Positions 1-50,905 of a DNA stretch of 50,905 bases are shown one piece after another. Within the stretch, counting starts at the first letter, position 1. Each line of letters starts with the position of its first letter. The position numbers were made by a program, and so were the translations under genes. This DNA comes from Candidatus Veblenbacteria bacterium (lineage in GTDB: Bacteria > Patescibacteriota > Patescibacteriia > Veblenbacterales > UBA10138). Location of the stretch: NCBI GenBank assembly GCA_030700105.1, contig JAUYKG010000031.1, positions 1 through 50,905 on the forward strand. Direction: 5' to 3'. The notes beneath the pieces were generated by a model that ran no database searches, had not been told where the DNA came from, and saw nothing but the letters and a program-made list of their open reading frames with translations.

Positions 1-82
1 GTCATGGCGGAGGGCCCATAACCCAACCCGCCTCGAATCCATATATACCGGAACAATCCTGGATTCGTAAGGTGTGCCTAAG

Positions 83-114
83 GCCTATTCGTTCGACGGA
101 TAGGCTTTTTATTT
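83..114 (+). terminator. Rho-independent terminator-like hairpin plus T-run
   Basis: GCCTAT (83-88), an 11-nt loop, then ATAGGC (100-105), followed by TTTTTATTT. It lies 13 nt after a plus-strand frame that enters from the left edge and stops at TAA 68-70. The T-run overlaps the convergent rsmI stop codon (109-111). Confidence 0.5.
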
Positions 115-780
115 CTGTGGAGCTACCACAATAACGAACTCGCCCTTGATGGAGCTCGCTTTCAGTTGCTCAACTATTTCAAGCGCGGTGCCACGGTACA
201 CAGTTTCGTACATTTTCGTTAACTCCCGGCACACCACCATTGGCCTGGTGCCAACGACGGAGCCCAATTCCCCCAAGGTCTTAAGGATACGGTGTGTGGC
301 CTCAAAAAATACTACCGCGTGGGAGCTGGCCGCTACCTCTGCAAAGAACTTTTTCCTGCCTTTTTTGTGCGGTGGGTAGCCAAGGAACAGGTAAGAATTG
401 GCTGGCACGCCAGCCACGGACAAAGCGGCTGTTACCGCCGAGGGACCGGGAATGGGCACCACGGCAAAACCAGCCTGGGCCGCGGCTTGTACCAACTTAC
501 CTCCCGGGTCCGCCAGGCCCGGCGTACCGGCATCGGAAGCGTAGGCAACATCTTCCCCTGCTCGCAACCGTGCCAACACCTGCTCCACCACCCGCGCAGG
601 CGAATGGTGGTGAAGGGCCAACAAAGATTTCCGCAGCTCAAGGTGCGCCAAGAGTTTGGCGGTTACCCGCGTATCTTCGCACGCCAGCAAAGAAACCGCA
701 CGCAGAGTTTCCCGCGCGCGCTCAGAAATATCCCCCAGGTTACCTATTGGCGTAGCCACCATGTAGAGCGTACCGGCCAT
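109..780 (-). CDS. rsmI: 16S rRNA (cytidine1402-2'-O)-methyltransferase RsmI (tetrapyrrole-methylase fold)
   Basis: 223 aa. The N-terminus GTLYMVATPIGNLGDIS..RA...L..V..LACEDTR is the characteristic RsmI signature. ATG at 780 checked (cat on the plus strand). Confidence 0.85.
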   Translation of the reverse strand: MAGTLYMVATPIGNLGDISERARETLRAVSLLACEDTRVTAKLLAHLELRKSLLALHHHSPARVVEQVLARLRAGEDVAYASDAGTPGLADPGGKLVQAAAQAGFAVVPIPGPSAVTAALSVAGVPANSYLFLGYPPHKKGRKKFFAEVAASSHAVVFFEATHRILKTLGELGSVVGTRPMVVCRELTKMYETVYRGTALEIVEQLKASSIKGEFVIVVAPQK

Positions 781-791
781 AGGCGGAACGC

Positions 792-1865
792 TTAGGTGAC
801 TTCGGTTGGCGGCTCGCCTTCCAGGGCAAGCTCCTTTGATAAGCGCTTGTCGAAAAAGTCGGACAGGAATACACCCAACGACACTACCAACGGAATGGCA
901 AGTACCGCGCCAATCACGCCACCGAGCTTGGCCCCGACAGCAATAGCCACAATGGAAACAACGGGGTTCAATCCCACAGTACGTTTCATAACCATGGGCA
1001 CAATAAGGTTATTCTCCAGCTGCTGTACCACGAGGTACAATGCCGCCACCAAGAGCGCCTGCAGGGGCGAATCGGACAAGGCCAAAAAAATGGCGGGTAT
1101 GGCCCCGAGAATTGGCCCCACGTAAGGGATAATCTCGGTCAGGCCGGCCCAAAGCGCCAGTACCAGAGCGTACTCAGCGCCGAGCAGTTTGAGCCCGATA
1201 TAGACAAGAGCGCCGATAATAAGCATGAGCAAGAGCTGCCCCCGGAGCCAGGAACCAAGCTTGGCTTTAAGGCGCCGCATCATCTGCACAAGATACGGCT
1301 GGTAAGCCGAAGGGGTAACCGAGCGGATAAAGCGCATAATACCGTCCTCTTCCACTACCAAGTAGAACGCCACGGTAAGAAGCACAATGAATTGCAAGAT
1401 ACCACCAAAAATGCTCACCAAGGTGGAAAGAATGGAACTGGTGGCTTGGGCTAAGTTGGCACCCAAACTCTGCAGGCTCTGCTGCAAAGAAGATGCCACC
1501 TGGTCGTGCCCTGTGCCCGAAACGTAAGAGAAAGCCGAGAGTAACCGCTCGTAATAGGAAGGAAAACTTTTTGCTAGCTCGGTCACCTGGTCAATGAGTG
1601 GCGGCACCATGAGTATGATAACGAGCGAAAGCACCAAGAAAATAACAAGATACAACACCAGCACGGCCAGGGCTCGCGGAATGCGGTTGCGGTTCATCCA
1701 GTTAACGGCCGGCTCCAAGGCAGTGGCAAAAATAATGGCCACGAACACCAGGGCCAGCACATCCAACACCTGGTAGAAGAAATACACCAGCGCCACTAAG
1801 AGTAACGCCTTGAGCATAGTGCCCGCGGTAATGTCCACCTTATGCATGGATGCCTCGTGCGTCAT
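792..1865 (-). CDS. AI-2E family (PerM/UPF0118) integral membrane transporter
   Basis: Multi-TM protein with the typical C-terminal block LALWAGLTEIIPYVGPILGAIPAIFLAL. The track ORF starts at GTG 1883. The first ATG (1865) lies 22 nt after the upstream stop, so I prefer it. Confidence 0.7.
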   Translation of the reverse strand: MTHEASMHKVDITAGTMLKALLLVALVYFFYQVLDVLALVFVAIIFATALEPAVNWMNRNRIPRALAVLVLYLVIFLVLSLVIILMVPPLIDQVTELAKSFPSYYERLLSAFSYVSGTGHDQVASSLQQSLQSLGANLAQATSSILSTLVSIFGGILQFIVLLTVAFYLVVEEDGIMRFIRSVTPSAYQPYLVQMMRRLKAKLGSWLRGQLLLMLIIGALVYIGLKLLGAEYALVLALWAGLTEIIPYVGPILGAIPAIFLALSDSPLQALLVAALYLVVQQLENNLIVPMVMKRTVGLNPVVSIVAIAVGAKLGGVIGAVLAIPLVVSLGVFLSDFFDKRLSKELALEGEPPTEVT

Positions 1866-1887
1866 ACCCTTATACCATAGCACAAAA

Positions 1888-3153
1888 TTAGGCCAAAAGC
1901 TTGTGCCAGGGCGCAGCGGAAGAAAACGGTCCTATGAGCGCCAGGCTGGCCTGATTGAGCTTGAGTATGTCAGCCGCCGCCTTCTGCAAGGCATGGGCGG
2001 GCACGCGCTCGAGGCGCGCCATAAATTCGTGAGGTGCTTCTCGGGAATGCTCGAACATGAACTCTTTGGCCACCCAACTCGCCCGCGCCGAAGAATCCTC
2101 CAAGGCCAAAGTGAGCTTGCCCTTTATGTACTCCTTGGCTTTTTTGAGCTCCTCCTGCCTAATAGGCTCGCGCACCACGCGCTCCAGTTCTTCACGTATC
2201 AAGCGGATAGCCTGTTCCAGGCGCGCCCTATCGAGGCCCGCTTGCACCGCGAATATACCCGTACCTTGGTACTGATCAGCCAAAGCTTGAATGGAATAGC
2301 ACAAACCTTCGCGTTCGCGTAGGCGCAAGAACAAACGCGAGCTCATATTGCCCCCCAGCACTGTGGCAAGGAGTTCAAGGGCTAAAAATCGCTTATCACG
2401 CCAGCCGTAGGAAGGAAAACCGAGCGCCAACTGCACCTGTTGTGTATCTTTCTTCTGTATGGCAACCCGGGGCGTACGTTGGCGCGCCACAAAAGGGGCT
2501 TCCCGCAGTGCGGCTGTAGGGCGACGTTCATTGAAGCGCATTTGAATGAAGCGCTGCGTGGCAGTAGAGATCTTGCCGGCCACCACCAGCAACATCCGTT
2601 TGGGTGCGTAGTGCCGGCGGTGGTAGCCTGCTACCTGCGCGCGGCGCAAAGCCACAACACTCCTTTGGCTACCGGCTATGTTAACGCCCAAACTTGAGCC
2701 CTGGAACACCGCCCCCTCCAAAAGGTCACCAATGTGCATTATGGGGTTATCTTCGTACATCTTTATTTCCTCGCAAATCACCTTTTTCTCGCGCCCCAGT
2801 TCCGCACCGTCCAAACGAGGTTGCCAAACCATATCGGCTACCACGTCAATGGCTAACGGCAAGTGCTGGCTTGCCACCTTAACGTAGTAGCCCGTGTGCT
2901 CCTTGGAGGTAAAGGCGTTGTAATCCGCCCCCACTCCGTCCAGGGTTTGCGAAAGTTCTTTGGCCGTGGGCCACTTCTGGGTGCCCTTAAAGAGCATGTG
3001 CTCCAAAACGTGCGACAAGCCTTTTTCGGTAACGTTTTCATGCCGGGAACCAATGTGCACCAGCGCCAGCACGGTAGCAGAATCCGTACCAGGCATGGGC
3101 ACAGCTAACACCGGCAAACCATTAGGGAGGCGATGAAACTTAGTCGTAGACAT
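1888..3153 (-). CDS. M16-family zinc metallopeptidase (insulinase/pitrilysin-like)
   Basis: 421 aa. Inverted zinc motif HxxEH present (GLSHVLEHMLFKGT). ATG at 3153 checked. Confidence 0.8.
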   Translation of the reverse strand: MSTTKFHRLPNGLPVLAVPMPGTDSATVLALVHIGSRHENVTEKGLSHVLEHMLFKGTQKWPTAKELSQTLDGVGADYNAFTSKEHTGYYVKVASQHLPLAIDVVADMVWQPRLDGAELGREKKVICEEIKMYEDNPIMHIGDLLEGAVFQGSSLGVNIAGSQRSVVALRRAQVAGYHRRHYAPKRMLLVVAGKISTATQRFIQMRFNERRPTAALREAPFVARQRTPRVAIQKKDTQQVQLALGFPSYGWRDKRFLALELLATVLGGNMSSRLFLRLREREGLCYSIQALADQYQGTGIFAVQAGLDRARLEQAIRLIREELERVVREPIRQEELKKAKEYIKGKLTLALEDSSARASWVAKEFMFEHSREAPHEFMARLERVPAHALQKAAADILKLNQASLALIGPFSSAAPWHKLLA

Positions 3154-3199
3154 GAACTAGTATGTAGTAATATTGATTCAAAACTTAAAAGATTTCTCC

Positions 3200-4726
3200 C
3201 TAAATCTTTCTAACAATGCCTGCTTCCGCGTCAACTTCCACCATATCACCATCCTTTAAAAACTTAGTAGCTACCTTTGTTCCTATGACGCAAGGTTTTT
3301 TCAATTCACGCGCGATTATGGCAGCATGGCACGTAAGCCCACCGTCGTTAGTAACTATGGCACCGCAACGAACGATTGCAGGCATAAACCGCGGACTGGT
3401 CATATAGGCAACGAGGATGTCGCCCTGTCCGACCTTATTTATATCCCTATAGGAGAGTACGATTCTGGCCCTACCCTTCACCTTCCCTGGAGACGCTACC
3501 ATACCCTTAATTTCTTGTCGCACGACGGGCGGTTCTTTCTCATCGGCCGATTTTGCGGAGAAAATCTTTTCCTTCAGGTCCTTAGCCTCTTGCCCAACAT
3601 AGCGGTAAATGTGGGTAACGTCGCCATCCAGAAGCGATATCACCATACTATGTTCTTTTTTTTGATTAATATATTTTCTGGGATATCGCCCTTCACCCTT
3701 TAGAAGTGCCACTAATTCTTCCGGCCACAGGTACTTTACTTCTGACAGCGTGAGACCAAATCTCCTCCCAACTTCTTTAAAGAAACTATCAAGACAGTAG
3801 TGCAAATAATCGTCAGTTTGGTTCCTCAGATCTTTGGCATAAGACACCAACGACATGGCCTTGAAGGCCTCAATTTCAGTAGGTGAAAACTTACATGCGG
3901 AAATAATGGCTGATTTAGCTATCTTCTTATGGTCTTTTTCGTCCCTTTGTACTACAGACTTCAGCACTTCTTCGTACGTAATCACTGGACCGTTATAATC
4001 AAAACCGACCCATTTGTATTTACTTAGAAAACTTTTTATCTTCTTGTCCAACGGTCGCGATTGACGCCTAACGGCATTCGCAGTTAGCTTCGGCAACTGC
4101 GCTACCTCTTCCGAAAATGCTTTAGCTAGCTCATCTAACGCCTTCTCCTTCTGCTTGTAGTACGTGATTTCTTCAAAGTTAATCAGCACACCTAACGCCT
4201 CGTCTTTGGTTAAGCCTAATTTTTCCAATTTTTTTTCATAATTGGAAATCGCCGAACGGACCTGCTTTTGCAAAACCTGCGAACACCAAGTAAAAAATCC
4301 ATTAACGAAAGATAATCCATATGGTTCAATTATGGTTTTATATAATTTCAACAGTTTCTCGTTACTATAGGTGCTTAAATCTCGGTCATAAAAAGCCGTA
4401 GCTCTCTTTGTTGCGTCCTCACAATAGGCAAAAAGCCTTTGGGTTTGCTTCTTAACACCCGCCAAAGAATACAAACGGGGCGTTACGTTCAAAATTGCTT
4501 TCCTATATTCAGGAGCATGTAGGTAGAGCTCAATCTCGTTGTTTTGCCAATACAGCAGCCAGGATATATTCGTGCCAAAAACTTCGTGACACTCCCGGCT
4601 GCGAGACGAAAAACCCACTTTCAACCAAACTGGTAGTATGAAAATGTCGGCCCGTTTCGTTAGGAAATACCAATCGCCCCGTATAGCCTCTTCAATCGTT
4701 TGTTTATAATCACCAGGCAATTTCAT
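3200..4726 (-). CDS. PEP-utilizing-enzyme mobile (swivelling phosphohistidine) domain protein, with no ATP-grasp domain
   Basis: 508 aa. The C-terminal approximately 90 aa (GMVASPGKVKGRARIV...VAYMTSPRFMPAIVRCGAIVTNDGGLTCHAAIIARELKKPCVIG) match the PPDK/PEP-synthase/rifampin-phosphotransferase swivel domain, with the TCHAAI phospho-His motif. The N-terminal approximately 410 aa are unassigned. The gene is low-GC. Confidence 0.7.
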   Translation of the reverse strand: MKLPGDYKQTIEEAIRGDWYFLTKRADIFILPVWLKVGFSSRSRECHEVFGTNISWLLYWQNNEIELYLHAPEYRKAILNVTPRLYSLAGVKKQTQRLFAYCEDATKRATAFYDRDLSTYSNEKLLKLYKTIIEPYGLSFVNGFFTWCSQVLQKQVRSAISNYEKKLEKLGLTKDEALGVLINFEEITYYKQKEKALDELAKAFSEEVAQLPKLTANAVRRQSRPLDKKIKSFLSKYKWVGFDYNGPVITYEEVLKSVVQRDEKDHKKIAKSAIISACKFSPTEIEAFKAMSLVSYAKDLRNQTDDYLHYCLDSFFKEVGRRFGLTLSEVKYLWPEELVALLKGEGRYPRKYINQKKEHSMVISLLDGDVTHIYRYVGQEAKDLKEKIFSAKSADEKEPPVVRQEIKGMVASPGKVKGRARIVLSYRDINKVGQGDILVAYMTSPRFMPAIVRCGAIVTNDGGLTCHAAIIARELKKPCVIGTKVATKFLKDGDMVEVDAEAGIVRKI

Positions 4727-4736
4727 GGGGAAATAC

Positions 4737-5744
4737 CTACTGCTGTGATTCTTTCCACGCTACATAATCCATATTGAGCGCTTCCAGTTTTTGCCGGTCA
4801 ATAAATACTGTTCCCGTACTTGGTCTGTGTAGACCCTCAAACGATACTGGGATTCTATCGGGCATATTACCCGGGTCATCTATATCTAGATAAATCGCCT
4901 CCGCAGGTTGAACATAACCGCCAAAATCCTCGCTCTGAAAATCATGAATTCCTCGGACTTCCTCGCCGTCAGACTTGATAAAAATACCGGCTTCCCGTAA
5001 AAGCGACTCGGTAAACAACCCATGTGTTGTGGTATTAAGTACCACGTCTTTCACGGGTGGTTTATTAAGGTTTCTCCTTGCATTTGAATACCGTTTAACA
5101 ATTCCTAATTCTTCAACGAGCTGATGCCCCAACCCCATGGCCAAACGGTGCACCGCTTCAGGAAATTGACCAAGAAATTTTTCAAAAGCTACCTTCTGGT
5201 TTTTCTGCCGTATTGGAGCTATTTTCATTTGTATATCAATGGGGAGCTTCTCAATATCTATCATGGGATTACCGGCACTGTCCTTTTTGCTTACTATCTT
5301 GTCCTTATCTTTTGATATGGCCCCATCAATGAGCGCTCTTAGTTCCGGCACCGCCAGCGCTTCTTCCAAGGTCGGCTCTTCGACATACAGCTTTATTATT
5401 GGAATCAAACCATAGAGATCAGGCTCCAGCACGTCGTATTGGATATCCTTCACCTGCCTGGTGCCATATTGTTCCCTGCTTAGCTGCGACTTTATACCAC
5501 TCTCCTTCGAAATAAGGTCTCCCGTCTGAAATGCCCTCGCGCTCTTATGGTCACTCACATAGGCCTTTAGCACTTCAGCCTCATCCATAACTTCTCCCTT
5601 TCGTTTGGCGTGCTCAATCCCCTCCGGACTTAACTCGCCCGAAGGAAGCCGTTCGGCGTGTCTCGTAATCATAAGACGATAGCGCGGTTTCTTCTCGGCT
5701 TCCGCAAAGCCGCCACCCATTTCAATCACATTTTCCATACTCAT
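4737..5744 (-). CDS. Histidine-phosphatase-superfamily (phosphoglycerate-mutase-like) protein, divergent
   Basis: RHG-type motif ITRHAERL, followed by SDHKSARAFQTG (compare SPxxRAxQTA) and a distal TTHGLF histidine. The track ORF starts at TTG 5762 and overlaps glyQS. The first ATG is 5744, 7 nt after the glyQS stop. The gene is low-GC. Confidence 0.5.
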   Translation of the reverse strand: MSMENVIEMGGGFAEAEKKPRYRLMITRHAERLPSGELSPEGIEHAKRKGEVMDEAEVLKAYVSDHKSARAFQTGDLISKESGIKSQLSREQYGTRQVKDIQYDVLEPDLYGLIPIIKLYVEEPTLEEALAVPELRALIDGAISKDKDKIVSKKDSAGNPMIDIEKLPIDIQMKIAPIRQKNQKVAFEKFLGQFPEAVHRLAMGLGHQLVEELGIVKRYSNARRNLNKPPVKDVVLNTTTHGLFTESLLREAGIFIKSDGEEVRGIHDFQSEDFGGYVQPAEAIYLDIDDPGNMPDRIPVSFEGLHRPSTGTVFIDRQKLEALNMDYVAWKESQQ

Positions 5745-5751
5745 TTTGGTT

Positions 5752-7140
5752 TCATGAACCAAACTTGTCCTTCAGGTACTCCCTCACTTCCTGAATCTTC
5801 ACCCGCTCCTGCTTCATGGAATCACGGTCACGCACGGTAACCGCTTTATCATTCAAACTCTCAAAATCAACAGTTACGCAGTACGGCGTGCCGATTTCGT
5901 CCTGCCGCCGGTAGCGCTTGCCTATGGATTGTGTGTCGTCGTACTCCACCGTGAACTTCTGCCGTAAATCTTGGGCGAGCGCCTGGGCAACCGTGGCAAG
6001 TTCCTCCTTTTTAGAAAGCGGCAACACGGCCACCTGAATAGGCGCCAGGTGCTTAGGCAATTTGAGTACGACGCGCCTATCGGTCTCGCCCGCCTCGGCC
6101 GTGGGCGCCTCCTCTTCATGATAGGCCGAGAGCAAAGTAACGAGCACGGTCCGCTCCAAACCCATGGAAGGTTCCACCACGTGAGGAATAAACTTTTCTC
6201 CTGTTTCGGGGTCTTGGTAGGTAAGGTCGGCACCCGAGTGTTTGGCATGCTGAGCCAAATCGTAATCAGTACGGTAAGCCAAACCGTACAGCTCTTTCAG
6301 ACCGAACGGATAATGATATTCAATATCTACGGTGCGCTTGGAGTAGTGAGCACGCTCACCTTCGGGTATCTCATGAAAGTACAAACTATTATCAGCCACC
6401 CCCAGGCTCTTCAGCCAGGATTTCATTACCCCCAACCACATCTCAAAGGCCTTTTCCCACGCGGTAGGCTGTACAAAGTACTCCAACTCCATAATCTCGA
6501 ATTCGCGGGTGCGGAAAATGTAGTTACCGGGTGTAATCTCGTTGCGGAAAGCCTTGCCCACCTGAGCAATGCCGAACGGCAGGCGCTTCCGGTTCGCCTG
6601 TTGGATAAGCTTGAAATCGGTGAACATACCCCCCGCCAGTTCGGGCCGGAGGTACACCGTGGCGCCCTCCTCCTCTACCGGGCCCATGGTACTCTTGAAC
6701 ATTAAGTTGAACTGCCGTACCTCGGTAAGCTCACCGCCACACTCCGGACACCGCATAGTACTCCAATCAACCGGCGCCTCCTTGGCGTAGCCAGGCTCCA
6801 AACTGCGTTGCTCCAAAATGTGGTCTGAACGAAAACGCTTTTTACACTTCTTGCAATCAACCAAGGGGTCGGTAAAGTTCATAATGTGCCCGGAGGCTTC
6901 CCACACCTTGGAATTCATGATCACCCCACTCTCCAGCAGCACCATATCGTCCCGCGAGGTCACGAAATGTTTTATCCAGGCCTGGCGAATATTGTTCTTC
7001 AGAAGCGCACCATACGGCCCAAAATCCCAAGCATTCGCCAACCCGCCGTAAATTTCCGAACCAGGCAGAATAATTCCCCGCTGTTTGCACAGCGAGATGA
7101 GTTTATCCATTAAATTCTGACCAGCATTTTCTTGGCTCAT
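5752..7140 (-). CDS. glyQS: Glycine--tRNA ligase, alpha2 (GlyQS) type
   Basis: 462 aa, a class II aaRS with the typical GlyQS N-terminus (LCKQRGIILPGSEIYGG..NAWDFGPYG) and CxxC...CPxCG insertion. ATG 7140 and TGA 5752-5754 checked. Confidence 0.9.
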   Translation of the reverse strand: MSQENAGQNLMDKLISLCKQRGIILPGSEIYGGLANAWDFGPYGALLKNNIRQAWIKHFVTSRDDMVLLESGVIMNSKVWEASGHIMNFTDPLVDCKKCKKRFRSDHILEQRSLEPGYAKEAPVDWSTMRCPECGGELTEVRQFNLMFKSTMGPVEEEGATVYLRPELAGGMFTDFKLIQQANRKRLPFGIAQVGKAFRNEITPGNYIFRTREFEIMELEYFVQPTAWEKAFEMWLGVMKSWLKSLGVADNSLYFHEIPEGERAHYSKRTVDIEYHYPFGLKELYGLAYRTDYDLAQHAKHSGADLTYQDPETGEKFIPHVVEPSMGLERTVLVTLLSAYHEEEAPTAEAGETDRRVVLKLPKHLAPIQVAVLPLSKKEELATVAQALAQDLRQKFTVEYDDTQSIGKRYRRQDEIGTPYCVTVDFESLNDKAVTVRDRDSMKQERVKIQEVREYLKDKFGS

Positions 7141-7219
7141 AACGACGTTACTCTAGTGGATTTCCGCCGTACTGGCAAATAACCTCCCCACCAAAATTCC
7201 GGCACAAACAAACCATGTG

Positions 7220-8821
7220 TTACCCCCACTCAATGGTGGCGGGGGGCTTATCCGAAATACGGTATACCACCGCGCCGACCTCACGGATCTCGTTGGTAAG
7301 ACGAATGGACACGCGCCGCAGAAAATCAACCGGCAATTCCGCCCAGTTGGCGGTAAAGCCGTTCACACTTGTAACTGCCCACAGCGCCAGCACTATGCCG
7401 CTCGCGGCATCGTCCCCTTTGGTGCAGGTGGTTTGGGACCGCGTAACCACCGCCCCGGCTTGCCAGACTGATTCGTATACACCGGCCCGATGAAGTTCTT
7501 CAAGAAAAATACCATCGGCGGCGCGGGCTATTGTAAGATTCTCCGCGGTTACCTCACCCTCTATCCTCACCACTAAGCCTGGACCAGGGAAAGGGTGTCG
7601 GGTCAGTAATTCTTCCGGCACCTCCAAGTCGCGGCCAATATTGCGTGCCGTATCCTTTACCTGGTCCAGCAACGGTGCCAGCTCGGGCACGGAAAAACCT
7701 AAGTTAACGTTATGGTGAATTTTTATTTGGGCTTTGGCCGCGCCACTCGTGTACCCGCCCGCGCTCTCTGAAACATCGGTGTACAGCGTGCCTTGGGCGA
7801 TAAAGCCGGCGCCGCAGGCTGTGGCCTCTTGCTCCAAAATAGTCCGGTACACTTCACGCATGGCGAGACGCTTATCGCGCATACTTTCCTTGCCCTTAAG
7901 CGCCGCCAGAAACTCGCTTGTGGCATCCACAATTTTCAGCTCCAGCCAAGGTTCACTGCCAAAGTATTTTTTTACATGTGCCTCGTCCTCTGGCCTATCA
8001 ATCCCTTTAATGTACACCCCCACTACCTGCACCTCGATACCAACCAACGCGTGCTTCAAGATAAATGCCACACAAGAAGAATCAGAACCCCCGGAAAGGG
8101 CCAGTAAGACCTTTCTATCCTTAACTAACTCTTTGACTTCCTCCACTTTTTTCATAGCGATCTGGTGCGCCGGGAACTTATCCTTAGCGCCGCAAATGCC
8201 AAAACAAAAATTCTCCAGCATCTTTAAGCCCTGCGGCGTGTGCGTAACCTCCGGGTGGAACTGTACGCCCCACAGGTGCTGGTAGTGCCCGGCAGCTACC
8301 GCGTTCTCGGTATGCCCCAGTACCGTAAGGTGCTGGCCGGGCTCTACCCGGTCACCGTGACTTTCCAGCACCTCCATAGTGCTTGGACAACCACTAAAGA
8401 GCTGCGCCTGCGGATCGGTAACCGTAAAAGTGTGTACGCCGAACTCACGCCGGTTTGCCGCCACCACCGGTGCGCCAATATGCTTGGCCCACATTTGAAA
8501 CCCGAGACAAATACCCAGCACCGGCGTGCCGAGGTCAAAAATACCGACGTCGAACGGTGGCGGTTCAGCGTGCACCGAAGCCGGGCCACCAGAAAGAATG
8601 ATGCCTGTGGGGGCGAACTGCTTAACATCAGCCGCTGTTATTTTCCCGGGGTCTGCCACCAAACAGTACACACCCAAACGCTCCACCGCCATTTTAATAA
8701 GGTGGTCAAACTGGCTGCCCATGGCAAAGAGCAAAAAGAGCTCGCGGCTGTGCCGAAGCTTCTTTTCCGACTCTATTTCAGCCAGCACTTCAGGTGTAAC
8801 TTTGGTTAACGTTTGTAGCAT
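7220..8821 (-). CDS. guaA: GMP synthase (glutamine-hydrolysing)
   Basis: 533 aa. GATase-1 nucleophile block GICLGFQMW, PP-loop LALSGGSDSS, and a C-terminal dimerisation domain ending IEWG. Confidence 0.9.
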   Translation of the reverse strand: MLQTLTKVTPEVLAEIESEKKLRHSRELFLLFAMGSQFDHLIKMAVERLGVYCLVADPGKITAADVKQFAPTGIILSGGPASVHAEPPPFDVGIFDLGTPVLGICLGFQMWAKHIGAPVVAANRREFGVHTFTVTDPQAQLFSGCPSTMEVLESHGDRVEPGQHLTVLGHTENAVAAGHYQHLWGVQFHPEVTHTPQGLKMLENFCFGICGAKDKFPAHQIAMKKVEEVKELVKDRKVLLALSGGSDSSCVAFILKHALVGIEVQVVGVYIKGIDRPEDEAHVKKYFGSEPWLELKIVDATSEFLAALKGKESMRDKRLAMREVYRTILEQEATACGAGFIAQGTLYTDVSESAGGYTSGAAKAQIKIHHNVNLGFSVPELAPLLDQVKDTARNIGRDLEVPEELLTRHPFPGPGLVVRIEGEVTAENLTIARAADGIFLEELHRAGVYESVWQAGAVVTRSQTTCTKGDDAASGIVLALWAVTSVNGFTANWAELPVDFLRRVSIRLTNEIREVGAVVYRISDKPPATIEWG

Positions 8822-8867
8822 AACTAACTGCTGCTAAAAAGTTGGGTTTAATCCCCACTCTAAAGAC

Positions 8868-11483
8868 CTATAACTTCTCGGCTTTCTCCACGCGAATTGT
8901 GCCGCCTGGCTCCAGCACCACCACATCGCGTCTTGTAAGCTTACCGGAAAGCAAATGGGTGGCCAGGGCGCTATCCACGTTATCCTGGATAACACGCCGC
9001 AGCGGCCGGGCGCCAAAGAGCGGGTCGAACCCCTTGTGCGCCAACTCGCGAACCGCCTCGGGCGAGGCTCTAAGGTGCACTCCCTTAGCTTCCAGCTCGC
9101 GCGCTAGTTTTTTTATCATAAGTTCGGCTACTTGTTCAACTTCAGCTATCTCCAGCGGCCTAAACACCACAATGGCATCAAAACGGTTCAAAAATTCAGG
9201 ACGGAAGTACTGAGTGAGTCCGCCCTTTAAAAGTCCACGACGAATGTAGTCCAGAGGCACGTTCTGCTGAAGCTGTTCTTGGATGAAAGAAGTGGCGGCA
9301 TTGGAAGTGGCGATGATGATGGCGTTATTAAAGCTTATGGTATGCCCGGCAGCATCGGTGAGACGACCATCATCCAACACTTGTAAAAAAACATTCAAGA
9401 TATCTGAGTGCGCTTTTTCCAACTCGTCCAACAACACGAGTGTGTAAGGTGTACGATGTACTGCCTCGGTTAACAGCCCACGCTCCTCCCCTGCCCTGCC
9501 GGGTGCGCCCACCAAGCGGTACAGGCTCTCGGCGGTTTGGTATTCGGACATATCCAGCCGTACCATCTTATCCTCGCCGCCGAAGTACTCCTGCGCCACC
9601 ACCTTAGCCAGCTCGGTTTTACCCACGCCAGTCGGGCCTAAGAACAAGAACGAAGCTACTGGGCGCTTCTGGTCGCGCAGATCCACGCGCCCCCTGCGCA
9701 AAGCCTCGCTCACCAGCTTTACCGCTTCGTCTTGCCCGATAATACGCTGGTGCAGGATCTGTTCCAGGTTCAAAAGCTTTTCACTTTCCCCGGCGGTAAT
9801 CTGCGCTACCGGCACGTGTACCTTGCTCGCTACTACCTGCGCCACATGCTCGGCCGTTACCACCCCGCCGCCTCCGACACGCTCACGTGCGAACACCACC
9901 ACTTCCTCGAGCAGGGTAATAGCTTTCTCGGGTAGGTAACGATCGGGCATAAAGCGCCGCGCCAACGTAACCGTGTTCTCCAGTGCGCCGTAGGAAAAGT
10001 ACATACGGTGTTGGTGCTCAATGGTTCCCACGCGAGATTCCAACACCTGAATGGAGCTATTGTCGTCTAGCTCGGCTACCTCCACCCGCTGGAGCACATG
10101 TCCCAGTGGGCTGCGCTCCAGCGTGTCGCGCCAATCTTTGTTGGTGGTGGTGGCAAGCACGATGAGCTGATAACTGGCCACCACGTTGGCCAGCACGTCG
10201 CCTAAAGACAGCTGACGTCCGCTACCGGCGTCCAAGCCTACAATCTGATGCACATCCTCAATGGCGAGCACGATATTGCCGGCGCGGACCGCTTCGTTTA
10301 ACACCTGCAACAGCCGCTCGCCCGCCTCGCTAGGTGCAGCACCCGAGAGGAGCTGCGCCACCGAAATGAGCAAAAGGTGCTTATCCTGCAGTGCCCGAGG
10401 TACTTCCTCGGCAGCCATGACCTGGGCCATACCCTCGATAATTAACCCCCGGCCCATCCCTGGTTCGCCCACGAACACCACACTCCCTTGGCCACCTTCA
10501 ACCAAGCGGAAGGCCTCGGCTATTTCGCGATCCCGCCCCACGCAGGGCATAAGGTATCCCCGGGCCGCTTCCGCGGTAAGGTCGCGCGACACGCGGTTTA
10601 AGAACGGCGTGGCCACCGCCGAGTAGGTGCGATCCAGTGCGTGGCGCGGGCGGAAGGCGGAGCGCCGACTCTGGCGCGTGCGCATCTCCACAAGCTTGCG
10701 TCTTAAACTGTACCAAGCCGTCACATTTTCCAGGGCTTCCGGTTTAACAGACAACTCTTCCAGCACATCCCGCACCAGTGAATCACTTTTGCCTAAGGCA
10801 ACCAGGACTTCGCTCATAGCCACGTGCCGGCCCTTACGTTTAAGGGCCAATTCAGCAGCGGCAAGTAAGGCCGTGCTGCTGGTCGCCGAGAGCTCAGAGC
10901 TTTTGCCCAGCGGCAGCCTAGCCAGTGCATTGCGTAGGGTACTTGCCAGCTTAGTAGTATCCACTCCCAAGCGCGAGAACACCCGCCGACCGGTAAGCGA
11001 ACTTAAGCTGGCGGCCAAAAGGTGTAGCGGATCCACTGCCTGCTTAAGCCGATAAGCATAGCGGTACGCGAGTTCCAGCACGCGCCAGGTCTCTTCGCTC
11101 AGATGCCGCTCCACCACCACGGTGTCGGCCTCGGCCACAGGCAGGGGTGGATACCAGGCATGCTCGCGCTCCAAACGGTACCAGGCATACACAGCCAAAA
11201 GGATTGCGAACCACAAGAGCTTGGCCCCAGGCGTGGGCGGCAAAAAAATATTCCACTGCCCATACTGGAACATGAGCGGCGCCGTTACCAACACGAACAC
11301 GCTCAACGATGCAAGCGCCAAGACAATAGCCGCGAATGCAACTGCACGGTACACCGTTAGGCGCAAACGCCGGAACACGAGTTCTAAGAGCGTGTAGTGT
11401 GTTTGCCAAGCAAATTGCGGCACGAGGATTCTAACTAAAAAGTATAAACAAGGTAACGGGTAGGAGCAGTACCCACCCCACAA
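8868..11483 (-). CDS. Membrane-anchored Clp/Hsp100 AAA+ ATPase (ClpB-like D2, degenerate D1, no M-domain)
   Basis: Two N-terminal TM helices, two Clp_N repeats, a D1 with GEPGMGRG / IEDVH, and a D2 with GPTGVGKT / LLDELEKAH. The track start is TTG 11483, which overlaps the upstream ORF by 53 nt. GTG 11423 is an alternative. The start is uncertain. Confidence 0.75.
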   Translation of the reverse strand: MWGGYCSYPLPCLYFLVRILVPQFAWQTHYTLLELVFRRLRLTVYRAVAFAAIVLALASLSVFVLVTAPLMFQYGQWNIFLPPTPGAKLLWFAILLAVYAWYRLEREHAWYPPLPVAEADTVVVERHLSEETWRVLELAYRYAYRLKQAVDPLHLLAASLSSLTGRRVFSRLGVDTTKLASTLRNALARLPLGKSSELSATSSTALLAAAELALKRKGRHVAMSEVLVALGKSDSLVRDVLEELSVKPEALENVTAWYSLRRKLVEMRTRQSRRSAFRPRHALDRTYSAVATPFLNRVSRDLTAEAARGYLMPCVGRDREIAEAFRLVEGGQGSVVFVGEPGMGRGLIIEGMAQVMAAEEVPRALQDKHLLLISVAQLLSGAAPSEAGERLLQVLNEAVRAGNIVLAIEDVHQIVGLDAGSGRQLSLGDVLANVVASYQLIVLATTTNKDWRDTLERSPLGHVLQRVEVAELDDNSSIQVLESRVGTIEHQHRMYFSYGALENTVTLARRFMPDRYLPEKAITLLEEVVVFARERVGGGGVVTAEHVAQVVASKVHVPVAQITAGESEKLLNLEQILHQRIIGQDEAVKLVSEALRRGRVDLRDQKRPVASFLFLGPTGVGKTELAKVVAQEYFGGEDKMVRLDMSEYQTAESLYRLVGAPGRAGEERGLLTEAVHRTPYTLVLLDELEKAHSDILNVFLQVLDDGRLTDAAGHTISFNNAIIIATSNAATSFIQEQLQQNVPLDYIRRGLLKGGLTQYFRPEFLNRFDAIVVFRPLEIAEVEQVAELMIKKLARELEAKGVHLRASPEAVRELAHKGFDPLFGARPLRRVIQDNVDSALATHLLSGKLTRRDVVVLEPGGTIRVEKAEKL

Positions 11484-11781
11484 GGAATGCGAGGTACCAC
11501 GCCGCGGCTACGAGCAGCCGTATGGATTTTGCTATGAGGAGCACCAAACGCATGGCTAGGCTAATAGCCCTCCCCTGCCAGGTGTAGTCCTGGTACATGG
11601 GCTTGAACAGGTAACGCGCGAACACGCCCAGGCTCACACGCGCCCGCGCCGTGGAAAACCCGCGCCAGCAGCGCTCGGCCACAATTGTCAACCCTCCGGA
11701 GTACCACCACCAGGGGAAACGCACCACATCCAGCACAAACTCCAGCACCAGGTCGGCAGACTGCTTAAGGGCCAGGGTCAT
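11431..11781 (-). CDS. Small hydrophobic membrane protein, unknown function
   Basis: 116 aa with ATG at 11781. It has a Trp-rich amphipathic N-terminal part and C-terminal TM segments (LLVAAAWYLAFLVGWVLLLPVTLFILF). Same strand as the Clp gene and immediately upstream of it. Confidence 0.45.
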   Translation of the reverse strand: MTLALKQSADLVLEFVLDVVRFPWWWYSGGLTIVAERCWRGFSTARARVSLGVFARYLFKPMYQDYTWQGRAISLAMRLVLLIAKSIRLLVAAAWYLAFLVGWVLLLPVTLFILFS

Positions 11782-11891
11782 AGATAGTTCTAGTATAGGT
11801 TTTTTAGCAGCACTTGACCACGTAACGACTAACTTGCTAGGGTGATGTCAAATAAAATAAAAACCATAACTATATCCAAAGGAGGTGTTGG

Positions 11892-12623
11892 ATGGAGTAC
11901 CTTGTCAACTTTTTAAATGCGATTGAACCTGGGATCCTAAAGTTAATCGCGGCCAAAGATAGGGCTTTGAGCAAATTCGCCGAGTTTATAATTCCGCGGC
12001 CGGAGACGCGGCAAACATTCCGGCGCAGGTTCAAAACGCTAGTCGCCAACCTGTCTCATCCATTATCCAATATTGTGGACAAATGGATAGAGACGGACGT
12101 CTTCACGGTAGCGAACATGATCTCGTTCGGCCGGGCGCTGGCTGGGCCGGTCTTCTTAATATTCGTAATACACGATGCTGGCTTTGCTGCCTACATTTCC
12201 GTTTTAGCCCTAGTGGTATTCTCGGATTACTTTGATGGCGTAATAGCCAAAAAAATGAACCAGCAAAGCGAGACTGGCGGTGCGGTTGATGCTGGCTGCG
12301 ATAAAGTGTTTGCCTTTTTCGCTGCCACAGGCTTCTACCAGCACTTCTGGCTAGTACCCCTAGCACTCTTCGCGCTCTTCGATCTTATACTTATCATTAT
12401 GGCCCTCGTGCTGAGCTATAAAAAAAGGCACAATGCGTACCGGGGCACTGGGCAAATAAAGGCCAATCATTTCGGGAAGTTGAAATTCAACTTCCAGGCA
12501 CTGACACTTGTGCTTTTTCTGTTCAACTTCTATCCGGCCGGGAACTACACATTAATCATAGCTGATGTATTCGCGCTTGGGAGCATAATCAGACACCTAA
12601 GACCTGCAAAAGAGAATGTTTAA
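11892..12623 (+). CDS. CDP-alcohol phosphatidyltransferase family protein
   Basis: Signature D-G-x2-A-(R/K)-x8-G-x3-D-x3-D is present as DGVIAKKMNQQSETGGAVDAGCDKV. Multi-TM. GGAGG Shine-Dalgarno at 11881-11885 before ATG 11892. Lower GC than its neighbours. Confidence 0.7.
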   Translation: MEYLVNFLNAIEPGILKLIAAKDRALSKFAEFIIPRPETRQTFRRRFKTLVANLSHPLSNIVDKWIETDVFTVANMISFGRALAGPVFLIFVIHDAGFAAYISVLALVVFSDYFDGVIAKKMNQQSETGGAVDAGCDKVFAFFAATGFYQHFWLVPLALFALFDLILIIMALVLSYKKRHNAYRGTGQIKANHFGKLKFNFQALTLVLFLFNFYPAGNYTLIIADVFALGSIIRHLRPAKENV

Positions 12624-12634
12624 CTAAAATAAGA

Positions 12635-12668
12635 GACTCCATCATAAACATGGGGTCTTTTATCTTTT
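12635..12668. terminator. Bidirectional rho-independent terminator between convergent genes
   Basis: GACTCCAT (12635-12642) pairs with ATGGGGTC (12650-12657), with one G-U. TTTTATCTTTT follows on the plus strand and TCTTATTTT on the minus strand. Confidence 0.55.
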
Positions 12669-14574
12669 ATGGCACCACAATGCCCTTGCCCTGAGCGCCG
12701 AGGTCGTTATCCAGTTCGGTGGTAATGAACTTGGCTGTGGCAATAAGGTCCGCACCGGAAAAAGTGTCCCGCGCGGTAACCGTGGTAGTGCGGGTGAGCA
12801 CAAGAATTTTGTTGGCGTCGGACGGACCGGGTGTTACCGCCACTTCAAACGAGGCTTCGGGCCGAGCAAAACCAGTACCTGCCCCAGCCGGCAAGCGGTT
12901 CAAGGTCCAGCGCACCTCGCGCGTATTGGGGTTAAAGCTCACGGGGCTGCCAGCGGCCACGGTGCTCTGTCCGGTAAAGTTAACTTCGGGCGGCAAAGTG
13001 GTAGTAACTTCCACATTCTCCACCTCGCTCAGGTTGTTAGCCAATCGCCAAAAAATAACATACGTGGTGGTTTGCCCCACCTGCGGCGGCAACGGGCCCG
13101 AGCCAAGCTTTACCAAGTCGTCCGTATAGTAACGGCCATCAGCTTCTAGGGTTAAGCGCGTATTGAACTTACTCTCCACCTCGTTCGATTCGCTCATTAT
13201 TGCTTGCAAGGACTCCCCCACCATCTGCCCGGCCTGAGCCTCCACTTTGGCTTTAAACGAAGGTGTAGCACTAGCACCAGCTGGCAGACTTGGTACCACA
13301 GAGATATACCAGCGGACGGTAGTGCGGCTACCTGGCTGCAACGCCGCCAGGAACGGTAGCACCTCCTTGGTCCAGGTGATGGTACCCTCTGTACGATTCA
13401 CTGTACCGCCGGCGTCGTCACGCAAGGTGCTCCAATCAAGGTAGGTGGTATCCAGGCGGGCGACTAATATAATGTTGGTGAACGGTAACTCGCCTTCATT
13501 CGCCACCGTAACCTGATAGGTAAGCTGCTGCCCGAGATCCACAGCGCTCTTCAGGCTTACATCGTTGGCGGTGAGGTTTAAGGTGAGGTGCGATTTCACT
13601 AAGGTGAGTTCATGCACCTTTTCCTCTTGCACTGTTACCTTGTTACCCTCGCCTAGTAACCCCACGGCTACTCTGATCTCCTGCTTGCCCGCAGCCGAGG
13701 CTTCGGTGAAACGTCCTTTGAACTCCACCTTGCCTTCTGCCAACGGTTCCAAATCCGGCAACAGCCAGGTATTGCCGGCCCCACTTAAGGGCGTAAGCTG
13801 GGGTAGCTCAAGCTCAAAGCCGCCCGGACTGGTAAAACGTACCACCAAACCGCTCAACGGCTCGGCTGAACTGTTGCGATAGGTGGCGCTCAAGCTGAGG
13901 GGTTCTGCTTCTGGCAGTTGGGCTGGGCCGGTAAGTTCAAGGTTTAAAACCGATGCCACCACCTGAGTAGCCACATTCAAGGTCTTGGCATACTGAGCAC
14001 TTATGTTCTCTGGCTCGTAGGTAACCACGGCCGAGAACTGCTTTACATCACCTACCTCGCCCACTAGGAGCCCCCGTACCGACAGATTGCCTGATTCACG
14101 CGCGCGAATGCGCTTTAAGGTAAGCCGCGTGCCTTCCGTGTTGTCCGCTTGCGGCAAGGATCCCTCAAAAGTAAAACCCTCGGGGTAGCGGAGGTTAACC
14201 TCAATGTCAGTTAAATCTACGCCCTGGTCATTGTGATACGCCAAAGTATACTCAACTACCTGCCCCGAAGGCGCTTCTTGGGGTCCTACTAGGGTAAGAC
14301 TCACAGCTTCCTCCCCGAACTTCCCGCCGCCGTTGCCCAAGAAGAACAGCACACCCAAAGCTACCACCAGAAGTAGCCCTAGGGTAGAGATAAGGATAAC
14401 CCAAGTGTGGCGCTTGCGCGCCGCGGCTAGTGTGGTGGGGAAATCACCTTCGGCGCCCTGGCGGTAGAGCTTGGCAAAAGCCTCACCAGCCTCCTTAACT
14501 GATTCCTCCTCGTCCGCGGCCTCGGGCGAGAGCGTAAAATCATTCACGCGCGATTCTTGGTCTCGTTTAGCCAT
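12667..14574 (-). CDS. Membrane-anchored surface protein with DUF11/CARDB-like beta-repeat domains
   Basis: 635 aa. Acidic N-terminus, one TM (WVILISTLGLLLVVALGVLFFL), then repeated units of the form G..V.Y.L...N.G......V (for example GQVVEYTLAYHNDQGVDLTDIEV and QQLTYQVTVANEGELPFTNIIL). Confidence 0.55.
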   Translation of the reverse strand: MAKRDQESRVNDFTLSPEAADEEESVKEAGEAFAKLYRQGAEGDFPTTLAAARKRHTWVILISTLGLLLVVALGVLFFLGNGGGKFGEEAVSLTLVGPQEAPSGQVVEYTLAYHNDQGVDLTDIEVNLRYPEGFTFEGSLPQADNTEGTRLTLKRIRARESGNLSVRGLLVGEVGDVKQFSAVVTYEPENISAQYAKTLNVATQVVASVLNLELTGPAQLPEAEPLSLSATYRNSSAEPLSGLVVRFTSPGGFELELPQLTPLSGAGNTWLLPDLEPLAEGKVEFKGRFTEASAAGKQEIRVAVGLLGEGNKVTVQEEKVHELTLVKSHLTLNLTANDVSLKSAVDLGQQLTYQVTVANEGELPFTNIILVARLDTTYLDWSTLRDDAGGTVNRTEGTITWTKEVLPFLAALQPGSRTTVRWYISVVPSLPAGASATPSFKAKVEAQAGQMVGESLQAIMSESNEVESKFNTRLTLEADGRYYTDDLVKLGSGPLPPQVGQTTTYVIFWRLANNLSEVENVEVTTTLPPEVNFTGQSTVAAGSPVSFNPNTREVRWTLNRLPAGAGTGFARPEASFEVAVTPGPSDANKILVLTRTTTVTARDTFSGADLIATAKFITTELDNDLGAQGKGIVVP

Positions 14575-14576
14575 AC

Positions 14577-15323
14577 CTACAGAATACTACGCAATACCTT
14601 AAGCGTGTAGAGTTCGCGGCCGGCATGGCCCTGCACGTAATCCGTCAGGAACCCTAGCACCGAAGCAGGCAAGGGCTCGGCGCGTACAACCCCCATGGTA
14701 GCGGCCCGCGTGAGCCAGGCGAAAGCTGAGGGTGCGAGTGGCACCGTGGCCTCGCCGGTTGGCACGTGGTTCTGATGGTAAAACCCATGACTGGTCCAAC
14801 TAAAGTGAACCGGCTCGGCTAAAGCACCGCGGCAATCCTCACAGTGCGTAAGCGTAACCGCCAAACCGATACTTTTCAAAAGTTCGACCAGATAATGGGC
14901 CAAGAGCCAACGCGCGGCTGGCCGCCACTCGCTTTCTGCCGAAGGGAGCTCTGCGAGTTCCACCAAGCTTTGGCGCAAGAGTAGGGTTAAACGGGGCTCT
15001 CGTTCCCCCACCCGAGTAAGAGTGTCGGCCACTTCCAAAAGCGCACTGCCCAACACCGCAGTAGAGAGATGGTAAGGCGGCTTAAGATACGCTTGCCGCA
15101 AACTGGCCGAGGCCAACCTGTCCAAGCGCTTGCCGCGCGCCACCATTACCTCCACCTCGGCGAACGGCAAAAGGTGCGGGGCTAATTTGGAATTTATTTT
15201 TTTGCTGCCCGCGGCTATTACCTCCACCTTGCCGTTAGCTTCGGTTAACAGCGTGTACAGCCTGTCACCTTCCCGCCAGGGCCGCGTGCTCAATACAAAA
15301 CCGGTAGTAACGTAAGTGGACAC
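14577..15323 (-). CDS. recO: DNA repair protein RecO
   Basis: 248 aa. N-terminal OB-fold pattern (TTGFVLSTRPWREGDRLYTLLTEANGKVEVIAAGSKK) and a central Cys cluster (HCEDC). GTG start at 15323, with no nearby ATG. Confidence 0.7.
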   Translation of the reverse strand: MSTYVTTGFVLSTRPWREGDRLYTLLTEANGKVEVIAAGSKKINSKLAPHLLPFAEVEVMVARGKRLDRLASASLRQAYLKPPYHLSTAVLGSALLEVADTLTRVGEREPRLTLLLRQSLVELAELPSAESEWRPAARWLLAHYLVELLKSIGLAVTLTHCEDCRGALAEPVHFSWTSHGFYHQNHVPTGEATVPLAPSAFAWLTRAATMGVVRAEPLPASVLGFLTDYVQGHAGRELYTLKVLRSIL

Positions 15324-15332
15324 AGAAAAAAA

Positions 15333-16022
15333 TTACAAATTAAATAAACTTCGACTAACCCTCATCCCTCTGGTAAATTCATACAAGGCCGACCAAAACA
15401 AGCCGGAAGTGGCTGCAAACATAACCTCTTCAATCGGTACCGCGCCAAGCCATAACCCACTCAAGTAGTCGTGATTATAGTAGGTGACGATGAAATCAGG
15501 AAAGAGCCAATTGAATACAGAGAACAAACCCCAGTATAACGCTGCAAACCATAAACAGCTCCAGAGCATTTCTGGCACCAAGTCCTGGCGGTAAATTACC
15601 ACTACCACTGCACCTAGTAGCATAGCAATAACTAGCACGTGTAGGGGCTTTAGAGGAAGAAGGGTTAACCCACCAACATACGCACAGACAAAAACGGCTG
15701 CCGACAAGAAGTTTGGGTACGACCGAGCAATGAGCGGCCGTTTTGTTCGGCGGTCGTTCACGTATTCATAGAGCACGGCAGCCACACCCCCGATAAAAAA
15801 ACCTAACAGAACATCTTCTAATGATACGCCGTAACGACTAAGTAAATTACCAAGGGTGGGCGGATTCCAATAATAAGGCACGTACAGGGAGCCGGTTGAT
15901 CCAATGACAGCGCCGAGTAAACCGGCAAATACCATCTGAGACCGCAAATCAGCCCGCCGCCAAAATATAACCAACCAAGGAATAAGGGCTATGCCAACAC
16001 CAACTAGATAAGTGTAATGCAT
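15333..16022 (-). CDS. Polytopic membrane protein with two lycopene-cyclase-domain-like repeats
   Basis: 229 aa with about 7 TM segments. Two copies of the hPhEEhhF-type motif: VSLEDVLLGF and VPIEEVMFAA. The assignment rests on the motif only. Confidence 0.35.
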   Translation of the reverse strand: MHYTYLVGVGIALIPWLVIFWRRADLRSQMVFAGLLGAVIGSTGSLYVPYYWNPPTLGNLLSRYGVSLEDVLLGFFIGGVAAVLYEYVNDRRTKRPLIARSYPNFLSAAVFVCAYVGGLTLLPLKPLHVLVIAMLLGAVVVVIYRQDLVPEMLWSCLWFAALYWGLFSVFNWLFPDFIVTYYNHDYLSGLWLGAVPIEEVMFAATSGLFWSALYEFTRGMRVSRSLFNL

Positions 16023-16037
16023 AGTAAGTTTAGGCCG

Positions 16038-18890
16038 TCATTCAATGTTCAGACTTACCTTCACATCTCCTAAATTAAGTTCGTGTTCTTGAGACTTGTC
16101 AGAAAATTCAACCGCCTCGGCTATCACGGCACGTTTTACATCATCCAACTGCTTTTCCAGCGCACCCTTGAGAGGCTCAGGCGCCTGCACCACAAGTTTA
16201 ACCTTATCTTGTATGGTAAGCTTAAGCTCTTTACGCAGCGCGTTCACCTGCCGCGTGAATTCACGCACTAGTCCAAGTGCTTCAAGCTCACTGTTCATTG
16301 CAGTATCAAGCTTTGTTTCTATACCGTGAGTCACTTTTTGTACATTCACTTCGTCAGCTATAAGAGATGAGATATCTTCGCCAAACTTCACACTGGTAGT
16401 TAGATGCCCCAGCACCTGCCGTACCTTAATGCCAGCAGCTGCCCGCTGTGCCAGGGCTTTTTCAACTTCGTCCCTGGCCCTTGCCATATCCGCTAACAGC
16501 TGCTCGTCATCGGCGGTAACCGTACTCTGTGTTGGCCAATCCTCCAAATGCACCGATTTTTTGCTGCTATTAACTCGGCCATAAACCTCTTCCGCAATAA
16601 ACGGCGTGAACGGCGCCAGCAGCTTAGCCAAGGTGGATAGAACATAGCCCAGGGTTGCCACGGCGACCTGCTTATCACTGCCTTCTTCCTTGAACCTGTC
16701 CCGACTGCGCCTAACGTACCATGTGGAAAGTTCAGTCACGAAACCGGCCAGTTTACGCCCGGCCTCGGTAATTTCATAATTATCCAAGTGTTCAGTAACT
16801 TCGTTCGCCAACTGCTGCAGCAAACCCAACACCCACCTATCCATCACGTGGCTAACTTTGGGCGATCCAACCGGCGCCTTAGCCTCGCCTTTGTATAGCT
16901 CGTAGAACGTAACCACATTCATGAGTATGAGGAACGTCTTTTTCACCACCTGATCAACATCATTCGTATCAAAATTCTTTGGTTCGCCCGGCTGATTGGC
17001 CGTGTAGAAATGCCAACGTAAAGCGTCCGCCCCCCAAGTGTTCATAACCTCCCACGGGTCCACGATATTACCCTTTGACTTGCTCATCTTTTGGCCGTGC
17101 TTATCGTTTATGTGCCCCAGGCAAATCACGTTCTGGTACGGCGGCACCTCTTGTATCGCCCCCGCTTTTTTAAGCACACTGGCTACAGCTAAAAGCGTGT
17201 AGAACCAGCCGCGCGTTTGGTCTATGGCCTCGGAAATATAATCAGCCGGATAATGCTGCTTAAACTGTTCTTCACTGCCGGCAACATGCGGATACCCCCA
17301 CTGAGCAAACGGCATACTGCCGGAATCAAACCAACAATCAGCCACCTCTGGAACGCGCTCCATCTCGCCCTTGCCGTCGCACTTCTTGCACGGCCAAATT
17401 ACTTGATCAATAAAGGGCCGGTGCATATCAAAGTCAGCCCCGAACTTTTGCCCTGATTTCTCGGTTAATTCCGCCAGGCTCTCTACCACAATGTGATGGC
17501 GACAATCGGGGTTGGTACAGCGCCAAATAGGCAACGGCGTGCCCCAATACCGCTCGCGCGATATGGCCCAATCTTTCACCCCTTCAAGCCACTCACCAAA
17601 GCGGCCGCTCTTGATGTGCTGGGGAAGCCAATTGACCTTTTCGTTAGCGGCCTTAAGCTCTTCTCGCAGAGCTGACATTTCAATGAACCACGATGGCTTG
17701 GCATAGTACAAAAGCGGAGTTTCACACCGCCAGCAAAAAGGGTAGTCGTGAGTATAAGTCTCCTCACTAAAAAGCAGACCGCGTTCTTTCAAATCGGCTA
17801 CTATCCCCTCCTCCACTACTTTATCTTTCACAAATTTACCCTGCCACTGCGGCACGTCCTTGGTGAACAGACCGTCCTCATCCACAGTATGGTACTTGGG
17901 CAAACCAACTTGTGTTCCAAGATTAAAATCATCCTCGCCGTACATTACAGCAGTATGTACCACACCAGTACCTTCGGTAGTGGTTACAAAATCCGCCGCA
18001 TATACTCGGTATGATTTCTCGTTCTGCAAAGGCTTTATATCAAATAGAGGTTTGTACTCTAGGCCTACAAGTTTTTTACCTGGAAACTTATCTACCACTT
18101 CAGGTAATCCACTACGAAAAACCTCCTTTAATCGTGCTCGCGCTAAAATCAAAAACTCGTTCTTTACTTTTACCTTCTCGTACATCACATCCTCGCCCAC
18201 TGCTAAGGCCACATTTCCAGGCAAGGTCCATGGCGTGGTGGTCCAAGATAGAATCGATGTATCGGGGTCTGATGCTAATTTAAACTTAATGTAAACTGCC
18301 TTGTCAGGGATATTCTTATACCCCAACGCGACTTCGTGACTGGAAAGCGCCGTACCGCAACGCGGGCAGTGCGGCAAAACCTTGTAATCCTGGTACAGCA
18401 ATCCTGCTTTATCAGCCTGCTTGAAAATCCACCACAGGCTTTCTATATACGGCCGCTCATATGTGATGTACGGATGCTCCAAATCCAGCCAATAGCCCAT
18501 GCGCTGGGTAAGCTTTTCCCAGTCCTCTTTGTACTTCCACACGCCATCTTTACACTTGGCGTTAAATTCCGCCACCCCGTACTTTTCTATATCCGGCTTA
18601 CCCTTAAAGCCAAGTTCTTTTTCCACCTGCAGTTCCACCGGCAAACCCTGGGTATCCCAACCAGCCTTGCGTTCCACACGCCAGCCGCGCATGGTCTTGT
18701 AGCGCGGAATTAAGTCCTTAAATGCCCGTGCCAACACGTGGTGAATGCCGGGCTTACCGTTGGCAGTGGGAGGGCCTTCAAAAAAAACAAAATCCCCTTC
18801 CTTAGAGGGCTTGGCAAGCGATTTCTCGAATATCTTGTTCTCCTGCCAATATTTGAGCCACCTCTCTTCTAGCTCGGGAAACTTCACCAT
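16038..18890 (-). CDS. ileS: Isoleucine--tRNA ligase (type-2-like HIGH region)
   Basis: 950 aa. GPPTANGKPGIHHV (HIGH region), KMSKSKGN (KMSKS), a CP1 editing insertion, and no C-terminal zinc-finger extension visible. Confidence 0.92.
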   Translation of the reverse strand: MVKFPELEERWLKYWQENKIFEKSLAKPSKEGDFVFFEGPPTANGKPGIHHVLARAFKDLIPRYKTMRGWRVERKAGWDTQGLPVELQVEKELGFKGKPDIEKYGVAEFNAKCKDGVWKYKEDWEKLTQRMGYWLDLEHPYITYERPYIESLWWIFKQADKAGLLYQDYKVLPHCPRCGTALSSHEVALGYKNIPDKAVYIKFKLASDPDTSILSWTTTPWTLPGNVALAVGEDVMYEKVKVKNEFLILARARLKEVFRSGLPEVVDKFPGKKLVGLEYKPLFDIKPLQNEKSYRVYAADFVTTTEGTGVVHTAVMYGEDDFNLGTQVGLPKYHTVDEDGLFTKDVPQWQGKFVKDKVVEEGIVADLKERGLLFSEETYTHDYPFCWRCETPLLYYAKPSWFIEMSALREELKAANEKVNWLPQHIKSGRFGEWLEGVKDWAISRERYWGTPLPIWRCTNPDCRHHIVVESLAELTEKSGQKFGADFDMHRPFIDQVIWPCKKCDGKGEMERVPEVADCWFDSGSMPFAQWGYPHVAGSEEQFKQHYPADYISEAIDQTRGWFYTLLAVASVLKKAGAIQEVPPYQNVICLGHINDKHGQKMSKSKGNIVDPWEVMNTWGADALRWHFYTANQPGEPKNFDTNDVDQVVKKTFLILMNVVTFYELYKGEAKAPVGSPKVSHVMDRWVLGLLQQLANEVTEHLDNYEITEAGRKLAGFVTELSTWYVRRSRDRFKEEGSDKQVAVATLGYVLSTLAKLLAPFTPFIAEEVYGRVNSSKKSVHLEDWPTQSTVTADDEQLLADMARARDEVEKALAQRAAAGIKVRQVLGHLTTSVKFGEDISSLIADEVNVQKVTHGIETKLDTAMNSELEALGLVREFTRQVNALRKELKLTIQDKVKLVVQAPEPLKGALEKQLDDVKRAVIAEAVEFSDKSQEHELNLGDVKVSLNIE

Positions 18891-18900
18891 AGTGCTCTTT

Positions 18901-18929
18901 ATTTTACTGATTCTACGGCTCTACAGCAA
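18901..18929 (-). promoter_or_regulatory. Putative sigma70-type promoter of ileS
   Basis: On the minus strand: TTGCTG (18929-18924), a 17-nt spacer, then TAAAAT (18906-18901). The -10 element ends only 10 nt before ATG 18890, which implies a very short leader. Confidence 0.35.
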
Positions 18930-19006
18930 GCTTGCCCCGACGCGGCGGGGTTGACTATCCGGCAAAATAGTGTAAGGTATCAACAAAACAAAAAGGAATT
19001 TAAAAA

Positions 19007-19432
19007 ATGGATCCGCTTACTATACTAATCTGGTTTGCACTAATCCTCTTTGTCTGGCACATACGGAACCTCTATAAAATAACTTCGCCAGAGGCCAACC
19101 GCGCCAAAAGACTAACCGCCATTAGAGATTGGCTGGAAGAATGCAACGAGCCTCCTGCCCGAGTCAAGGATATAATCATACTTGCTCAGGGCAAGGGTAG
19201 TATCACGTATCTGCCGGAATTGAACGGCTCACTGCGGGAAAGCATAAAAGCCATCTACGAAATAGGCGGGATAGAATATGTACTGGGACTTACATACAAG
19301 GATGGCGAGCTTGAAAAGGTTAGGGAGAATGGCAAAGAGATAAACACAAATCTGCCTCCCAACCAGTACATCTTGGCACACAAGATATTAGAGATGTGCC
19401 AGCAGGTTTGGAATAATGCAACAAAAAATTAA
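19007..19432 (+). CDS. Hypothetical small membrane-anchored protein
   Basis: 141 aa. N-terminal TM (LTILIWFALILFVWHI). AAGGA lies 11 nt upstream of ATG 19007. AT-rich. No recognisable domain. Confidence 0.5.
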   Translation: MDPLTILIWFALILFVWHIRNLYKITSPEANRAKRLTAIRDWLEECNEPPARVKDIIILAQGKGSITYLPELNGSLRESIKAIYEIGGIEYVLGLTYKDGELEKVRENGKEINTNLPPNQYILAHKILEMCQQVWNNATKN

Positions 19433-19467
19433 AAATGCTCGAACGAACACACGTCGGGCATTTTTTC
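19424..19467. terminator. Bidirectional rho-independent terminator
   Basis: ATGCTCGA (19435-19442) pairs with TCGGGCAT (19454-19461), with one G-U. It is flanked by an A-run on the left and TTTTTT on the right, so either strand reads a hairpin followed by a U-run. Confidence 0.6.
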
Positions 19468-19472
19468 TATCC

Positions 19473-19506
19473 CCCATAGTACTATTCTATAGAATAGTAC
19501 TATGGG
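19473..19506. repeat. 34-bp perfect palindrome
   Basis: CCCATAGTACTATTCTA | TAGAATAGTACTATGGG. The two 17-nt arms are exact reverse complements with no spacer. It sits between convergent genes, next to the terminator. Confidence 0.9.
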
Positions 19507-19532
19507 AACACAGGCTGGATTCAAAAAATTTC

Positions 19533-19964
19533 TTATCTGGAGCCGGAGCTAAACTGCTCAATCGCTTTTACTACTTTGGAGTCCTGCTTGAGTGTTTCTA
19601 TGAACAGTACATGCTCCCTACTTATTCTCATCTCATCAGTCGGGCCATGCAACTCCGCTCCAAGTTTTACGAGTGCGAGATCCTGTGGCTGCTGCTCACC
19701 ACCTGCCTGCAGCGGGCCCGAAGTCTGCAGATAGTAAATGTGGCGAAGGACCACGGTGTCGGGGGTCAAGCGCGCCACATTGCCGAAGTAAACCTGGCCA
19801 TTGGAAAGGAATACCGCCTGCCAGCCTGGCATAGGCAGCCACCAATTGCGCTGGAAGCTAAACCACAACCCGCTCATTAATACCAACACGATTATTAAAA
19901 CTACCCAGGGCCAAGTACGAGTTGCCCGGGGTGCTGTATAACCAGTCTGAGAATTGAAATCCAT
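19533..19964 (-). CDS. Hypothetical single-pass membrane protein
   Basis: 143 aa with ATG at 19964. One TM (WPWVVLIIVLVLMSGLWF), then a soluble domain. No recognisable motif. Confidence 0.5.
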   Translation of the reverse strand: MDFNSQTGYTAPRATRTWPWVVLIIVLVLMSGLWFSFQRNWWLPMPGWQAVFLSNGQVYFGNVARLTPDTVVLRHIYYLQTSGPLQAGGEQQPQDLALVKLGAELHGPTDEMRISREHVLFIETLKQDSKVVKAIEQFSSGSR

Positions 19965-19991
19965 ACGTTGGTAAGTATAGCAGAGTCCAGC

Positions 19992-21710
19992 CTACATCTT
20001 CTCCACCACCCCTATACCCAGAATCCCCAAGCCTTCTTTAAGAACATCCGCTGCTACGCGCACCAAGTTAAGTCGTAAGCTGCGCAGCTTGGGCTCGGCT
20101 TTTAGAACCGGGACGGCGTGGTAAAAGGAATTCACCTGGGTGGCGAGTTCATACAGGTAAGCGGCCAACAGGTGCGGCCCCTGCTCCTCGGCCGCGCGGC
20201 GTAACTGCTCGGGGTAGCGCGTAAGTAGGCGCAGCATACTAAGGTCCGCCTCATTGGCGTGCGCCAAAACGGCGCTCCCCGCTGCGCGACCACTCACCTT
20301 GCCTGCTTTGCGCAGAATACTCTTTAACCTCACGTAACTGTACTGCAAATATGGTGCACTGTTCCCGTCCAGTGAGAGCATTTTCTCCCAATTAAAGGTG
20401 ATGTCAGTAAGCCGGTTCTGCGACAGGTCGTTATACTTAACCGCCCCCATGCCCACGGTTTCGGCTATACGGTCCTTAAGCTTGGCCGACAAGCTGGGAT
20501 TTTTGGCCTGCACCACCTTGCGCGCCAGCTCCCGTGCCTTGTCCAGCACTTCTCCCAAGGGGATAATCCTGCCCTCGCGCGTGGCCAGTTTCTGCTTGTC
20601 CTCTCCCAAGATCTGCCCGAACTTCACGTGCCGCAAGATTGTGTTACCGGCGTAGCCAGCCAGTTTGGCGACCGCGAACACCTGATCAAAGTGGAGTGAT
20701 TGCTCATTGCCCACCACATAGAGTATCTGTTGCGCTTTAAACCGCTTCACGCGGTAGCGAATAGCGGCCAGGTCGCGCGTGGCATAAAGCGAACCGCCGT
20801 CCGACTTCTGAATAAGACAAGGCGGCAGCCCCTCAGCCTGCAAGTGCACCACCACCGAACCGTCTTCGTTCCTCACCGCCAGCTTTTGACGAAGTAAATC
20901 GGTAACCACGCCCTTGAGCATCGGCTCGTAAAAGCTCTCTCCTAGTACGTGGGTGAAATTTACCCCCAAACGCCGGTAGAACACATTGAACTCTTTTACC
21001 GACTCGCGCTTAAACCAATTCCACAGTGCCCGGTTCTCGCGATTCCCCTTCTCTAGCCTTAGAAACTCTTGCTGTCCCTCGACTTCCAGCTCTGGTTCGC
21101 GCTTCATTTCTTCGTGGAACTTAACGTACAACCTAAGCATTTCACTAATCGGCTGGCGGCGCACCTGCTCGCGCTTGCCCCAGCGCTTGTAAGCGGCAAT
21201 AAGTTTGCCGAACTGTGTGCCCCAATCTCCCAGGTGGTTCAAGCGCAAAACCGGAGCGCCTAAAGCCTGAAACATATTGGCCAAGGCCGCACCGATGATG
21301 GTGGAGCGAATATGCCCCACGTGCATGGGCTTGGCAATGTTGGGGCTGGAAAATTCAACCAGCACGCGCCTGCCTCGTAGTATGGCGCGCGGTGCGGGTT
21401 TGGTGAGTTCAGCTAACTGCTTAAAGCACGTGGCGGGCTTAAGCCAAAAATTGATAAAGCCCGGGCCAGCCACCTCCACCCGCGCACAGGCTGAACGCAC
21501 CAGGCGTGAATCTGCTAGTTCGCGGCGTATAGCCTCAGCCGCCTCCTTGGCTGGCACGCCCCACTTGCTCGCTATCTTGAGGGCAGCGTTGCTGGTGAAA
21601 TCACCGTGCGCCATATCGCGCACCGGCTGTACCTCAACCTCACCCTCGCTTAGCTGGTAGTGCTTGTGAGCGGCTTTGGCAACTTCGGCTTGTAATTTTT
21701 GCGATAACAT
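19992..21710 (-). CDS. argS: Arginine--tRNA ligase
   Basis: 572 aa. HIGH region SSPNIAKPMHVGHIRS and the DALR anticodon-binding C-terminus ending VVEKM. Confidence 0.92.
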   Translation of the reverse strand: MLSQKLQAEVAKAAHKHYQLSEGEVEVQPVRDMAHGDFTSNAALKIASKWGVPAKEAAEAIRRELADSRLVRSACARVEVAGPGFINFWLKPATCFKQLAELTKPAPRAILRGRRVLVEFSSPNIAKPMHVGHIRSTIIGAALANMFQALGAPVLRLNHLGDWGTQFGKLIAAYKRWGKREQVRRQPISEMLRLYVKFHEEMKREPELEVEGQQEFLRLEKGNRENRALWNWFKRESVKEFNVFYRRLGVNFTHVLGESFYEPMLKGVVTDLLRQKLAVRNEDGSVVVHLQAEGLPPCLIQKSDGGSLYATRDLAAIRYRVKRFKAQQILYVVGNEQSLHFDQVFAVAKLAGYAGNTILRHVKFGQILGEDKQKLATREGRIIPLGEVLDKARELARKVVQAKNPSLSAKLKDRIAETVGMGAVKYNDLSQNRLTDITFNWEKMLSLDGNSAPYLQYSYVRLKSILRKAGKVSGRAAGSAVLAHANEADLSMLRLLTRYPEQLRRAAEEQGPHLLAAYLYELATQVNSFYHAVPVLKAEPKLRSLRLNLVRVAADVLKEGLGILGIGVVEKM

Positions 21711-21811
21711 AAAATTCCTATCCTATAATCAAATATCATTTCATCTCCCGCAGGGGGATAACGTTCCTTAAGTATAGAGGCTGCTACCAGTTCTTGTGAA
21801 GCAACCACCAA

Positions 21812-21841
21812 CAAAAACCGCCCCTGCGCTTAGCGGGGCGG
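21812..21841 (-). terminator. Rho-independent terminator after rplT
   Basis: On the minus strand: CCGCCCC, loop gctaagcgca, GGGGCGG, followed by TTTTTGTTGG. It lies 17 nt after the rplT stop. Confidence 0.8.
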
Positions 21842-21857
21842 GTTTACTTACATAAAC

Positions 21858-22208
21858 CTATTGCTTCTTCACCACTTCTACTATCTTGTTGAAAATTGCT
21901 GGGTACTCGCGCGCCAGCTGGGACAGAATCTTTCTATCCAATTCAATCTTATGCTTCTTTAGGAGGTTAATAAACCGGCTGTAAGAAAGACCGTGCGGCC
22001 GAACGGCAGCGTTAATCTGAATCTGCCACAAGCGGCGGAAATCGGCCTTGCGGTCGCGGCGGTGGGCAAAGGCGTACACACCAGCCTTGCGTGCGGCTAC
22101 TTTGGCTAGCGTAATCTTGCTCTTGCGGCCCCAGCGGTAGCCCTTGGTGCGTTTAAGGAGATTCTTGCGGCGCTTTAAGTGCATCATGCCGCGCTTCACT
22201 CGTGCCAT
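21858..22208 (-). CDS. rplT: 50S ribosomal protein L20
   Basis: 116 aa. MARVKRG....RRK..L...KGY.G is the canonical L20 N-terminus. Confidence 0.95.
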   Translation of the reverse strand: MARVKRGMMHLKRRKNLLKRTKGYRWGRKSKITLAKVAARKAGVYAFAHRRDRKADFRRLWQIQINAAVRPHGLSYSRFINLLKKHKIELDRKILSQLAREYPAIFNKIVEVVKKQ

Positions 22209-22231
22209 AGGAAAAAGTAGAGAGAATTAAC

Positions 22232-22426
22232 TTAAGCCCGGAAAATAAGCTTGCGAATGGCCGGCACGTTCACCTTGGCAACGGCAACATCGCGCCGCTT
22301 GCGGCGCGTAACCACGCCCGATTCGCGTGCGTTAAAATGGTCCTGGCCGGCCGTACGCTTCATGAACTTGCCCTTGGCCGTAACCCGAAACCGTTTAGCG
22401 GTAGCTTTGTGAGTTTTTACCTTCAT
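22232..22426 (-). CDS. rpmI: 50S ribosomal protein L35
   Basis: 64 aa. MKVKTHKATAKRFRVTAKGKF..R.AG..H is the canonical L35 pattern. Confidence 0.93.
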   Translation of the reverse strand: MKVKTHKATAKRFRVTAKGKFMKRTAGQDHFNARESGVVTRRKRRDVAVAKVNVPAIRKLIFRA

Positions 22427-22440
22427 AGTGTAGTTAAAAG

Positions 22441-23037
22441 TTATACCTGTTCTACCTGCTCGCCCGTGGTGGGCGAATCGTCAGCGACCGGTGTGTCCGG
22501 CCCTTGCGTGGGGCGTGGGGCGCCTTTCTTACGGCCTACTTGTAAGCTCAGCCGGCCGCCCTGGCGGGAAAAAGGAACTTCCACCACCACGTCCGCGCCG
22601 AGCGCGGCCACGAACTTACGAATGATGTCCTGCGCCATGTCCAGGTGCGCCCGCTCGCGGCCCCGCAGCACCATTTCCACTCGCACCTTGTGGCCCTCAT
22701 CCAAGAAGCGCGAGGCTGCCCTAAGGCGCACCGCGCGATCGTGCTCGCCGATCTTAAAGGAAATACGTACGCCCTTAATTTCAACCCGCTTAACTTTTGT
22801 TTTTTGCGCCCGCAGCAGCTTCTGCTGCTTGTACTGGAACTGGCCAAAGTCCATTATTTTGGCAATGGGCGGCTTAGCGGCGGGATTAACCTCCACTAAA
22901 TCAAAGCCCGCTTCTTGGGCCATCTTCAGTGCTTGCGAGGTTGGCACCACTCCGTGCGGTTTACCCGATTCGTCAATCAACTGTAGTTCGGGTATGCGGA
23001 TGAAGTGGTTTATCCGGTAACGGGGCTGTTCGCGCAA
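22441..23037 (-). CDS. infC: Translation initiation factor IF-3
   Basis: RINHFIRIPELQLIDESG N-domain, then KIMDFGQFQYKQQK linker and C-domain. The start codon at 23037 is TTG. There is an in-frame TAA 9 codons upstream and no ATG/GTG between. infC-rpmI-rplT gene order. Confidence 0.9.
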   Translation of the reverse strand: MREQPRYRINHFIRIPELQLIDESGKPHGVVPTSQALKMAQEAGFDLVEVNPAAKPPIAKIMDFGQFQYKQQKLLRAQKTKVKRVEIKGVRISFKIGEHDRAVRLRAASRFLDEGHKVRVEMVLRGRERAHLDMAQDIIRKFVAALGADVVVEVPFSRQGGRLSLQVGRKKGAPRPTQGPDTPVADDSPTTGEQVEQV

Positions 23038-23073
23038 ATGAAAAAATAACGCTAATGAATCTTAAAAAACTTA

Positions 23074-23454
23074 TGGTGGAGGTGACGGGGTTCGCACCCG
23101 TGTCTAGTTCGTTCGCGTGCCGCCAGGTCCAAGCTCAGTGCCGCTTTATTACCGGAAATTACGTTAAGCGACACAAAATCGCAATTCCGGTTGTCTCTGG
23201 TTCTAGGTTGGTCCCCGAGACAAGAACCATACCGAGCTCGATGAATGGCGTCCCCGTAAGCTATCGAGCATTACCCGCGGGAACGGCCTTGGCAATTAAG
23301 CGAAGGCTGGAGCAAAGTTCAGCTGAGCAAAAGCCCCGCGAACTTTAGCTACAAATGATTTGGCATTTGTAGGGTTGGCGTGTTGGTAACGGAGAACACC
23401 GGCTCCGGCCTGCTAGCAAACACCCTTACGAACTATCGAAGTGTAAACACCCCC
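23074..23454 (-). ncRNA. ssrA: tmRNA (SsrA), one-piece
   Basis: The minus strand starts GGGGGTGTTTACACTTCGATAG and ends ACGGG-TGCGAAC-CCCGT-CACCTCC-ACCA. That gives a 7-bp acceptor stem with G3:U70, a T-arm, and an encoded CCA. An internal tag frame ends ...AQLNFAPAFA-TAA (TAA at 23298-23296). It lies directly downstream of smpB. Confidence 0.85.
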
Positions 23455-23499
23455 CACCACTAGCCAATAGCGATTAGCCACTAGCGGGGGTTGTCTAAC

Positions 23500-23946
23500 C
23501 TATCTTTTTAACGTGCGCCGAATTTCCCGTTCGGTCTCCCGCTTGCGCAAGCTTGCGCGCTTGTCGTAGCGGGTTTTACCCCTGGCCACACCAAGTTCAA
23601 CCTTAATAAACCTGTGCGAAGTATACAGAGAAAGCGGCACTACTGTCAAGCCGTGCTGTCTCAGCTTGCCACCCAGATACGAAAGTTCATGAGCGCCCAA
23701 GAGTAGTTTGCGATCGCGCTCCGGCTGGTACCCCACCTGCTCGCGCTGGGCCGGCGCGTACGGCGCCACGTGCATACCGGTAAGCCAGAGCTCTTGCCCT
23801 TTTGGTATTACAAAAGTACCCTGCAGGTTGGCGCGGCCACCTTTAATGGCTTTTACCTCCGGGCCGGTGAGCACCAAACCGGCCTCAAACTTCTCCAAAA
23901 TGGAGTAGTCGTGCCGGGCGCGACGATTCTCTGCTAATACTGGCAT
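23500..23946 (-). CDS. smpB: SsrA-binding protein SmpB
   Basis: 148 aa. ENRRARHDYSILEKFEAGLVLTGPEVKAIKGG is the canonical SmpB N-terminus. Confidence 0.93.
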   Translation of the reverse strand: MPVLAENRRARHDYSILEKFEAGLVLTGPEVKAIKGGRANLQGTFVIPKGQELWLTGMHVAPYAPAQREQVGYQPERDRKLLLGAHELSYLGGKLRQHGLTVVPLSLYTSHRFIKVELGVARGKTRYDKRASLRKRETEREIRRTLKR

Positions 23947-24012
23947 ACGCCTTGTATTGTAGAGGGTTTGGGCTTAAAAGGCACTCCTAGTTAGCTGTTC
24001 AGACCTCCCCTC

Positions 24013-24040
24013 TTGACAAATTCTGTGGTTGTGCTATGCT
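24013..24040 (+). promoter_or_regulatory. Putative sigma70-type promoter, island unit A
   Basis: TTGACA (24013-24018), a 16-nt spacer, then TATGCT (24035-24040). Confidence 0.5.
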
Positions 24041-24080
24041 TAGCTGTTTTACAAGTTTCGAACGTTATTTAACAAATAAA

Positions 24081-24185
24081 AAAGCCTGTGCGCGTGGTAG
24101 TTAGCTGAAGCTTACGCTAATTGCCTTTGGCATACCGCCAGGCTGAAATTCAAAACCCGACAATGCCAGTTGGGAAAAATAGGAG
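24081..24185 (+). promoter_or_regulatory. Structured 5' leader, copy 1 (candidate cis-regulatory pseudoknot RNA)
   Basis: P1 GCCTG/CAGGC (24084-88/24139-43). P2 GGTAGTTAGC/GCTAATTGCC (24096-105/24116-125). P3 CCCGAC/GTTGGG (24156-61/24169-74). The P3 loop ATGCCA pairs with TGGCAT (24128-33). SD AGGAG at 24181-85. It aligns with copy 2. Confidence 0.55.
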
Positions 24186-24192
24186 TAATAAA

Positions 24193-24615
24193 ATGAAAAA
24201 AGGATGGATAATAGCCATCATCATATTGGGTCTGATGACAGCATTTAATACCTTTGTCACGGTGGGTACGACTACAATGAGTATCCCTGGGGTGGATTGG
24301 GTAAAATTTATCCAAAATACATCGGATAGCAATGATTCTATCCATGCGGCTCAGATTGAAATGCTGAGAGATGAGATATATTATAATGATGATTTTTCCG
24401 GATCAAACATTGACTATATTGAATCAGAGCTGGAGGAGCTTGATACTACCACAATGAAGATTCAGCCAACGCCAGTTGCTGAAGTTGGAGAAGGGGAAGA
24501 AGAAACGGTGGAAGCGGAACAGCCCGAATCCACTGGAGAAGTTATTGTACCGGATTCGCAGGAAGTGAAAAATCCGGTAAAGAAAATCTCAAAGAGAAAA
24601 AGCATTTTTAAATAA
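24193..24615 (+). CDS. Orphan small single-pass membrane protein with acidic ectodomain and basic C-tail
   Basis: 140 aa from ATG 24193, with AGGAG 8 nt upstream. The track ORF begins at TTG 24121, inside the leader. TM WIIAIIILGLMTAFNTFVTV. Glu-rich stretch and a KKISKRKSIFK tail. AT-rich. Confidence 0.55.
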   Translation: MKKGWIIAIIILGLMTAFNTFVTVGTTTMSIPGVDWVKFIQNTSDSNDSIHAAQIEMLRDEIYYNDDFSGSNIDYIESELEELDTTTMKIQPTPVAEVGEGEEETVEAEQPESTGEVIVPDSQEVKNPVKKISKRKSIFK

Positions 24616-24625
24616 AGGAGTAACA

Positions 24626-25144
24626 ATGAAAACAATAATATTAACTTTAGCAGTTATCTGCTTCCTCTCCCTCTTTTCAGTGCCCACCTCAGCTCAGTAT
24701 TATTTCGCCGAAAATAAAGCTGAGCGTGATTCAATGGTTGCAATTCTACAGGCTGCGGTTGAAAATAATCAACCAATCACTGCGGAACTTCTGGAAATTG
24801 CACTTGCTGTTGCTGGTGACAACATCGTCGCCACAACCTTGAAAGCAGGGCACAATGAGTATGTCTCGATGCCCAGTAAATATCCGCACGGCTTAATGAG
24901 CAATGTGCTAACCGACCTCAACCAGTTAAAACAAAACCCAACAAATTCTACCGATAATTCTGGCCAATTGATCGATCTTGATAAAAAGGTTACTGAGGTA
25001 ACCGGAAGGGTTAATGACGTGGAGGAATTTATCGTAACTGATAATCCTACGCGCCGAACTGAGATCATGAGCGGAATGATATTCCGCTTCTCAGAGAGAC
25101 AGAAAAATGGCGTTGAGATTATAACGCCACCCTACAAAAAGTAA
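24626..25144 (+). CDS. Orphan secreted protein (Sec signal peptide)
   Basis: 172 aa. Signal peptide MKTIILTLAVICFLSLFSVPTSA|QYY. AAGGAG lies 7 nt upstream. It starts 10 nt after the previous stop, so it is in the same operon. Confidence 0.55.
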   Translation: MKTIILTLAVICFLSLFSVPTSAQYYFAENKAERDSMVAILQAAVENNQPITAELLEIALAVAGDNIVATTLKAGHNEYVSMPSKYPHGLMSNVLTDLNQLKQNPTNSTDNSGQLIDLDKKVTEVTGRVNDVEEFIVTDNPTRRTEIMSGMIFRFSERQKNGVEIITPPYKK

Positions 25145-25159
25145 TCCCACCGATTTTAA

Positions 25160-25197
25160 AAGGAGTACGTCGTCCTGATGTACTCCTTGTTTATTTT
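25160..25197 (+). terminator. Rho-independent terminator of island unit A
   Basis: AAGGAGTAC (25160-68) pairs with GTACTCCTT (25180-88). GTTTATTTT follows. Confidence 0.75.
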
Positions 25198-25216
25198 AGG
25201 GCTTAGCTTGAAGGGC

Positions 25217-25245
25217 TTGACAGATTATAAGCATTGTATTAAGAT
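25217..25245 (+). promoter_or_regulatory. Putative sigma70-type promoter, island unit B
   Basis: TTGACA (25217-25222), a 17-nt spacer, then TAAGAT (25240-25245). Its distance to the leader matches unit A (66 vs 71 nt from the -35 to the GCCT of P1). Confidence 0.5.
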
Positions 25246-25279
25246 AGTTTCTTAACTGAGTAAAAATAACAAAAAATAA

Positions 25280-25382
25280 AAAGCCTCGGCGTGGTAGTAG
25301 CTAACTGTTTAGCCCACTACCTTCGGCATACGCCACAGGCTAACATTAAAAACCCAGATATGCCTTCTGGGAGATAAAGGAG
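25280..25382 (+). promoter_or_regulatory. Structured 5' leader, copy 2 (candidate cis-regulatory pseudoknot RNA)
   Basis: P1 GCCT/AGGC (25283-86/25337-40). P2 GGTAGT+GCTAA / TTAGC+ACTACC (25293-304/25309-321). P3 CCCAGA/TCTGGG (25353-58/25366-71). The P3 loop TATGCC pairs with GGCATA (25325-30). SD AAGGAG at 25377-82. Confidence 0.55.
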
Positions 25383-25387
25383 CTATA

Positions 25388-25810
25388 ATGAGAAAGACAT
25401 TTTTGGGAATGGATAGGTTTGATTGGACAGGCATCGGCATAATTATGGTCATCTGTTTTGGATTTTGTGCCTATCAAATTTCAAAAGTCAGCGATCCGGT
25501 GGGCATCGCTCTTAAGAATCTTGGCTTTGATAAAAAAGACCCAGAATTATATATACCAAAGCAAGGTTCAGTTTTGTCCACTTTGTCGAGCGATATGTAC
25601 GAATCACAGCTTGAAAAAAAGCCTACTCAGTTAACCACATCTATCACTCGCGCTATCCAACCTCCCCCACCGCAGACTGTGGTTAATAAAGAAAAACATC
25701 TTACAACTTCCTATAGTCCCGCTATGACAAAAAATGACACTCTGTCGACCGTCAAAATTCTGACCGAAACTCCTAAAAAAACCCCCAAACGAAAATTGAT
25801 TTTGCAATAG
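25388..25810 (+). CDS. Orphan small single-pass membrane protein with basic C-tail
   Basis: 140 aa. TM GIGIIMVICFGFCAYQI. Ser/Thr/Pro-rich ectodomain. C-terminal KKTPKRKLILQ resembles the tail of the 24193 protein. AT-rich. Confidence 0.5.
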   Translation: MRKTFLGMDRFDWTGIGIIMVICFGFCAYQISKVSDPVGIALKNLGFDKKDPELYIPKQGSVLSTLSSDMYESQLEKKPTQLTTSITRAIQPPPPQTVVNKEKHLTTSYSPAMTKNDTLSTVKILTETPKKTPKRKLILQ

Positions 25811-25835
25811 CATCCACCCCTACCAAAAAATACCC

Positions 25836-25875
25836 ATCAGAGGACATCGCCCGGTGTACTCTGATTTTATTTTTA
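25836..25875 (+). terminator. Rho-independent terminator of island unit B
   Basis: ATCAGAG (25836-42) pairs with CTCTGAT (25859-65), with inner ACA/TGT pairs. TTTTATTTTT follows. Confidence 0.6.
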
Positions 25876-25881
25876 GGCAAC

Positions 25882-26129
25882 AAAAAACCAGCTAATGTTG
25901 CTGGTAAACACCAGGGCGACGGCCCCCAACCTCATCCATATAAAACAACTGGGCCCAAGCGCGCCTAAGGCCCACCTGGAGCCGGTACCATAACGTGCTA
26001 TCTCGGTGGGTGCGCCAGGAACAGGCACAGCGATGGTGAGCGCCGCCGCGCGACCGCGTGGGGTGGAATTGGTACATACGGTGCTTTGTTTTTATTTTTG
26101 GCGCCTCTTACCTTTTATCTGAGGCTAAC
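25882..26129 (-). ncRNA. Candidate small RNA (about 250 nt) of unknown class
   Basis: Bounded by a near-consensus promoter (26164-26136) and a minus-strand hairpin ACCAGC-aacatta-GCTGGT followed by TTTTTG (25905-25882). It has a GC-rich core in an AT-rich context. The only ORF (61 aa, 25892-26077) has no SD and an implausible Arg/His/Trp/Cys-rich composition. Confidence 0.4.
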
Positions 26130-26135
26130 ACATTC

Positions 26136-26164
26136 ATTATATCGCAAAATTCGCTTAAAGTCAA
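26136..26164 (-). promoter_or_regulatory. Near-consensus sigma70-type promoter of the candidate sRNA
   Basis: On the minus strand: TTGACT (26164-26159), a 17-nt spacer, then TATAAT (26141-26136). Confidence 0.6.
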
Positions 26165-26188
26165 CCTTAGGCGAAATAAAAACACCTC

Positions 26189-26217
26189 TTGAAGCCTAAA
26201 AACCGTTATGCTACAGT
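26189..26217 (+). promoter_or_regulatory. Putative promoter of tRNA-Asp
   Basis: TTGAAG (26189-94), a 17-nt spacer, then TACAGT (26212-17), about 38 nt before the tRNA. It is divergent from the sRNA promoter and 24 bp away from it. Confidence 0.4.
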
Positions 26218-26255
26218 GTTTAGGCTTTGCGTCTGTTCGCTATCCTAGCATGTGT

Positions 26256-26331
26256 GGACCCGTAGTGTAGCGGTTAACACGTCTCCCTGTCACGGAGAAG
26301 ATCGCCGGTTCGAATCCGGTCGGGTCCGCCA
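26256..26331 (+). tRNA. trnD: tRNA-Asp (anticodon GTC), CCA encoded
   Basis: The cloverleaf folded by hand. Acceptor GGACCCG/CGGGTCC. D-stem GTGT/ACAC. Anticodon stem TCTCC/GGAGA with loop CTGTCAC. T-stem GCCGG/CCGGT with loop TTCGAAT. Discriminator G, then CCA. Confidence 0.9.
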
Positions 26332-26358
26332 GAATAACATCTAAATCGCCCTCTCGTG

Positions 26359-27153
26359 CTAGGGGGCGGTTTTTGTTCGCGGCGCTTTCCACTGCACCGC
26401 CAAACCAACAGCTATAGCAAGGAGCGCGACGATAAAACCAGTACGAGCGCCCCAGATAAGCGTTTGCTCATCTACGCGCAAGAACTCCAGCGCGAACCTC
26501 AGGATGCCTGAGAGTATTAGATACAACGCGAACAGCCGTCCCGCGACCAGTTTTGCTCGCCAGCGCCAGAGCGCCCCGGCCAAGAGCACCAGCGCCAAAA
26601 ATTCGTACAGAAAAACGGGGTGAAAATATACTGCGTCCAGATAAGCCTGAGGACGGTACGCCCCGGCAATCGGAATACCCCAAGGCAAACTTGTCGGCAG
26701 ACCGAACAGCTCCTGGTTAAAATAATTCCCCCACCGCCCCACCGCCTGCCCCACCGCCAGCCCGGGTGCCAGGCTGTCCAGTAGTTCAAAAAGCGACCAG
26801 CGGTGCCGCCGTGCCCACCATACCAGCGCCACCGCACCACCAACCAATCCACCGTGCCAAGCCAAGCCGCCACGCCAGAGGTAAAATATTTCTCCTAGGT
26901 GATCGCGGAAGTACCACCACTCATACGCAAACACATCCACTAAGCGGGCGCCGAGCAATCCAGCTACTACCAGCCAAACCACCAAACCTTCCAGCTGGGC
27001 TACCGGCCACCCGAGCTCGCGCCAGCGTCGGCGAGTAAGTGCGTAGCCCGCAGCTACACCAAGCACAAGCAACAAGCCGTACCAGCGAATGGCAAAGGGG
27101 CCGAGGCTGAACAACACCGCGTCGGGTATGTGGGAATGGAGCAGTTCGAACAT
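26359..27153 (-). CDS. lgt: Prolipoprotein diacylglyceryl transferase
   Basis: Motifs FAIRWYGLLLVLG, GARLVDV, WRGGLAWHGGLVGG and GRWGNYFNQELFG are canonical Lgt. The track ORF starts at TTG 27219. ATG 27153 (MFELLHSHIP...) gives the usual N-terminus. Confidence 0.85.
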   Translation of the reverse strand: MFELLHSHIPDAVLFSLGPFAIRWYGLLLVLGVAAGYALTRRRWRELGWPVAQLEGLVVWLVVAGLLGARLVDVFAYEWWYFRDHLGEIFYLWRGGLAWHGGLVGGAVALVWWARRHRWSLFELLDSLAPGLAVGQAVGRWGNYFNQELFGLPTSLPWGIPIAGAYRPQAYLDAVYFHPVFLYEFLALVLLAGALWRWRAKLVAGRLFALYLILSGILRFALEFLRVDEQTLIWGARTGFIVALLAIAVGLAVQWKAPRTKTAP

Positions 27154-27260
27154 AGGAAAGTATGTAGTAGGTAGTATGTAGGGTAAAAATAAACTCCCCT
27201 GCTCGTCCAGAGCGAACAAGGCCCTATATACTTACCTGCCTACATTCGTATATACCTGCT

Positions 27261-27872
27261 TCAACCGCCGATAAGCTTAGCTTGAATAATAGCCTTGAGC
27301 TGGGACCAATCCTGCACCGCCTCACCGTTCAGAAAAAAAGTTGGGGTACCGGAAACCTTGCGTTGGTCGCCTTCGCGCATATCGGCCCGCACGACATCCG
27401 TTTCGGCGCGCGAATCCAGACAAGCGGCGAACCCGCTCTCCCCTTCTATGGTGAGCCCGAGCTCGGTAGCGTAAACCACCAGCTCATCGCGCGAAAAGTT
27501 TGGCTGCTTGTCAAATAACTGGTCGTGGTACTCCCAAAACTTACCCTGATCGTTGGCGCACTCGGCCGCCAACGCGGCACGGAAGGCCTGGGTGTGAATG
27601 GATACCAACGGAAAATGACGATAGCGGAAATACAGCCTATCGCCAAAGGTGGCTAGCACATCCTTAAGCACCGGCTGGGCCGATTTACAAGCAGGGCACT
27701 GGAAATCGGAAAACTCCTCCAGCGTCAAACCGGCCTCGGCCTGGCCTTGCGCAGGGCGGGGCGAATCTACGTTGCGGTATACAGGCTTGGAGCGGGAAGC
27801 CAGTACTATACCCCCCACCACCACCACCGCTATACCCCCCACCCACCACCAAATAGTTCTTGTACGTGGCAT
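27261..27872 (-). CDS. DsbA-like thioredoxin-fold thiol:disulfide oxidoreductase, membrane-anchored (paralog 1)
   Basis: 203 aa. N-terminal TM and CxxC active site FQCPACKS. HFPL..IH..A..AA.A.ECA block typical of the DsbA/Thioredoxin_4 family. Confidence 0.75.
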   Translation of the reverse strand: MPRTRTIWWWVGGIAVVVVGGIVLASRSKPVYRNVDSPRPAQGQAEAGLTLEEFSDFQCPACKSAQPVLKDVLATFGDRLYFRYRHFPLVSIHTQAFRAALAAECANDQGKFWEYHDQLFDKQPNFSRDELVVYATELGLTIEGESGFAACLDSRAETDVVRADMREGDQRKVSGTPTFFLNGEAVQDWSQLKAIIQAKLIGG

Positions 27873-27887
27873 GCGGCGCGCTTTAAG

Positions 27888-28694
27888 TTACTGGGACAAC
27901 ACCTGCTGTACCACGGCCTTCAATTGCTCGTAAGGCACAGCGCCCTCTAAAGGCGTGCCATTGACGAAACTCGTAGGCGTACCCTGTACGCCGTAACCGG
28001 AGCCTTCCTGTAGATCGGCCTGCACCTTGCTCGCCATTTCACCCTGATCCAAGCAGGTGCGGAAGCGGCTCTCCGACACTCCTACTTCCTTGGCCAGAGG
28101 GTAGAGGTCCGCAAGGGCAAAGCCTGTGCCGTTCGAGGTGGTACGCTCAAAAACCTTGTCAAAGAAACTCCAATAGGCCTCAGCACCGCCGAGCTTGCCC
28201 ACACACTCAGCCGCTTCGGCTTCCTTTTGCGCATTCGCGTGGAAAGAGAGCGGGAAGTGGCGATACACCCAACGCACCTGGCCGGGAAATTCGCTCATGA
28301 GCTGGAGCATGCTGGGGTGGAACGATTTGCAGTACGGACACTCCAGATCGGAATAGGTAATAATGGTAACCGGTGCCTCAGCCGAACCACGCACGTAATC
28401 GGTTTCTTTAAGCGCAATGTCCACTGGGCTGGGTGCTTGGGGCGGGATTTGAGTGGTATCGGTTGGTACCGCCGCCGCATTGCCGTTGGTACGTACCAAT
28501 TTACCATTACCGGAAAAAGCAAAGCTAGCTGCCAGCACGAACCCTACCAAACTCACGCCGGCCACTCCCACCAAAATACCCATCACAAAGGTGAGCTTGG
28601 GAGAAGCGCCACTCCACATACTGCTCATTTTAGAACTAGCGGACGAAGTTGAGGATGGGTCGGCAGCAGGTGAAAACGACGAAGGATTATCCAT
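27888..28694 (-). CDS. DsbA-like thioredoxin-fold oxidoreductase, membrane-anchored (paralog 2)
   Basis: 268 aa. TM after a Ser-rich N-terminus. CxxC as LECPYCKS. RHFPLSFHANAQKEAEAAEC. Confidence 0.75.
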   Translation of the reverse strand: MDNPSSFSPAADPSSTSSASSKMSSMWSGASPKLTFVMGILVGVAGVSLVGFVLAASFAFSGNGKLVRTNGNAAAVPTDTTQIPPQAPSPVDIALKETDYVRGSAEAPVTIITYSDLECPYCKSFHPSMLQLMSEFPGQVRWVYRHFPLSFHANAQKEAEAAECVGKLGGAEAYWSFFDKVFERTTSNGTGFALADLYPLAKEVGVSESRFRTCLDQGEMASKVQADLQEGSGYGVQGTPTSFVNGTPLEGAVPYEQLKAVVQQVLSQ

Positions 28695-28771
28695 AAGACA
28701 TTATAAAAAATTAATAATGTAGCCAGTTGAGTGTACCACGCCCTTCGCCGGGGCGTCCAGACGCGCTGAAG

Positions 28772-29512
28772 TTAGCGGCTAAATTCGTTCTTAAGCACGC
28801 TCACGATTACTTGGTCCCAAAGCTCGAGCGACAATGCTCCCTCCGCTTTATGCCCGTTTATGAACCAGGTGGGTGTACCTTGCACACCAGCCTCCAGCCC
28901 GCTCGTGTAGTCGTCTTGGATTTCAGCCAGGGTAAGGTGCTGTTCCAGGCAACTCTGGAACTTGTCACGATCAAGGCCTAAAGAACCAGCCAAAGCAAGA
29001 TAGAATTCTGCCCCCAGTTGGTCTTGGTTTTCATAGAGCGCGTCGTGAAACTTCCAGAATGAATCTGCCTTCTGTCGGGCGGCGCAGTTAGCCGCCTCGG
29101 CCGCTGCCACGGCCTGGGTATGGATGGAGGCAACGGGAAAATCCCGATAAATAAGCCGTACCGCCTCGGGGTAACGCCGCAAAACCTCTTTCATGATAGG
29201 AGCCGCCTCACGGCAGAACGGGCATTGGAAATCGCCAAACTCCACAATGACAACGGGCGCCACGGGCGAGCCAATAGTGGGATCGTCAGTAGTGGCTACC
29301 TGCGCCAACGCGTCTTCTGCTGGTGTAGATGTGCTCCCAGGCAGACTGGTGAACCCAGGGGCTGTTTGTTGAGGGGTAAACAGCTTAAATAGTGCCGGTA
29401 CACCAAACCACAGCGCTGCCAGCAATGCCAAGGCAATAAACCAGGGGCGGCGGTACAAACGGCGAACCTTGATTGGCGGCAGTACCGAGGTAGGTAACGT
29501 ATCGGGTATCAT
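28772..29512 (-). CDS. DsbA-like thioredoxin-fold oxidoreductase, membrane-anchored (paralog 3)
   Basis: 246 aa. TM (WFIALALLAALWFGVPALF). CxxC as FQCPFCRE. RDFPVASIHTQAVAAAEAANC. Confidence 0.75.
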   Translation of the reverse strand: MIPDTLPTSVLPPIKVRRLYRRPWFIALALLAALWFGVPALFKLFTPQQTAPGFTSLPGSTSTPAEDALAQVATTDDPTIGSPVAPVVIVEFGDFQCPFCREAAPIMKEVLRRYPEAVRLIYRDFPVASIHTQAVAAAEAANCAARQKADSFWKFHDALYENQDQLGAEFYLALAGSLGLDRDKFQSCLEQHLTLAEIQDDYTSGLEAGVQGTPTWFINGHKAEGALSLELWDQVIVSVLKNEFSR

Positions 29513-29519
29513 AGTGTGT

Positions 29520-30980
29520 TTACAAACCTGGCTGGCCCGCCTGCCGGACGGGCAGGCGCTCGTGCCAGGGAGTAGCTTGCTCGTAGTGATGAGCGATCCG
29601 CAAAAGCCTAGCCTCGGACCAAGCTGGGCCCATGAGCTGCAGGCCGATGGGTAAACCTTGCTTAGTGAACCCGCACGGCACAGAGAGCGCGGGCAAACCA
29701 GCGATGTTAACGGGTACAGTGTACACGTCGGCCAGATACATAGCTAGAGGGTCATCCGCCTTGCTGCCAAGCGCAAAAGCGGCGGTGGGGGTGGTAGGGG
29801 CCACGAGCGCGTCCACTTGTTCAAAAACCCGGGCAAAGTCCTGGCGTATCGCGCGGCGCGCCTGCTGCGCTTTGCGGTAATAGGCCTCGTAGTACCCCGA
29901 GGAAAGCACGTAGGTGCCAAGCATAATACGACGCCTCACCTCGGCGCCCAAAAGTGCCCCACGGGTTTTGGCGTATAGGTCGTAAAGCGTCGTGGCTTCC
30001 TGGCGCGAACCAAAGCGAATACCGTCGTAGCGCGCCAAATTGGCGCTTACCTCGGCCGGACAAATGACGTAGTAGGCGGCCAGAGCGTATGGCATGCTAG
30101 GCAGACTTACCTCTACTATAGTAACCCCCAACTCCTTGAGCTTGGTAATAGCAGTCTCCACTGCCTGGCGGATATCAGGCTCCAAGCCATCGGCAAAGAA
30201 TTCCTTTGGTACACCCAAACGCAAACCCTGCACCTCACCCTGCAGCTCAGCCACGTAATCCGGTACCGGCTCACGGGAGCTCGTAGAATCACGCTCGTCA
30301 TGGCCCGCCATCACCTTGAGCATACGAGCGGCGTCTTCCACGGAGCGGGTTAAAGGGCCAGCTTGGTCAAAAGAAGACGTCATAGCCATTAAGCCCCAGC
30401 GGGAAACGCGACCATAGGTGGGCTTTAGCCCCACCACACCACAAAAAGCCGCTGGCTGACGAACCGAGCCACCAGTATCGGTACCGAGCGCCACCAAGCA
30501 CTCCCCGGCTGCTACAGCGGCAGCCGAACCTGAAGAAGAGCCACCTGGTACACAAGATACATCCCAAGGATTACGAGTGGGGCCGTAGCCCGAGTTCTCG
30601 CCCGACGCACCCATGGCGAACTCATCACAATTGGTCTTGCCCAGAATAATAGCGCCCTCGGCCAGCAAGCGCTCCACCACCGTGGCGTCGTAGGGCGGCA
30701 CGTAGGTATCGAGGATACGGGAAGCTCCGGTGCTACGAATGCCGCGCGTAACAATGATGTCTTTTACCGCCAGAGGTACTCCTGCTAGTGCACCTACGGA
30801 TTCGCCGCGCGCCAACTTGGCGTCCATTTCCTTAGCCGCGGCCAATGCCAGAAGGGGCGTAGGGGTAATGAAAGTGTTTAGAGAACTTTTCTCAATCGCG
30901 GTAAGGTACACGCTTACCGCTTCAACCGCGGTAAGCTCCCGGTTCCTCAGCTTACTAGTAAATTCGCTAATGCTCACCAT
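29520..30980 (-). CDS. gatA: Glutamyl-tRNA(Gln) amidotransferase subunit A
   Basis: Amidase signature GGSSSGSAAAVAAG and PLAVKDII block. ATG 30980 (MVSISEFTSKLRN...) lies 10 nt after the gatC stop. The 52-codon upstream extension in the track overlaps gatC and is rejected. Confidence 0.9.
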   Translation of the reverse strand: MVSISEFTSKLRNRELTAVEAVSVYLTAIEKSSLNTFITPTPLLALAAAKEMDAKLARGESVGALAGVPLAVKDIIVTRGIRSTGASRILDTYVPPYDATVVERLLAEGAIILGKTNCDEFAMGASGENSGYGPTRNPWDVSCVPGGSSSGSAAAVAAGECLVALGTDTGGSVRQPAAFCGVVGLKPTYGRVSRWGLMAMTSSFDQAGPLTRSVEDAARMLKVMAGHDERDSTSSREPVPDYVAELQGEVQGLRLGVPKEFFADGLEPDIRQAVETAITKLKELGVTIVEVSLPSMPYALAAYYVICPAEVSANLARYDGIRFGSRQEATTLYDLYAKTRGALLGAEVRRRIMLGTYVLSSGYYEAYYRKAQQARRAIRQDFARVFEQVDALVAPTTPTAAFALGSKADDPLAMYLADVYTVPVNIAGLPALSVPCGFTKQGLPIGLQLMGPAWSEARLLRIAHHYEQATPWHERLPVRQAGQPGL

Positions 30981-30990
30981 GGCTAAAAAC

Positions 30991-31278
30991 TTACTGGCGT
31001 TCGCCAAACACCTCGGGCACCTCAATATGCGTGCCGGTATGAACCGGTGCCTCCTTGATAAGCTCGGCAGCCTCGGGCCACGAACGCACCTCATCCACTC
31101 TCCACTCCACAGCCAAAGTCTCCAAGCTAGCGCCACCTTCGCTGGTTAGAGACTGCAGTTTAGCCACGTAATCCAATACCCCGGCGAGCTGTTGCGAAAA
31201 CTTCTCCACTTCGGCCGGCGTGAGCTCTAAACGGGCCAGCCGCGCCAAATGTTCAACTTCTTGTGCGGTTAAGCCCAT
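30991..31278 (-). CDS. gatC: Glutamyl-tRNA(Gln) amidotransferase subunit C
   Basis: 95 aa. LTAQEVEHLARLARLELTPAEVEKFSQQL..VLDYV is the typical GatC pattern. Confidence 0.85.
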   Translation of the reverse strand: MGLTAQEVEHLARLARLELTPAEVEKFSQQLAGVLDYVAKLQSLTSEGGASLETLAVEWRVDEVRSWPEAAELIKEAPVHTGTHIEVPEVFGERQ

Positions 31279-31318
31279 ATGTAACCAGTGTACCGTAAGC
31301 GCAGTGCCCCGACCACCC

Positions 31319-33535
<2,217 letters not shown>

Positions 33536-33543
33536 TCATGAGA

Positions 33544-34326
33544 TTAATTGCATGGGCTCACATCCTTACAAATCGCCTCTTCAGAGAAAAGGGTGTAATC
33601 AAAAGCGCCGAACTGTGGCGCGTGCGCCGGTACGGTAATAGAAAGCGCCTGCCGCGCTTCTCCAGCCGCGCCGTACGCGGTTACCTCGAGCTGAGCCGGC
33701 AAATTGAATGAGGCGCCGGTAGCATTCAGGCCAGCGTAAGCTCTGAGCGTAAGGTTGCAAGCGTCTCCAAATAACGCCCGTAACCTCACGTAAGGATAAC
33801 TTCCGCTCAAATTTACCGTAACACCATCAGTGTCATTATCGCTCGGGGAAAGCAGCGAGCGCTGACTTTGCGATTCACCAGCAACCCAGTAGGACTGTAG
33901 AACTTCAATCCAGGTAAAGTCGCTACCAGGGCACATGGTCGGATTACCCGTCCAGCTCACACGGACCGACCAGGCCTGGGCACTGCCACTAGTGTTGAAC
34001 AAGGTAACTTCGGCCACCTCGTTCTCAAGTAATGTAGTACTAAACTCAGTTAAGGTTGTGTTGCTCACTCGCCACCAGCGACCATTGCCCAAGGTTATGG
34101 CCGAAGTTTCGACTACGTTCAAATTAGGTGAATTCTTTTGTCGAAAATCATATAGTGCATCCTCAAGTCCGCTCTCGGCGGCATAAAAGGCCAATACACC
34201 CTGATCGAACGAAGTAGTAAGCCTAAGCTCACGCACCACCAGATTGCCAGCCGACAAAGCCGCCATCAAAATGGCTGACAGTACGAACAGTGAAAGGAGG
34301 AGGGAAAAACCGTGTGGGGGATTCAT
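33544..34326 (-). CDS. PilX-like type IV pilus minor pilin/pseudopilin
   Basis: 260 aa. Hydrophobic N-terminal helix (GFSLLLSLFVLSAILMAALSAG), followed by the AFYAAESGLEDAL block typical of PilX_N. It is last in a fimT/U-pilV-pilW-pilX-like order. Confidence 0.5.
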   Translation of the reverse strand: MNPPHGFSLLLSLFVLSAILMAALSAGNLVVRELRLTTSFDQGVLAFYAAESGLEDALYDFRQKNSPNLNVVETSAITLGNGRWWRVSNTTLTEFSTTLLENEVAEVTLFNTSGSAQAWSVRVSWTGNPTMCPGSDFTWIEVLQSYWVAGESQSQRSLLSPSDNDTDGVTVNLSGSYPYVRLRALFGDACNLTLRAYAGLNATGASFNLPAQLEVTAYGAAGEARQALSITVPAHAPQFGAFDYTLFSEEAICKDVSPCN

Positions 34327-34332
34327 AGGGGC

Positions 34333-34941
34333 CTAACGGCGATAAGCACGAGATACAATAGTGGTCTGCAACCACAACGACGCAGTGGGATAACCAGATT
34401 CAGGAACGTTTTGAGCTGTCAGCGACACGGTTACGCGCGGTTGCTCATTCGGGACAGTAGCACAAGAACCACCACTGCACGGTACAAAAGGGTTGGCAGC
34501 AGGCACAATGTAAAAACGCACCATTGAAACTTGCACAGTGTCGGAAAGTAGCGGCTGCCAAGTACCACCCTGCCCCCGACTTACTTCCAAAGTTTGATTC
34601 AGGCTATTCAAACGGTAAAGTACCGGCTGGTTAGAGGCATCGCGTAGCGCTAAAGCTTGGAGCGGCTGTATCACCCCACTGGCGTCTACCAACGGTATGC
34701 TCTGGTAGTATCCATAATCAACCATGCCCACGTGAATGTCGCGCACCATACTTTCCAGCGCGAACCGCACCTCGCCCTGCACCTGCTGGTTGGCTATTAT
34801 ACGCTTTTGCGTGCGGGAAACCAGCAGGAAAATACTGGCTGCGGCGGAAACCACCACCAACATTATCGCTACCACCACCAAAAGTTCTATGGTAGTGAAC
34901 CCAACGGCAGGGTGTACTTTTGTGTTTACGCTACGGCGCAT
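34333..34941 (-). CDS. PilW-like minor pilin (prepilin-type N-terminal cleavage/methylation domain)
   Basis: Leader MRRSVNTKVHPAVG|FTTIELLVVVAIMLVV with Glu at +5. 202 aa. Confidence 0.6.
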   Translation of the reverse strand: MRRSVNTKVHPAVGFTTIELLVVVAIMLVVVSAAASIFLLVSRTQKRIIANQQVQGEVRFALESMVRDIHVGMVDYGYYQSIPLVDASGVIQPLQALALRDASNQPVLYRLNSLNQTLEVSRGQGGTWQPLLSDTVQVSMVRFYIVPAANPFVPCSGGSCATVPNEQPRVTVSLTAQNVPESGYPTASLWLQTTIVSRAYRR

Positions 34942-35593
34942 AAGGAGTGTAACTAAACCGCCAATTATACAACCACTCTTCCAGGACCATCTTGGCCGTA
35001 CGATTACCTTCCTGCCACTGCACCTCGGAAATAACCCGTACGCCAGCCTTCACGAAGCCGCCCGGACACGTGACCGCATTGTTCGTTTCTTGATTACCGG
35101 GGTTGTTCCAACAAATGGCGTACACGGTAATAAGTCTGGAGAATTGCGTAGTTGTTTCCCCCACCGGGTTATCAAGCGACTGACGGTACAAACCGCGGGT
35201 TGGGTGGCGACGCATCCGCGTGCGGCTATCGCTAAAACCGGTAGGGGTGAAATCAATCGTCCAGCTGAGCGTGTTAACGTCAAGTATGGCGATGGCGGTA
35301 CCAGTGGCGTCTCCACTACTGTTGAATCCGGTGTCCCAGGCATTCGCGCTGCCACTGGCGCCGGTTCTACCCTTAAGCCAGTTACCGTCCCGCAAGCTCC
35401 GTACCGCCTCCACCCCTTCACGCGCCAAATTCACGGCCACGAGGCGCGACTCCACCCCTTTGGACGCGCTTAAATTGCTCTGCGCTAAGCTAACCACGGC
35501 CACAATACCGGTAATGAGCACGCCCACGGCCACCACCGCCTCCACCAGACCAAAGCCCCTTAGCAAAGTGTGCCTTCGTCTTATGGTTGCCAT
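34931..35593 (-). CDS. PilV-like minor pilin (prepilin-type N-terminus)
   Basis: Leader MATIRRRHTLLRG|FGLVEAVVAVGVLITG with Glu at +5. 220 aa. It overlaps both neighbours by 11-13 nt. Confidence 0.55.
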   Translation of the reverse strand: MATIRRRHTLLRGFGLVEAVVAVGVLITGIVAVVSLAQSNLSASKGVESRLVAVNLAREGVEAVRSLRDGNWLKGRTGASGSANAWDTGFNSSGDATGTAIAILDVNTLSWTIDFTPTGFSDSRTRMRRHPTRGLYRQSLDNPVGETTTQFSRLITVYAICWNNPGNQETNNAVTCPGGFVKAGVRVISEVQWQEGNRTAKMVLEEWLYNWRFSYTPYAP

Positions 35594-36201
35594 AAGGTTG
35601 GTATGTCCGTGAGTGGTCCCAGATTAACCTGGCCAGAGCCGGCGTTCCCAGAAATTAACATACCCTTGCCAGGCAGGCTGGGGTGGCGTACCACCACCGT
35701 AAAGGTGCCTTGGTTTAAGGCTCCTTCACTCAGGATACGACTACCTAAGGGCGGCGTGAAAATAAAATCGACTGTGGAAGCAGAGTAATCACAACCGCTG
35801 CCCCTATCAATACAAACTCGATTGTCAAGTTCGATATTGTACTCCGCTAAACTGTAAGGCTCTTCCCATATTTCACCGCCTGGACTGAAAAAGTTATCAG
35901 AACCGTCGGAACCAAAGAAGTACACCGTATCACTCTGCGTATCAAAGGAAATCCCATATCCGCCGTCGGGAAAAGTTTGTTCGCCGCCGTAATCAATCGT
36001 GTGACCCGACAGGGTATACGTTTGCGCCTGGTGCAAGAGCGAGCTTAAGAGTAGTGCGCCGCTCCTTAACTCGTCGCGCTTGGAACCGGCACGGAAATTC
36101 ACCACCAGAACAACGGACAGGGTAACGACGATGGTTGTGGCCACCAGCATATCGGCCAAGGTGAATCCGGGAGAAAACCGCAATCTAAAGAAGTGGGACA
36201 T
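35581..36201 (-). CDS. FimT/GspH-like minor pilin (prepilin-type N-terminus, Asp at +5)
   Basis: From ATG 36201: MSHFFRLRFSPG|FTLADMLVATTIVVTL. The track ORF begins at TTG 36240, inside pilD. ATG 36201 lies 8 nt after the pilD stop. Confidence 0.5.
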   Translation of the reverse strand: MSHFFRLRFSPGFTLADMLVATTIVVTLSVVLVVNFRAGSKRDELRSGALLLSSLLHQAQTYTLSGHTIDYGGEQTFPDGGYGISFDTQSDTVYFFGSDGSDNFFSPGGEIWEEPYSLAEYNIELDNRVCIDRGSGCDYSASTVDFIFTPPLGSRILSEGALNQGTFTVVVRHPSLPGKGMLISGNAGSGQVNLGPLTDIPTLWQP

Positions 36202-36208
36202 AAGTATT

Positions 36209-36961
36209 CTAAACGCCAACAAAACGGAGATACCAATCAATAAGCTCAGACCCCCACAAAAAAGTAACCACTGTGCTGGCTGTTAAAAAAGTACCGAACG
36301 GCAGTTCGCTCTTCAGGCCGTAACGCTTAAACAACATAAGGGCAATACCTGCGAGCGCGCCTGCCCAATACGCCAATGCCAGCGCCACTACTACGTGAGG
36401 CCAACCCAGAGCCGCGCCCATAAGGGCACCCAGGCGTATATCACCACTGCCAATCCATCTCCCGCGCGAGAGTAGGTACTGTACGCCGAATAAACCCGCG
36501 GCCACCACAACGCCCGCCAGTAGACTAAAGGGGGAGAAGCCGCGCACCAAATTAAGGAGTACGAGCGCGGCGGCACCGGAAAGTGTAAGCACGTCGGGCA
36601 AGAGCTTAAACCTAAAATCGAACACGAATAAGGTAACGGCATAGGTTGCCAGAACCAAAAACGTAATAAGCGCCAACCAGTCTCCTGCCGGCAGCACCCA
36701 AGCGCCTAAGACGAACAAAGAGCCAGCAGCTGCCTCCACTGCCGGATACTGCCAGGAAATGACCCGGCGACAAAACACGCACTTGCCTCTTAGTACTACA
36801 AAAGAAAGGAGTGGTATGTTGTGGTACCACTTGAGCTGCGTACCGCAATTGCGGCAACGAGAACGGCCGCCTAGGGTCTCGCTGGCTGCCAAGCGCACCA
36901 CCAGCACGTTTAAAAAACTGCCAACCGCCAGCCCAAGGAGAGCACTCAAAAGCAGCCACAT
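36209..36961 (-). CDS. pilD: Prepilin peptidase (A24 family) PilD
   Basis: 250 aa. N-terminal CxxC...CxxC (CRNCGTQL...CVFCRR), a polytopic membrane protein, and the GSGDIRLGALMGAALGW block (second catalytic Asp motif). Confidence 0.85.
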   Translation of the reverse strand: MWLLLSALLGLAVGSFLNVLVVRLAASETLGGRSRCRNCGTQLKWYHNIPLLSFVVLRGKCVFCRRVISWQYPAVEAAAGSLFVLGAWVLPAGDWLALITFLVLATYAVTLFVFDFRFKLLPDVLTLSGAAALVLLNLVRGFSPFSLLAGVVVAAGLFGVQYLLSRGRWIGSGDIRLGALMGAALGWPHVVVALALAYWAGALAGIALMLFKRYGLKSELPFGTFLTASTVVTFLWGSELIDWYLRFVGV

Positions 36962-37000
36962 ATACTCTAGTATTATAACACGAAGGTGGCTTTATTCGGG

Positions 37001-37033
37001 AAATACCAAAGAGCCCCACTCCACAGGGGCTCT
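37001..37033 (-). terminator. Terminator hairpin after the major pilin gene
   Basis: On the minus strand: AGAGCCCC-tgtggagt-GGGGCTCT (37033-37010), followed by TTGGTATTT. It lies 31 nt after the stop at 37065. Confidence 0.55.
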
Positions 37034-37064
37034 TAAGACATACGGTAAAACAATTACTCTTAAC

Positions 37065-37508
37065 CTACTGAATACCAGTCGGCGAAGCCGTGTGGGCACC
37101 AGCGGCCAAACCACCAGTGATGCCTTCCAAGGTGAACGTAATTGTGTACGTTGCGTTAGTAGCTGCAAGGTAAGCATAAGCAGCTCCACCTGGTGTTGGG
37201 TTACTAGGCACCTGACCCATATAAGTCGTACCAGTTGCGTCAGCTGTGGCAGTAAACCCAGCAGTACTTAATGTATTGTCAGTTGCAGCCCCTAAAGTAA
37301 TGGCCGGGGATTCAACCGGGTAACCATTTTGGTCAGCGTAGTACAACTCCAGAGCGGTTTGAACTTGCTTGATATCTGCCACGCGCTTGGCGTCACGGGA
37401 CTTGGCGCGGGCGTTGTTCAAGGCTACCACTGCGAGGGTAGACAAAATGCCGATGATGGCGATAACCACCAATAGCTCAATGAGTGTGAAACCTTTTCGT
37501 TGCGTCAT
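37065..37508 (-). CDS. pilA: Type IV major pilin (prepilin)
   Basis: MTQRKG|[24 protein letters not shown] is a class III signal peptide with Glu at +5. 147 aa. It has its own promoter and terminator. Confidence 0.8.
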
Positions 37509-37618
37509 TGTCTCACCCCCTTTCTCGGTACTCTGCCAGGCCTGCGCTCTACACCCACCGTGAAGTGGGCCTTAAACGCCCGCCTTAATGAGTTAATTTT
37601 TATGTCAGCCGTGCTCAT

Positions 37619-37647
37619 AGTATAGCACACCAAGGCCTGGTTGTCCA
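37619..37647 (-). promoter_or_regulatory. Putative strong promoter of the major pilin gene
   Basis: On the minus strand: TGGACA (37647-37642), a 17-nt spacer, then TATACT (37624-37619), with TG 2 nt upstream of the -10. It gives a roughly 105-nt leader containing the hairpin CCCAC-ttcacg-GTGGG and an AAAGGGGGTGA Shine-Dalgarno. Confidence 0.55.
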
Positions 37648-37648
37648 C

Positions 37649-38857
37649 CTAGACATTACCAATGGACTGGTAAATGGGCAAAATAATGGCCGACACCATA
37701 ACCCCCACCGCCAAACCAAGTACAACCATAATAATGGGTTCAATGAGCGTTACCAGACCCTGCACCATATTCTCCACCTCGCGGCTGTAAAAGTTGGCCA
37801 AGCGGTTCATAATCTCCTCCAGCCGGCCGGTCTTCTCCCCCACCACCAACATTTGCGACACCATACTCGGCATGGCGGAAGATTCCAAGAACAGGGTGGA
37901 AATGGAGTTGCCCTCCTCCACCTCGTGGATAGTGCGGGTAATAAGATCGCGGTACACCTCGTTCCCTACCACGCCAGCCACCACCTCCAACCCACGGGTT
38001 AAAGGCACACCGCCGAGCATTAAAGAAGCCAACGAACGGGTGAAACGAACCAGATAAATGCGCTGCAGTATCTTGCCAAAAATAGGGAGCCGGAGCTGTA
38101 ATCGGTGCCAGAGAAGTCGGCCCGGCCCGCGGCGGGTCGCATAGCGCACCCCCACCGCAAGAGCGATGAGCAGGATAATGATCAACCACCAGAAGCGCTC
38201 AAAAAATCCACTTGTGGCAATGAGCAACCGAGTGGAGGCTGGAAGTTTGGTGTTCGTCTCTTGTAAAATAGTGGTAAGCTTTGGCACCACGAATGTCATC
38301 ATAATGAACCCAACCACGGTTAGCCCAACCAGAATGAAGGCGGGATAGGTCATGGCTCCCTTGATCTTGCTCATGAGGTCATAATTCTTCTCTGCTTCGT
38401 CGGCTAGGTAGTTCAACGTTTCATCCAGCCGCCCCGAGGTTTCACCGGCACGCACCATGTTGACGTAAAAACTGGAGAACACGTCGGGGTAACGGGACAG
38501 GGCAGCCGAGAGTTTGGCACCGCCCTCCACCTCGTCGGCCACTTCGGAAACGATTATCTTTAAATTCTCGCTTTGCGTTTGCTTGGTGAGAATCCGCAAA
38601 CTCTGCACCAATGGCACGGTGGCCGACACCATTACCGCCAACTGTCTGGAAAACACTACTAGATCACGGGTGCGGATGCGGTTAAAGAACTTCAGCGAAA
38701 CCTGAAAAACGCTCCGGCTAGCACGCTCCTGCAGGAAGAACGGGGTGAGGTTCCGCTCAGCAAGCTCGTCCAGGGCGGCCTGCTCGCTCGGCGCCTCGGC
38801 CACTCCCTCTATGGTCTGCCCTTGCAGGTCTTTAGCCCGGTAATCAAATAATGGCAT
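37649..38857 (-). CDS. pilC: Type IV pilus platform protein PilC (GspF family)
   Basis: 402 aa. Two T2SF repeats (MVRAGETSGRLDETL / LVVGEKTGRLEEIM) and three TM segments. Confidence 0.88.
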   Translation of the reverse strand: MPLFDYRAKDLQGQTIEGVAEAPSEQAALDELAERNLTPFFLQERASRSVFQVSLKFFNRIRTRDLVVFSRQLAVMVSATVPLVQSLRILTKQTQSENLKIIVSEVADEVEGGAKLSAALSRYPDVFSSFYVNMVRAGETSGRLDETLNYLADEAEKNYDLMSKIKGAMTYPAFILVGLTVVGFIMMTFVVPKLTTILQETNTKLPASTRLLIATSGFFERFWWLIIILLIALAVGVRYATRRGPGRLLWHRLQLRLPIFGKILQRIYLVRFTRSLASLMLGGVPLTRGLEVVAGVVGNEVYRDLITRTIHEVEEGNSISTLFLESSAMPSMVSQMLVVGEKTGRLEEIMNRLANFYSREVENMVQGLVTLIEPIIMVVLGLAVGVMVSAIILPIYQSIGNV

Positions 38858-38862
38858 AGGCC

Positions 38863-39936
38863 CTAGCGGCGAAGGATGGACTGAAAGACCTCGGGGTCCA
38901 AGGCGTGCGCCAGCGCCACTTCCTGCATAACCTCACCAGTCTTAACAAGCTCGGCCAGGGAACGGTCGAATGCTACCATACCCTCTTCCCGTGAGGTGAG
39001 GAGTAAATTGGTGAGCTGGTAATCTTTGCCGTCATGAATAGTAGCGCGCGCTGCCGGCGTAGCCACCAACAGCTCACATACCAGTACTCGCCCCCCGCCC
39101 ACGCGCGGCACGAGCTTTTGCACCGAAATAGCCAAAAGCGCCTCGGCTAGGCGACTACGCACGGTGGCTTGCTGTTCGGCGGGAAACTCCGCCACCAACT
39201 GCTCCACCGCCGCCACGCACGAATCCGCTTCCCTAACAGCAAAAACCAACTTGCCGCCCACCGCCAAAGCCAGCGCCTCGTCAATGACCGCGCGGCTCGG
39301 CAAGCGGGACAACCCAACAACATCTACGTCCTCGTTGGGCAACGTGCTCACGGCCTCTTCCCAACTCACCGCGTCCACGCCCACCTCACGCTGATCAATA
39401 ATGCTCTGCTCACCCGTCAACACGTACTCAATCGGCTCTTCAATGGTGGTGATGTGCTTAACCTTGCTGCGGTTAATGGCTTGCAGACAAGCGGCCAACG
39501 TAGTAGTGCGGCCCGAACCGTACGAACCGGCAATAATAACCAATCCCCGTCCGGCTTCTACCAAACGCTCAAACGTAGCCGGCAACCCCAGCTCCTTTAA
39601 GGCCTTGAGCGTGCTTGGTATAAACCGAATAGCCAATTCGGGCAACCCGCGCTGGTAAAAGGCGCTAATACGCAACCGCAAACGATTAAGAAAAGTATGT
39701 CCTATGGTTACCTGACGCTCCGATTCGAAAGTTGCCCGTTGCTGGGGCGTGAGGAGCGTGCCGAGCACGGCCTCCAAAAAATCAGGAGTGATAATATCCT
39801 CCTGCACCAACACCTCTAGTTCACCATCCCGGCGCACCACCGGCTGGCTGCCGGCCCTAAGATGCAAGTCCGACACTTGCTGGCCAGCGAGGTTCGTCAA
39901 AATTTTCTGCAGGATAGCGGTTTCGGTGGTGGACAT
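38863..39936 (-). CDS. pilT: PilT-like hexameric ATPase homolog with degenerate catalytic motifs
   Basis: It aligns with PilT along its whole length (SDLHLRAGSQPVVRRDG..., QREV, VFPAEQQATVRS). The Walker A is GSYGSGRT, the Walker B region VDVVGLSRL and the His-box GKLVFAVREA. ATG 39936 lies 17 nt after the upstream stop. The track start is GTG 39960. Confidence 0.8.
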   Translation of the reverse strand: MSTTETAILQKILTNLAGQQVSDLHLRAGSQPVVRRDGELEVLVQEDIITPDFLEAVLGTLLTPQQRATFESERQVTIGHTFLNRLRLRISAFYQRGLPELAIRFIPSTLKALKELGLPATFERLVEAGRGLVIIAGSYGSGRTTTLAACLQAINRSKVKHITTIEEPIEYVLTGEQSIIDQREVGVDAVSWEEAVSTLPNEDVDVVGLSRLPSRAVIDEALALAVGGKLVFAVREADSCVAAVEQLVAEFPAEQQATVRSRLAEALLAISVQKLVPRVGGGRVLVCELLVATPAARATIHDGKDYQLTNLLLTSREEGMVAFDRSLAELVKTGEVMQEVALAHALDPEVFQSILRR

Positions 39937-39952
39937 GGCGGTACCGGCTCTT

Positions 39953-40333
39953 TTACGCACCCTTGAGGCAGGCGAGAGCTTTGGCTACTACTTCCGAGGG
40001 CAAAAAGTGTGCCTTAATAATGTAGTCGGCGGCCCCCAGGCTCCTGGCTTGATCTATCGCCTCTTGGGTGCTGGAATTGGTAAGCATTAACACCGGGATG
40101 GCACGGGTGGCCTCGTCGGCTTTAAGCTCGCGCAAAACCCCAAAACCATCCAACTTAGGCAGCTCAATATCCAAGAGCACCACCGCCGGTTTTGCGCTCC
40201 GTATGAGCGCCAGCCCGGCCTCGCCGTCCTCCGCCACCTCCACGCGGAATCCTTGCTCGGTGAATTTGAGCTCATACAGACGTCGCAAAAAAGCGTCGTC
40301 TTCCACAATAACAATGGTCTGGGGGTCAGGCAT
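39953..40333 (-). CDS. Stand-alone response-regulator receiver domain (CheY/PilH-like)
   Basis: 126 aa. IVIVEDD, phospho-acceptor context VVLLDIELPKLDG, LTN and YIIKAHF (conserved Thr and Lys). No output domain. Confidence 0.85.
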   Translation of the reverse strand: MPDPQTIVIVEDDAFLRRLYELKFTEQGFRVEVAEDGEAGLALIRSAKPAVVLLDIELPKLDGFGVLRELKADEATRAIPVLMLTNSSTQEAIDQARSLGAADYIIKAHFLPSEVVAKALACLKGA

Positions 40334-40399
40334 AAATAATTCAAAATGTAAAAATCAAAATGCAAAATTATAAAATTTTAATCTTTGCATTTTACATTT
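40334..40399 (-). promoter_or_regulatory. 66-nt extremely AT-rich spacer with an imperfect inverted repeat
   Basis: AAATGT...AAAATGCAAA (40345-40367) faces TTTGCATTTT-ACATTT (40384-40399). It lies between the pilB stop and the receiver-gene start, inside an otherwise tightly packed GC-rich operon. Confidence 0.4.
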
Positions 40400-42136
40400 C
40401 TAATCGTTAGTTGCACTTAAAACCTCTTCCACGGTAGTTATACCTTGGAGCACCTTCAGTAAACCATCCTGCTGCATAGTCATCATACCCTGGCGTTTAA
40501 ACTCCGCCCGTAAGGCCCCGGGGTTCAACCCGGCCACAATAACCTCCTGCAGTTCGTGCGTATTGGAAAAAGCCTCGGCCATGACCACGCGGCCCCGGTA
40601 ACCGGTAAAGTTACAACGGGCGCAGCCCTCCCCCTTCTTGAATTTCCATTCGTCCTTGGGCAAGAGTGCGCGAGCTGTTTCCGGCAATTCAGCCAGCGCC
40701 TGCTTAATCTTGGTTACGAGTTCGGCCGGAACTTGCGCCTCGGTGGCGCAGTAGTGGCAAATGCGCCGCACCAAGCGCTGCGCCACTACCACGTTAATAG
40801 TGGAGGCAATAAGGAACGGTTCCACATGCATATCCACCAAGCGCGGAATGGCACCAAAGGCATCGTTGGTGTGGAGTGTGGACAACACAATATGGCCGGT
40901 GAGCGAGGCGTGAATAGCCAGATCGGCTGTTTCCACGTCGCGAATCTCACCCACCATAATAATGTCGGGGTCTTGGCGCAAAATGGAGCGCAAGCCGGAG
41001 GCAAAAGTTAAACCCACCTCGGAATTCACCTGCGTTTGATTCGCGCCCTCCAGGTAGTACTCCACCGGGTCCTCCAGCGTGATGATGTTGGAACCCTCGT
41101 CGTTCAATTTATTCAAAGCCGTATAGAGCGTGGTGGATTTACCGCTACCGGTGGGGCCGCAAACCAGGAACATACCTTGCGCCTTGCTGAGGTTCTCCTC
41201 GACCACTTCCAAGGTGCGGCCGGAAAACCCGAGCTCGTCGAACTTCTTTAAGCCGGCAGCGGTATCCAGAATTCTTAAAACCACTTTCTCGCTAGAGAGG
41301 AGCGGCATAGTGGAAACGCGGAAATCCACCGAACGGCCACCGATAGTAAGGCGGATACGGCCGTCCTGTGGCACGCGCGTTTCGTCTATCTTCATATTCG
41401 ACAAAACCTTGATACGGGAAATAACAGCCGAATGAATGTAGCGGGGCAACACGATGGAAGTATGCAGCACGCCGTCTATGCGGTAGCGAACGCGCGTTTC
41501 TTCTTGCACTGGTTCTATGTGAATATCCGAGGCTCCGCCCTCCACGGCATGCCGAAAAATAACTGCCACCATCTTGGCCACCGGCGCCGTCTTCACCACC
41601 TCCTCCAGCTTACCCTTGGCCTCTTCCAACTCCGGTACATCGCCGTACTTTTCCTCAGCCTGGGTAAGAGCCTCCTTAACCTCGGTGGATAGGCTGCCAT
41701 ACTGCTTAAAAGCGCTAGCCAGGCTTTCGGGGCTGGTAATGAAATACTTCGGCTTCCAGCCCTGGTCGCGGGCGCGGAATTCAATCGCCTCTATGGCCTT
41801 AAAATTGCCCGGGTTCACCATGGCCACCGACACCTCGTTACCTTCCCGTTCAAAGGTTACTAGTTGATAATTCTCAGCTAGTTCAAAAGGCAAGAGCTGC
41901 ACCACTTCGCGCGCCAGCTCCCTATCCGTCAGATCTATGAATGGCAGATTAAAAAGCTGGATTTTGGCCTCCACGAGATCGCGCGGCTTGAGCAGTTTCT
42001 GTTCCAGCAACACGTCCTCGAATTGCCGGTCGGTTTCCTGCGCAACCTTCAGCAACTCCTTCACCTTCTCAGGCGAAAGGAGCTGACGCGCCAACAGCAC
42101 GTCGGGGAGCTGGAGGTTAAGCTTGGTTTTGGGCAT
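40400..42136 (-). CDS. pilB: Type IV pilus assembly ATPase PilB (GspE family)
   Basis: 578 aa. Walker A GPTGSGKST, Asp box ITLEDPVEY, Walker B DIIMVGEIRD, His box GHIVLSTLHTND and tetracysteine CHYC...CARC are all intact. N-terminal T2SSE_N domain. Confidence 0.92.
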   Translation of the reverse strand: MPKTKLNLQLPDVLLARQLLSPEKVKELLKVAQETDRQFEDVLLEQKLLKPRDLVEAKIQLFNLPFIDLTDRELAREVVQLLPFELAENYQLVTFEREGNEVSVAMVNPGNFKAIEAIEFRARDQGWKPKYFITSPESLASAFKQYGSLSTEVKEALTQAEEKYGDVPELEEAKGKLEEVVKTAPVAKMVAVIFRHAVEGGASDIHIEPVQEETRVRYRIDGVLHTSIVLPRYIHSAVISRIKVLSNMKIDETRVPQDGRIRLTIGGRSVDFRVSTMPLLSSEKVVLRILDTAAGLKKFDELGFSGRTLEVVEENLSKAQGMFLVCGPTGSGKSTTLYTALNKLNDEGSNIITLEDPVEYYLEGANQTQVNSEVGLTFASGLRSILRQDPDIIMVGEIRDVETADLAIHASLTGHIVLSTLHTNDAFGAIPRLVDMHVEPFLIASTINVVVAQRLVRRICHYCATEAQVPAELVTKIKQALAELPETARALLPKDEWKFKKGEGCARCNFTGYRGRVVMAEAFSNTHELQEVIVAGLNPGALRAEFKRQGMMTMQQDGLLKVLQGITTVEEVLSATND

Positions 42137-42202
42137 TACTTCATACCTTAGGATGCAACCAGACTAGTGGACACACCCATGCTACCGCTTAAAAGATTAA
42201 AA

Positions 42203-42691
42203 CTACTCGATTAACCCGCGCTCATTCACTACTCCGCCTGCGTCACCGCCCTCCTGATAAAAGTTGATGGTAAATGTGGTTGCCGTCAGCGCGTTCAATG
42301 TATAGTTACATAAGCCGGTGGCGGGGTTGGCACAAGCTGACGTGCCAGTAGGGTCTTTAATTTGAGCGATGCCGGGTAAGAAATCATCTATGCCGGTCGT
42401 GCCACCATTACCTACGCAGGCACTTAGCTGCGTCCCGTTAGGTAGAACCGCTCCAGTACTACTCTTACAAGCTCCGCTGAAGGCGCCTGTGCCATCAAGG
42501 TAAAGCTGCATGCCCGTTGAAACCGCGCTCATATCCGACAAGCGCTTGGCGTCGCGCGAGCGGATACGGGCATTATTAAGGGCCACCACGGCGAGCGTAG
42601 AAAGCAGGCCGATGATGGAAATAACCACCAAAAGCTCAATCAAGGTAAAACCTTTTTTGGCTTTGGTTTTGGTAGAGGTAACCATAAGCAT
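42203..42691 (-). CDS. Second type IV pilin paralog
   Basis: MLMVTSTKTKAKKG|[28 protein letters not shown]. The N-terminal 40 aa are nearly identical to the major pilin and the C-terminal domain is divergent. It is embedded between the PilP-like gene and pilB. Confidence 0.75.
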   Translation of the reverse strand: MLMVTSTKTKAKKGFTLIELLVVISIIGLLSTLAVVALNNARIRSRDAKRLSDMSAVSTGMQLYLDGTGAFSGACKSSTGAVLPNGTQLSACVGNGGTTGIDDFLPGIAQIKDPTGTSACANPATGLCNYTLNALTATTFTINFYQEGGDAGGVVNERGLIE

Positions 42692-42712
42692 ATGTGTTAC
42701 TTATTAGTTAAT

Positions 42713-43030
42713 TTAAGGGTTAATTAGCGAAAATGGATCTGGTCTCCCCAGCGCCTTCACCTCCAGCGGCACCTCGCCGTACAGTTTCAGCTTGATAAGT
42801 TTGTCATCGCGCAATATTTCAAGATTGAAGGTGGAGGGGGCTTGGGGTAAGGCTGTGCCGGGCTCAACCGGGGAAGAACCCACTGGCACCACTACGGCTG
42901 GCGCAGGCTGGGGGGCTGGTTTAGCCACAAATGACCGGTACACCACTACACCTATGGTAACCCAAACCAGTCCAATCGTGCCACCAAGGATAAGGATCTT
43001 TTTTTTACTGGGACCGCGCCGAGCTAACAT
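42713..43030 (-). CDS. Small single-pass protein, PilP-like position (C-terminal RPDPF motif)
   Basis: 105 aa. One TM, a Pro/Ala-rich linker and a short beta-rich C-terminus ending GRPDPFSLINP. It occupies the pilP slot after pilO. Weak assignment. Confidence 0.35.
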   Translation of the reverse strand: MLARRGPSKKKILILGGTIGLVWVTIGVVVYRSFVAKPAPQPAPAVVVPVGSSPVEPGTALPQAPSTFNLEILRDDKLIKLKLYGEVPLEVKALGRPDPFSLINP

Positions 43031-43068
43031 AAGATATAATTACGAATAACGAATTAAGAATTACAAAA

Positions 43069-43725
43069 TCAACTAGGCAAGAAAACCGTGTGAAAATTAA
43101 GCGTGTAGCTCACTTCACCGCTACCTGCCGACTTAGTGGTAAAGGTGACCGAAGACAGATTGAGAAGCCGTATGCTCTCTTGAGCCGCGGCGATAAATTC
43201 CTTAAGCGCACCATACTCACCGCCTTCAATTACCATATTCACCCTCAACTCTTGTACCATGGTCTCCACATTCGCCCCGGGAGACAAAGGGCTTGTAATA
43301 TTACCTACTTCGTCTCGCACTGGCACTCCTTCCCCTGCCTGGTTACCGCTGGCAAAACCAAGGTCCGTAATGGCAAAACCAGTCGTCTCGGCAATGCCCT
43401 CCAACTGAGCTAGCAGGTTAGGAATATCTTGCCCTTGCGGCAAGGCGAGGTCCAAACGTTTGCGATCAGTGGCGGTAAGCGCAGTGTAATCCTCGGTGAG
43501 TTGCTTAAGCTTGGACATCTCCGCCTCCACCGCAGCGCGTGAAGAAGCAAACCCATCAAGCTCGGGCAGAGCCCGGAGCGTCTGCCACTGTGGTCTCAAG
43601 AGGAACCACCAACCGAGCAGGAGCACTACCACGATTAATGTAACCGCCAACGGCCAGGGTGAACGTGGCGCGCGTGGCGCGGGTGAGGATAGGCCTGAAA
43701 GCTGGGCTGTGCGTACGGGTGACAT
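43069..43725 (-). CDS. pilO: PilO-like type IV pilus alignment protein
   Basis: 218 aa. One TM (WPLAVTLIVVVLLLGWWFLL), a coiled-coil segment, then a ferredoxin-like C-domain (IPNLLAQLEGIAETTGFAITDLGF). Gene order pilM-pilN-pilO. Confidence 0.6.
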   Translation of the reverse strand: MSPVRTAQLSGLSSPAPRAPRSPWPLAVTLIVVVLLLGWWFLLRPQWQTLRALPELDGFASSRAAVEAEMSKLKQLTEDYTALTATDRKRLDLALPQGQDIPNLLAQLEGIAETTGFAITDLGFASGNQAGEGVPVRDEVGNITSPLSPGANVETMVQELRVNMVIEGGEYGALKEFIAAAQESIRLLNLSSVTFTTKSAGSGEVSYTLNFHTVFLPS

Positions 43726-43734
43726 ATGGAGAGA

Positions 43735-44712
43735 TTACTGGCTGCGGGCAATAAAGAGTTCGGAGGGGAAGGTGAGAGCTATAGTAAACTGCACCACCGT
43801 AGTGTTCTCGCCGGCTTGAGTAAGCCCCTTACCGAGCGCAAGATTGGCCAGTATGACATCGTGCGCTTCCTCGCCTTCCTCAAAAGCCAGCATCTGCCTA
43901 CCCACTTCGGTGTAGTTGAGTGCCTGGCCTGTTACCGTCACCCGGCCGTTGGCGTCGGCCGCTAGGCTGAGGAGCTGAACGGCGGGTATGGTGTGCTTCT
44001 CAAGGAATACAAAGAACGGCGCCCAGTCGGCCCGGCGATCTAATTGTTCCCCCAAAGCCTGAACCCGACGCTGCGTCGCCATAGCCTCCTCGGCAGCCGC
44101 CCGGACCGCCTCCAGCTTACCTTGTAACACAATCACCTCTTGCTGCACTTTTTCATTCTCGGCCACCTTGTTCACCACGTAACTCCGCACCACGAAGTAC
44201 GCCACCGCCACCAGTAGCAACGCCGCCACACCCGCGAGAGCAATAACCCTCACGGTTCGCGGCGGCATTCCTCCACCCTCTTGCTCTGGTATAAGGTTTA
44301 CGTCCAGCATGATCGGTGGCGTACCACCCACAGGTGGACGCGGGACTACGGCGCGAGGTGGCACTGCCAGTGGCGGTGCGGGCGGCCGGGGCGCTACAGG
44401 TTGAGGAGCTGCTGGCTTGTAAACAGGCATAGTACTTATGGTGGGCGCAGCCGAGGCCGGTGAAACTGACTTGGGGACTGGGGGAGGAGCAGCAGATGCC
44501 GCTGGTGCGGAGGGAGTAACTGAAGCTACGCTCAAATTCTGCTTTAAGGCCGATACGAGCTGCTGCCAACGACCGGCAGGCACACCCTCCTCCGGAACCT
44601 GGGCCCGGGCGGTGGGATTGGAAAAACGCGGCGCGGACGCGGACGCGGCTTTCTGCCGCGCCTCCTGCTCGCGCGCTCGTAACTCTTCAGGTAGTAAATT
44701 AATGTCCGCCAT
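43735..44712 (-). CDS. pilN: PilN-like protein with duplicated INLLP motif and Pro-rich insertion
   Basis: The N-terminus MADINLLPEEL is the PilM-binding INLLP motif. A second DVNLIPEQ (aa 137-144) lies just before the TM (VIALAGVAALLLVAVAYFVV), followed by the coiled-coil/ferredoxin-like PilN core. ATG 44712 lies 5 nt after the pilM stop. Confidence 0.65.
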   Translation of the reverse strand: MADINLLPEELRAREQEARQKAASASAPRFSNPTARAQVPEEGVPAGRWQQLVSALKQNLSVASVTPSAPAASAAPPPVPKSVSPASAAPTISTMPVYKPAAPQPVAPRPPAPPLAVPPRAVVPRPPVGGTPPIMLDVNLIPEQEGGGMPPRTVRVIALAGVAALLLVAVAYFVVRSYVVNKVAENEKVQQEVIVLQGKLEAVRAAAEEAMATQRRVQALGEQLDRRADWAPFFVFLEKHTIPAVQLLSLAADANGRVTVTGQALNYTEVGRQMLAFEEGEEAHDVILANLALGKGLTQAGENTTVVQFTIALTFPSELFIARSQ

Positions 44713-44717
44713 AATCG

Positions 44718-45794
44718 TTATATGAATTGGCGCATAGCCAGGCCAATGGCCGAAGCGAACTGCGGACCAACCTCATCCAACACCGGCTTAAGTTCCACAG
44801 GGTAGCTCACTCGAGCCCACGGATCACCAATGTACACCTTAATCTGGAATAGGTTCTCCAAGTACTCAGGTAAACGTGGCAGGTAGGACGACCCTCCGGT
44901 GAGAATGATCTTATCAATCGGCCGGGCGGACTGGCTTTGGTAGAGCGAAAAATTGTACTTAATATCGTTTACGATAGGGCTAATAGTTGCCTCGATGGTG
45001 CGGGGAATACCACCCGCCGCCGAGCCTTGGGCGTTCAAACCAATATCGCGTTTAAATTGTTCAGCCCGCCTAATGTCAACGTTCAAGCTGTTGGCTATCG
45101 CCTTGGTGATAGTGAGTCCGCCCACATCGATGCTGCGATTCAAAATGGGGATGCCGTTCTCTATCACGCAGATGTCGGTGGTAACCGCACCTAAGTCCAC
45201 CACCATAACCACCTCACGAGCACCACCTACCAAGCTGCGTTCCAGAGCAAAGGCCTCGGTTTCCAAGCTTAGGAGTTCCAATTGGCTGTCGCGAAAAATG
45301 GTGAGGTACTTCTTAACTAGATTCTGCGGCGCCGCGGTCAGGAGTACGCGTATGTTCTTCTTGGGTGTCTTAACAGCCTCACTGCCGGTAGCAACAGGCG
45401 CGGGCGTATCGGCCAAGAACTTCCAATCCAGGATCATTTCCTCTAAAGGCAAAGGCACGAACTTGCGAGCTTCCCAGCGAATGGCTGCAGCCAGCTCCTT
45501 TTCCGACATGGCAGGGAGGGTGATAACGGAACTGAAAACGGCAAAGGTGGGGAGTGCCGCCGAAACCCGGCGGGAAGTGGTACGCGCCTGCGCACAAATG
45601 GCCTTGAGTGTGGTGACAATGCGCTCTATATCACGTTCAGCGTCCACCTTAGTGGCGTCCCCGGTGTACTCGGCCCGACCGTACGTTACCAAACGGGGGG
45701 TATGGTTGGGGCCTGGCGCCAATTCCACCACTTTGATACTGGCTGTACCAATATCCACGCCCAGAAAAGTCTTGCGCTTACCAAAAAAACTCAT
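44718..45794 (-). CDS. pilM: Type IV pilus assembly protein PilM (actin-like ATPase fold)
   Basis: 358 aa. FLGVDIGTASIKVVEL phosphate-1 motif, VVDLGAVTTDI, and ILTGGSSYLPRLPEYL. Confidence 0.85.
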   Translation of the reverse strand: MSFFGKRKTFLGVDIGTASIKVVELAPGPNHTPRLVTYGRAEYTGDATKVDAERDIERIVTTLKAICAQARTTSRRVSAALPTFAVFSSVITLPAMSEKELAAAIRWEARKFVPLPLEEMILDWKFLADTPAPVATGSEAVKTPKKNIRVLLTAAPQNLVKKYLTIFRDSQLELLSLETEAFALERSLVGGAREVVMVVDLGAVTTDICVIENGIPILNRSIDVGGLTITKAIANSLNVDIRRAEQFKRDIGLNAQGSAAGGIPRTIEATISPIVNDIKYNFSLYQSQSARPIDKIILTGGSSYLPRLPEYLENLFQIKVYIGDPWARVSYPVELKPVLDEVGPQFASAIGLAMRQFI

Positions 45795-45901
45795 AAATTG
45801 GCGATGGATAGTAAACGGATTTTTAGTTTAAAAATTTATTCCCCCAGCGGGGCTAATATTAGCCATGCTGCCACTTGGAAATAGAGATATAATACTACTA
45901 T

Positions 45902-45930
45902 AGTATAGCAGAAAAATATGCTTTTGTCGA
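45902..45930 (-). promoter_or_regulatory. Putative promoter of the pilM operon
   Basis: On the minus strand: TCGACA (45930-45925), a 17-nt spacer, then TATACT (45907-45902). It gives a roughly 100-nt AT-rich leader containing the 14-bp palindrome GGCTAATATTAGCC. Confidence 0.5.
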
Positions 45931-45942
45931 ACGAACCTAAAA

Positions 45943-48888
45943 CTACGGGGTACGGAATTGCCAGGTAGGTAAGGTATGTAGGATATCGCTGAACCCGGGC
46001 GGAGTATTCAAGAGCACGCGCCCATCCGCCACCACGCGCTCGGAGGGTGCGCCACCAGGCGAGGATGTGCGTTGGAACAGGAACTGTCGGGCGATTGCCG
46101 CGCCGTAAATACTCAACTGGGCCGAACCAGCACCAGTGCTAAAAGTGCCACCGCTACCGGTACCGGCTACGAAGAAGGAACCCACCACCTGTCCCACAGT
46201 AGGCGCAATAGTGACGTTACCCATAACCAGCCAACCCACCGAAGCCAAATTGCGGGCGCTTAAGCCTGGTGCGACCACCTGGTAAGAAAGATCAGAATTA
46301 ATGGTTAAGTCGCCGTCCACAATTATAAGGCCACCCCCCGAAGTTCCGCCCGTGCCGTTAACCAGCTCCGTAAGTTGACTCACTCGCAGGTTATCCTTCA
46401 CCCAATACACACGACCGGCCAACGCGGCGGGGGGGTCACGGACCACTTCACTCAAATCCCTGCCGCCGACGTTCGTGAAAACGCTCACCGTGTGGCCGTA
46501 ACTATTGGTACCATTATTTACCACCTCAATGCCGGCGAGTGTGTGGGTAAGGCCGTAGTAATCAAACGAACTCACCTGCGGCGCACACGGTGGTGAACTG
46601 CACCCGCCTGCCGAAGGATATGCGAGTTGGCCAAAACTCGGGTTCACGGGGGTAAGGCCGGCTGGCGCCGGGGCGGCCACAAAATTCTCTATCACCGTAG
46701 GTTGCGCACTCGTACCGCCACCCAAAATAAAGTACGTAGCGTTGTAGCTGCCAGAAGGTGGCGCGTACTGCGCTTTTATATTCCCCTGGGAATAAATACT
46801 CCCCTGCTCCACCGAAAGGTACGGCTGATTGCACGCCGCCACTAGATTATAATGCACACGGTACTGGGTAACACCACAACCTTGCACAGAAAAACTCAAA
46901 CTGTTGTTTTGTCCGGGCAAGAGGTCCAGCAATGGGATGTCGCCCGAAGATACTCCGGAATTCAAATTGCCTGAGTAACTCGCCGGATTGCCAACCGCGT
47001 TGGCGTCTGCCGCAGGATTCGTGGTGGTACCGCTGCAGGTTGCGCCACGAAACTCAATCATAGAAGAACCCGACTCAATAGAACCAGCATCTATGGTGAA
47101 ATTAACCGTATCGCTGTCATTGGCAGTGTTGAACCCGCTCGTAGGATAGTACTTGGTTTCGGTGTGGTTAATGGTAAAGGTGGAGACGCTGGAACCTAAG
47201 CCAGAATTCAAGCCGTCGGAAGCTACTACGGTAACGTACTGAGCTGTGCTTATTTCTGGTGCACAGGAAGAACTCCACGTATAGGTGCAGTTGGTATAGT
47301 TGTTAGGCGAACCGGAACAACCAGCCGAAGCTGGGGTAAGGCCCGAGGCGATAAGTGTAGCCAAACTACCCGAGGAAGGGCCATAGTACACGCTAAAGCC
47401 CAAACTCTGTGAGCTGTTGGGGTCGGTTGCGTTCCAAGTTATAGTAGCAGTCGTGTTCACGGGGGTAGCACCATTAGGAACAATGCTCACGTTCGTAACC
47501 GAGGGCGCGGTGTTCACGGTAAAGGTCCAAACCGGCCCGGTAGTAATGTTACTAGCGGCATCCTGCGCCACCACCCGCCAATAGTACTGGCTACCAGCCA
47601 AAAAGTTACTGAGGGGATTGTAGGTTATGGGAGTTTGATTACCAAAAGCAACCTGGGTACCGTTAAGGACTGAGGGTGGATTGGTTGTTCCTGTATATAC
47701 CGAATAGGTTACCGTATCGCTACCGCCTTCAGGGTCACCTCCGTCCCACGACAAATTAGTGTTAGCTGGCGCCAGTGTACTGGCGGCCGAAACCGGGTTG
47801 GGGTTGGACGGCATGTACGGTGCGGCATTCACCTGGTAGGGGGTGCATGAATCACCATTGGCCGCAGCGGTATAGCTACTCTCGTTTTGTGTTGGGCTGG
47901 TGCTGTCACGTGCCCGCGCGCGGAAGCAATAAGTAGTATTGGCGACCAACGTTACGGCTGGTGAACAGCCTGAACCAAAGTTCAACGAGGTTTGCCCGGC
48001 TACAATGCTGGTGCGGCAGTTCGTCCAGGCTCCGCTAGAATTGGCACGGTACTGTAGGTCCCAGGTGCTCACGCCGCTGTTACCCACACCTGGGGCGGGA
48101 ATGGGGTAATCAACCAGCGTGGCTGAGACTATAAAAGAAGACGATTGGTTACCGGGAGGCGAAGAAGCTGCCGCGAACGGGAAACTCTGGTCTACTTGTA
48201 TTTGTCCTGAGGATGGTACCGTGGCGGAAAACACAACAGGCGAGGCACCCGTATCGTCAGCCGTACTGCGGAAGCGGTAACTGGCTCCATTGGTAGCGAA
48301 TGTATAGCTACCGTTATACGTATAAGTGGATTGCCCTGTGGTACTGGGATTACCTCCGGGAACGTTATTCCAACTACCACTATTTATTGATACCTGCGTG
48401 CGGCAATAACTAAGGGTTTGCCCGGAATTCGCAGCACAACCGGTAGTGTAATCAAACGTAGCATAGTTGTACCAACCAGAACTTGATGGTGTGCCCGAAA
48501 GGCTGGCTGACAAAACGGCGGAGGTAATGGTAACAAGCACCGGATCAGAGGCTGTGGATTGGTGGTTGGCCTCGTCATAGGCGTAGACGCGGATAGTCCA
48601 ACTGCCGGCTGTATTCCAAGTATGATCAGCCGAAACTTGGGTACCGGAAGCTACAAAACCGCTCGCCGGCATGCGGGTATCAGCCGAGCCGTCGCCCCAG
48701 CTGTATACGTAGTACACCTGGTCGCCTTCGGGGTCAATCGCTTGCGCAGTTAGGGTACAAACAGAAGTTAGGGAGCCGCTAAAACCAACGCAGGTCGGCG
48801 CGGCGGCAACAGGTTGCGCCCACACAACAAAGAACATAGCCGAAACAGCCACACCAAGGCTTATACCAATGTACCTTACATAGCTCAT
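45943..48888 (-). CDS. Very large secreted protein with PKD-like and FN3-like repeats (candidate adhesin)
   Basis: 981 aa. Signal peptide (...VVWAQPVAAA|PT), a PKD-like block DPEGDQVYYVYSWGDGS, FN3-like blocks (NLSWDGGDPEGGSDTVTYSVY and ATITWNATDPNSSQSLGFSVYY), Thr/Ser/Gly/Asn-rich composition, and many paired Cys. Confidence 0.6.
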   Translation of the reverse strand: MSYVRYIGISLGVAVSAMFFVVWAQPVAAAPTCVGFSGSLTSVCTLTAQAIDPEGDQVYYVYSWGDGSADTRMPASGFVASGTQVSADHTWNTAGSWTIRVYAYDEANHQSTASDPVLVTITSAVLSASLSGTPSSSGWYNYATFDYTTGCAANSGQTLSYCRTQVSINSGSWNNVPGGNPSTTGQSTYTYNGSYTFATNGASYRFRSTADDTGASPVVFSATVPSSGQIQVDQSFPFAAASSPPGNQSSSFIVSATLVDYPIPAPGVGNSGVSTWDLQYRANSSGAWTNCRTSIVAGQTSLNFGSGCSPAVTLVANTTYCFRARARDSTSPTQNESSYTAAANGDSCTPYQVNAAPYMPSNPNPVSAASTLAPANTNLSWDGGDPEGGSDTVTYSVYTGTTNPPSVLNGTQVAFGNQTPITYNPLSNFLAGSQYYWRVVAQDAASNITTGPVWTFTVNTAPSVTNVSIVPNGATPVNTTATITWNATDPNSSQSLGFSVYYGPSSGSLATLIASGLTPASAGCSGSPNNYTNCTYTWSSSCAPEISTAQYVTVVASDGLNSGLGSSVSTFTINHTETKYYPTSGFNTANDSDTVNFTIDAGSIESGSSMIEFRGATCSGTTTNPAADANAVGNPASYSGNLNSGVSSGDIPLLDLLPGQNNSLSFSVQGCGVTQYRVHYNLVAACNQPYLSVEQGSIYSQGNIKAQYAPPSGSYNATYFILGGGTSAQPTVIENFVAAPAPAGLTPVNPSFGQLAYPSAGGCSSPPCAPQVSSFDYYGLTHTLAGIEVVNNGTNSYGHTVSVFTNVGGRDLSEVVRDPPAALAGRVYWVKDNLRVSQLTELVNGTGGTSGGGLIIVDGDLTINSDLSYQVVAPGLSARNLASVGWLVMGNVTIAPTVGQVVGSFFVAGTGSGGTFSTGAGSAQLSIYGAAIARQFLFQRTSSPGGAPSERVVADGRVLLNTPPGFSDILHTLPTWQFRTP

Positions 48889-49412
48889 AGTTCTTTTTCT
48901 GTGTTGATCATCACCTCATACTCCAACCGCTCGGACACCACACTAGCCTGACAGTACGTATCAGTGGCGGAAATGAGTGTTATTTCCTGGCCGGAACGCA
49001 GAGAGCTTAGCGGCACTGTAACACGCTCTATCACCTGGCCGCCCTCCTCCAATACCTGCCGACGCCCCTCCCCCAGGTAACTCGGTACACGTACCTCCAC
49101 CACTGGCGTATTAGCCGTTAACTCCACTCGCAAGGCATCTCCAGTCTCACCCGGCAAAGGTGCAGTGCGTAAAGTAAGTTCACCAGATTCCACCGCGGCT
49201 ATAGTCCCCAAACGCAAGCGCACGGGCTGGTGAGACGGCAATAGGGTAGAACAACTTAACCACACAGACGCAGTGGGAGTAGGAACGGCGACCGGCAAAT
49301 CTTCCACCTGGCTAGATGATGTAGCAACCCACCAACCTATCATACCCATGACCACAATGATAAGCACGACTCCCCTGGAACGGAGCGGATGCGAGTGTGA
49401 AGCGAACACCAT
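48885..49412 (-). CDS. Hypothetical single-pass membrane protein, translationally coupled to the 981-aa gene
   Basis: From ATG 49412 (MVFASHSHPLRSRGVVLIIVVMGMIGWWV...), 14 nt after the upstream stop. The track start at 49562 would overlap the upstream gene by 136 nt. Its stop overlaps the next start (ATGA at 48885-48888). Confidence 0.4.
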   Translation of the reverse strand: MVFASHSHPLRSRGVVLIIVVMGMIGWWVATSSSQVEDLPVAVPTPTASVWLSCSTLLPSHQPVRLRLGTIAAVESGELTLRTAPLPGETGDALRVELTANTPVVEVRVPSYLGEGRRQVLEEGGQVIERVTVPLSSLRSGQEITLISATDTYCQASVVSERLEYEVMINTEKEL

Positions 49413-49426
49413 ACCATACACCCAAC

Positions 49427-50905
49427 CTACTGCACCACAGGCTTTGCTGGTGCGGCGTTGTTCTCGGTAAAGGTCCAGCTGGAATCGTCCAGCGCATTGC
49501 CTACACTGTCCACCGATTGCACCCGCACGGTGTAGGGCCCGTTCGCGAGCACCCCGCTCCACTCCCCTGTGCCAATACTCAAGGTGGTAGTGCCGCTCGG
49601 GAAGCTTTTTGTTTTTACCGTATTGCCGCCCAACGTTACAGTGAGCGTGCTCGCGCCAATGCTCGAAAGGTTATCCGACAGCGTTACTTGCAGGGTGGGG
49701 CGCAGCTCCACAACTGTTCCACCTTTGGCCGGAATATGATTAGAAGCGACTGGCGGTACATTATCATAAGTACCGGAGCGGGCCGTAACCTCAGTTGACC
49801 AATTGCCAACGTTATCCACGGTATGCAGGCCGTACCACCAAATGCCAGAGGACGGTGGGGTGTCGGTGGTGGAGAGCGTACCAATGGCCACATCCTTCAC
49901 TTTGGCCCATACCCCCGGCGCCCCGCCCTGATTAGGCGCGCGCCAGAGCTCATAGCGAGCTAGGCCCGAGAGCGGGTCGGAGGACGCCGTCCACGACAAG
50001 GAGAAGCTCGTGCTGGTGGGTGAACCGGTAAGGGTGAGGGTAACTTGCGTGGGGGCTTGGGTATCCACCTGAATGTTGCCGGAGGCGGGCACGCTAGTGG
50101 AGGTAATACTGCCCAGGCTGTCTGTCTCCACGGTGCGGAAGCGGTAATTGGAGCCCGATACCAGCGCGCGCGTTTGGTTGGCGGTCTGCGTGGTCGAGAT
50201 GTTGTTCCAGCTGCCGCCGGAGTTGGTGGAGACCTGGGTAACGCAGAAGGTGGCGGGGTTGGTGGTGGAACCGCCTTGGGCAGTACAGGTAGGCGTGTAG
50301 GTAAAGGTGGTGGTGGTGGTCCAGCCAGAGGTGGAGGGGTTGCCCACTAGCGAAGCGGAACGGCTGCCGCCTGAAATAGTATAGGTGTAGGTGGTAACAG
50401 CCGAGGAGTTGCCAGCGGCGTCACAGGTACGCACCTTGAGCACGCGCGTGGAGTTGTACACCGTAGGATTGATAAAGGCGGCAGAGCCACAGGTGGGGTC
50501 AGCTGGGGTAGTAGCGCCCGAGGTGTGACGCACCGTCACCGCGGTAGTGGGGCTGCCCTGATCAGCGCCGGGGTTGCAAGTAACGGAGACGGAGGGAGAA
50601 TACGTGCCGGTGCCGGGAGCGCAGGAGGCGGCGGCAGGGATGTTGCCGGCGCCGCGGTCCACAATGATATCAGCTGAGATACCGGAGGTGGATGAATTCC
50701 CTGCTGTGTCTGCTGCCACCACTCGGTACCTATAGGTACCGGCGTTCAGGGCTGGGGATGGCGTCCACGAGGTACCGGTAACTGGTGTGGGTTGGTTCGG
50801 GATGGCCAGCACAAAAGCCCCACCGTTCAAAGATTGGTAGACAAAGTAACCAGCCAGGCCGGAGAGGGGGTCTGAAGAAGCAGACCAGGTACAGGTGTGG
50901 GTGCC
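49427..50905 (-). CDS. Large FN3/Ig-like repeat surface protein, 5'-truncated by the window edge
   Basis: The frame stays open to position 50905 (GTHTCTWSASSDPLSGLAGYFVYQSLNGG...), so the TTG at 50830 is not the start. It has repeated W.ASSDPLSGLA.Y FN3-like units and shares a Cys-containing module with the 981-aa protein. Confidence 0.6.
   Translation of the reverse strand, partial: GTHTCTWSASSDPLSGLAGYFVYQSLNGGAFVLAIPNQPTPVTGTSWTPSPALNAGTYRYRVVAADTAGNSSTSGISADIIVDRGAGNIPAAASCAPGTGTYSPSVSVTCNPGADQGSPTTAVTVRHTSGATTPADPTCGSAAFINPTVYNSTRVLKVRTCDAAGNSSAVTTYTYTISGGSRSASLVGNPSTSGWTTTTTFTYTPTCTAQGGSTTNPATFCVTQVSTNSGGSWNNISTTQTANQTRALVSGSNYRFRTVETDSLGSITSTSVPASGNIQVDTQAPTQVTLTLTGSPTSTSFSLSWTASSDPLSGLARYELWRAPNQGGAPGVWAKVKDVAIGTLSTTDTPPSSGIWWYGLHTVDNVGNWSTEVTARSGTYDNVPPVASNHIPAKGGTVVELRPTLQVTLSDNLSSIGASTLTVTLGGNTVKTKSFPSGTTTLSIGTGEWSGVLANGPYTVRVQSVDSVGNALDDSSWTFTENNAAPAKPVVQ

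What the first reader, a model, noticed from the sequence alone, without database searches (positions are those of the whole stretch)
24081..25387. Duplicated promoter-plus-leader cassette: a conserved pseudoknotted 5' UTR RNA in front of two unrelated small-protein operons
Two leaders of about 105 nt (24081-24185 and 25280-25382) align along their whole length, although the coding sequences behind them are unrelated. Both fold into the same architecture, and the sequence differences preserve pairing.
- P1: GCCTG/CAGGC versus GCCT/AGGC.
- P2: a 10-11 bp hairpin, GGTAGTTAGC/GCTAATTGCC versus GGTAGT-GCTAA/TTAGC-ACTACC.
- P3: CCCGAC/GTTGGG versus CCCAGA/TCTGGG, where three stem positions change together.
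- The 7-nt P3 loop (AATGCCA / TATGCCT) is complementary to an invariant GGCAT inside the P1 junction (24129-33 / 25325-29). This gives an H-type pseudoknot that ends 7-10 nt before the Shine-Dalgarno.

Each copy also sits at the same distance (66-71 nt) from a TTGACA -35 box. I cannot match this layout to any riboswitch or leader family I know. It looks like a dedicated cis-regulatory RNA (ligand-, protein- or sRNA-responsive) controlling exported orphan proteins.
Basis: seen in the sequence. Interest (0 to 1): 0.72.

Follow-up and report, generated by a model that had tools for sequence, protein, structure and literature searches.

The report
Structured mRNA leader shared by gene cassettes
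Two small gene cassettes in a groundwater Patescibacteria contig start with the same ~97-nt folded mRNA leader, and a third copy in another metagenome shows the fold is real and conserved, but its function is unknown and nothing shows it is a riboswitch.

Summary
Leaders at 24080-24176 and 25279-25373 are homologous: a covariance model built from copy A alone finds copy B at E=7e-12, and there is no third copy in the window. The coding sequences behind them show no detectable similarity. No Rfam family matches.

A third, independent copy turned up through a distant homolog of the second cassette gene. It lies in ENA groundwater contigs (L142:35-133, identical to L145:371-469) and scores 47 bits, E=8e-12. 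It sits in the orthologous cassette next to smpB.

Across the three distinct sequences, 97.9% of pair cells are standard pairs. Nine pairs change on both sides, three each in P1, P2 and P3, and 0 of 500 shuffles reach this. The tip of P2 is rewritten in every copy yet always forms a hairpin. G-U pairs in copy A, together with the promoter and Shine-Dalgarno (SD) context, point to the plus strand.

The bulge-loop pseudoknot (GGCAU/AUGCC) is compatible in all three copies, with one U-A to U-G change and 7 bp in L142, but it shows no covariation.

There is no terminator, no anti-SD sequence and no conserved alternative fold. The structure always ends 6 nt before a free SD. I read it as a genuine lineage-restricted cis-acting 5' UTR module acting on translation or mRNA stability. 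The riboswitch reading is unsupported.

The parts
24013..24040 (+). Promoter A: TTGACA (24013-24018), 16-nt spacer, TATGCT (24035-24040). Predicted transcription start near 24047.
   Evidence: Consensus scan, 10 of 12 matches. The core cctcTTGACAAAyTCTGTGGTTrTGCTAT is almost identical in the orthologous cassette L145:301-333, and the -35 context recurs in L004.
24047..24079 (+). AU-rich single-stranded 5' tail of leader A. Its 3' part, UAACAAAUAAAAA (24070-24082), is conserved in all three copies.
   Evidence: Alignments (family D2, 90, 91); unpaired in the folds.
24080..24176 (+). Leader copy A. P1 = 24083-24088 and 24090-24095 paired with 24134-24144. P2 = 24096-24105 paired with 24116-24125. 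8-nt bulge UUUGGCAU = 24126-24133. Linker = 24145-24155. P3 = 24156-24161 paired with 24169-24174. P3 loop AAUGCCA = 24162-24168.
   Evidence: MFE fold, z -2.75; CM matches; pair counts.
24129..24133 (+). GGCAU in the bulge of copy A, proposed pseudoknot partner of AUGCC at 24163-24167 (6 bp together with U24128-A24168).
   Evidence: Duplex energy -7.4 kcal/mol. It is the best complement of the loop among all unpaired segments. Compatible in 3 of 3 sequences, without covariation.
24181..24195 (+). SD AGGAG (24181-24185), 6 nt after P3, and start codon ATG (24193-24195) of p140a.
   Evidence: Sequence. Unpaired in the short leader folds; in the longer copy A transcript the MFE pairs the SD region with the 5' tail, and this pairing is absent in copy B. 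The same 6-nt spacing occurs in copy B and in L142.
24193..24615 (+). p140a: 140-aa ORFan with an N-terminal membrane anchor, an acidic middle and the C-terminus ...KRKSIFK.
   Evidence: ORF list. No Pfam or PHROG family. No homolog among 5.8 billion proteins. The positional ortholog p107 in L142 is 24% identical and ends ...NSIFK.
24626..25144 (+). p172: 172-aa secreted ORFan (signal peptide ending ...TSAQ) with a conserved GH(K/N)EYVSMP motif.
   Evidence: Homologs: P0002 70%, P0005 43%, L004 p173 26%. The AlphaFold model has pLDDT 50 and is not usable.
25160..25198 (+). Intrinsic terminator of cassette A (13-bp hairpin plus U-tract).
   Evidence: Terminator scan. 82% identical to the terminator after p168 in L142/L143.
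25217..25245 (+). Promoter B: TTGACA (25217-25222), 17-nt spacer, TAAGAT (25240-25245). Predicted transcription start near 25252.
   Evidence: Consensus scan, 10 of 12 matches.
25279..25373 (+). Leader copy B. P1 = 25282-25286 and 25288-25292 paired with 25330-25334 and 25337-25341. P2 = 25293-25298 and 25300-25304 paired with 25309-25313 and 25316-25321. Bulge UUCGGCAU = 25322-25329. Linker = 25342-25352. P3 = 25353-25358 paired with 25366-25371. P3 loop UAUGCCU = 25359-25365.
   Evidence: MFE fold, z -2.92; CM matches; pair counts.
25378..25390 (+). SD AGGAG (25378-25382), 6 nt after P3, and start codon ATG (25388-25390) of p140b.
   Evidence: Sequence; unpaired in the folds.
25388..25810 (+). 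p140b: 140-aa ORFan with a membrane anchor, a low-complexity region and the C-terminus ...KRKLILQ.
   Evidence: No homolog among 5.8 billion proteins.
25838..25874 (+). Terminator-like hairpin (25838-25863) plus U-tract at the end of cassette B. Its 3' half resembles terminator A.
   Evidence: Sequence; repeat family D5, 72% identity.

Best explanation
This is a genuine structured 5' untranslated leader of about 97 nt, read on the plus strand. It forms part of a reusable promoter-leader-RBS-terminator frame around small cassettes. The cassettes encode fast-evolving exported or membrane-anchored ORFan proteins and sit in a hypervariable spot between smpB and tRNA-Asp in a narrow lineage of groundwater Patescibacteria.

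The RNA folds into a long bulged hairpin (P1-P2) and a short hairpin (P3). The invariant 8-nt bulge (UUYGGCAU) probably pairs with the P3 loop (RUGCC), giving a compact knot. That knot ends exactly 6 nt upstream of an A-rich, unpaired SD.

There is no terminator, no anti-SD and no conserved alternative fold. The most likely action is therefore in cis on translation initiation and/or mRNA lifetime. The leader would be a folded platform at the 5' edge of the ribosome-binding site, either constitutive or an operator for a trans-acting factor. It does not look like a two-state metabolite switch.

Shown: homology of three copies, the conserved P1/P2/P3 pairing, the strand, and the fixed position relative to promoter and SD. 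Inferred: the pseudoknot, any regulatory effect and the nature of any partner.
For: - **Three homologous copies.** Window A and B, and L142:35-133, identical to L145:371-469, from independent ENA groundwater assemblies (47.4 bits, E=8e-12 with a model that had not seen it).
- **Alignment-free agreement.** Each of the three sequences folds on its own into the same architecture, with z-scores of -2.75, -2.92 and -3.56.
- **Pair counts on three distinct sequences.** 97.9% of cells are paired and 9 pairs change on both sides (3 each in P1, P2, P3). 0 of 500 shuffles reach this. Slid controls give 29-41% paired and no two-sided change.
- **Substitution simulation, A versus B.** P=2.5e-5 with random positions and 1.4e-3 with the same positions. 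For the ungapped P3 alone the values are 0.014 and 0.066.
- **Strand.** The upper P2 has a different sequence in every copy yet always pairs. Copy A has three G-U pairs, and its minus strand does not adopt the fold (z -0.60).
- **Fixed context in all copies.** TTGACA lies 65-70 nt before P1, P3 ends 6 nt before the SD, and the SD is single-stranded in the short leader folds of all three copies; one long-range pairing of the SD region appears only in the extended copy A fold.
- **Non-coding parts outlast the genes.** Between the window and L142/L145 the promoter segment is 76% identical (its core almost unchanged), the leader 71%, the RBS 79% and the terminator 82%. The coding sequences are 51-61% identical at the nucleotide level and 24-43% at the protein level.
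- **Pseudoknot.** In every copy the bulge is the loop's best complement, at 6, 5 and 7 bp.
Against: - Only three distinct sequences exist, two of them from one contig, so no R-scape-grade statistic is possible. The alignment used for counting was fitted to the structure. An unguided MAFFT plus RNAalifold run recovers P1 and P3 but not P2.
- The pseudoknot has no covariation.
- No feature links the fold to an on/off decision, so a regulatory role is an inference from position and conservation alone.
- The 36-nt single-stranded tail before P1 argues against a classical 5'-terminal stabiliser hairpin, unless the real transcription start is closer than predicted.
- In relative L004 the orthologous operon carries a different, much larger leader. 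The element is therefore dispensable or replaceable for this operon type.
Confidence: 0.55

Rival explanations
1. It is a small-molecule or ion riboswitch. The conserved bulge, the P3 loop and the A-rich linker would form a ligand pocket. Ligand-stabilised docking of the pseudoknot 6 nt from the SD would modulate 30S binding by steric hindrance.
For: - The layout resembles an aptamer: invariant junction and loop nucleotides, covarying stems, and a variable-length hairpin tip.
- Pseudoknot complementarity is present in all copies.
- The position next to the RBS is fixed.
- It is not a known class.
Against: - There is no expression platform. The SD is unpaired in the short leader folds, there is no plus-strand terminator, and no alternative pairing is conserved.
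- The downstream genes are ORFan exported proteins that give no metabolic clue.
- Distribution is extremely narrow: no match in the species-representative genomes, JGI metagenome contigs or IMG/VR at the pattern level. Those patterns were stricter than the true third copy.
Confidence: 0.12
2. There is no RNA-level function. The similarity would be a duplicated or gene-converted promoter-leader DNA module, and the palindromes would act at the DNA level, for example as operator sites or recombination sites that shuffle cassettes.
For: - The locus is a hypervariable cassette hotspot: about 0.58 kb in L001 and L003 versus 5.5-7.2 kb in L004 and L002.
- Promoter and terminator are also conserved across cassettes and genomes.
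- GGCAT and ATGCC are an inverted repeat in DNA as well.
Against: - Nine pairs change on both sides while keeping complementarity, and the P2 tip is rewritten in each copy. A protein-bound DNA half-site would conserve sequence, not pairing.
- G-U pairs in copy A make the structure strand-specific.
- Similarity stops at the leader instead of decaying evenly.
- No recombinase gene or target-site duplication lies nearby.
Confidence: 0.1
3. The element works on the minus strand. Each hairpin is preceded on the plus strand by an A-run, so on the minus strand it reads as hairpin plus U-run. This would be a tandem terminator or insulator against antisense transcription running towards smpB.
For: - The terminator scan lists both P3 hairpins on the minus strand.
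- P1/P2 is followed by a U-rich tract on the minus strand in all three copies.
- The minus strands of copy B and of L142 fold as well as their plus strands.
Against: - The minus strand of copy A does not form the shared fold (z -0.60).
- In L142 the P3 complement is followed by AUUUCAAAG, which is not a U-run.
- No minus-strand transcription unit reads into either copy.
- This reading does not explain the invariant bulge and loop or the fixed spacing to the SD.
Confidence: 0.05
4. It is a put-like or EAR-like cis-acting RNA that modifies RNA polymerase (processive antitermination), present once behind each cassette promoter.
For: Each copy is a two-hairpin RNA a few tens of nucleotides downstream of a strong promoter, duplicated behind two promoters of one island. 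This layout is reminiscent of HK022 putL/putR, a comparison drawn from my own knowledge.
Against: No terminator lies between the leader and its genes. The cassettes are only 0.5-1 kb long and end in their own strong terminators. No homology test against put RNA could be run.
Confidence: 0.04

Closest known systems
Pseudoknotted translational riboswitch aptamers next to the RBS (SAM-II RF00521, preQ1-II RF01054, and similar)
   Same: A small folded 5' UTR domain with a loop-to-single-strand pseudoknot, covarying stems and invariant junction nucleotides, placed immediately upstream of the start site.
   Different: In those classes the SD is part of the pseudoknot. Here the SD is always free and lies 6 nt downstream. 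There is no sequence or CM match. There is no metabolic gene association, and only three sequences are known.
Protein-bound pseudoknot operators of ribosomal-protein mRNAs (E. coli rpsO/S15 'entrapment', L20 leader)
   Same: A pseudoknot close to an accessible SD that can control initiation without sequestering the SD. This is a precedent, from my own knowledge, for how a fold like this one could regulate.
   Different: No Rfam match to the S15 or L20 leaders. The downstream genes are exported ORFans, not RNA-binding proteins, and no candidate binding protein is identified.
5' UTR mRNA stabilisers such as the E. coli ompA leader
   Same: A long leader with two hairpins and single-stranded A/U-rich segments in front of genes for exported proteins. 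It could act constitutively on mRNA half-life or translation.
   Different: Stabiliser hairpins sit at the very 5' end. Here about 36 nt of unpaired RNA are predicted to precede P1. The invariant bulge and loop suggest a specific tertiary contact or partner.
Phage HK022 putL/putR RNAs
   Same: Two copies of a two-stem-loop RNA, each just downstream of a promoter in the same element and acting in cis.
   Different: No downstream terminators need reading through. No phage genes are nearby, and neither the island nor p172 has a phage or viral match. Homology was not testable.

Membership tests
Any Rfam 15 family (riboswitches, leaders, ribozymes, sRNAs) | A covariance-model score at or near the family's gathering threshold | tested here: not met
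   A gathering-threshold scan of the whole window finds only tmRNA and tRNA. A permissive scan of 23900-25900 (E up to 10) gives no hit over either leader.
Riboswitch (generic) | Conserved aptamer with covarying helices and invariant junction nucleotides | tested here: met
   Nine two-sided changes, 97.9% of cells paired, and invariant UUYGGCAUAC and UGCC.
Riboswitch (generic) | Expression platform: a terminator/antiterminator or SD-sequestering alternative helix | tested here: not met
   No plus-strand terminator follows the leader. The SD is unpaired in the short leader folds of all three copies, and the only long-range SD pairing, seen in the extended copy A fold, is absent in B.
Riboswitch (generic) | Specific ligand binding | not testable with these tools
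   This needs in-line probing or ITC. The downstream genes give no ligand hint.
Pseudoknot (bulge to hairpin-loop) | Complementarity between the two single-stranded segments in every member | tested here: met
   6, 5 and 7 contiguous pairs. In every copy this is the best partner of the loop. Per-sequence chance is 0.005-0.04.
Pseudoknot (bulge to hairpin-loop) | Covariation of the pseudoknot pairs | tested here: inconclusive
   Four pairs are invariant, one changes U-A to U-G, and the flanking pair is broken in copy B. No two-sided change occurs.
Intrinsic terminator / transcription attenuator on the plus strand | G+C-rich hairpin followed by a U-tract before the coding sequence | tested here: not met
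   P3 is followed by AAAAAUAGGAG, AGAUAAAGGAG or AAAAAUGGAG. The scan finds no plus-strand terminator in the leaders.
RNA thermometer (ROSE / fourU type) | SD or start codon paired in a weak helix | tested here: not met
   The SD and AUG are unpaired in the short leader folds of all three copies; the one SD pairing seen in the extended copy A fold is not conserved in B.
Dispersed repeat (MITE/REP-like) or integron attC | Many dispersed copies in varied contexts; for attC, a position 3' of promoterless cassettes with R''/R' core sites | tested here: not met
   There are only two copies in 50.9 kb and none in 1.4 Mb of relatives' loci. Every copy lies between its own promoter and SD, and there is no GTTRRRY core. 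The rest of the genome could not be searched.

The most novel reading that the evidence does not exclude
This would be a new sensor RNA class private to Patescibacteria: a pseudoknotted aptamer or protein operator that switches translation of hypervariable surface or secreted-protein cassettes in response to a host- or environment-derived signal. If so, it would give a first handle on how these episymbionts regulate their fast-evolving cell-surface repertoire.
Probability: 0.12. Interest if true: 0.7.

Novelty: new member of a known kind. Interest (0 to 1): 0.4.

Why it matters
Very little is known about gene regulation in CPR/Patescibacteria. Their strain-specific secreted and membrane ORFans are prime candidates for host interaction.

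In this locus the promoter, the folded leader, the RBS spacing and the terminator are kept, while the proteins between them diverge to 24-43% identity or are swapped altogether. This suggests a conserved expression frame for a rapidly changing surface repertoire.

If the leader proves to be a sensor or operator, it would be a lineage-specific regulatory RNA that can be tested in cell-free translation. If it is only a constitutive translation or stability element, it is an ordinary, though previously uncatalogued, structured leader.

Tried and rejected
**Collection scans by exact pattern**
- IMG/VR gave 0 hits and the species-representative genomes gave 0 hits.
- JGI metagenome contigs gave 21 hits. 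All were chance: mostly within apparently coding sequence, with no 5' domain and P3 mostly unpaired.
- A 5'-domain pattern in IMG/VR gave 40 hits, all unrelated phage coding sequences.
- These patterns would not have matched the real third copy (AUCCCC, GUGCC). They therefore bound only near-identical copies.

**Model searches**
- nhmmer and CM searches of 1.4 Mb around smpB in 80 relatives found nothing.

**Mobile-element searches**
- BLAST of the island against phage and plasmid collections found no match.
- A protein-guided scan of IMG/VR with the p172 family found none.

**Protein searches**
- p140a and p140b have no homologs.
- p172 has only a soil-catalogue fragment without DNA.
- Exact look-ups of the window's own proteins are not on record.
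- Pfam and PHROGs gave nothing for the cassette proteins.
- The AlphaFold model of p172 from 5 sequences has pLDDT 50, so no fold search was run.

**Ideas rejected**
- A minus-strand terminator or antisense-RNA reading.
- An att-type repeat of tRNA-Asp or tmRNA in the window island.
- Homology between the window leader and the L004 leaders: only the promoter is shared.
- A leader peptide: no conserved upstream ORF was seen on reading the three leader sequences.

**Literature**
- One search found no description of a comparable Patescibacteria motif.
Full report
**Locus.** The window is a Patescibacteria (CPR) contig. The closest SmpB proteins (72-78% identical) are in MAGs L001-L004, one titled "uncultured Patescibacteria group bacterium" and three titled Gammaproteobacteria; the more distant SmpB relatives are overwhelmingly Patescibacteria/CPR MAGs. 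Nearly all genes lie on the minus strand.

The finding sits in a 41-43% G+C stretch within a genome that is mostly 51-60% G+C. The order of features is:
- infC (22441-23037, minus strand)
- tmRNA (23074-23454, minus strand)
- smpB (23500-23946, minus strand)
- about 1.9 kb on the plus strand, which holds the finding
- a small conserved minus-strand gene
- tRNA-Asp (26256-26331)
- lgt (26359-27219, minus strand)

Comparison with relatives shows that the smpB to tRNA-Asp interval is a variable hotspot. It measures about 0.58 kb in L001 and L003, 5.5 kb in L004 and 7.2 kb in L002, with different contents in each. L001 aligns with the window at 23873-23937 and again at 25925-26352. The segment from about 23960 to 25880 is therefore an insertion relative to L001 and L003.

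**Anatomy of the insertion.** It consists of exactly two transcription units.
- Unit A: TTGACA-16-TATGCT promoter (24013-24040), leader, SD AGGAG (24181-24185), p140a (24193-24615), p172 (24626-25144), and a strong intrinsic terminator (25160-25198).
- Unit B: TTGACA-17-TAAGAT promoter (25217-25245), leader, SD (25378-25382), p140b (25388-25810), and a terminator-like hairpin with a U-tract (25838-25874).

p140a and p140b have N-terminal membrane anchors, and p172 has a cleavable signal peptide. None matches Pfam or PHROGs.

**Check of the observation.** The two leaders are homologous over about 100 nt (nhmmer E of 1e-27 for each copy). A covariance model made from copy A alone recovers copy B at 52 bits, E=7e-12, and nothing else in the window scores better than E of about 1.

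Similarity starts about 14 nt before P1 and ends just past the start codon. The promoter spacer and the coding sequences are not similar. This rules out a simple recent segmental duplication.

Both copies fold alone into the same architecture:
- P1, in two segments
- P2
- an 8-nt 3'-side bulge, UUYGGCAU
- an 11-nt A-rich linker
- P3, 6 bp with a 7-nt loop containing AUGCC

The z-scores are -2.75 and -2.92. No Rfam family matches, even at E up to 10.

**Search for homologs.** Exact-pattern scans of IMG/VR, of one genome per species, and of JGI metagenome contigs returned nothing real. CM and nhmmer searches of 1.4 Mb around smpB in 80 relatives were also negative.

The route that worked went through proteins. 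A full HMMER scan with p172 gave P0005 (43% identical). Its contigs and those of its neighbours could be fetched. They are L142 (1042 nt), L145 (1193 nt), L143 and L144, all short ENA contigs; the record name of L144 identifies it as a groundwater metagenome.

L145 contains the 5' end of smpB, a promoter almost identical to promoter A (cctcTTGACAAACTCTGTGGTTATGCTATCAT), the leader, a 107-aa ortholog of p140a (24% identical, same ...SIFK end) and the start of the p172 ortholog. L142 and L143 end with a terminator 82% identical to terminator A.

L142:35-133 (identical to L145:371-469) matches the two-copy model at 47.4 bits, E=8e-12. It also folds on its own into the same architecture, with z -3.56. 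My scan patterns would not have matched this true homolog, so the negative scans say little about more divergent copies.

**Structure evidence.** The counts below come from the three distinct sequences aligned to the model.
- 97.9% of pair cells are standard pairs.
- Nine pairs change on both sides, three each in P1, P2 and P3. Examples are U-A to C-G in P1, U-G / U-A / C-G at one P2 position, and G-U / A-U / C-G in P3.
- None of 500 column shuffles reaches the observed values.
- Sliding the 3' partners by 1-3 columns gives 29-41% pairing and no two-sided change.

The tip of P2 differs in each copy: UAGC/GCUA with a 10-nt loop, GCUAA/UUAGC with a 4-nt loop, and CGCUGA/UCAGCG with a 5-nt loop. 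It always forms a hairpin.

A simulation that mutates copy A at random as often as copy B differs from it retains as many pairs in only 2.5e-5 of trials. With the same positions and random bases the fraction is 1.4e-3. For the ungapped P3 alone the values are 0.014 and 0.066.

Caveats: there are three sequences, two of them from one contig, and the alignment was fitted to the structure. An unguided MAFFT plus RNAalifold run recovers P1 and P3 but misaligns P2.

**Strand.** Copy A uses three G-U pairs, and its reverse complement does not form the shared fold (z -0.60). Promoters, SD sequences and genes are all on the plus strand.

The A-runs before P1 and P3 make terminator-like hairpins on the minus strand. 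However, in L142 the P3 complement lacks a U-run.

**Pseudoknot.** The bulge GGCAU and the loop AUGCC can pair in A (6 bp, -7.4 kcal/mol) and in B (5 bp, -6.9 kcal/mol). In L142 the loop is AAGUGCCAA, which gives 7 bp (UUGGCAU/GUGCCAA) with one U-A to U-G change.

In each sequence the bulge is the loop's best partner among all unpaired segments, with a per-sequence chance of 0.005-0.04. These two segments are also the most conserved unpaired parts of the leader. There is no two-sided change, so the pseudoknot is plausible but unproven.

**Mechanism.** P3 ends 6 nt before the SD in all three versions. The SD and start codon are unpaired in the short leader folds. No plus-strand terminator follows. 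The only long-range pairing that touches the SD, seen in the extended fold of copy A, is absent in copy B.

The leader therefore lacks a recognisable expression platform, and a classical two-state riboswitch, attenuator or thermometer is not supported. What is conserved is a compact fold at a fixed distance from both the promoter (65-70 nt) and the ribosome-binding site.

The non-coding frame is also better conserved than the proteins. The promoter segment is 76% identical (its core almost unchanged), the leader 71%, the RBS 79% and the terminator 82%, against 24% and 43% protein identity.

I conclude that the most likely role is a cis-acting 5' UTR module affecting translation initiation and/or mRNA stability. 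It may be an operator for a trans-acting factor. The S15-type 'entrapment' pseudoknot is a precedent for control without SD sequestration (my own knowledge). A ligand-sensing aptamer that acts by steric hindrance remains possible but unsupported.

In L004 the orthologous operon (p129 plus p173) keeps the promoter but carries an unrelated and very stable 250-nt leader. The element is therefore replaceable.

**Novelty and score.** The motif is not in Rfam, and one literature search found no description of it. It is a new structured-leader motif of a familiar kind, known so far from three sequences in a narrow groundwater lineage. It is solid as a structure and open as to function. Interest is 0.4.

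Noticed in passing
window 25892-26077 (minus strand), with promoter TTGACT-17-TATAAT at 26164-26136 and terminator 25905-25887: A small unannotated gene of about 61 aa (…HHRCACSWRTHRDSTLWYRLQVGLRRAWAQLFYMDEV…) is conserved in L001 (69% nt identity over 443 nt) and in L003. Window-versus-L001 differences fall 8/2/22 on codon positions 1/2/3, so it is protein-coding and not an sRNA. It has no Pfam or Rfam match and no obvious SD.
   Followed up: partly
window 23947-26255; L001:1091-1672, L003:9416-10001, L002:2796-10001, L004:4533-10001: The smpB to tRNA-Asp interval is a hypervariable cassette hotspot in this lineage, ranging from 0.58 kb to 7.2 kb with different genes in each genome. L002 carries a full tRNA-Asp plus a second 44-nt copy of its 3' end, as expected for an element integrated at the tRNA.
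   Followed up: partly
L004:6047-6300 (minus strand of the locus): The p129/p173 operon of relative L004 is the positional and partial sequence ortholog of cassette A and has the same cctcTTGACAAAT promoter. It carries a different leader of about 250 nt that is exceptionally stable (-108.9 kcal/mol, z -6.4) and contains a CUCCUCC stretch that could pair with its SD. This may be a separate structured leader worth its own analysis.
   Followed up: partly
window 24193-25144 versus L142/L145: Regulatory DNA outlasts coding DNA. Promoter, leader, RBS and terminator are 71-82% identical, whereas p140a/p107 are 24% and p172/p168 are 43% identical at the protein level. This is consistent with rapid evolution of the exported proteins.
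   Followed up: yes
window 24593-24615, 25788-25810; L004:5660-5683; L142:448-471: The first protein of every cassette ends in a similar basic tail (…KRKSIFK, …KRKLILQ, …KRKRDTIF, …KINSIFK) after a membrane anchor and a low-complexity region. This hints at a shared, very divergent family or a common C-terminal signal. BLASTP is not significant.
   Followed up: partly
window 3000-5000 and 16000-20000: Two further stretches of lower G+C (43-49%) within the mostly 51-60% G+C contig. The second includes a 950-aa ORF (16038-18890, minus strand) and two plus-strand ORFs (19007-19880). They were not examined.
   Followed up: no

What the first reader, a model, noticed from the sequence alone, without database searches (positions are those of the whole stretch)
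38863..40333. The only PilT-family gene in the pilus locus has lost every core catalytic residue and is paired with a CheY-like receiver
The protein aligns with retraction ATPase PilT over its full length, but four catalytic features are substituted:
- Walker A is GSYGSGRT, with Lys replaced by Arg.
- The Walker B segment reads DVDVVGLSRL where PilT has DIILVGEMRD, so the catalytic Glu is lost.
- The His-box reads GGKLVFAVREA where PilT has TGHLVFGTLHT, so both His are lost.
- The AIRNLIRE helix is AARATIHD.

The neighbouring PilB keeps all of these motifs, so this is not a sequencing or composition artefact of the region. A single-domain response regulator sits immediately upstream in the same operon, with 17 nt between its stop and the PilT-like ATG. 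This suggests a non-catalytic PilT-like pseudo-ATPase that acts as a regulatory or clutch subunit under phosphorelay control, rather than as a retraction motor.
Basis: partly seen in the sequence, partly recalled or inferred. Interest (0 to 1): 0.62.

Follow-up and report, generated by a model that had tools for sequence, protein, structure and literature searches.

The report
Conserved catalytically dead PilT paralog
The pilus operon of this ultrasmall (Patescibacteria) bacterium carries a well-conserved copy of the pilus-retraction motor PilT that has lost its ATP-splitting residues, but a normal PilT sits elsewhere in the genome, so the dead copy is probably a regulator or docking ring and not the only motor.

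Summary
The 357-aa protein (38863-39936, minus strand) aligns without gaps to solved PilTs. It has Arg for the Walker A Lys, Arg for the catalytic Glu, and Lys/Glu for the two His-box His. The Asp box and the PilT fold are kept (model TM 0.93 to PilT4).

It is not an artefact or a pseudogene:
- It belongs to a monophyletic clade found in at least 28 of 71 genera sampled from its class.
- Its dN is like that of PilB and PilC.
- Constraint is relaxed only in residues 201-262, and the Walker A Arg is itself conserved (90%).

- A fully canonical PilT lies alone on another contig. The same orphan was found in 19 of 19 other clade genomes checked, and it groups with non-Patescibacteria PilTs.
- The CheY-like receiver is not specific to the dead PilT. 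The order pilB-receiver-pilT-pilC occurs in 38 of 82 Patescibacteria loci with a canonical PilT, and the receiver sometimes remains where the PilT was deleted.

The best reading is a nucleotide-binding, non-hydrolysing PilT ring that still docks on the platform and modulates or bridges the real motors. No published description was found.

The parts
38863..39936 (-). Degenerate PilT paralog ('dPilT', 357 aa) occupying the pilT slot of the pilB-receiver-pilT-pilC operon
   Evidence: It matches TIGR01420 over its full length at 297 bits, below the 319.1 cut-off. It aligns to PilT 2ewv with one single-residue gap downstream of the motifs. The AF2 model has pLDDT 92.9 and TM 0.93 to PilT4 6ojy_F.
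39502..39528 (-). Walker A, GSYGSGRTT (residues 137-145). R143 (codon 39508-39510) replaces the Lys.
   Evidence: Arg occupies this column in 90% of 108 clade members, and Lys in 100% of 159 canonical PilTs.
39295..39330 (-). Atypical Walker B region, DVDVVGLSRLPS (residues 203-214). R211 (codon 39304-39306) sits in the catalytic Glu column.
   Evidence: D203 is kept. The G-E-M-R columns are relaxed in the clade.
39226..39258 (-). His-box remnant, GGKLVFAVREA (residues 227-237). K229 and E236 replace the two His.
39031..39054 (-). AIRNLIRE-equivalent helix, AARATIHD (residues 295-302)
   Evidence: The clade consensus is xAVRxxIR[ED], so the motif is only partly eroded.
39953..40333 (-). Single-domain CheY-like receiver (126 aa), 16 nt upstream of dPilT
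   Evidence: PF00072 scores 79.8 bits. D12, D13, D55, Y104 and K107 are conserved in 70 pilus-locus receivers across the phylum.
40400..42136 (-). PilB extension ATPase with MshEN domain and all catalytic motifs intact
   Evidence: TIGR02538, 563.6 bits.
37649..38857 (-). PilC platform protein. Its start lies 5 nt after the dPilT stop.
   Evidence: T2SSF x2; PilC/GspF models.
44718..45794 (-). PilM
   Evidence: PF11104 at 1.7e-41.
43069..43725 (-). PilO-like protein. The ORF 43735-44712 upstream is the likely PilN.
   Evidence: Weak PF04350 hit. The same gene order occurs in relatives.
42203..42691 (-). Pilin (N_methyl motif) upstream of pilB
37065..37508 (-). Pilin (N_methyl, T2SSG-like) downstream of pilC, followed by a terminator-like hairpin at 37034-37009
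36209..36961 (-). Prepilin peptidase PilD
   Evidence: A24_N_bact plus Peptidase_A24.

Best explanation
**What the gene is.** It is the positional ortholog of the operon-encoded PilT of Patescibacteria. It has been converted into a pseudo-ATPase that binds nucleotide but hydrolyses ATP little or not at all.

**How it arose (inferred).** An ancestor of this class, whose named relatives are Veblen-, Kerfeld-, Falkow- and Komeilibacteria, gained a second, fully canonical PilT. That copy now sits alone elsewhere in the genome and probably does the ATP-driven retraction. Once released from catalysis, the operon copy fixed Arg in the P-loop. It lost the His box and, in the window's sub-lineage, the catalytic Glu. 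It kept the fold, the P-loop glycines, the Asp box, the conserved N-domain arginines and most of the C-terminal domain.

**What it does (inferred).**
- The protein still forms a PilT-like ring that docks on the PilC/PilM platform of its own machine.
- There it sets the balance between PilB (extension) and the orphan PilT (retraction).
- It would do this either by occupying the platform as a brake or placeholder, or by serving as the docking layer through which the active motor engages.
- The CheY-like receiver encoded 16 nt upstream is a general motor regulator of the Patescibacteria pilus operon. It probably acts on this ATPase/platform exchange.

**Shown here:** the loss of the catalytic residues, the preserved fold, the purifying selection, the clade, the co-occurring canonical PilT and the synteny.

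**Inferred:** nucleotide binding, ring formation, platform docking, the regulatory role and the target of the receiver.
For: **Catalytic residues and fold.**
- The residues that replace K136, E204, H222 and H229 (P. aeruginosa numbering) are confirmed by an alignment whose only gap is one residue far downstream of the motifs. Mutating K136, E204 or H229 abolishes PilT function (PMC6762196, PMC6858323).
- The fold is intact: pLDDT 92.9 and TM 0.93 to PilT4.

**Clade and selection.**
- The degenerate forms make a monophyletic clade (100* in FastTree and in IQ-TREE quick).
- The clade is present in at least 28 of 71 genera sampled from the class, always in the pilB-(receiver)-pilT-pilC slot.
- Against relatives at 73-78% identity, dN is 0.17-0.23, compared with 0.13-0.21 for PilB and 0.12-0.18 for PilC. 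dS is saturated.
- Site analysis of 108 clade members and 159 canonical PilTs shows which positions are kept: G131, G137, G142, N155, E166, P168, E170, Q182, R183, D188, D203, R35, R87, G281, G282 and E288.
- The K-to-R switch is itself conserved (90%). Constraint is lost only in residues 201-262.

**The canonical partner.**
- The genome's own canonical PilT lies on C36 (452 bits, all motifs intact).
- 27 of the 28 clade genomes have a second PilT match. All 19 other genomes checked carry it as an orphan with canonical motifs.
- The orphans form one clade nested among non-Patescibacteria PilTs (99*/95*).

**Precedent.** Engineered ATPase-dead PilT (K136A) stays bound to the T4P machine through PilC. 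It still supports retraction by bridging a second ATPase, PilU (PMC6762196; bioRxiv 10.1101/2025.10.30.685630).
Against: **No direct evidence for the mechanism.**
- There is no biochemical or interaction evidence. Nucleotide binding by an Arg P-loop is inferred from engineered K-to-R mutants of other P-loop NTPases (general knowledge).

**Signs that the role is dispensable.**
- The operon PilT has been deleted repeatedly within the class. Nine orthologous loci read pilB-pilC and five read pilB-receiver-pilC.
- The orphan PilT evidently does not need it in those lineages.

**Points against a PilU-type arrangement.** The orphan is of PilT length (345 aa), carries an AIRNLIRE-type motif (AVSNLIRE), and has no PilU-like C-terminal extension.

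**Points that leave activity open.** About 38% of clade members still keep the Walker B Glu, so some members may retain activity.

**Limits of the evolutionary inference.**
- The root of the PilT tree is not known.
- That the degenerate clade descends from the operon PilT rests on synteny, not on the tree.
Confidence: 0.6

Rival explanations
1. Obligate adaptor. The dead PilT ring is the layer that physically bridges the orphan active PilT to PilC as stacked hexamers. This would be a natural equivalent of PilT(K136A)-PilU in Vibrio cholerae.
For: - In V. cholerae, ATPase-dead PilT is enough to couple PilU to the machine.
- Here a dead in-operon copy co-occurs with an active unlinked copy in 27 of 28 genomes.
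- The AIRNLIRE-type helix is largely kept in the clade.
Against: - The orphan persists in 26 class genomes that have no degenerate-type match. In the 14 informative orthologous loci, the operon copy is deleted.
- The orphan has PilT length and motifs and no PilU-type C-terminal tail.
- The orphan is not adjacent to the dead copy.
Confidence: 0.2
2. The protein is still a working but slow ATPase that uses non-canonical residues, such as Arg in the P-loop and the retained Asp-box glutamates. It would act as a weak second retraction or extension motor.
For: - The Asp box E166/E170, D203, Q182/R183 and the P-loop glycines are invariant.
- Many clade members keep the Walker B Glu (signatures RERN and RERD).
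Against: - The window's protein lacks the Lys, the catalytic Glu and both His together.
- Single substitutions of K136, E204 or H229 already abolish PilT function (PMC6762196, PMC6858323).
- The columns around the active site (201-262) evolve almost freely in the clade.
Confidence: 0.12
3. The gene is a relic on its way to loss after displacement by the acquired orphan PilT, with no remaining function.
For: - The gene has been deleted repeatedly within the class.
- Constraint on the catalytic region is relaxed.
- Terminal branches are longer than those of the orphan.
Against: - The frame is open at full length in all 28 class genomes, spread over different genera.
- dN is similar to that of PilB and PilC, with dS saturated.
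- Many non-catalytic positions are invariant, and the replacement Arg is conserved.
- The fold is predicted with high confidence.
Confidence: 0.04
4. The degenerate subunits mix with the orphan PilT in one heterohexamer and tune its conformational cycle.
For: - Natural single-chain tandem PilT-PilT proteins exist in which one half is degenerate (Arg P-loop, no Glu or His) and the other is canonical. Examples are P0128, and P0180 from a Verrucomicrobiota MAG.
Against: - PilT and PilU are reported to be homohexamers that do not mix (title and abstract of PMC6821130).
- The two proteins here share only about 35% identity.
- The tandem proteins are unverified gene calls from other phyla.
Confidence: 0.04

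Closest known systems
PilT, the type IVa pilus retraction ATPase (P. aeruginosa PilT 3jvv, A. aeolicus PilT 2ewv, G. metallireducens PilT4 6ojx/6ojy)
   Same: - Length, two-domain fold (TM 0.93) and about 34% identity over the full length.
- The Asp box, the P-loop glycines, the QR..D segment and the C-terminal GGG/E motif.
- The position between pilB and pilC, as in other Patescibacteria.
   Different: - The Walker A Lys is Arg, the catalytic Glu is Arg, and the two His-box His are Lys and Glu.
- The NCBIfam score is below the family cut-off.
- Columns 201-262 are unconstrained across the clade.
Engineered ATPase-dead PilT (K136A or E204A) working with PilU in Vibrio cholerae and Acinetobacter baylyi
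   Same: A PilT that cannot hydrolyse ATP coexists with a second, active PilT-family ATPase. In that system the dead PilT remains docked on PilC and still supports retraction as a bridge.
   Different: - Here the dead form is natural and ancient.
- The active partner is a PilT-type protein, not a PilU-type one. It has no C-terminal extension and carries an AIRNLIRE-like motif.
- The active partner is unlinked, and it persists in lineages that lost the dead copy.
PilT paralogs of Geobacter, Myxococcus and Neisseria (PilT1-4, PilT2, PilU)
   Same: There are several PilT-family proteins per genome, with a division of labour.
   Different: Those paralogs keep all four catalytic signatures (stated for G. 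sulfurreducens in PMC5065972). This one does not.
CheY-like regulators of T4P motors (PilG/PilH of the Pil-Chp system; PatA-type PixG/PixE, which bind PilB1 and PilC in Synechocystis)
   Same: A small receiver protein is dedicated to a type IV pilus motor. The phospho-acceptor Asp, the Lys and the aromatic switch residue are conserved.
   Different: - The protein has a single domain and no PATAN domain.
- It is encoded inside the pilB-pilT-pilC operon.
- No chemosensory genes were seen within the window.
- Only one (Cache-HAMP) histidine kinase was detected in the genome.

Membership tests
PilT/PilU family type 4a pilus ATPase (TIGR01420) | Full-length profile match above the curated cut-off | tested here: not met
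   The match scores 297 bits against a cut-off of 319.1, although it spans profile positions 2-341 of 343. The genome's orphan PilT scores 452 bits.
PilT/PilU family type 4a pilus ATPase (TIGR01420) | Two-domain PilT fold (N-terminal PAS-like domain plus RecA-like ATPase domain) | tested here: met
   The AF2 model has pLDDT 92.9 and pTM 0.88. Foldseek gives TM 0.93 and rmsd 1.8 to PilT4 6ojy_F.
PilT/PilU family type 4a pilus ATPase (TIGR01420) | Walker A GxxGxGK[ST] with Lys | tested here: not met
   The motif is GSYGSGRTT, with R143 in the Lys column.
PilT/PilU family type 4a pilus ATPase (TIGR01420) | Atypical Walker B Dh4GE with the catalytic Glu | tested here: not met
   The segment is DVDVVGLSRL, with R211 in the Glu column and no Glu nearby.
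PilT/PilU family type 4a pilus ATPase (TIGR01420) | His box with two His (TGHLVxxTLHT) | tested here: not met
   The segment is GGKLVFAVREA, with K229 and E236 in the His columns.
PilT/PilU family type 4a pilus ATPase (TIGR01420) | Asp box (IEDPIEY) | tested here: met
   The motif is TIEEPIEY. E166, P168 and E170 are 98-100% conserved in the clade.
PilT/PilU family type 4a pilus ATPase (TIGR01420) | AIRNLIRE helix (PilT-specific) | tested here: inconclusive
   The segment is AARATIHD, with three of eight positions identical (A, R, I) and an acidic last residue (Asp for Glu). The clade consensus AVRxxIR[ED] is closer to PilT.
PilT/PilU family type 4a pilus ATPase (TIGR01420) | ATP hydrolysis and pilus retraction activity | not testable with these tools
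   This needs purified protein or genetics.
Response regulator receiver domain (PF00072), CheY-like single-domain class | Profile match above the cut-off and no output domain | tested here: met
   The match scores 79.8 bits against a cut-off of 30.2. The protein is 126 aa and consists of one domain.
Response regulator receiver domain (PF00072), CheY-like single-domain class | Acidic pocket, phospho-acceptor Asp, conserved Lys and aromatic switch | tested here: met
   D12, D13, D55 and K107 are 100% conserved, and Y104 is 99% conserved, in 70 pilus-locus receivers.
Response regulator receiver domain (PF00072), CheY-like single-domain class | A cognate histidine kinase | tested here: inconclusive
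   One Cache-HAMP-HisKA kinase lies on contig C44 and is cut off by the contig end. The only HATPase_c hit is GyrB. No link between this kinase and this receiver is shown.
PilT-PilU two-motor retraction system | The second ATPase is encoded next to pilT and carries the PilU-type C-terminal extension | tested here: not met
   The active PilT lies on another contig with no pil genes within about 1.5 kb. It is 345 aa long and ends like PilT.

The most novel reading that the evidence does not exclude
In a class-level lineage of Patescibacteria, the resident operon PilT has been turned into a permanent, non-hydrolysing docking ring. This would be a natural counterpart of the laboratory PilT(K136A) mutant. 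A horizontally acquired PilT motor would be coupled to the PilC platform through this ring. The co-transcribed CheY-like receiver would gate the exchange between PilB and the retraction stack. That would make it the first natural example of a pseudo-ATPase layer in a type IV pilus motor.
Probability: 0.2. Interest if true: 0.8.

Novelty: new variant of a known kind. Interest (0 to 1): 0.55.

Why it matters
Type IV pili are thought to be central to DNA uptake and host attachment in ultrasmall episymbiotic bacteria. How their extension and retraction are regulated is an open question (stated in PMC11623550).

A conserved natural PilT that cannot hydrolyse ATP would be useful for three reasons:
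- It offers a natural test of the idea, so far based on engineered mutants, that a PilT ring has a structural or bridging role separable from its motor activity.
- It corrects the tempting conclusion that this lineage lacks a retraction motor. The motor is there, unlinked and apparently of foreign origin.
- It warns annotators that the 'PilT' found in the pilus operon of these genomes is not the active enzyme.

Tried and rejected
- **The search for related loci.** Those loci turned out to be useful as a control set for receiver synteny.
- **Receiver-PilT fusions.** I looked for them as Rosetta-stone evidence among the long hits of the representative search. The N-terminal extensions of ten long PilT-domain proteins had no receiver domain, and one had MshEN.
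- **dN/dS.** dS is saturated between the window and its nearest available relatives, and the only near-identical pair has no substitutions in this gene. Only relative dN could be used.
- **Promoter and terminator scans.** Counts across the locus were no higher than in shuffles.
- **Acetate kinase.** It was sought as a source of acetyl phosphate for the receiver and was not found.
- **Rejected explanations.** An assembly or composition artefact is rejected because the substitutions recur in many assemblies. A recent pseudogene is rejected because the clade is deep and the frame is intact.
Full report
**Observation**

On the minus strand the window carries a compact type IV pilus locus:
- a PKD protein and pilM (44718-45794);
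- a pilN-like ORF and pilO (43069-43725);
- a pilin (42203-42691) and pilB (40400-42136);
- a 126-aa receiver (39953-40333) and a 357-aa PilT-like gene (38863-39936);
- pilC (37649-38857), a pilin (37065-37508) and pilD (36209-36961);
- four unassigned ORFs.

The receiver stop and the PilT-like ATG are 16 nt apart. The PilT-like stop and the pilC ATG are 5 nt apart.

The PilT-like protein matches NCBIfam TIGR01420 over profile positions 2-341 of 343, but at 297 bits, under the 319.1 cut-off. phmmer aligns residues 18-356 to Aquifex PilT (2ewv) with one single-residue gap near residue 314, far from the motifs. The motif columns are therefore not a matter of hand alignment:
- Walker A is GSYGSGRTT (R143 for Lys).
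- Walker B is DVDVVGLSRLPS against DPDVIFVGEMRD (R211 in the catalytic Glu column).
- The His box is GGKLVFAVREA (K229 and E236 for the two His).
- AIRNLIRE is AARATIHD.
- The Asp box, TIEEPIEY, is kept.

These positions equal P. aeruginosa PilT numbering plus 7. They correspond to K136, E204, H222 and H229. Mutating K136, E204 or H229 abolishes PilT function (PMC6762196; PMC6858323). The neighbouring PilB has all four motifs intact.

**Not an artefact, not a pseudogene**

- An AlphaFold2 model built on 40 clade sequences has mean pLDDT 92.9. It superposes on G. metallireducens PilT4 with TM 0.93 and rmsd 1.8 Å.
- Among the 120 best homologs in the protein collection, about 75 share the Arg P-loop and an altered His box, down to about 35-40% identity. 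Source names include Candidatus Veblenbacteria (93% identity, partial), Kerfeldbacteria, Falkowbacteria and 'Patescibacteria group'.
- In two trees the degenerate forms are one side of a branch with maximal support. These are FastTree on 145 rows and IQ-TREE quick under LG+C20 on 89 rows.
- Relatives at 73-78% identity have the same operon.
- Their dN for this gene is 0.17-0.23. That is like PilB (0.13-0.21), PilC (0.12-0.18) and the receiver (0.16-0.28), and dS is saturated.

**What selection keeps and what it lets go**

I compared 108 clade members with 159 canonical PilTs, column by column.
- Kept: G131, G137, G142, N155, E166, P168, E170, Q182, R183, D188, D203, R35, R87, G281, G282 and E288.
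- Switched: Lys143 is replaced by Arg in 90% of members. This is a conserved replacement, not drift.
- Relaxed: the loss of constraint is confined to residues 201-262. This region covers the GEMRD end of Walker B, the AETGH...LHT His box and the following helix.
- Elsewhere the entropy is like that of canonical PilT.

Across the clade the four-column signature (Lys/Glu/His/His) is mostly RERN or RERD. In the window's sub-lineage it is RRKE. A few basal members still have Lys. Degeneration was therefore stepwise, and the window's protein is at the far end.

The pattern suggests a protein that still needs its phosphate-binding loop and its overall architecture but no longer needs the chemistry of hydrolysis. 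That an Arg P-loop binds but barely hydrolyses nucleotide is an inference from engineered K-to-R mutants of other P-loop NTPases (general knowledge). It was not tested here.

**A canonical PilT exists elsewhere**

- Searching the 811-kb genome (95.7% complete) with TIGR01420 finds a second PilT on contig C36 at 452 bits. It reads GPTGCGKST, TLEDPIEF, DPNVIMVGEMRD, TGHLVLATLHT and AVSNLIRE, and has no pilus genes around it.
- In 71 genomes of the same class, each from a different genus, at least 28 carry the degenerate type in the operon slot. Of these, 27 have a second PilT match.
- I fetched the second copy from 19 of them. All are canonical orphans with nearly identical motifs.
- In the tree these orphans form one clade (100*). 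It is nested with 99* and 95* support among PilTs of non-Patescibacteria, with Hydrogenedentota-labelled MAGs nearest. It lies apart from the operon PilTs of other Patescibacteria.
- Most other Patescibacteria have a single, canonical PilT in the operon.

The simplest history is as follows. The class ancestor acquired a second PilT, probably by transfer. The resident operon copy was then freed from catalysis. The tree is unrooted, so descent of the degenerate clade from the operon PilT rests on synteny.

In class genomes without the degenerate type, the orthologous locus reads pilB-pilC (nine loci) or pilB-receiver-pilC (five loci). The operon copy has therefore been deleted repeatedly while the orphan stays.

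**The receiver**

- The receiver family in this operon position keeps D12, D13, D55 (phospho-acceptor) and K107 in all 70 sequences collected across the phylum. Y104 (the aromatic switch position) is kept in 99%.
- It is not specific to the degenerate PilT. The order pilB-receiver-pilT is found in 25 of 29 degenerate loci and in 38 of 82 Patescibacteria loci with a canonical operon PilT.
- It is lost more often where the PilT was deleted: 5 of 14 loci keep it, against 25 of 28 (Fisher p = 0.0006, not corrected for phylogeny). This hints at a functional tie to the PilT slot in general.
- The genome has three single-domain receivers and no receiver with an output domain.
- It has one Cache-HAMP-HisKA kinase, cut off by a contig end. 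The only HATPase_c hit is GyrB. No acetate kinase was found.
- Phosphorelay control is thus possible but not shown.
- CheY-type and PatA-type regulators that act on T4P motors are known (PilG/PilH, PMC11656802; PatA-type regulators binding PilB1 and PilC, bioRxiv 10.1101/2021.06.11.447907).

**Mechanism**

The closest functional precedent is engineered.
- In V. cholerae, PilT K136A or E204A still supports near-normal pilus function through PilU, and PilU cannot act without PilT (PMC6762196).
- ATPase-dead PilT forms stable foci at the machine that depend on the platform protein, and it bridges PilU to the machine (bioRxiv 10.1101/2025.10.30.685630).

By analogy, I propose that the degenerate PilT is a nucleotide-binding, non-hydrolysing ring. 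It would still dock on PilC/PilM and control which active ATPase (PilB or the orphan PilT) works on this machine.

Two versions are possible: a brake or placeholder, or a docking layer for the orphan. Three facts argue against an obligate bridge and favour a modulatory role:
- The orphan persists where the degenerate copy is gone.
- The orphan has PilT length and an AIRNLIRE-type motif.
- The orphan lacks a PilU-type tail.

Residual slow ATPase activity cannot be excluded for clade members that keep the Glu. It is unlikely for this protein.

**Comparison with what is known, and novelty**

- Known PilT paralogs such as those of Geobacter keep all catalytic signatures (PMC5065972).
- The Saccharibacteria T4P study reports well-conserved Walker boxes in PilB and PilT (PMC11623550).
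- Full-text searches for degenerate or pseudo-ATPase PilT found nothing.
- The protein fails the catalytic membership criteria of the PilT family while keeping its fold and genomic slot. I file it as a new variant of a known kind.

Earlier notes of this scan describe the same clade in other genomes. Several of them propose that these lineages have no hydrolysing PilT at all. For this genome and 19 others, that proposal is contradicted by the orphan PilT found here.

**Limits**

- No biochemistry, multimer modelling or transcript data were available.
- Class membership and counts come from anonymous genome handles and a sample of 71.
- The trees are quick or FastTree analyses.

Noticed in passing
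G000 contig C36:14494-15531 (L001 1495-2532): An orphan canonical PilT (345 aa, all motifs intact) has no pilus genes nearby. Its orthologs in the class form a clade nested among non-Patescibacteria PilTs, which suggests horizontal acquisition.
   Followed up: yes
G000 contigs C14:8030-11974 (L003), C5:4125-7871 (L006), C20:8278-12075 (L004): There are three further PilB-like ATPases. Two of them lie next to PilC-like genes, and none has a PilT or a receiver. The genome therefore encodes several pilus or secretion-type machines that may share the single active PilT.
   Followed up: partly
G000 contig C44:1-1482 (L169); C41 (L166 1483-1860); C26 (L168 1483-1869): The two-component inventory is minimal. 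It has one Cache-HAMP-HisKA sensor kinase, truncated by the contig end, and three single-domain receivers with no DNA-binding output. One receiver is a close paralog of the pilus-locus receiver and sits next to a ComEC-like competence gene and ndk.
   Followed up: partly
window 40334-40399 (minus strand, between pilB and the receiver): A 66-nt AT-rich spacer folds into a long AU hairpin (-16.2 kcal/mol, z = -3.4, 0 of 200 shuffles as good). The hairpin ends about 13 nt upstream of the receiver start. In relatives (L170, L172) pilB and the receiver are only 6 nt apart, so this element is specific to the lineage.
   Followed up: partly
proteins P0128 (708 aa), P0180 (676 aa, Verrucomicrobiota MAG), P0159 (716 aa): These are single-chain tandem PilT-PilT proteins from other phyla. 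In them one half has an Arg P-loop and lacks the catalytic Glu and His box, while the other half is canonical or partly degenerate. This is a possible natural coupling of pseudo-PilT and active PilT modules. The gene calls were not verified.
   Followed up: partly
class genomes, loci L173-L186 and L190: In class genomes that lack the degenerate PilT, the orthologous locus reads pilB-pilC (9 loci) or pilB-receiver-pilC (5 loci). The PilT slot has therefore been deleted repeatedly and independently.
   Followed up: yes
window 27261-29512 and 26359-27219: Three consecutive DsbA-like thioredoxin-fold genes (203, 268 and 246 aa) lie next to prolipoprotein diacylglyceryl transferase, on the same strand as the pilus locus and separated from it by an amidase gene and ligA.
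   Followed up: no
window 45943-48888 and 49427-50830: Large secreted-type proteins with weak PKD and Big_13 Ig-like domains lie directly upstream of pilM. A 982-aa PKD protein sits in the same position in relative L172, so this is a possible pilus-associated adhesin.
   Followed up: no
window 24001-26000 and 4001-6000: These two stretches have low GC (0.42 and 0.46) against a background of about 0.54.
   Followed up: no
L170/L171 9080-10885: In close relatives, a PMT_2/TMEM260-like glycosyltransferase gene is inserted between the pilin after pilC and pilD. It is absent from the window's locus.
   Followed up: no
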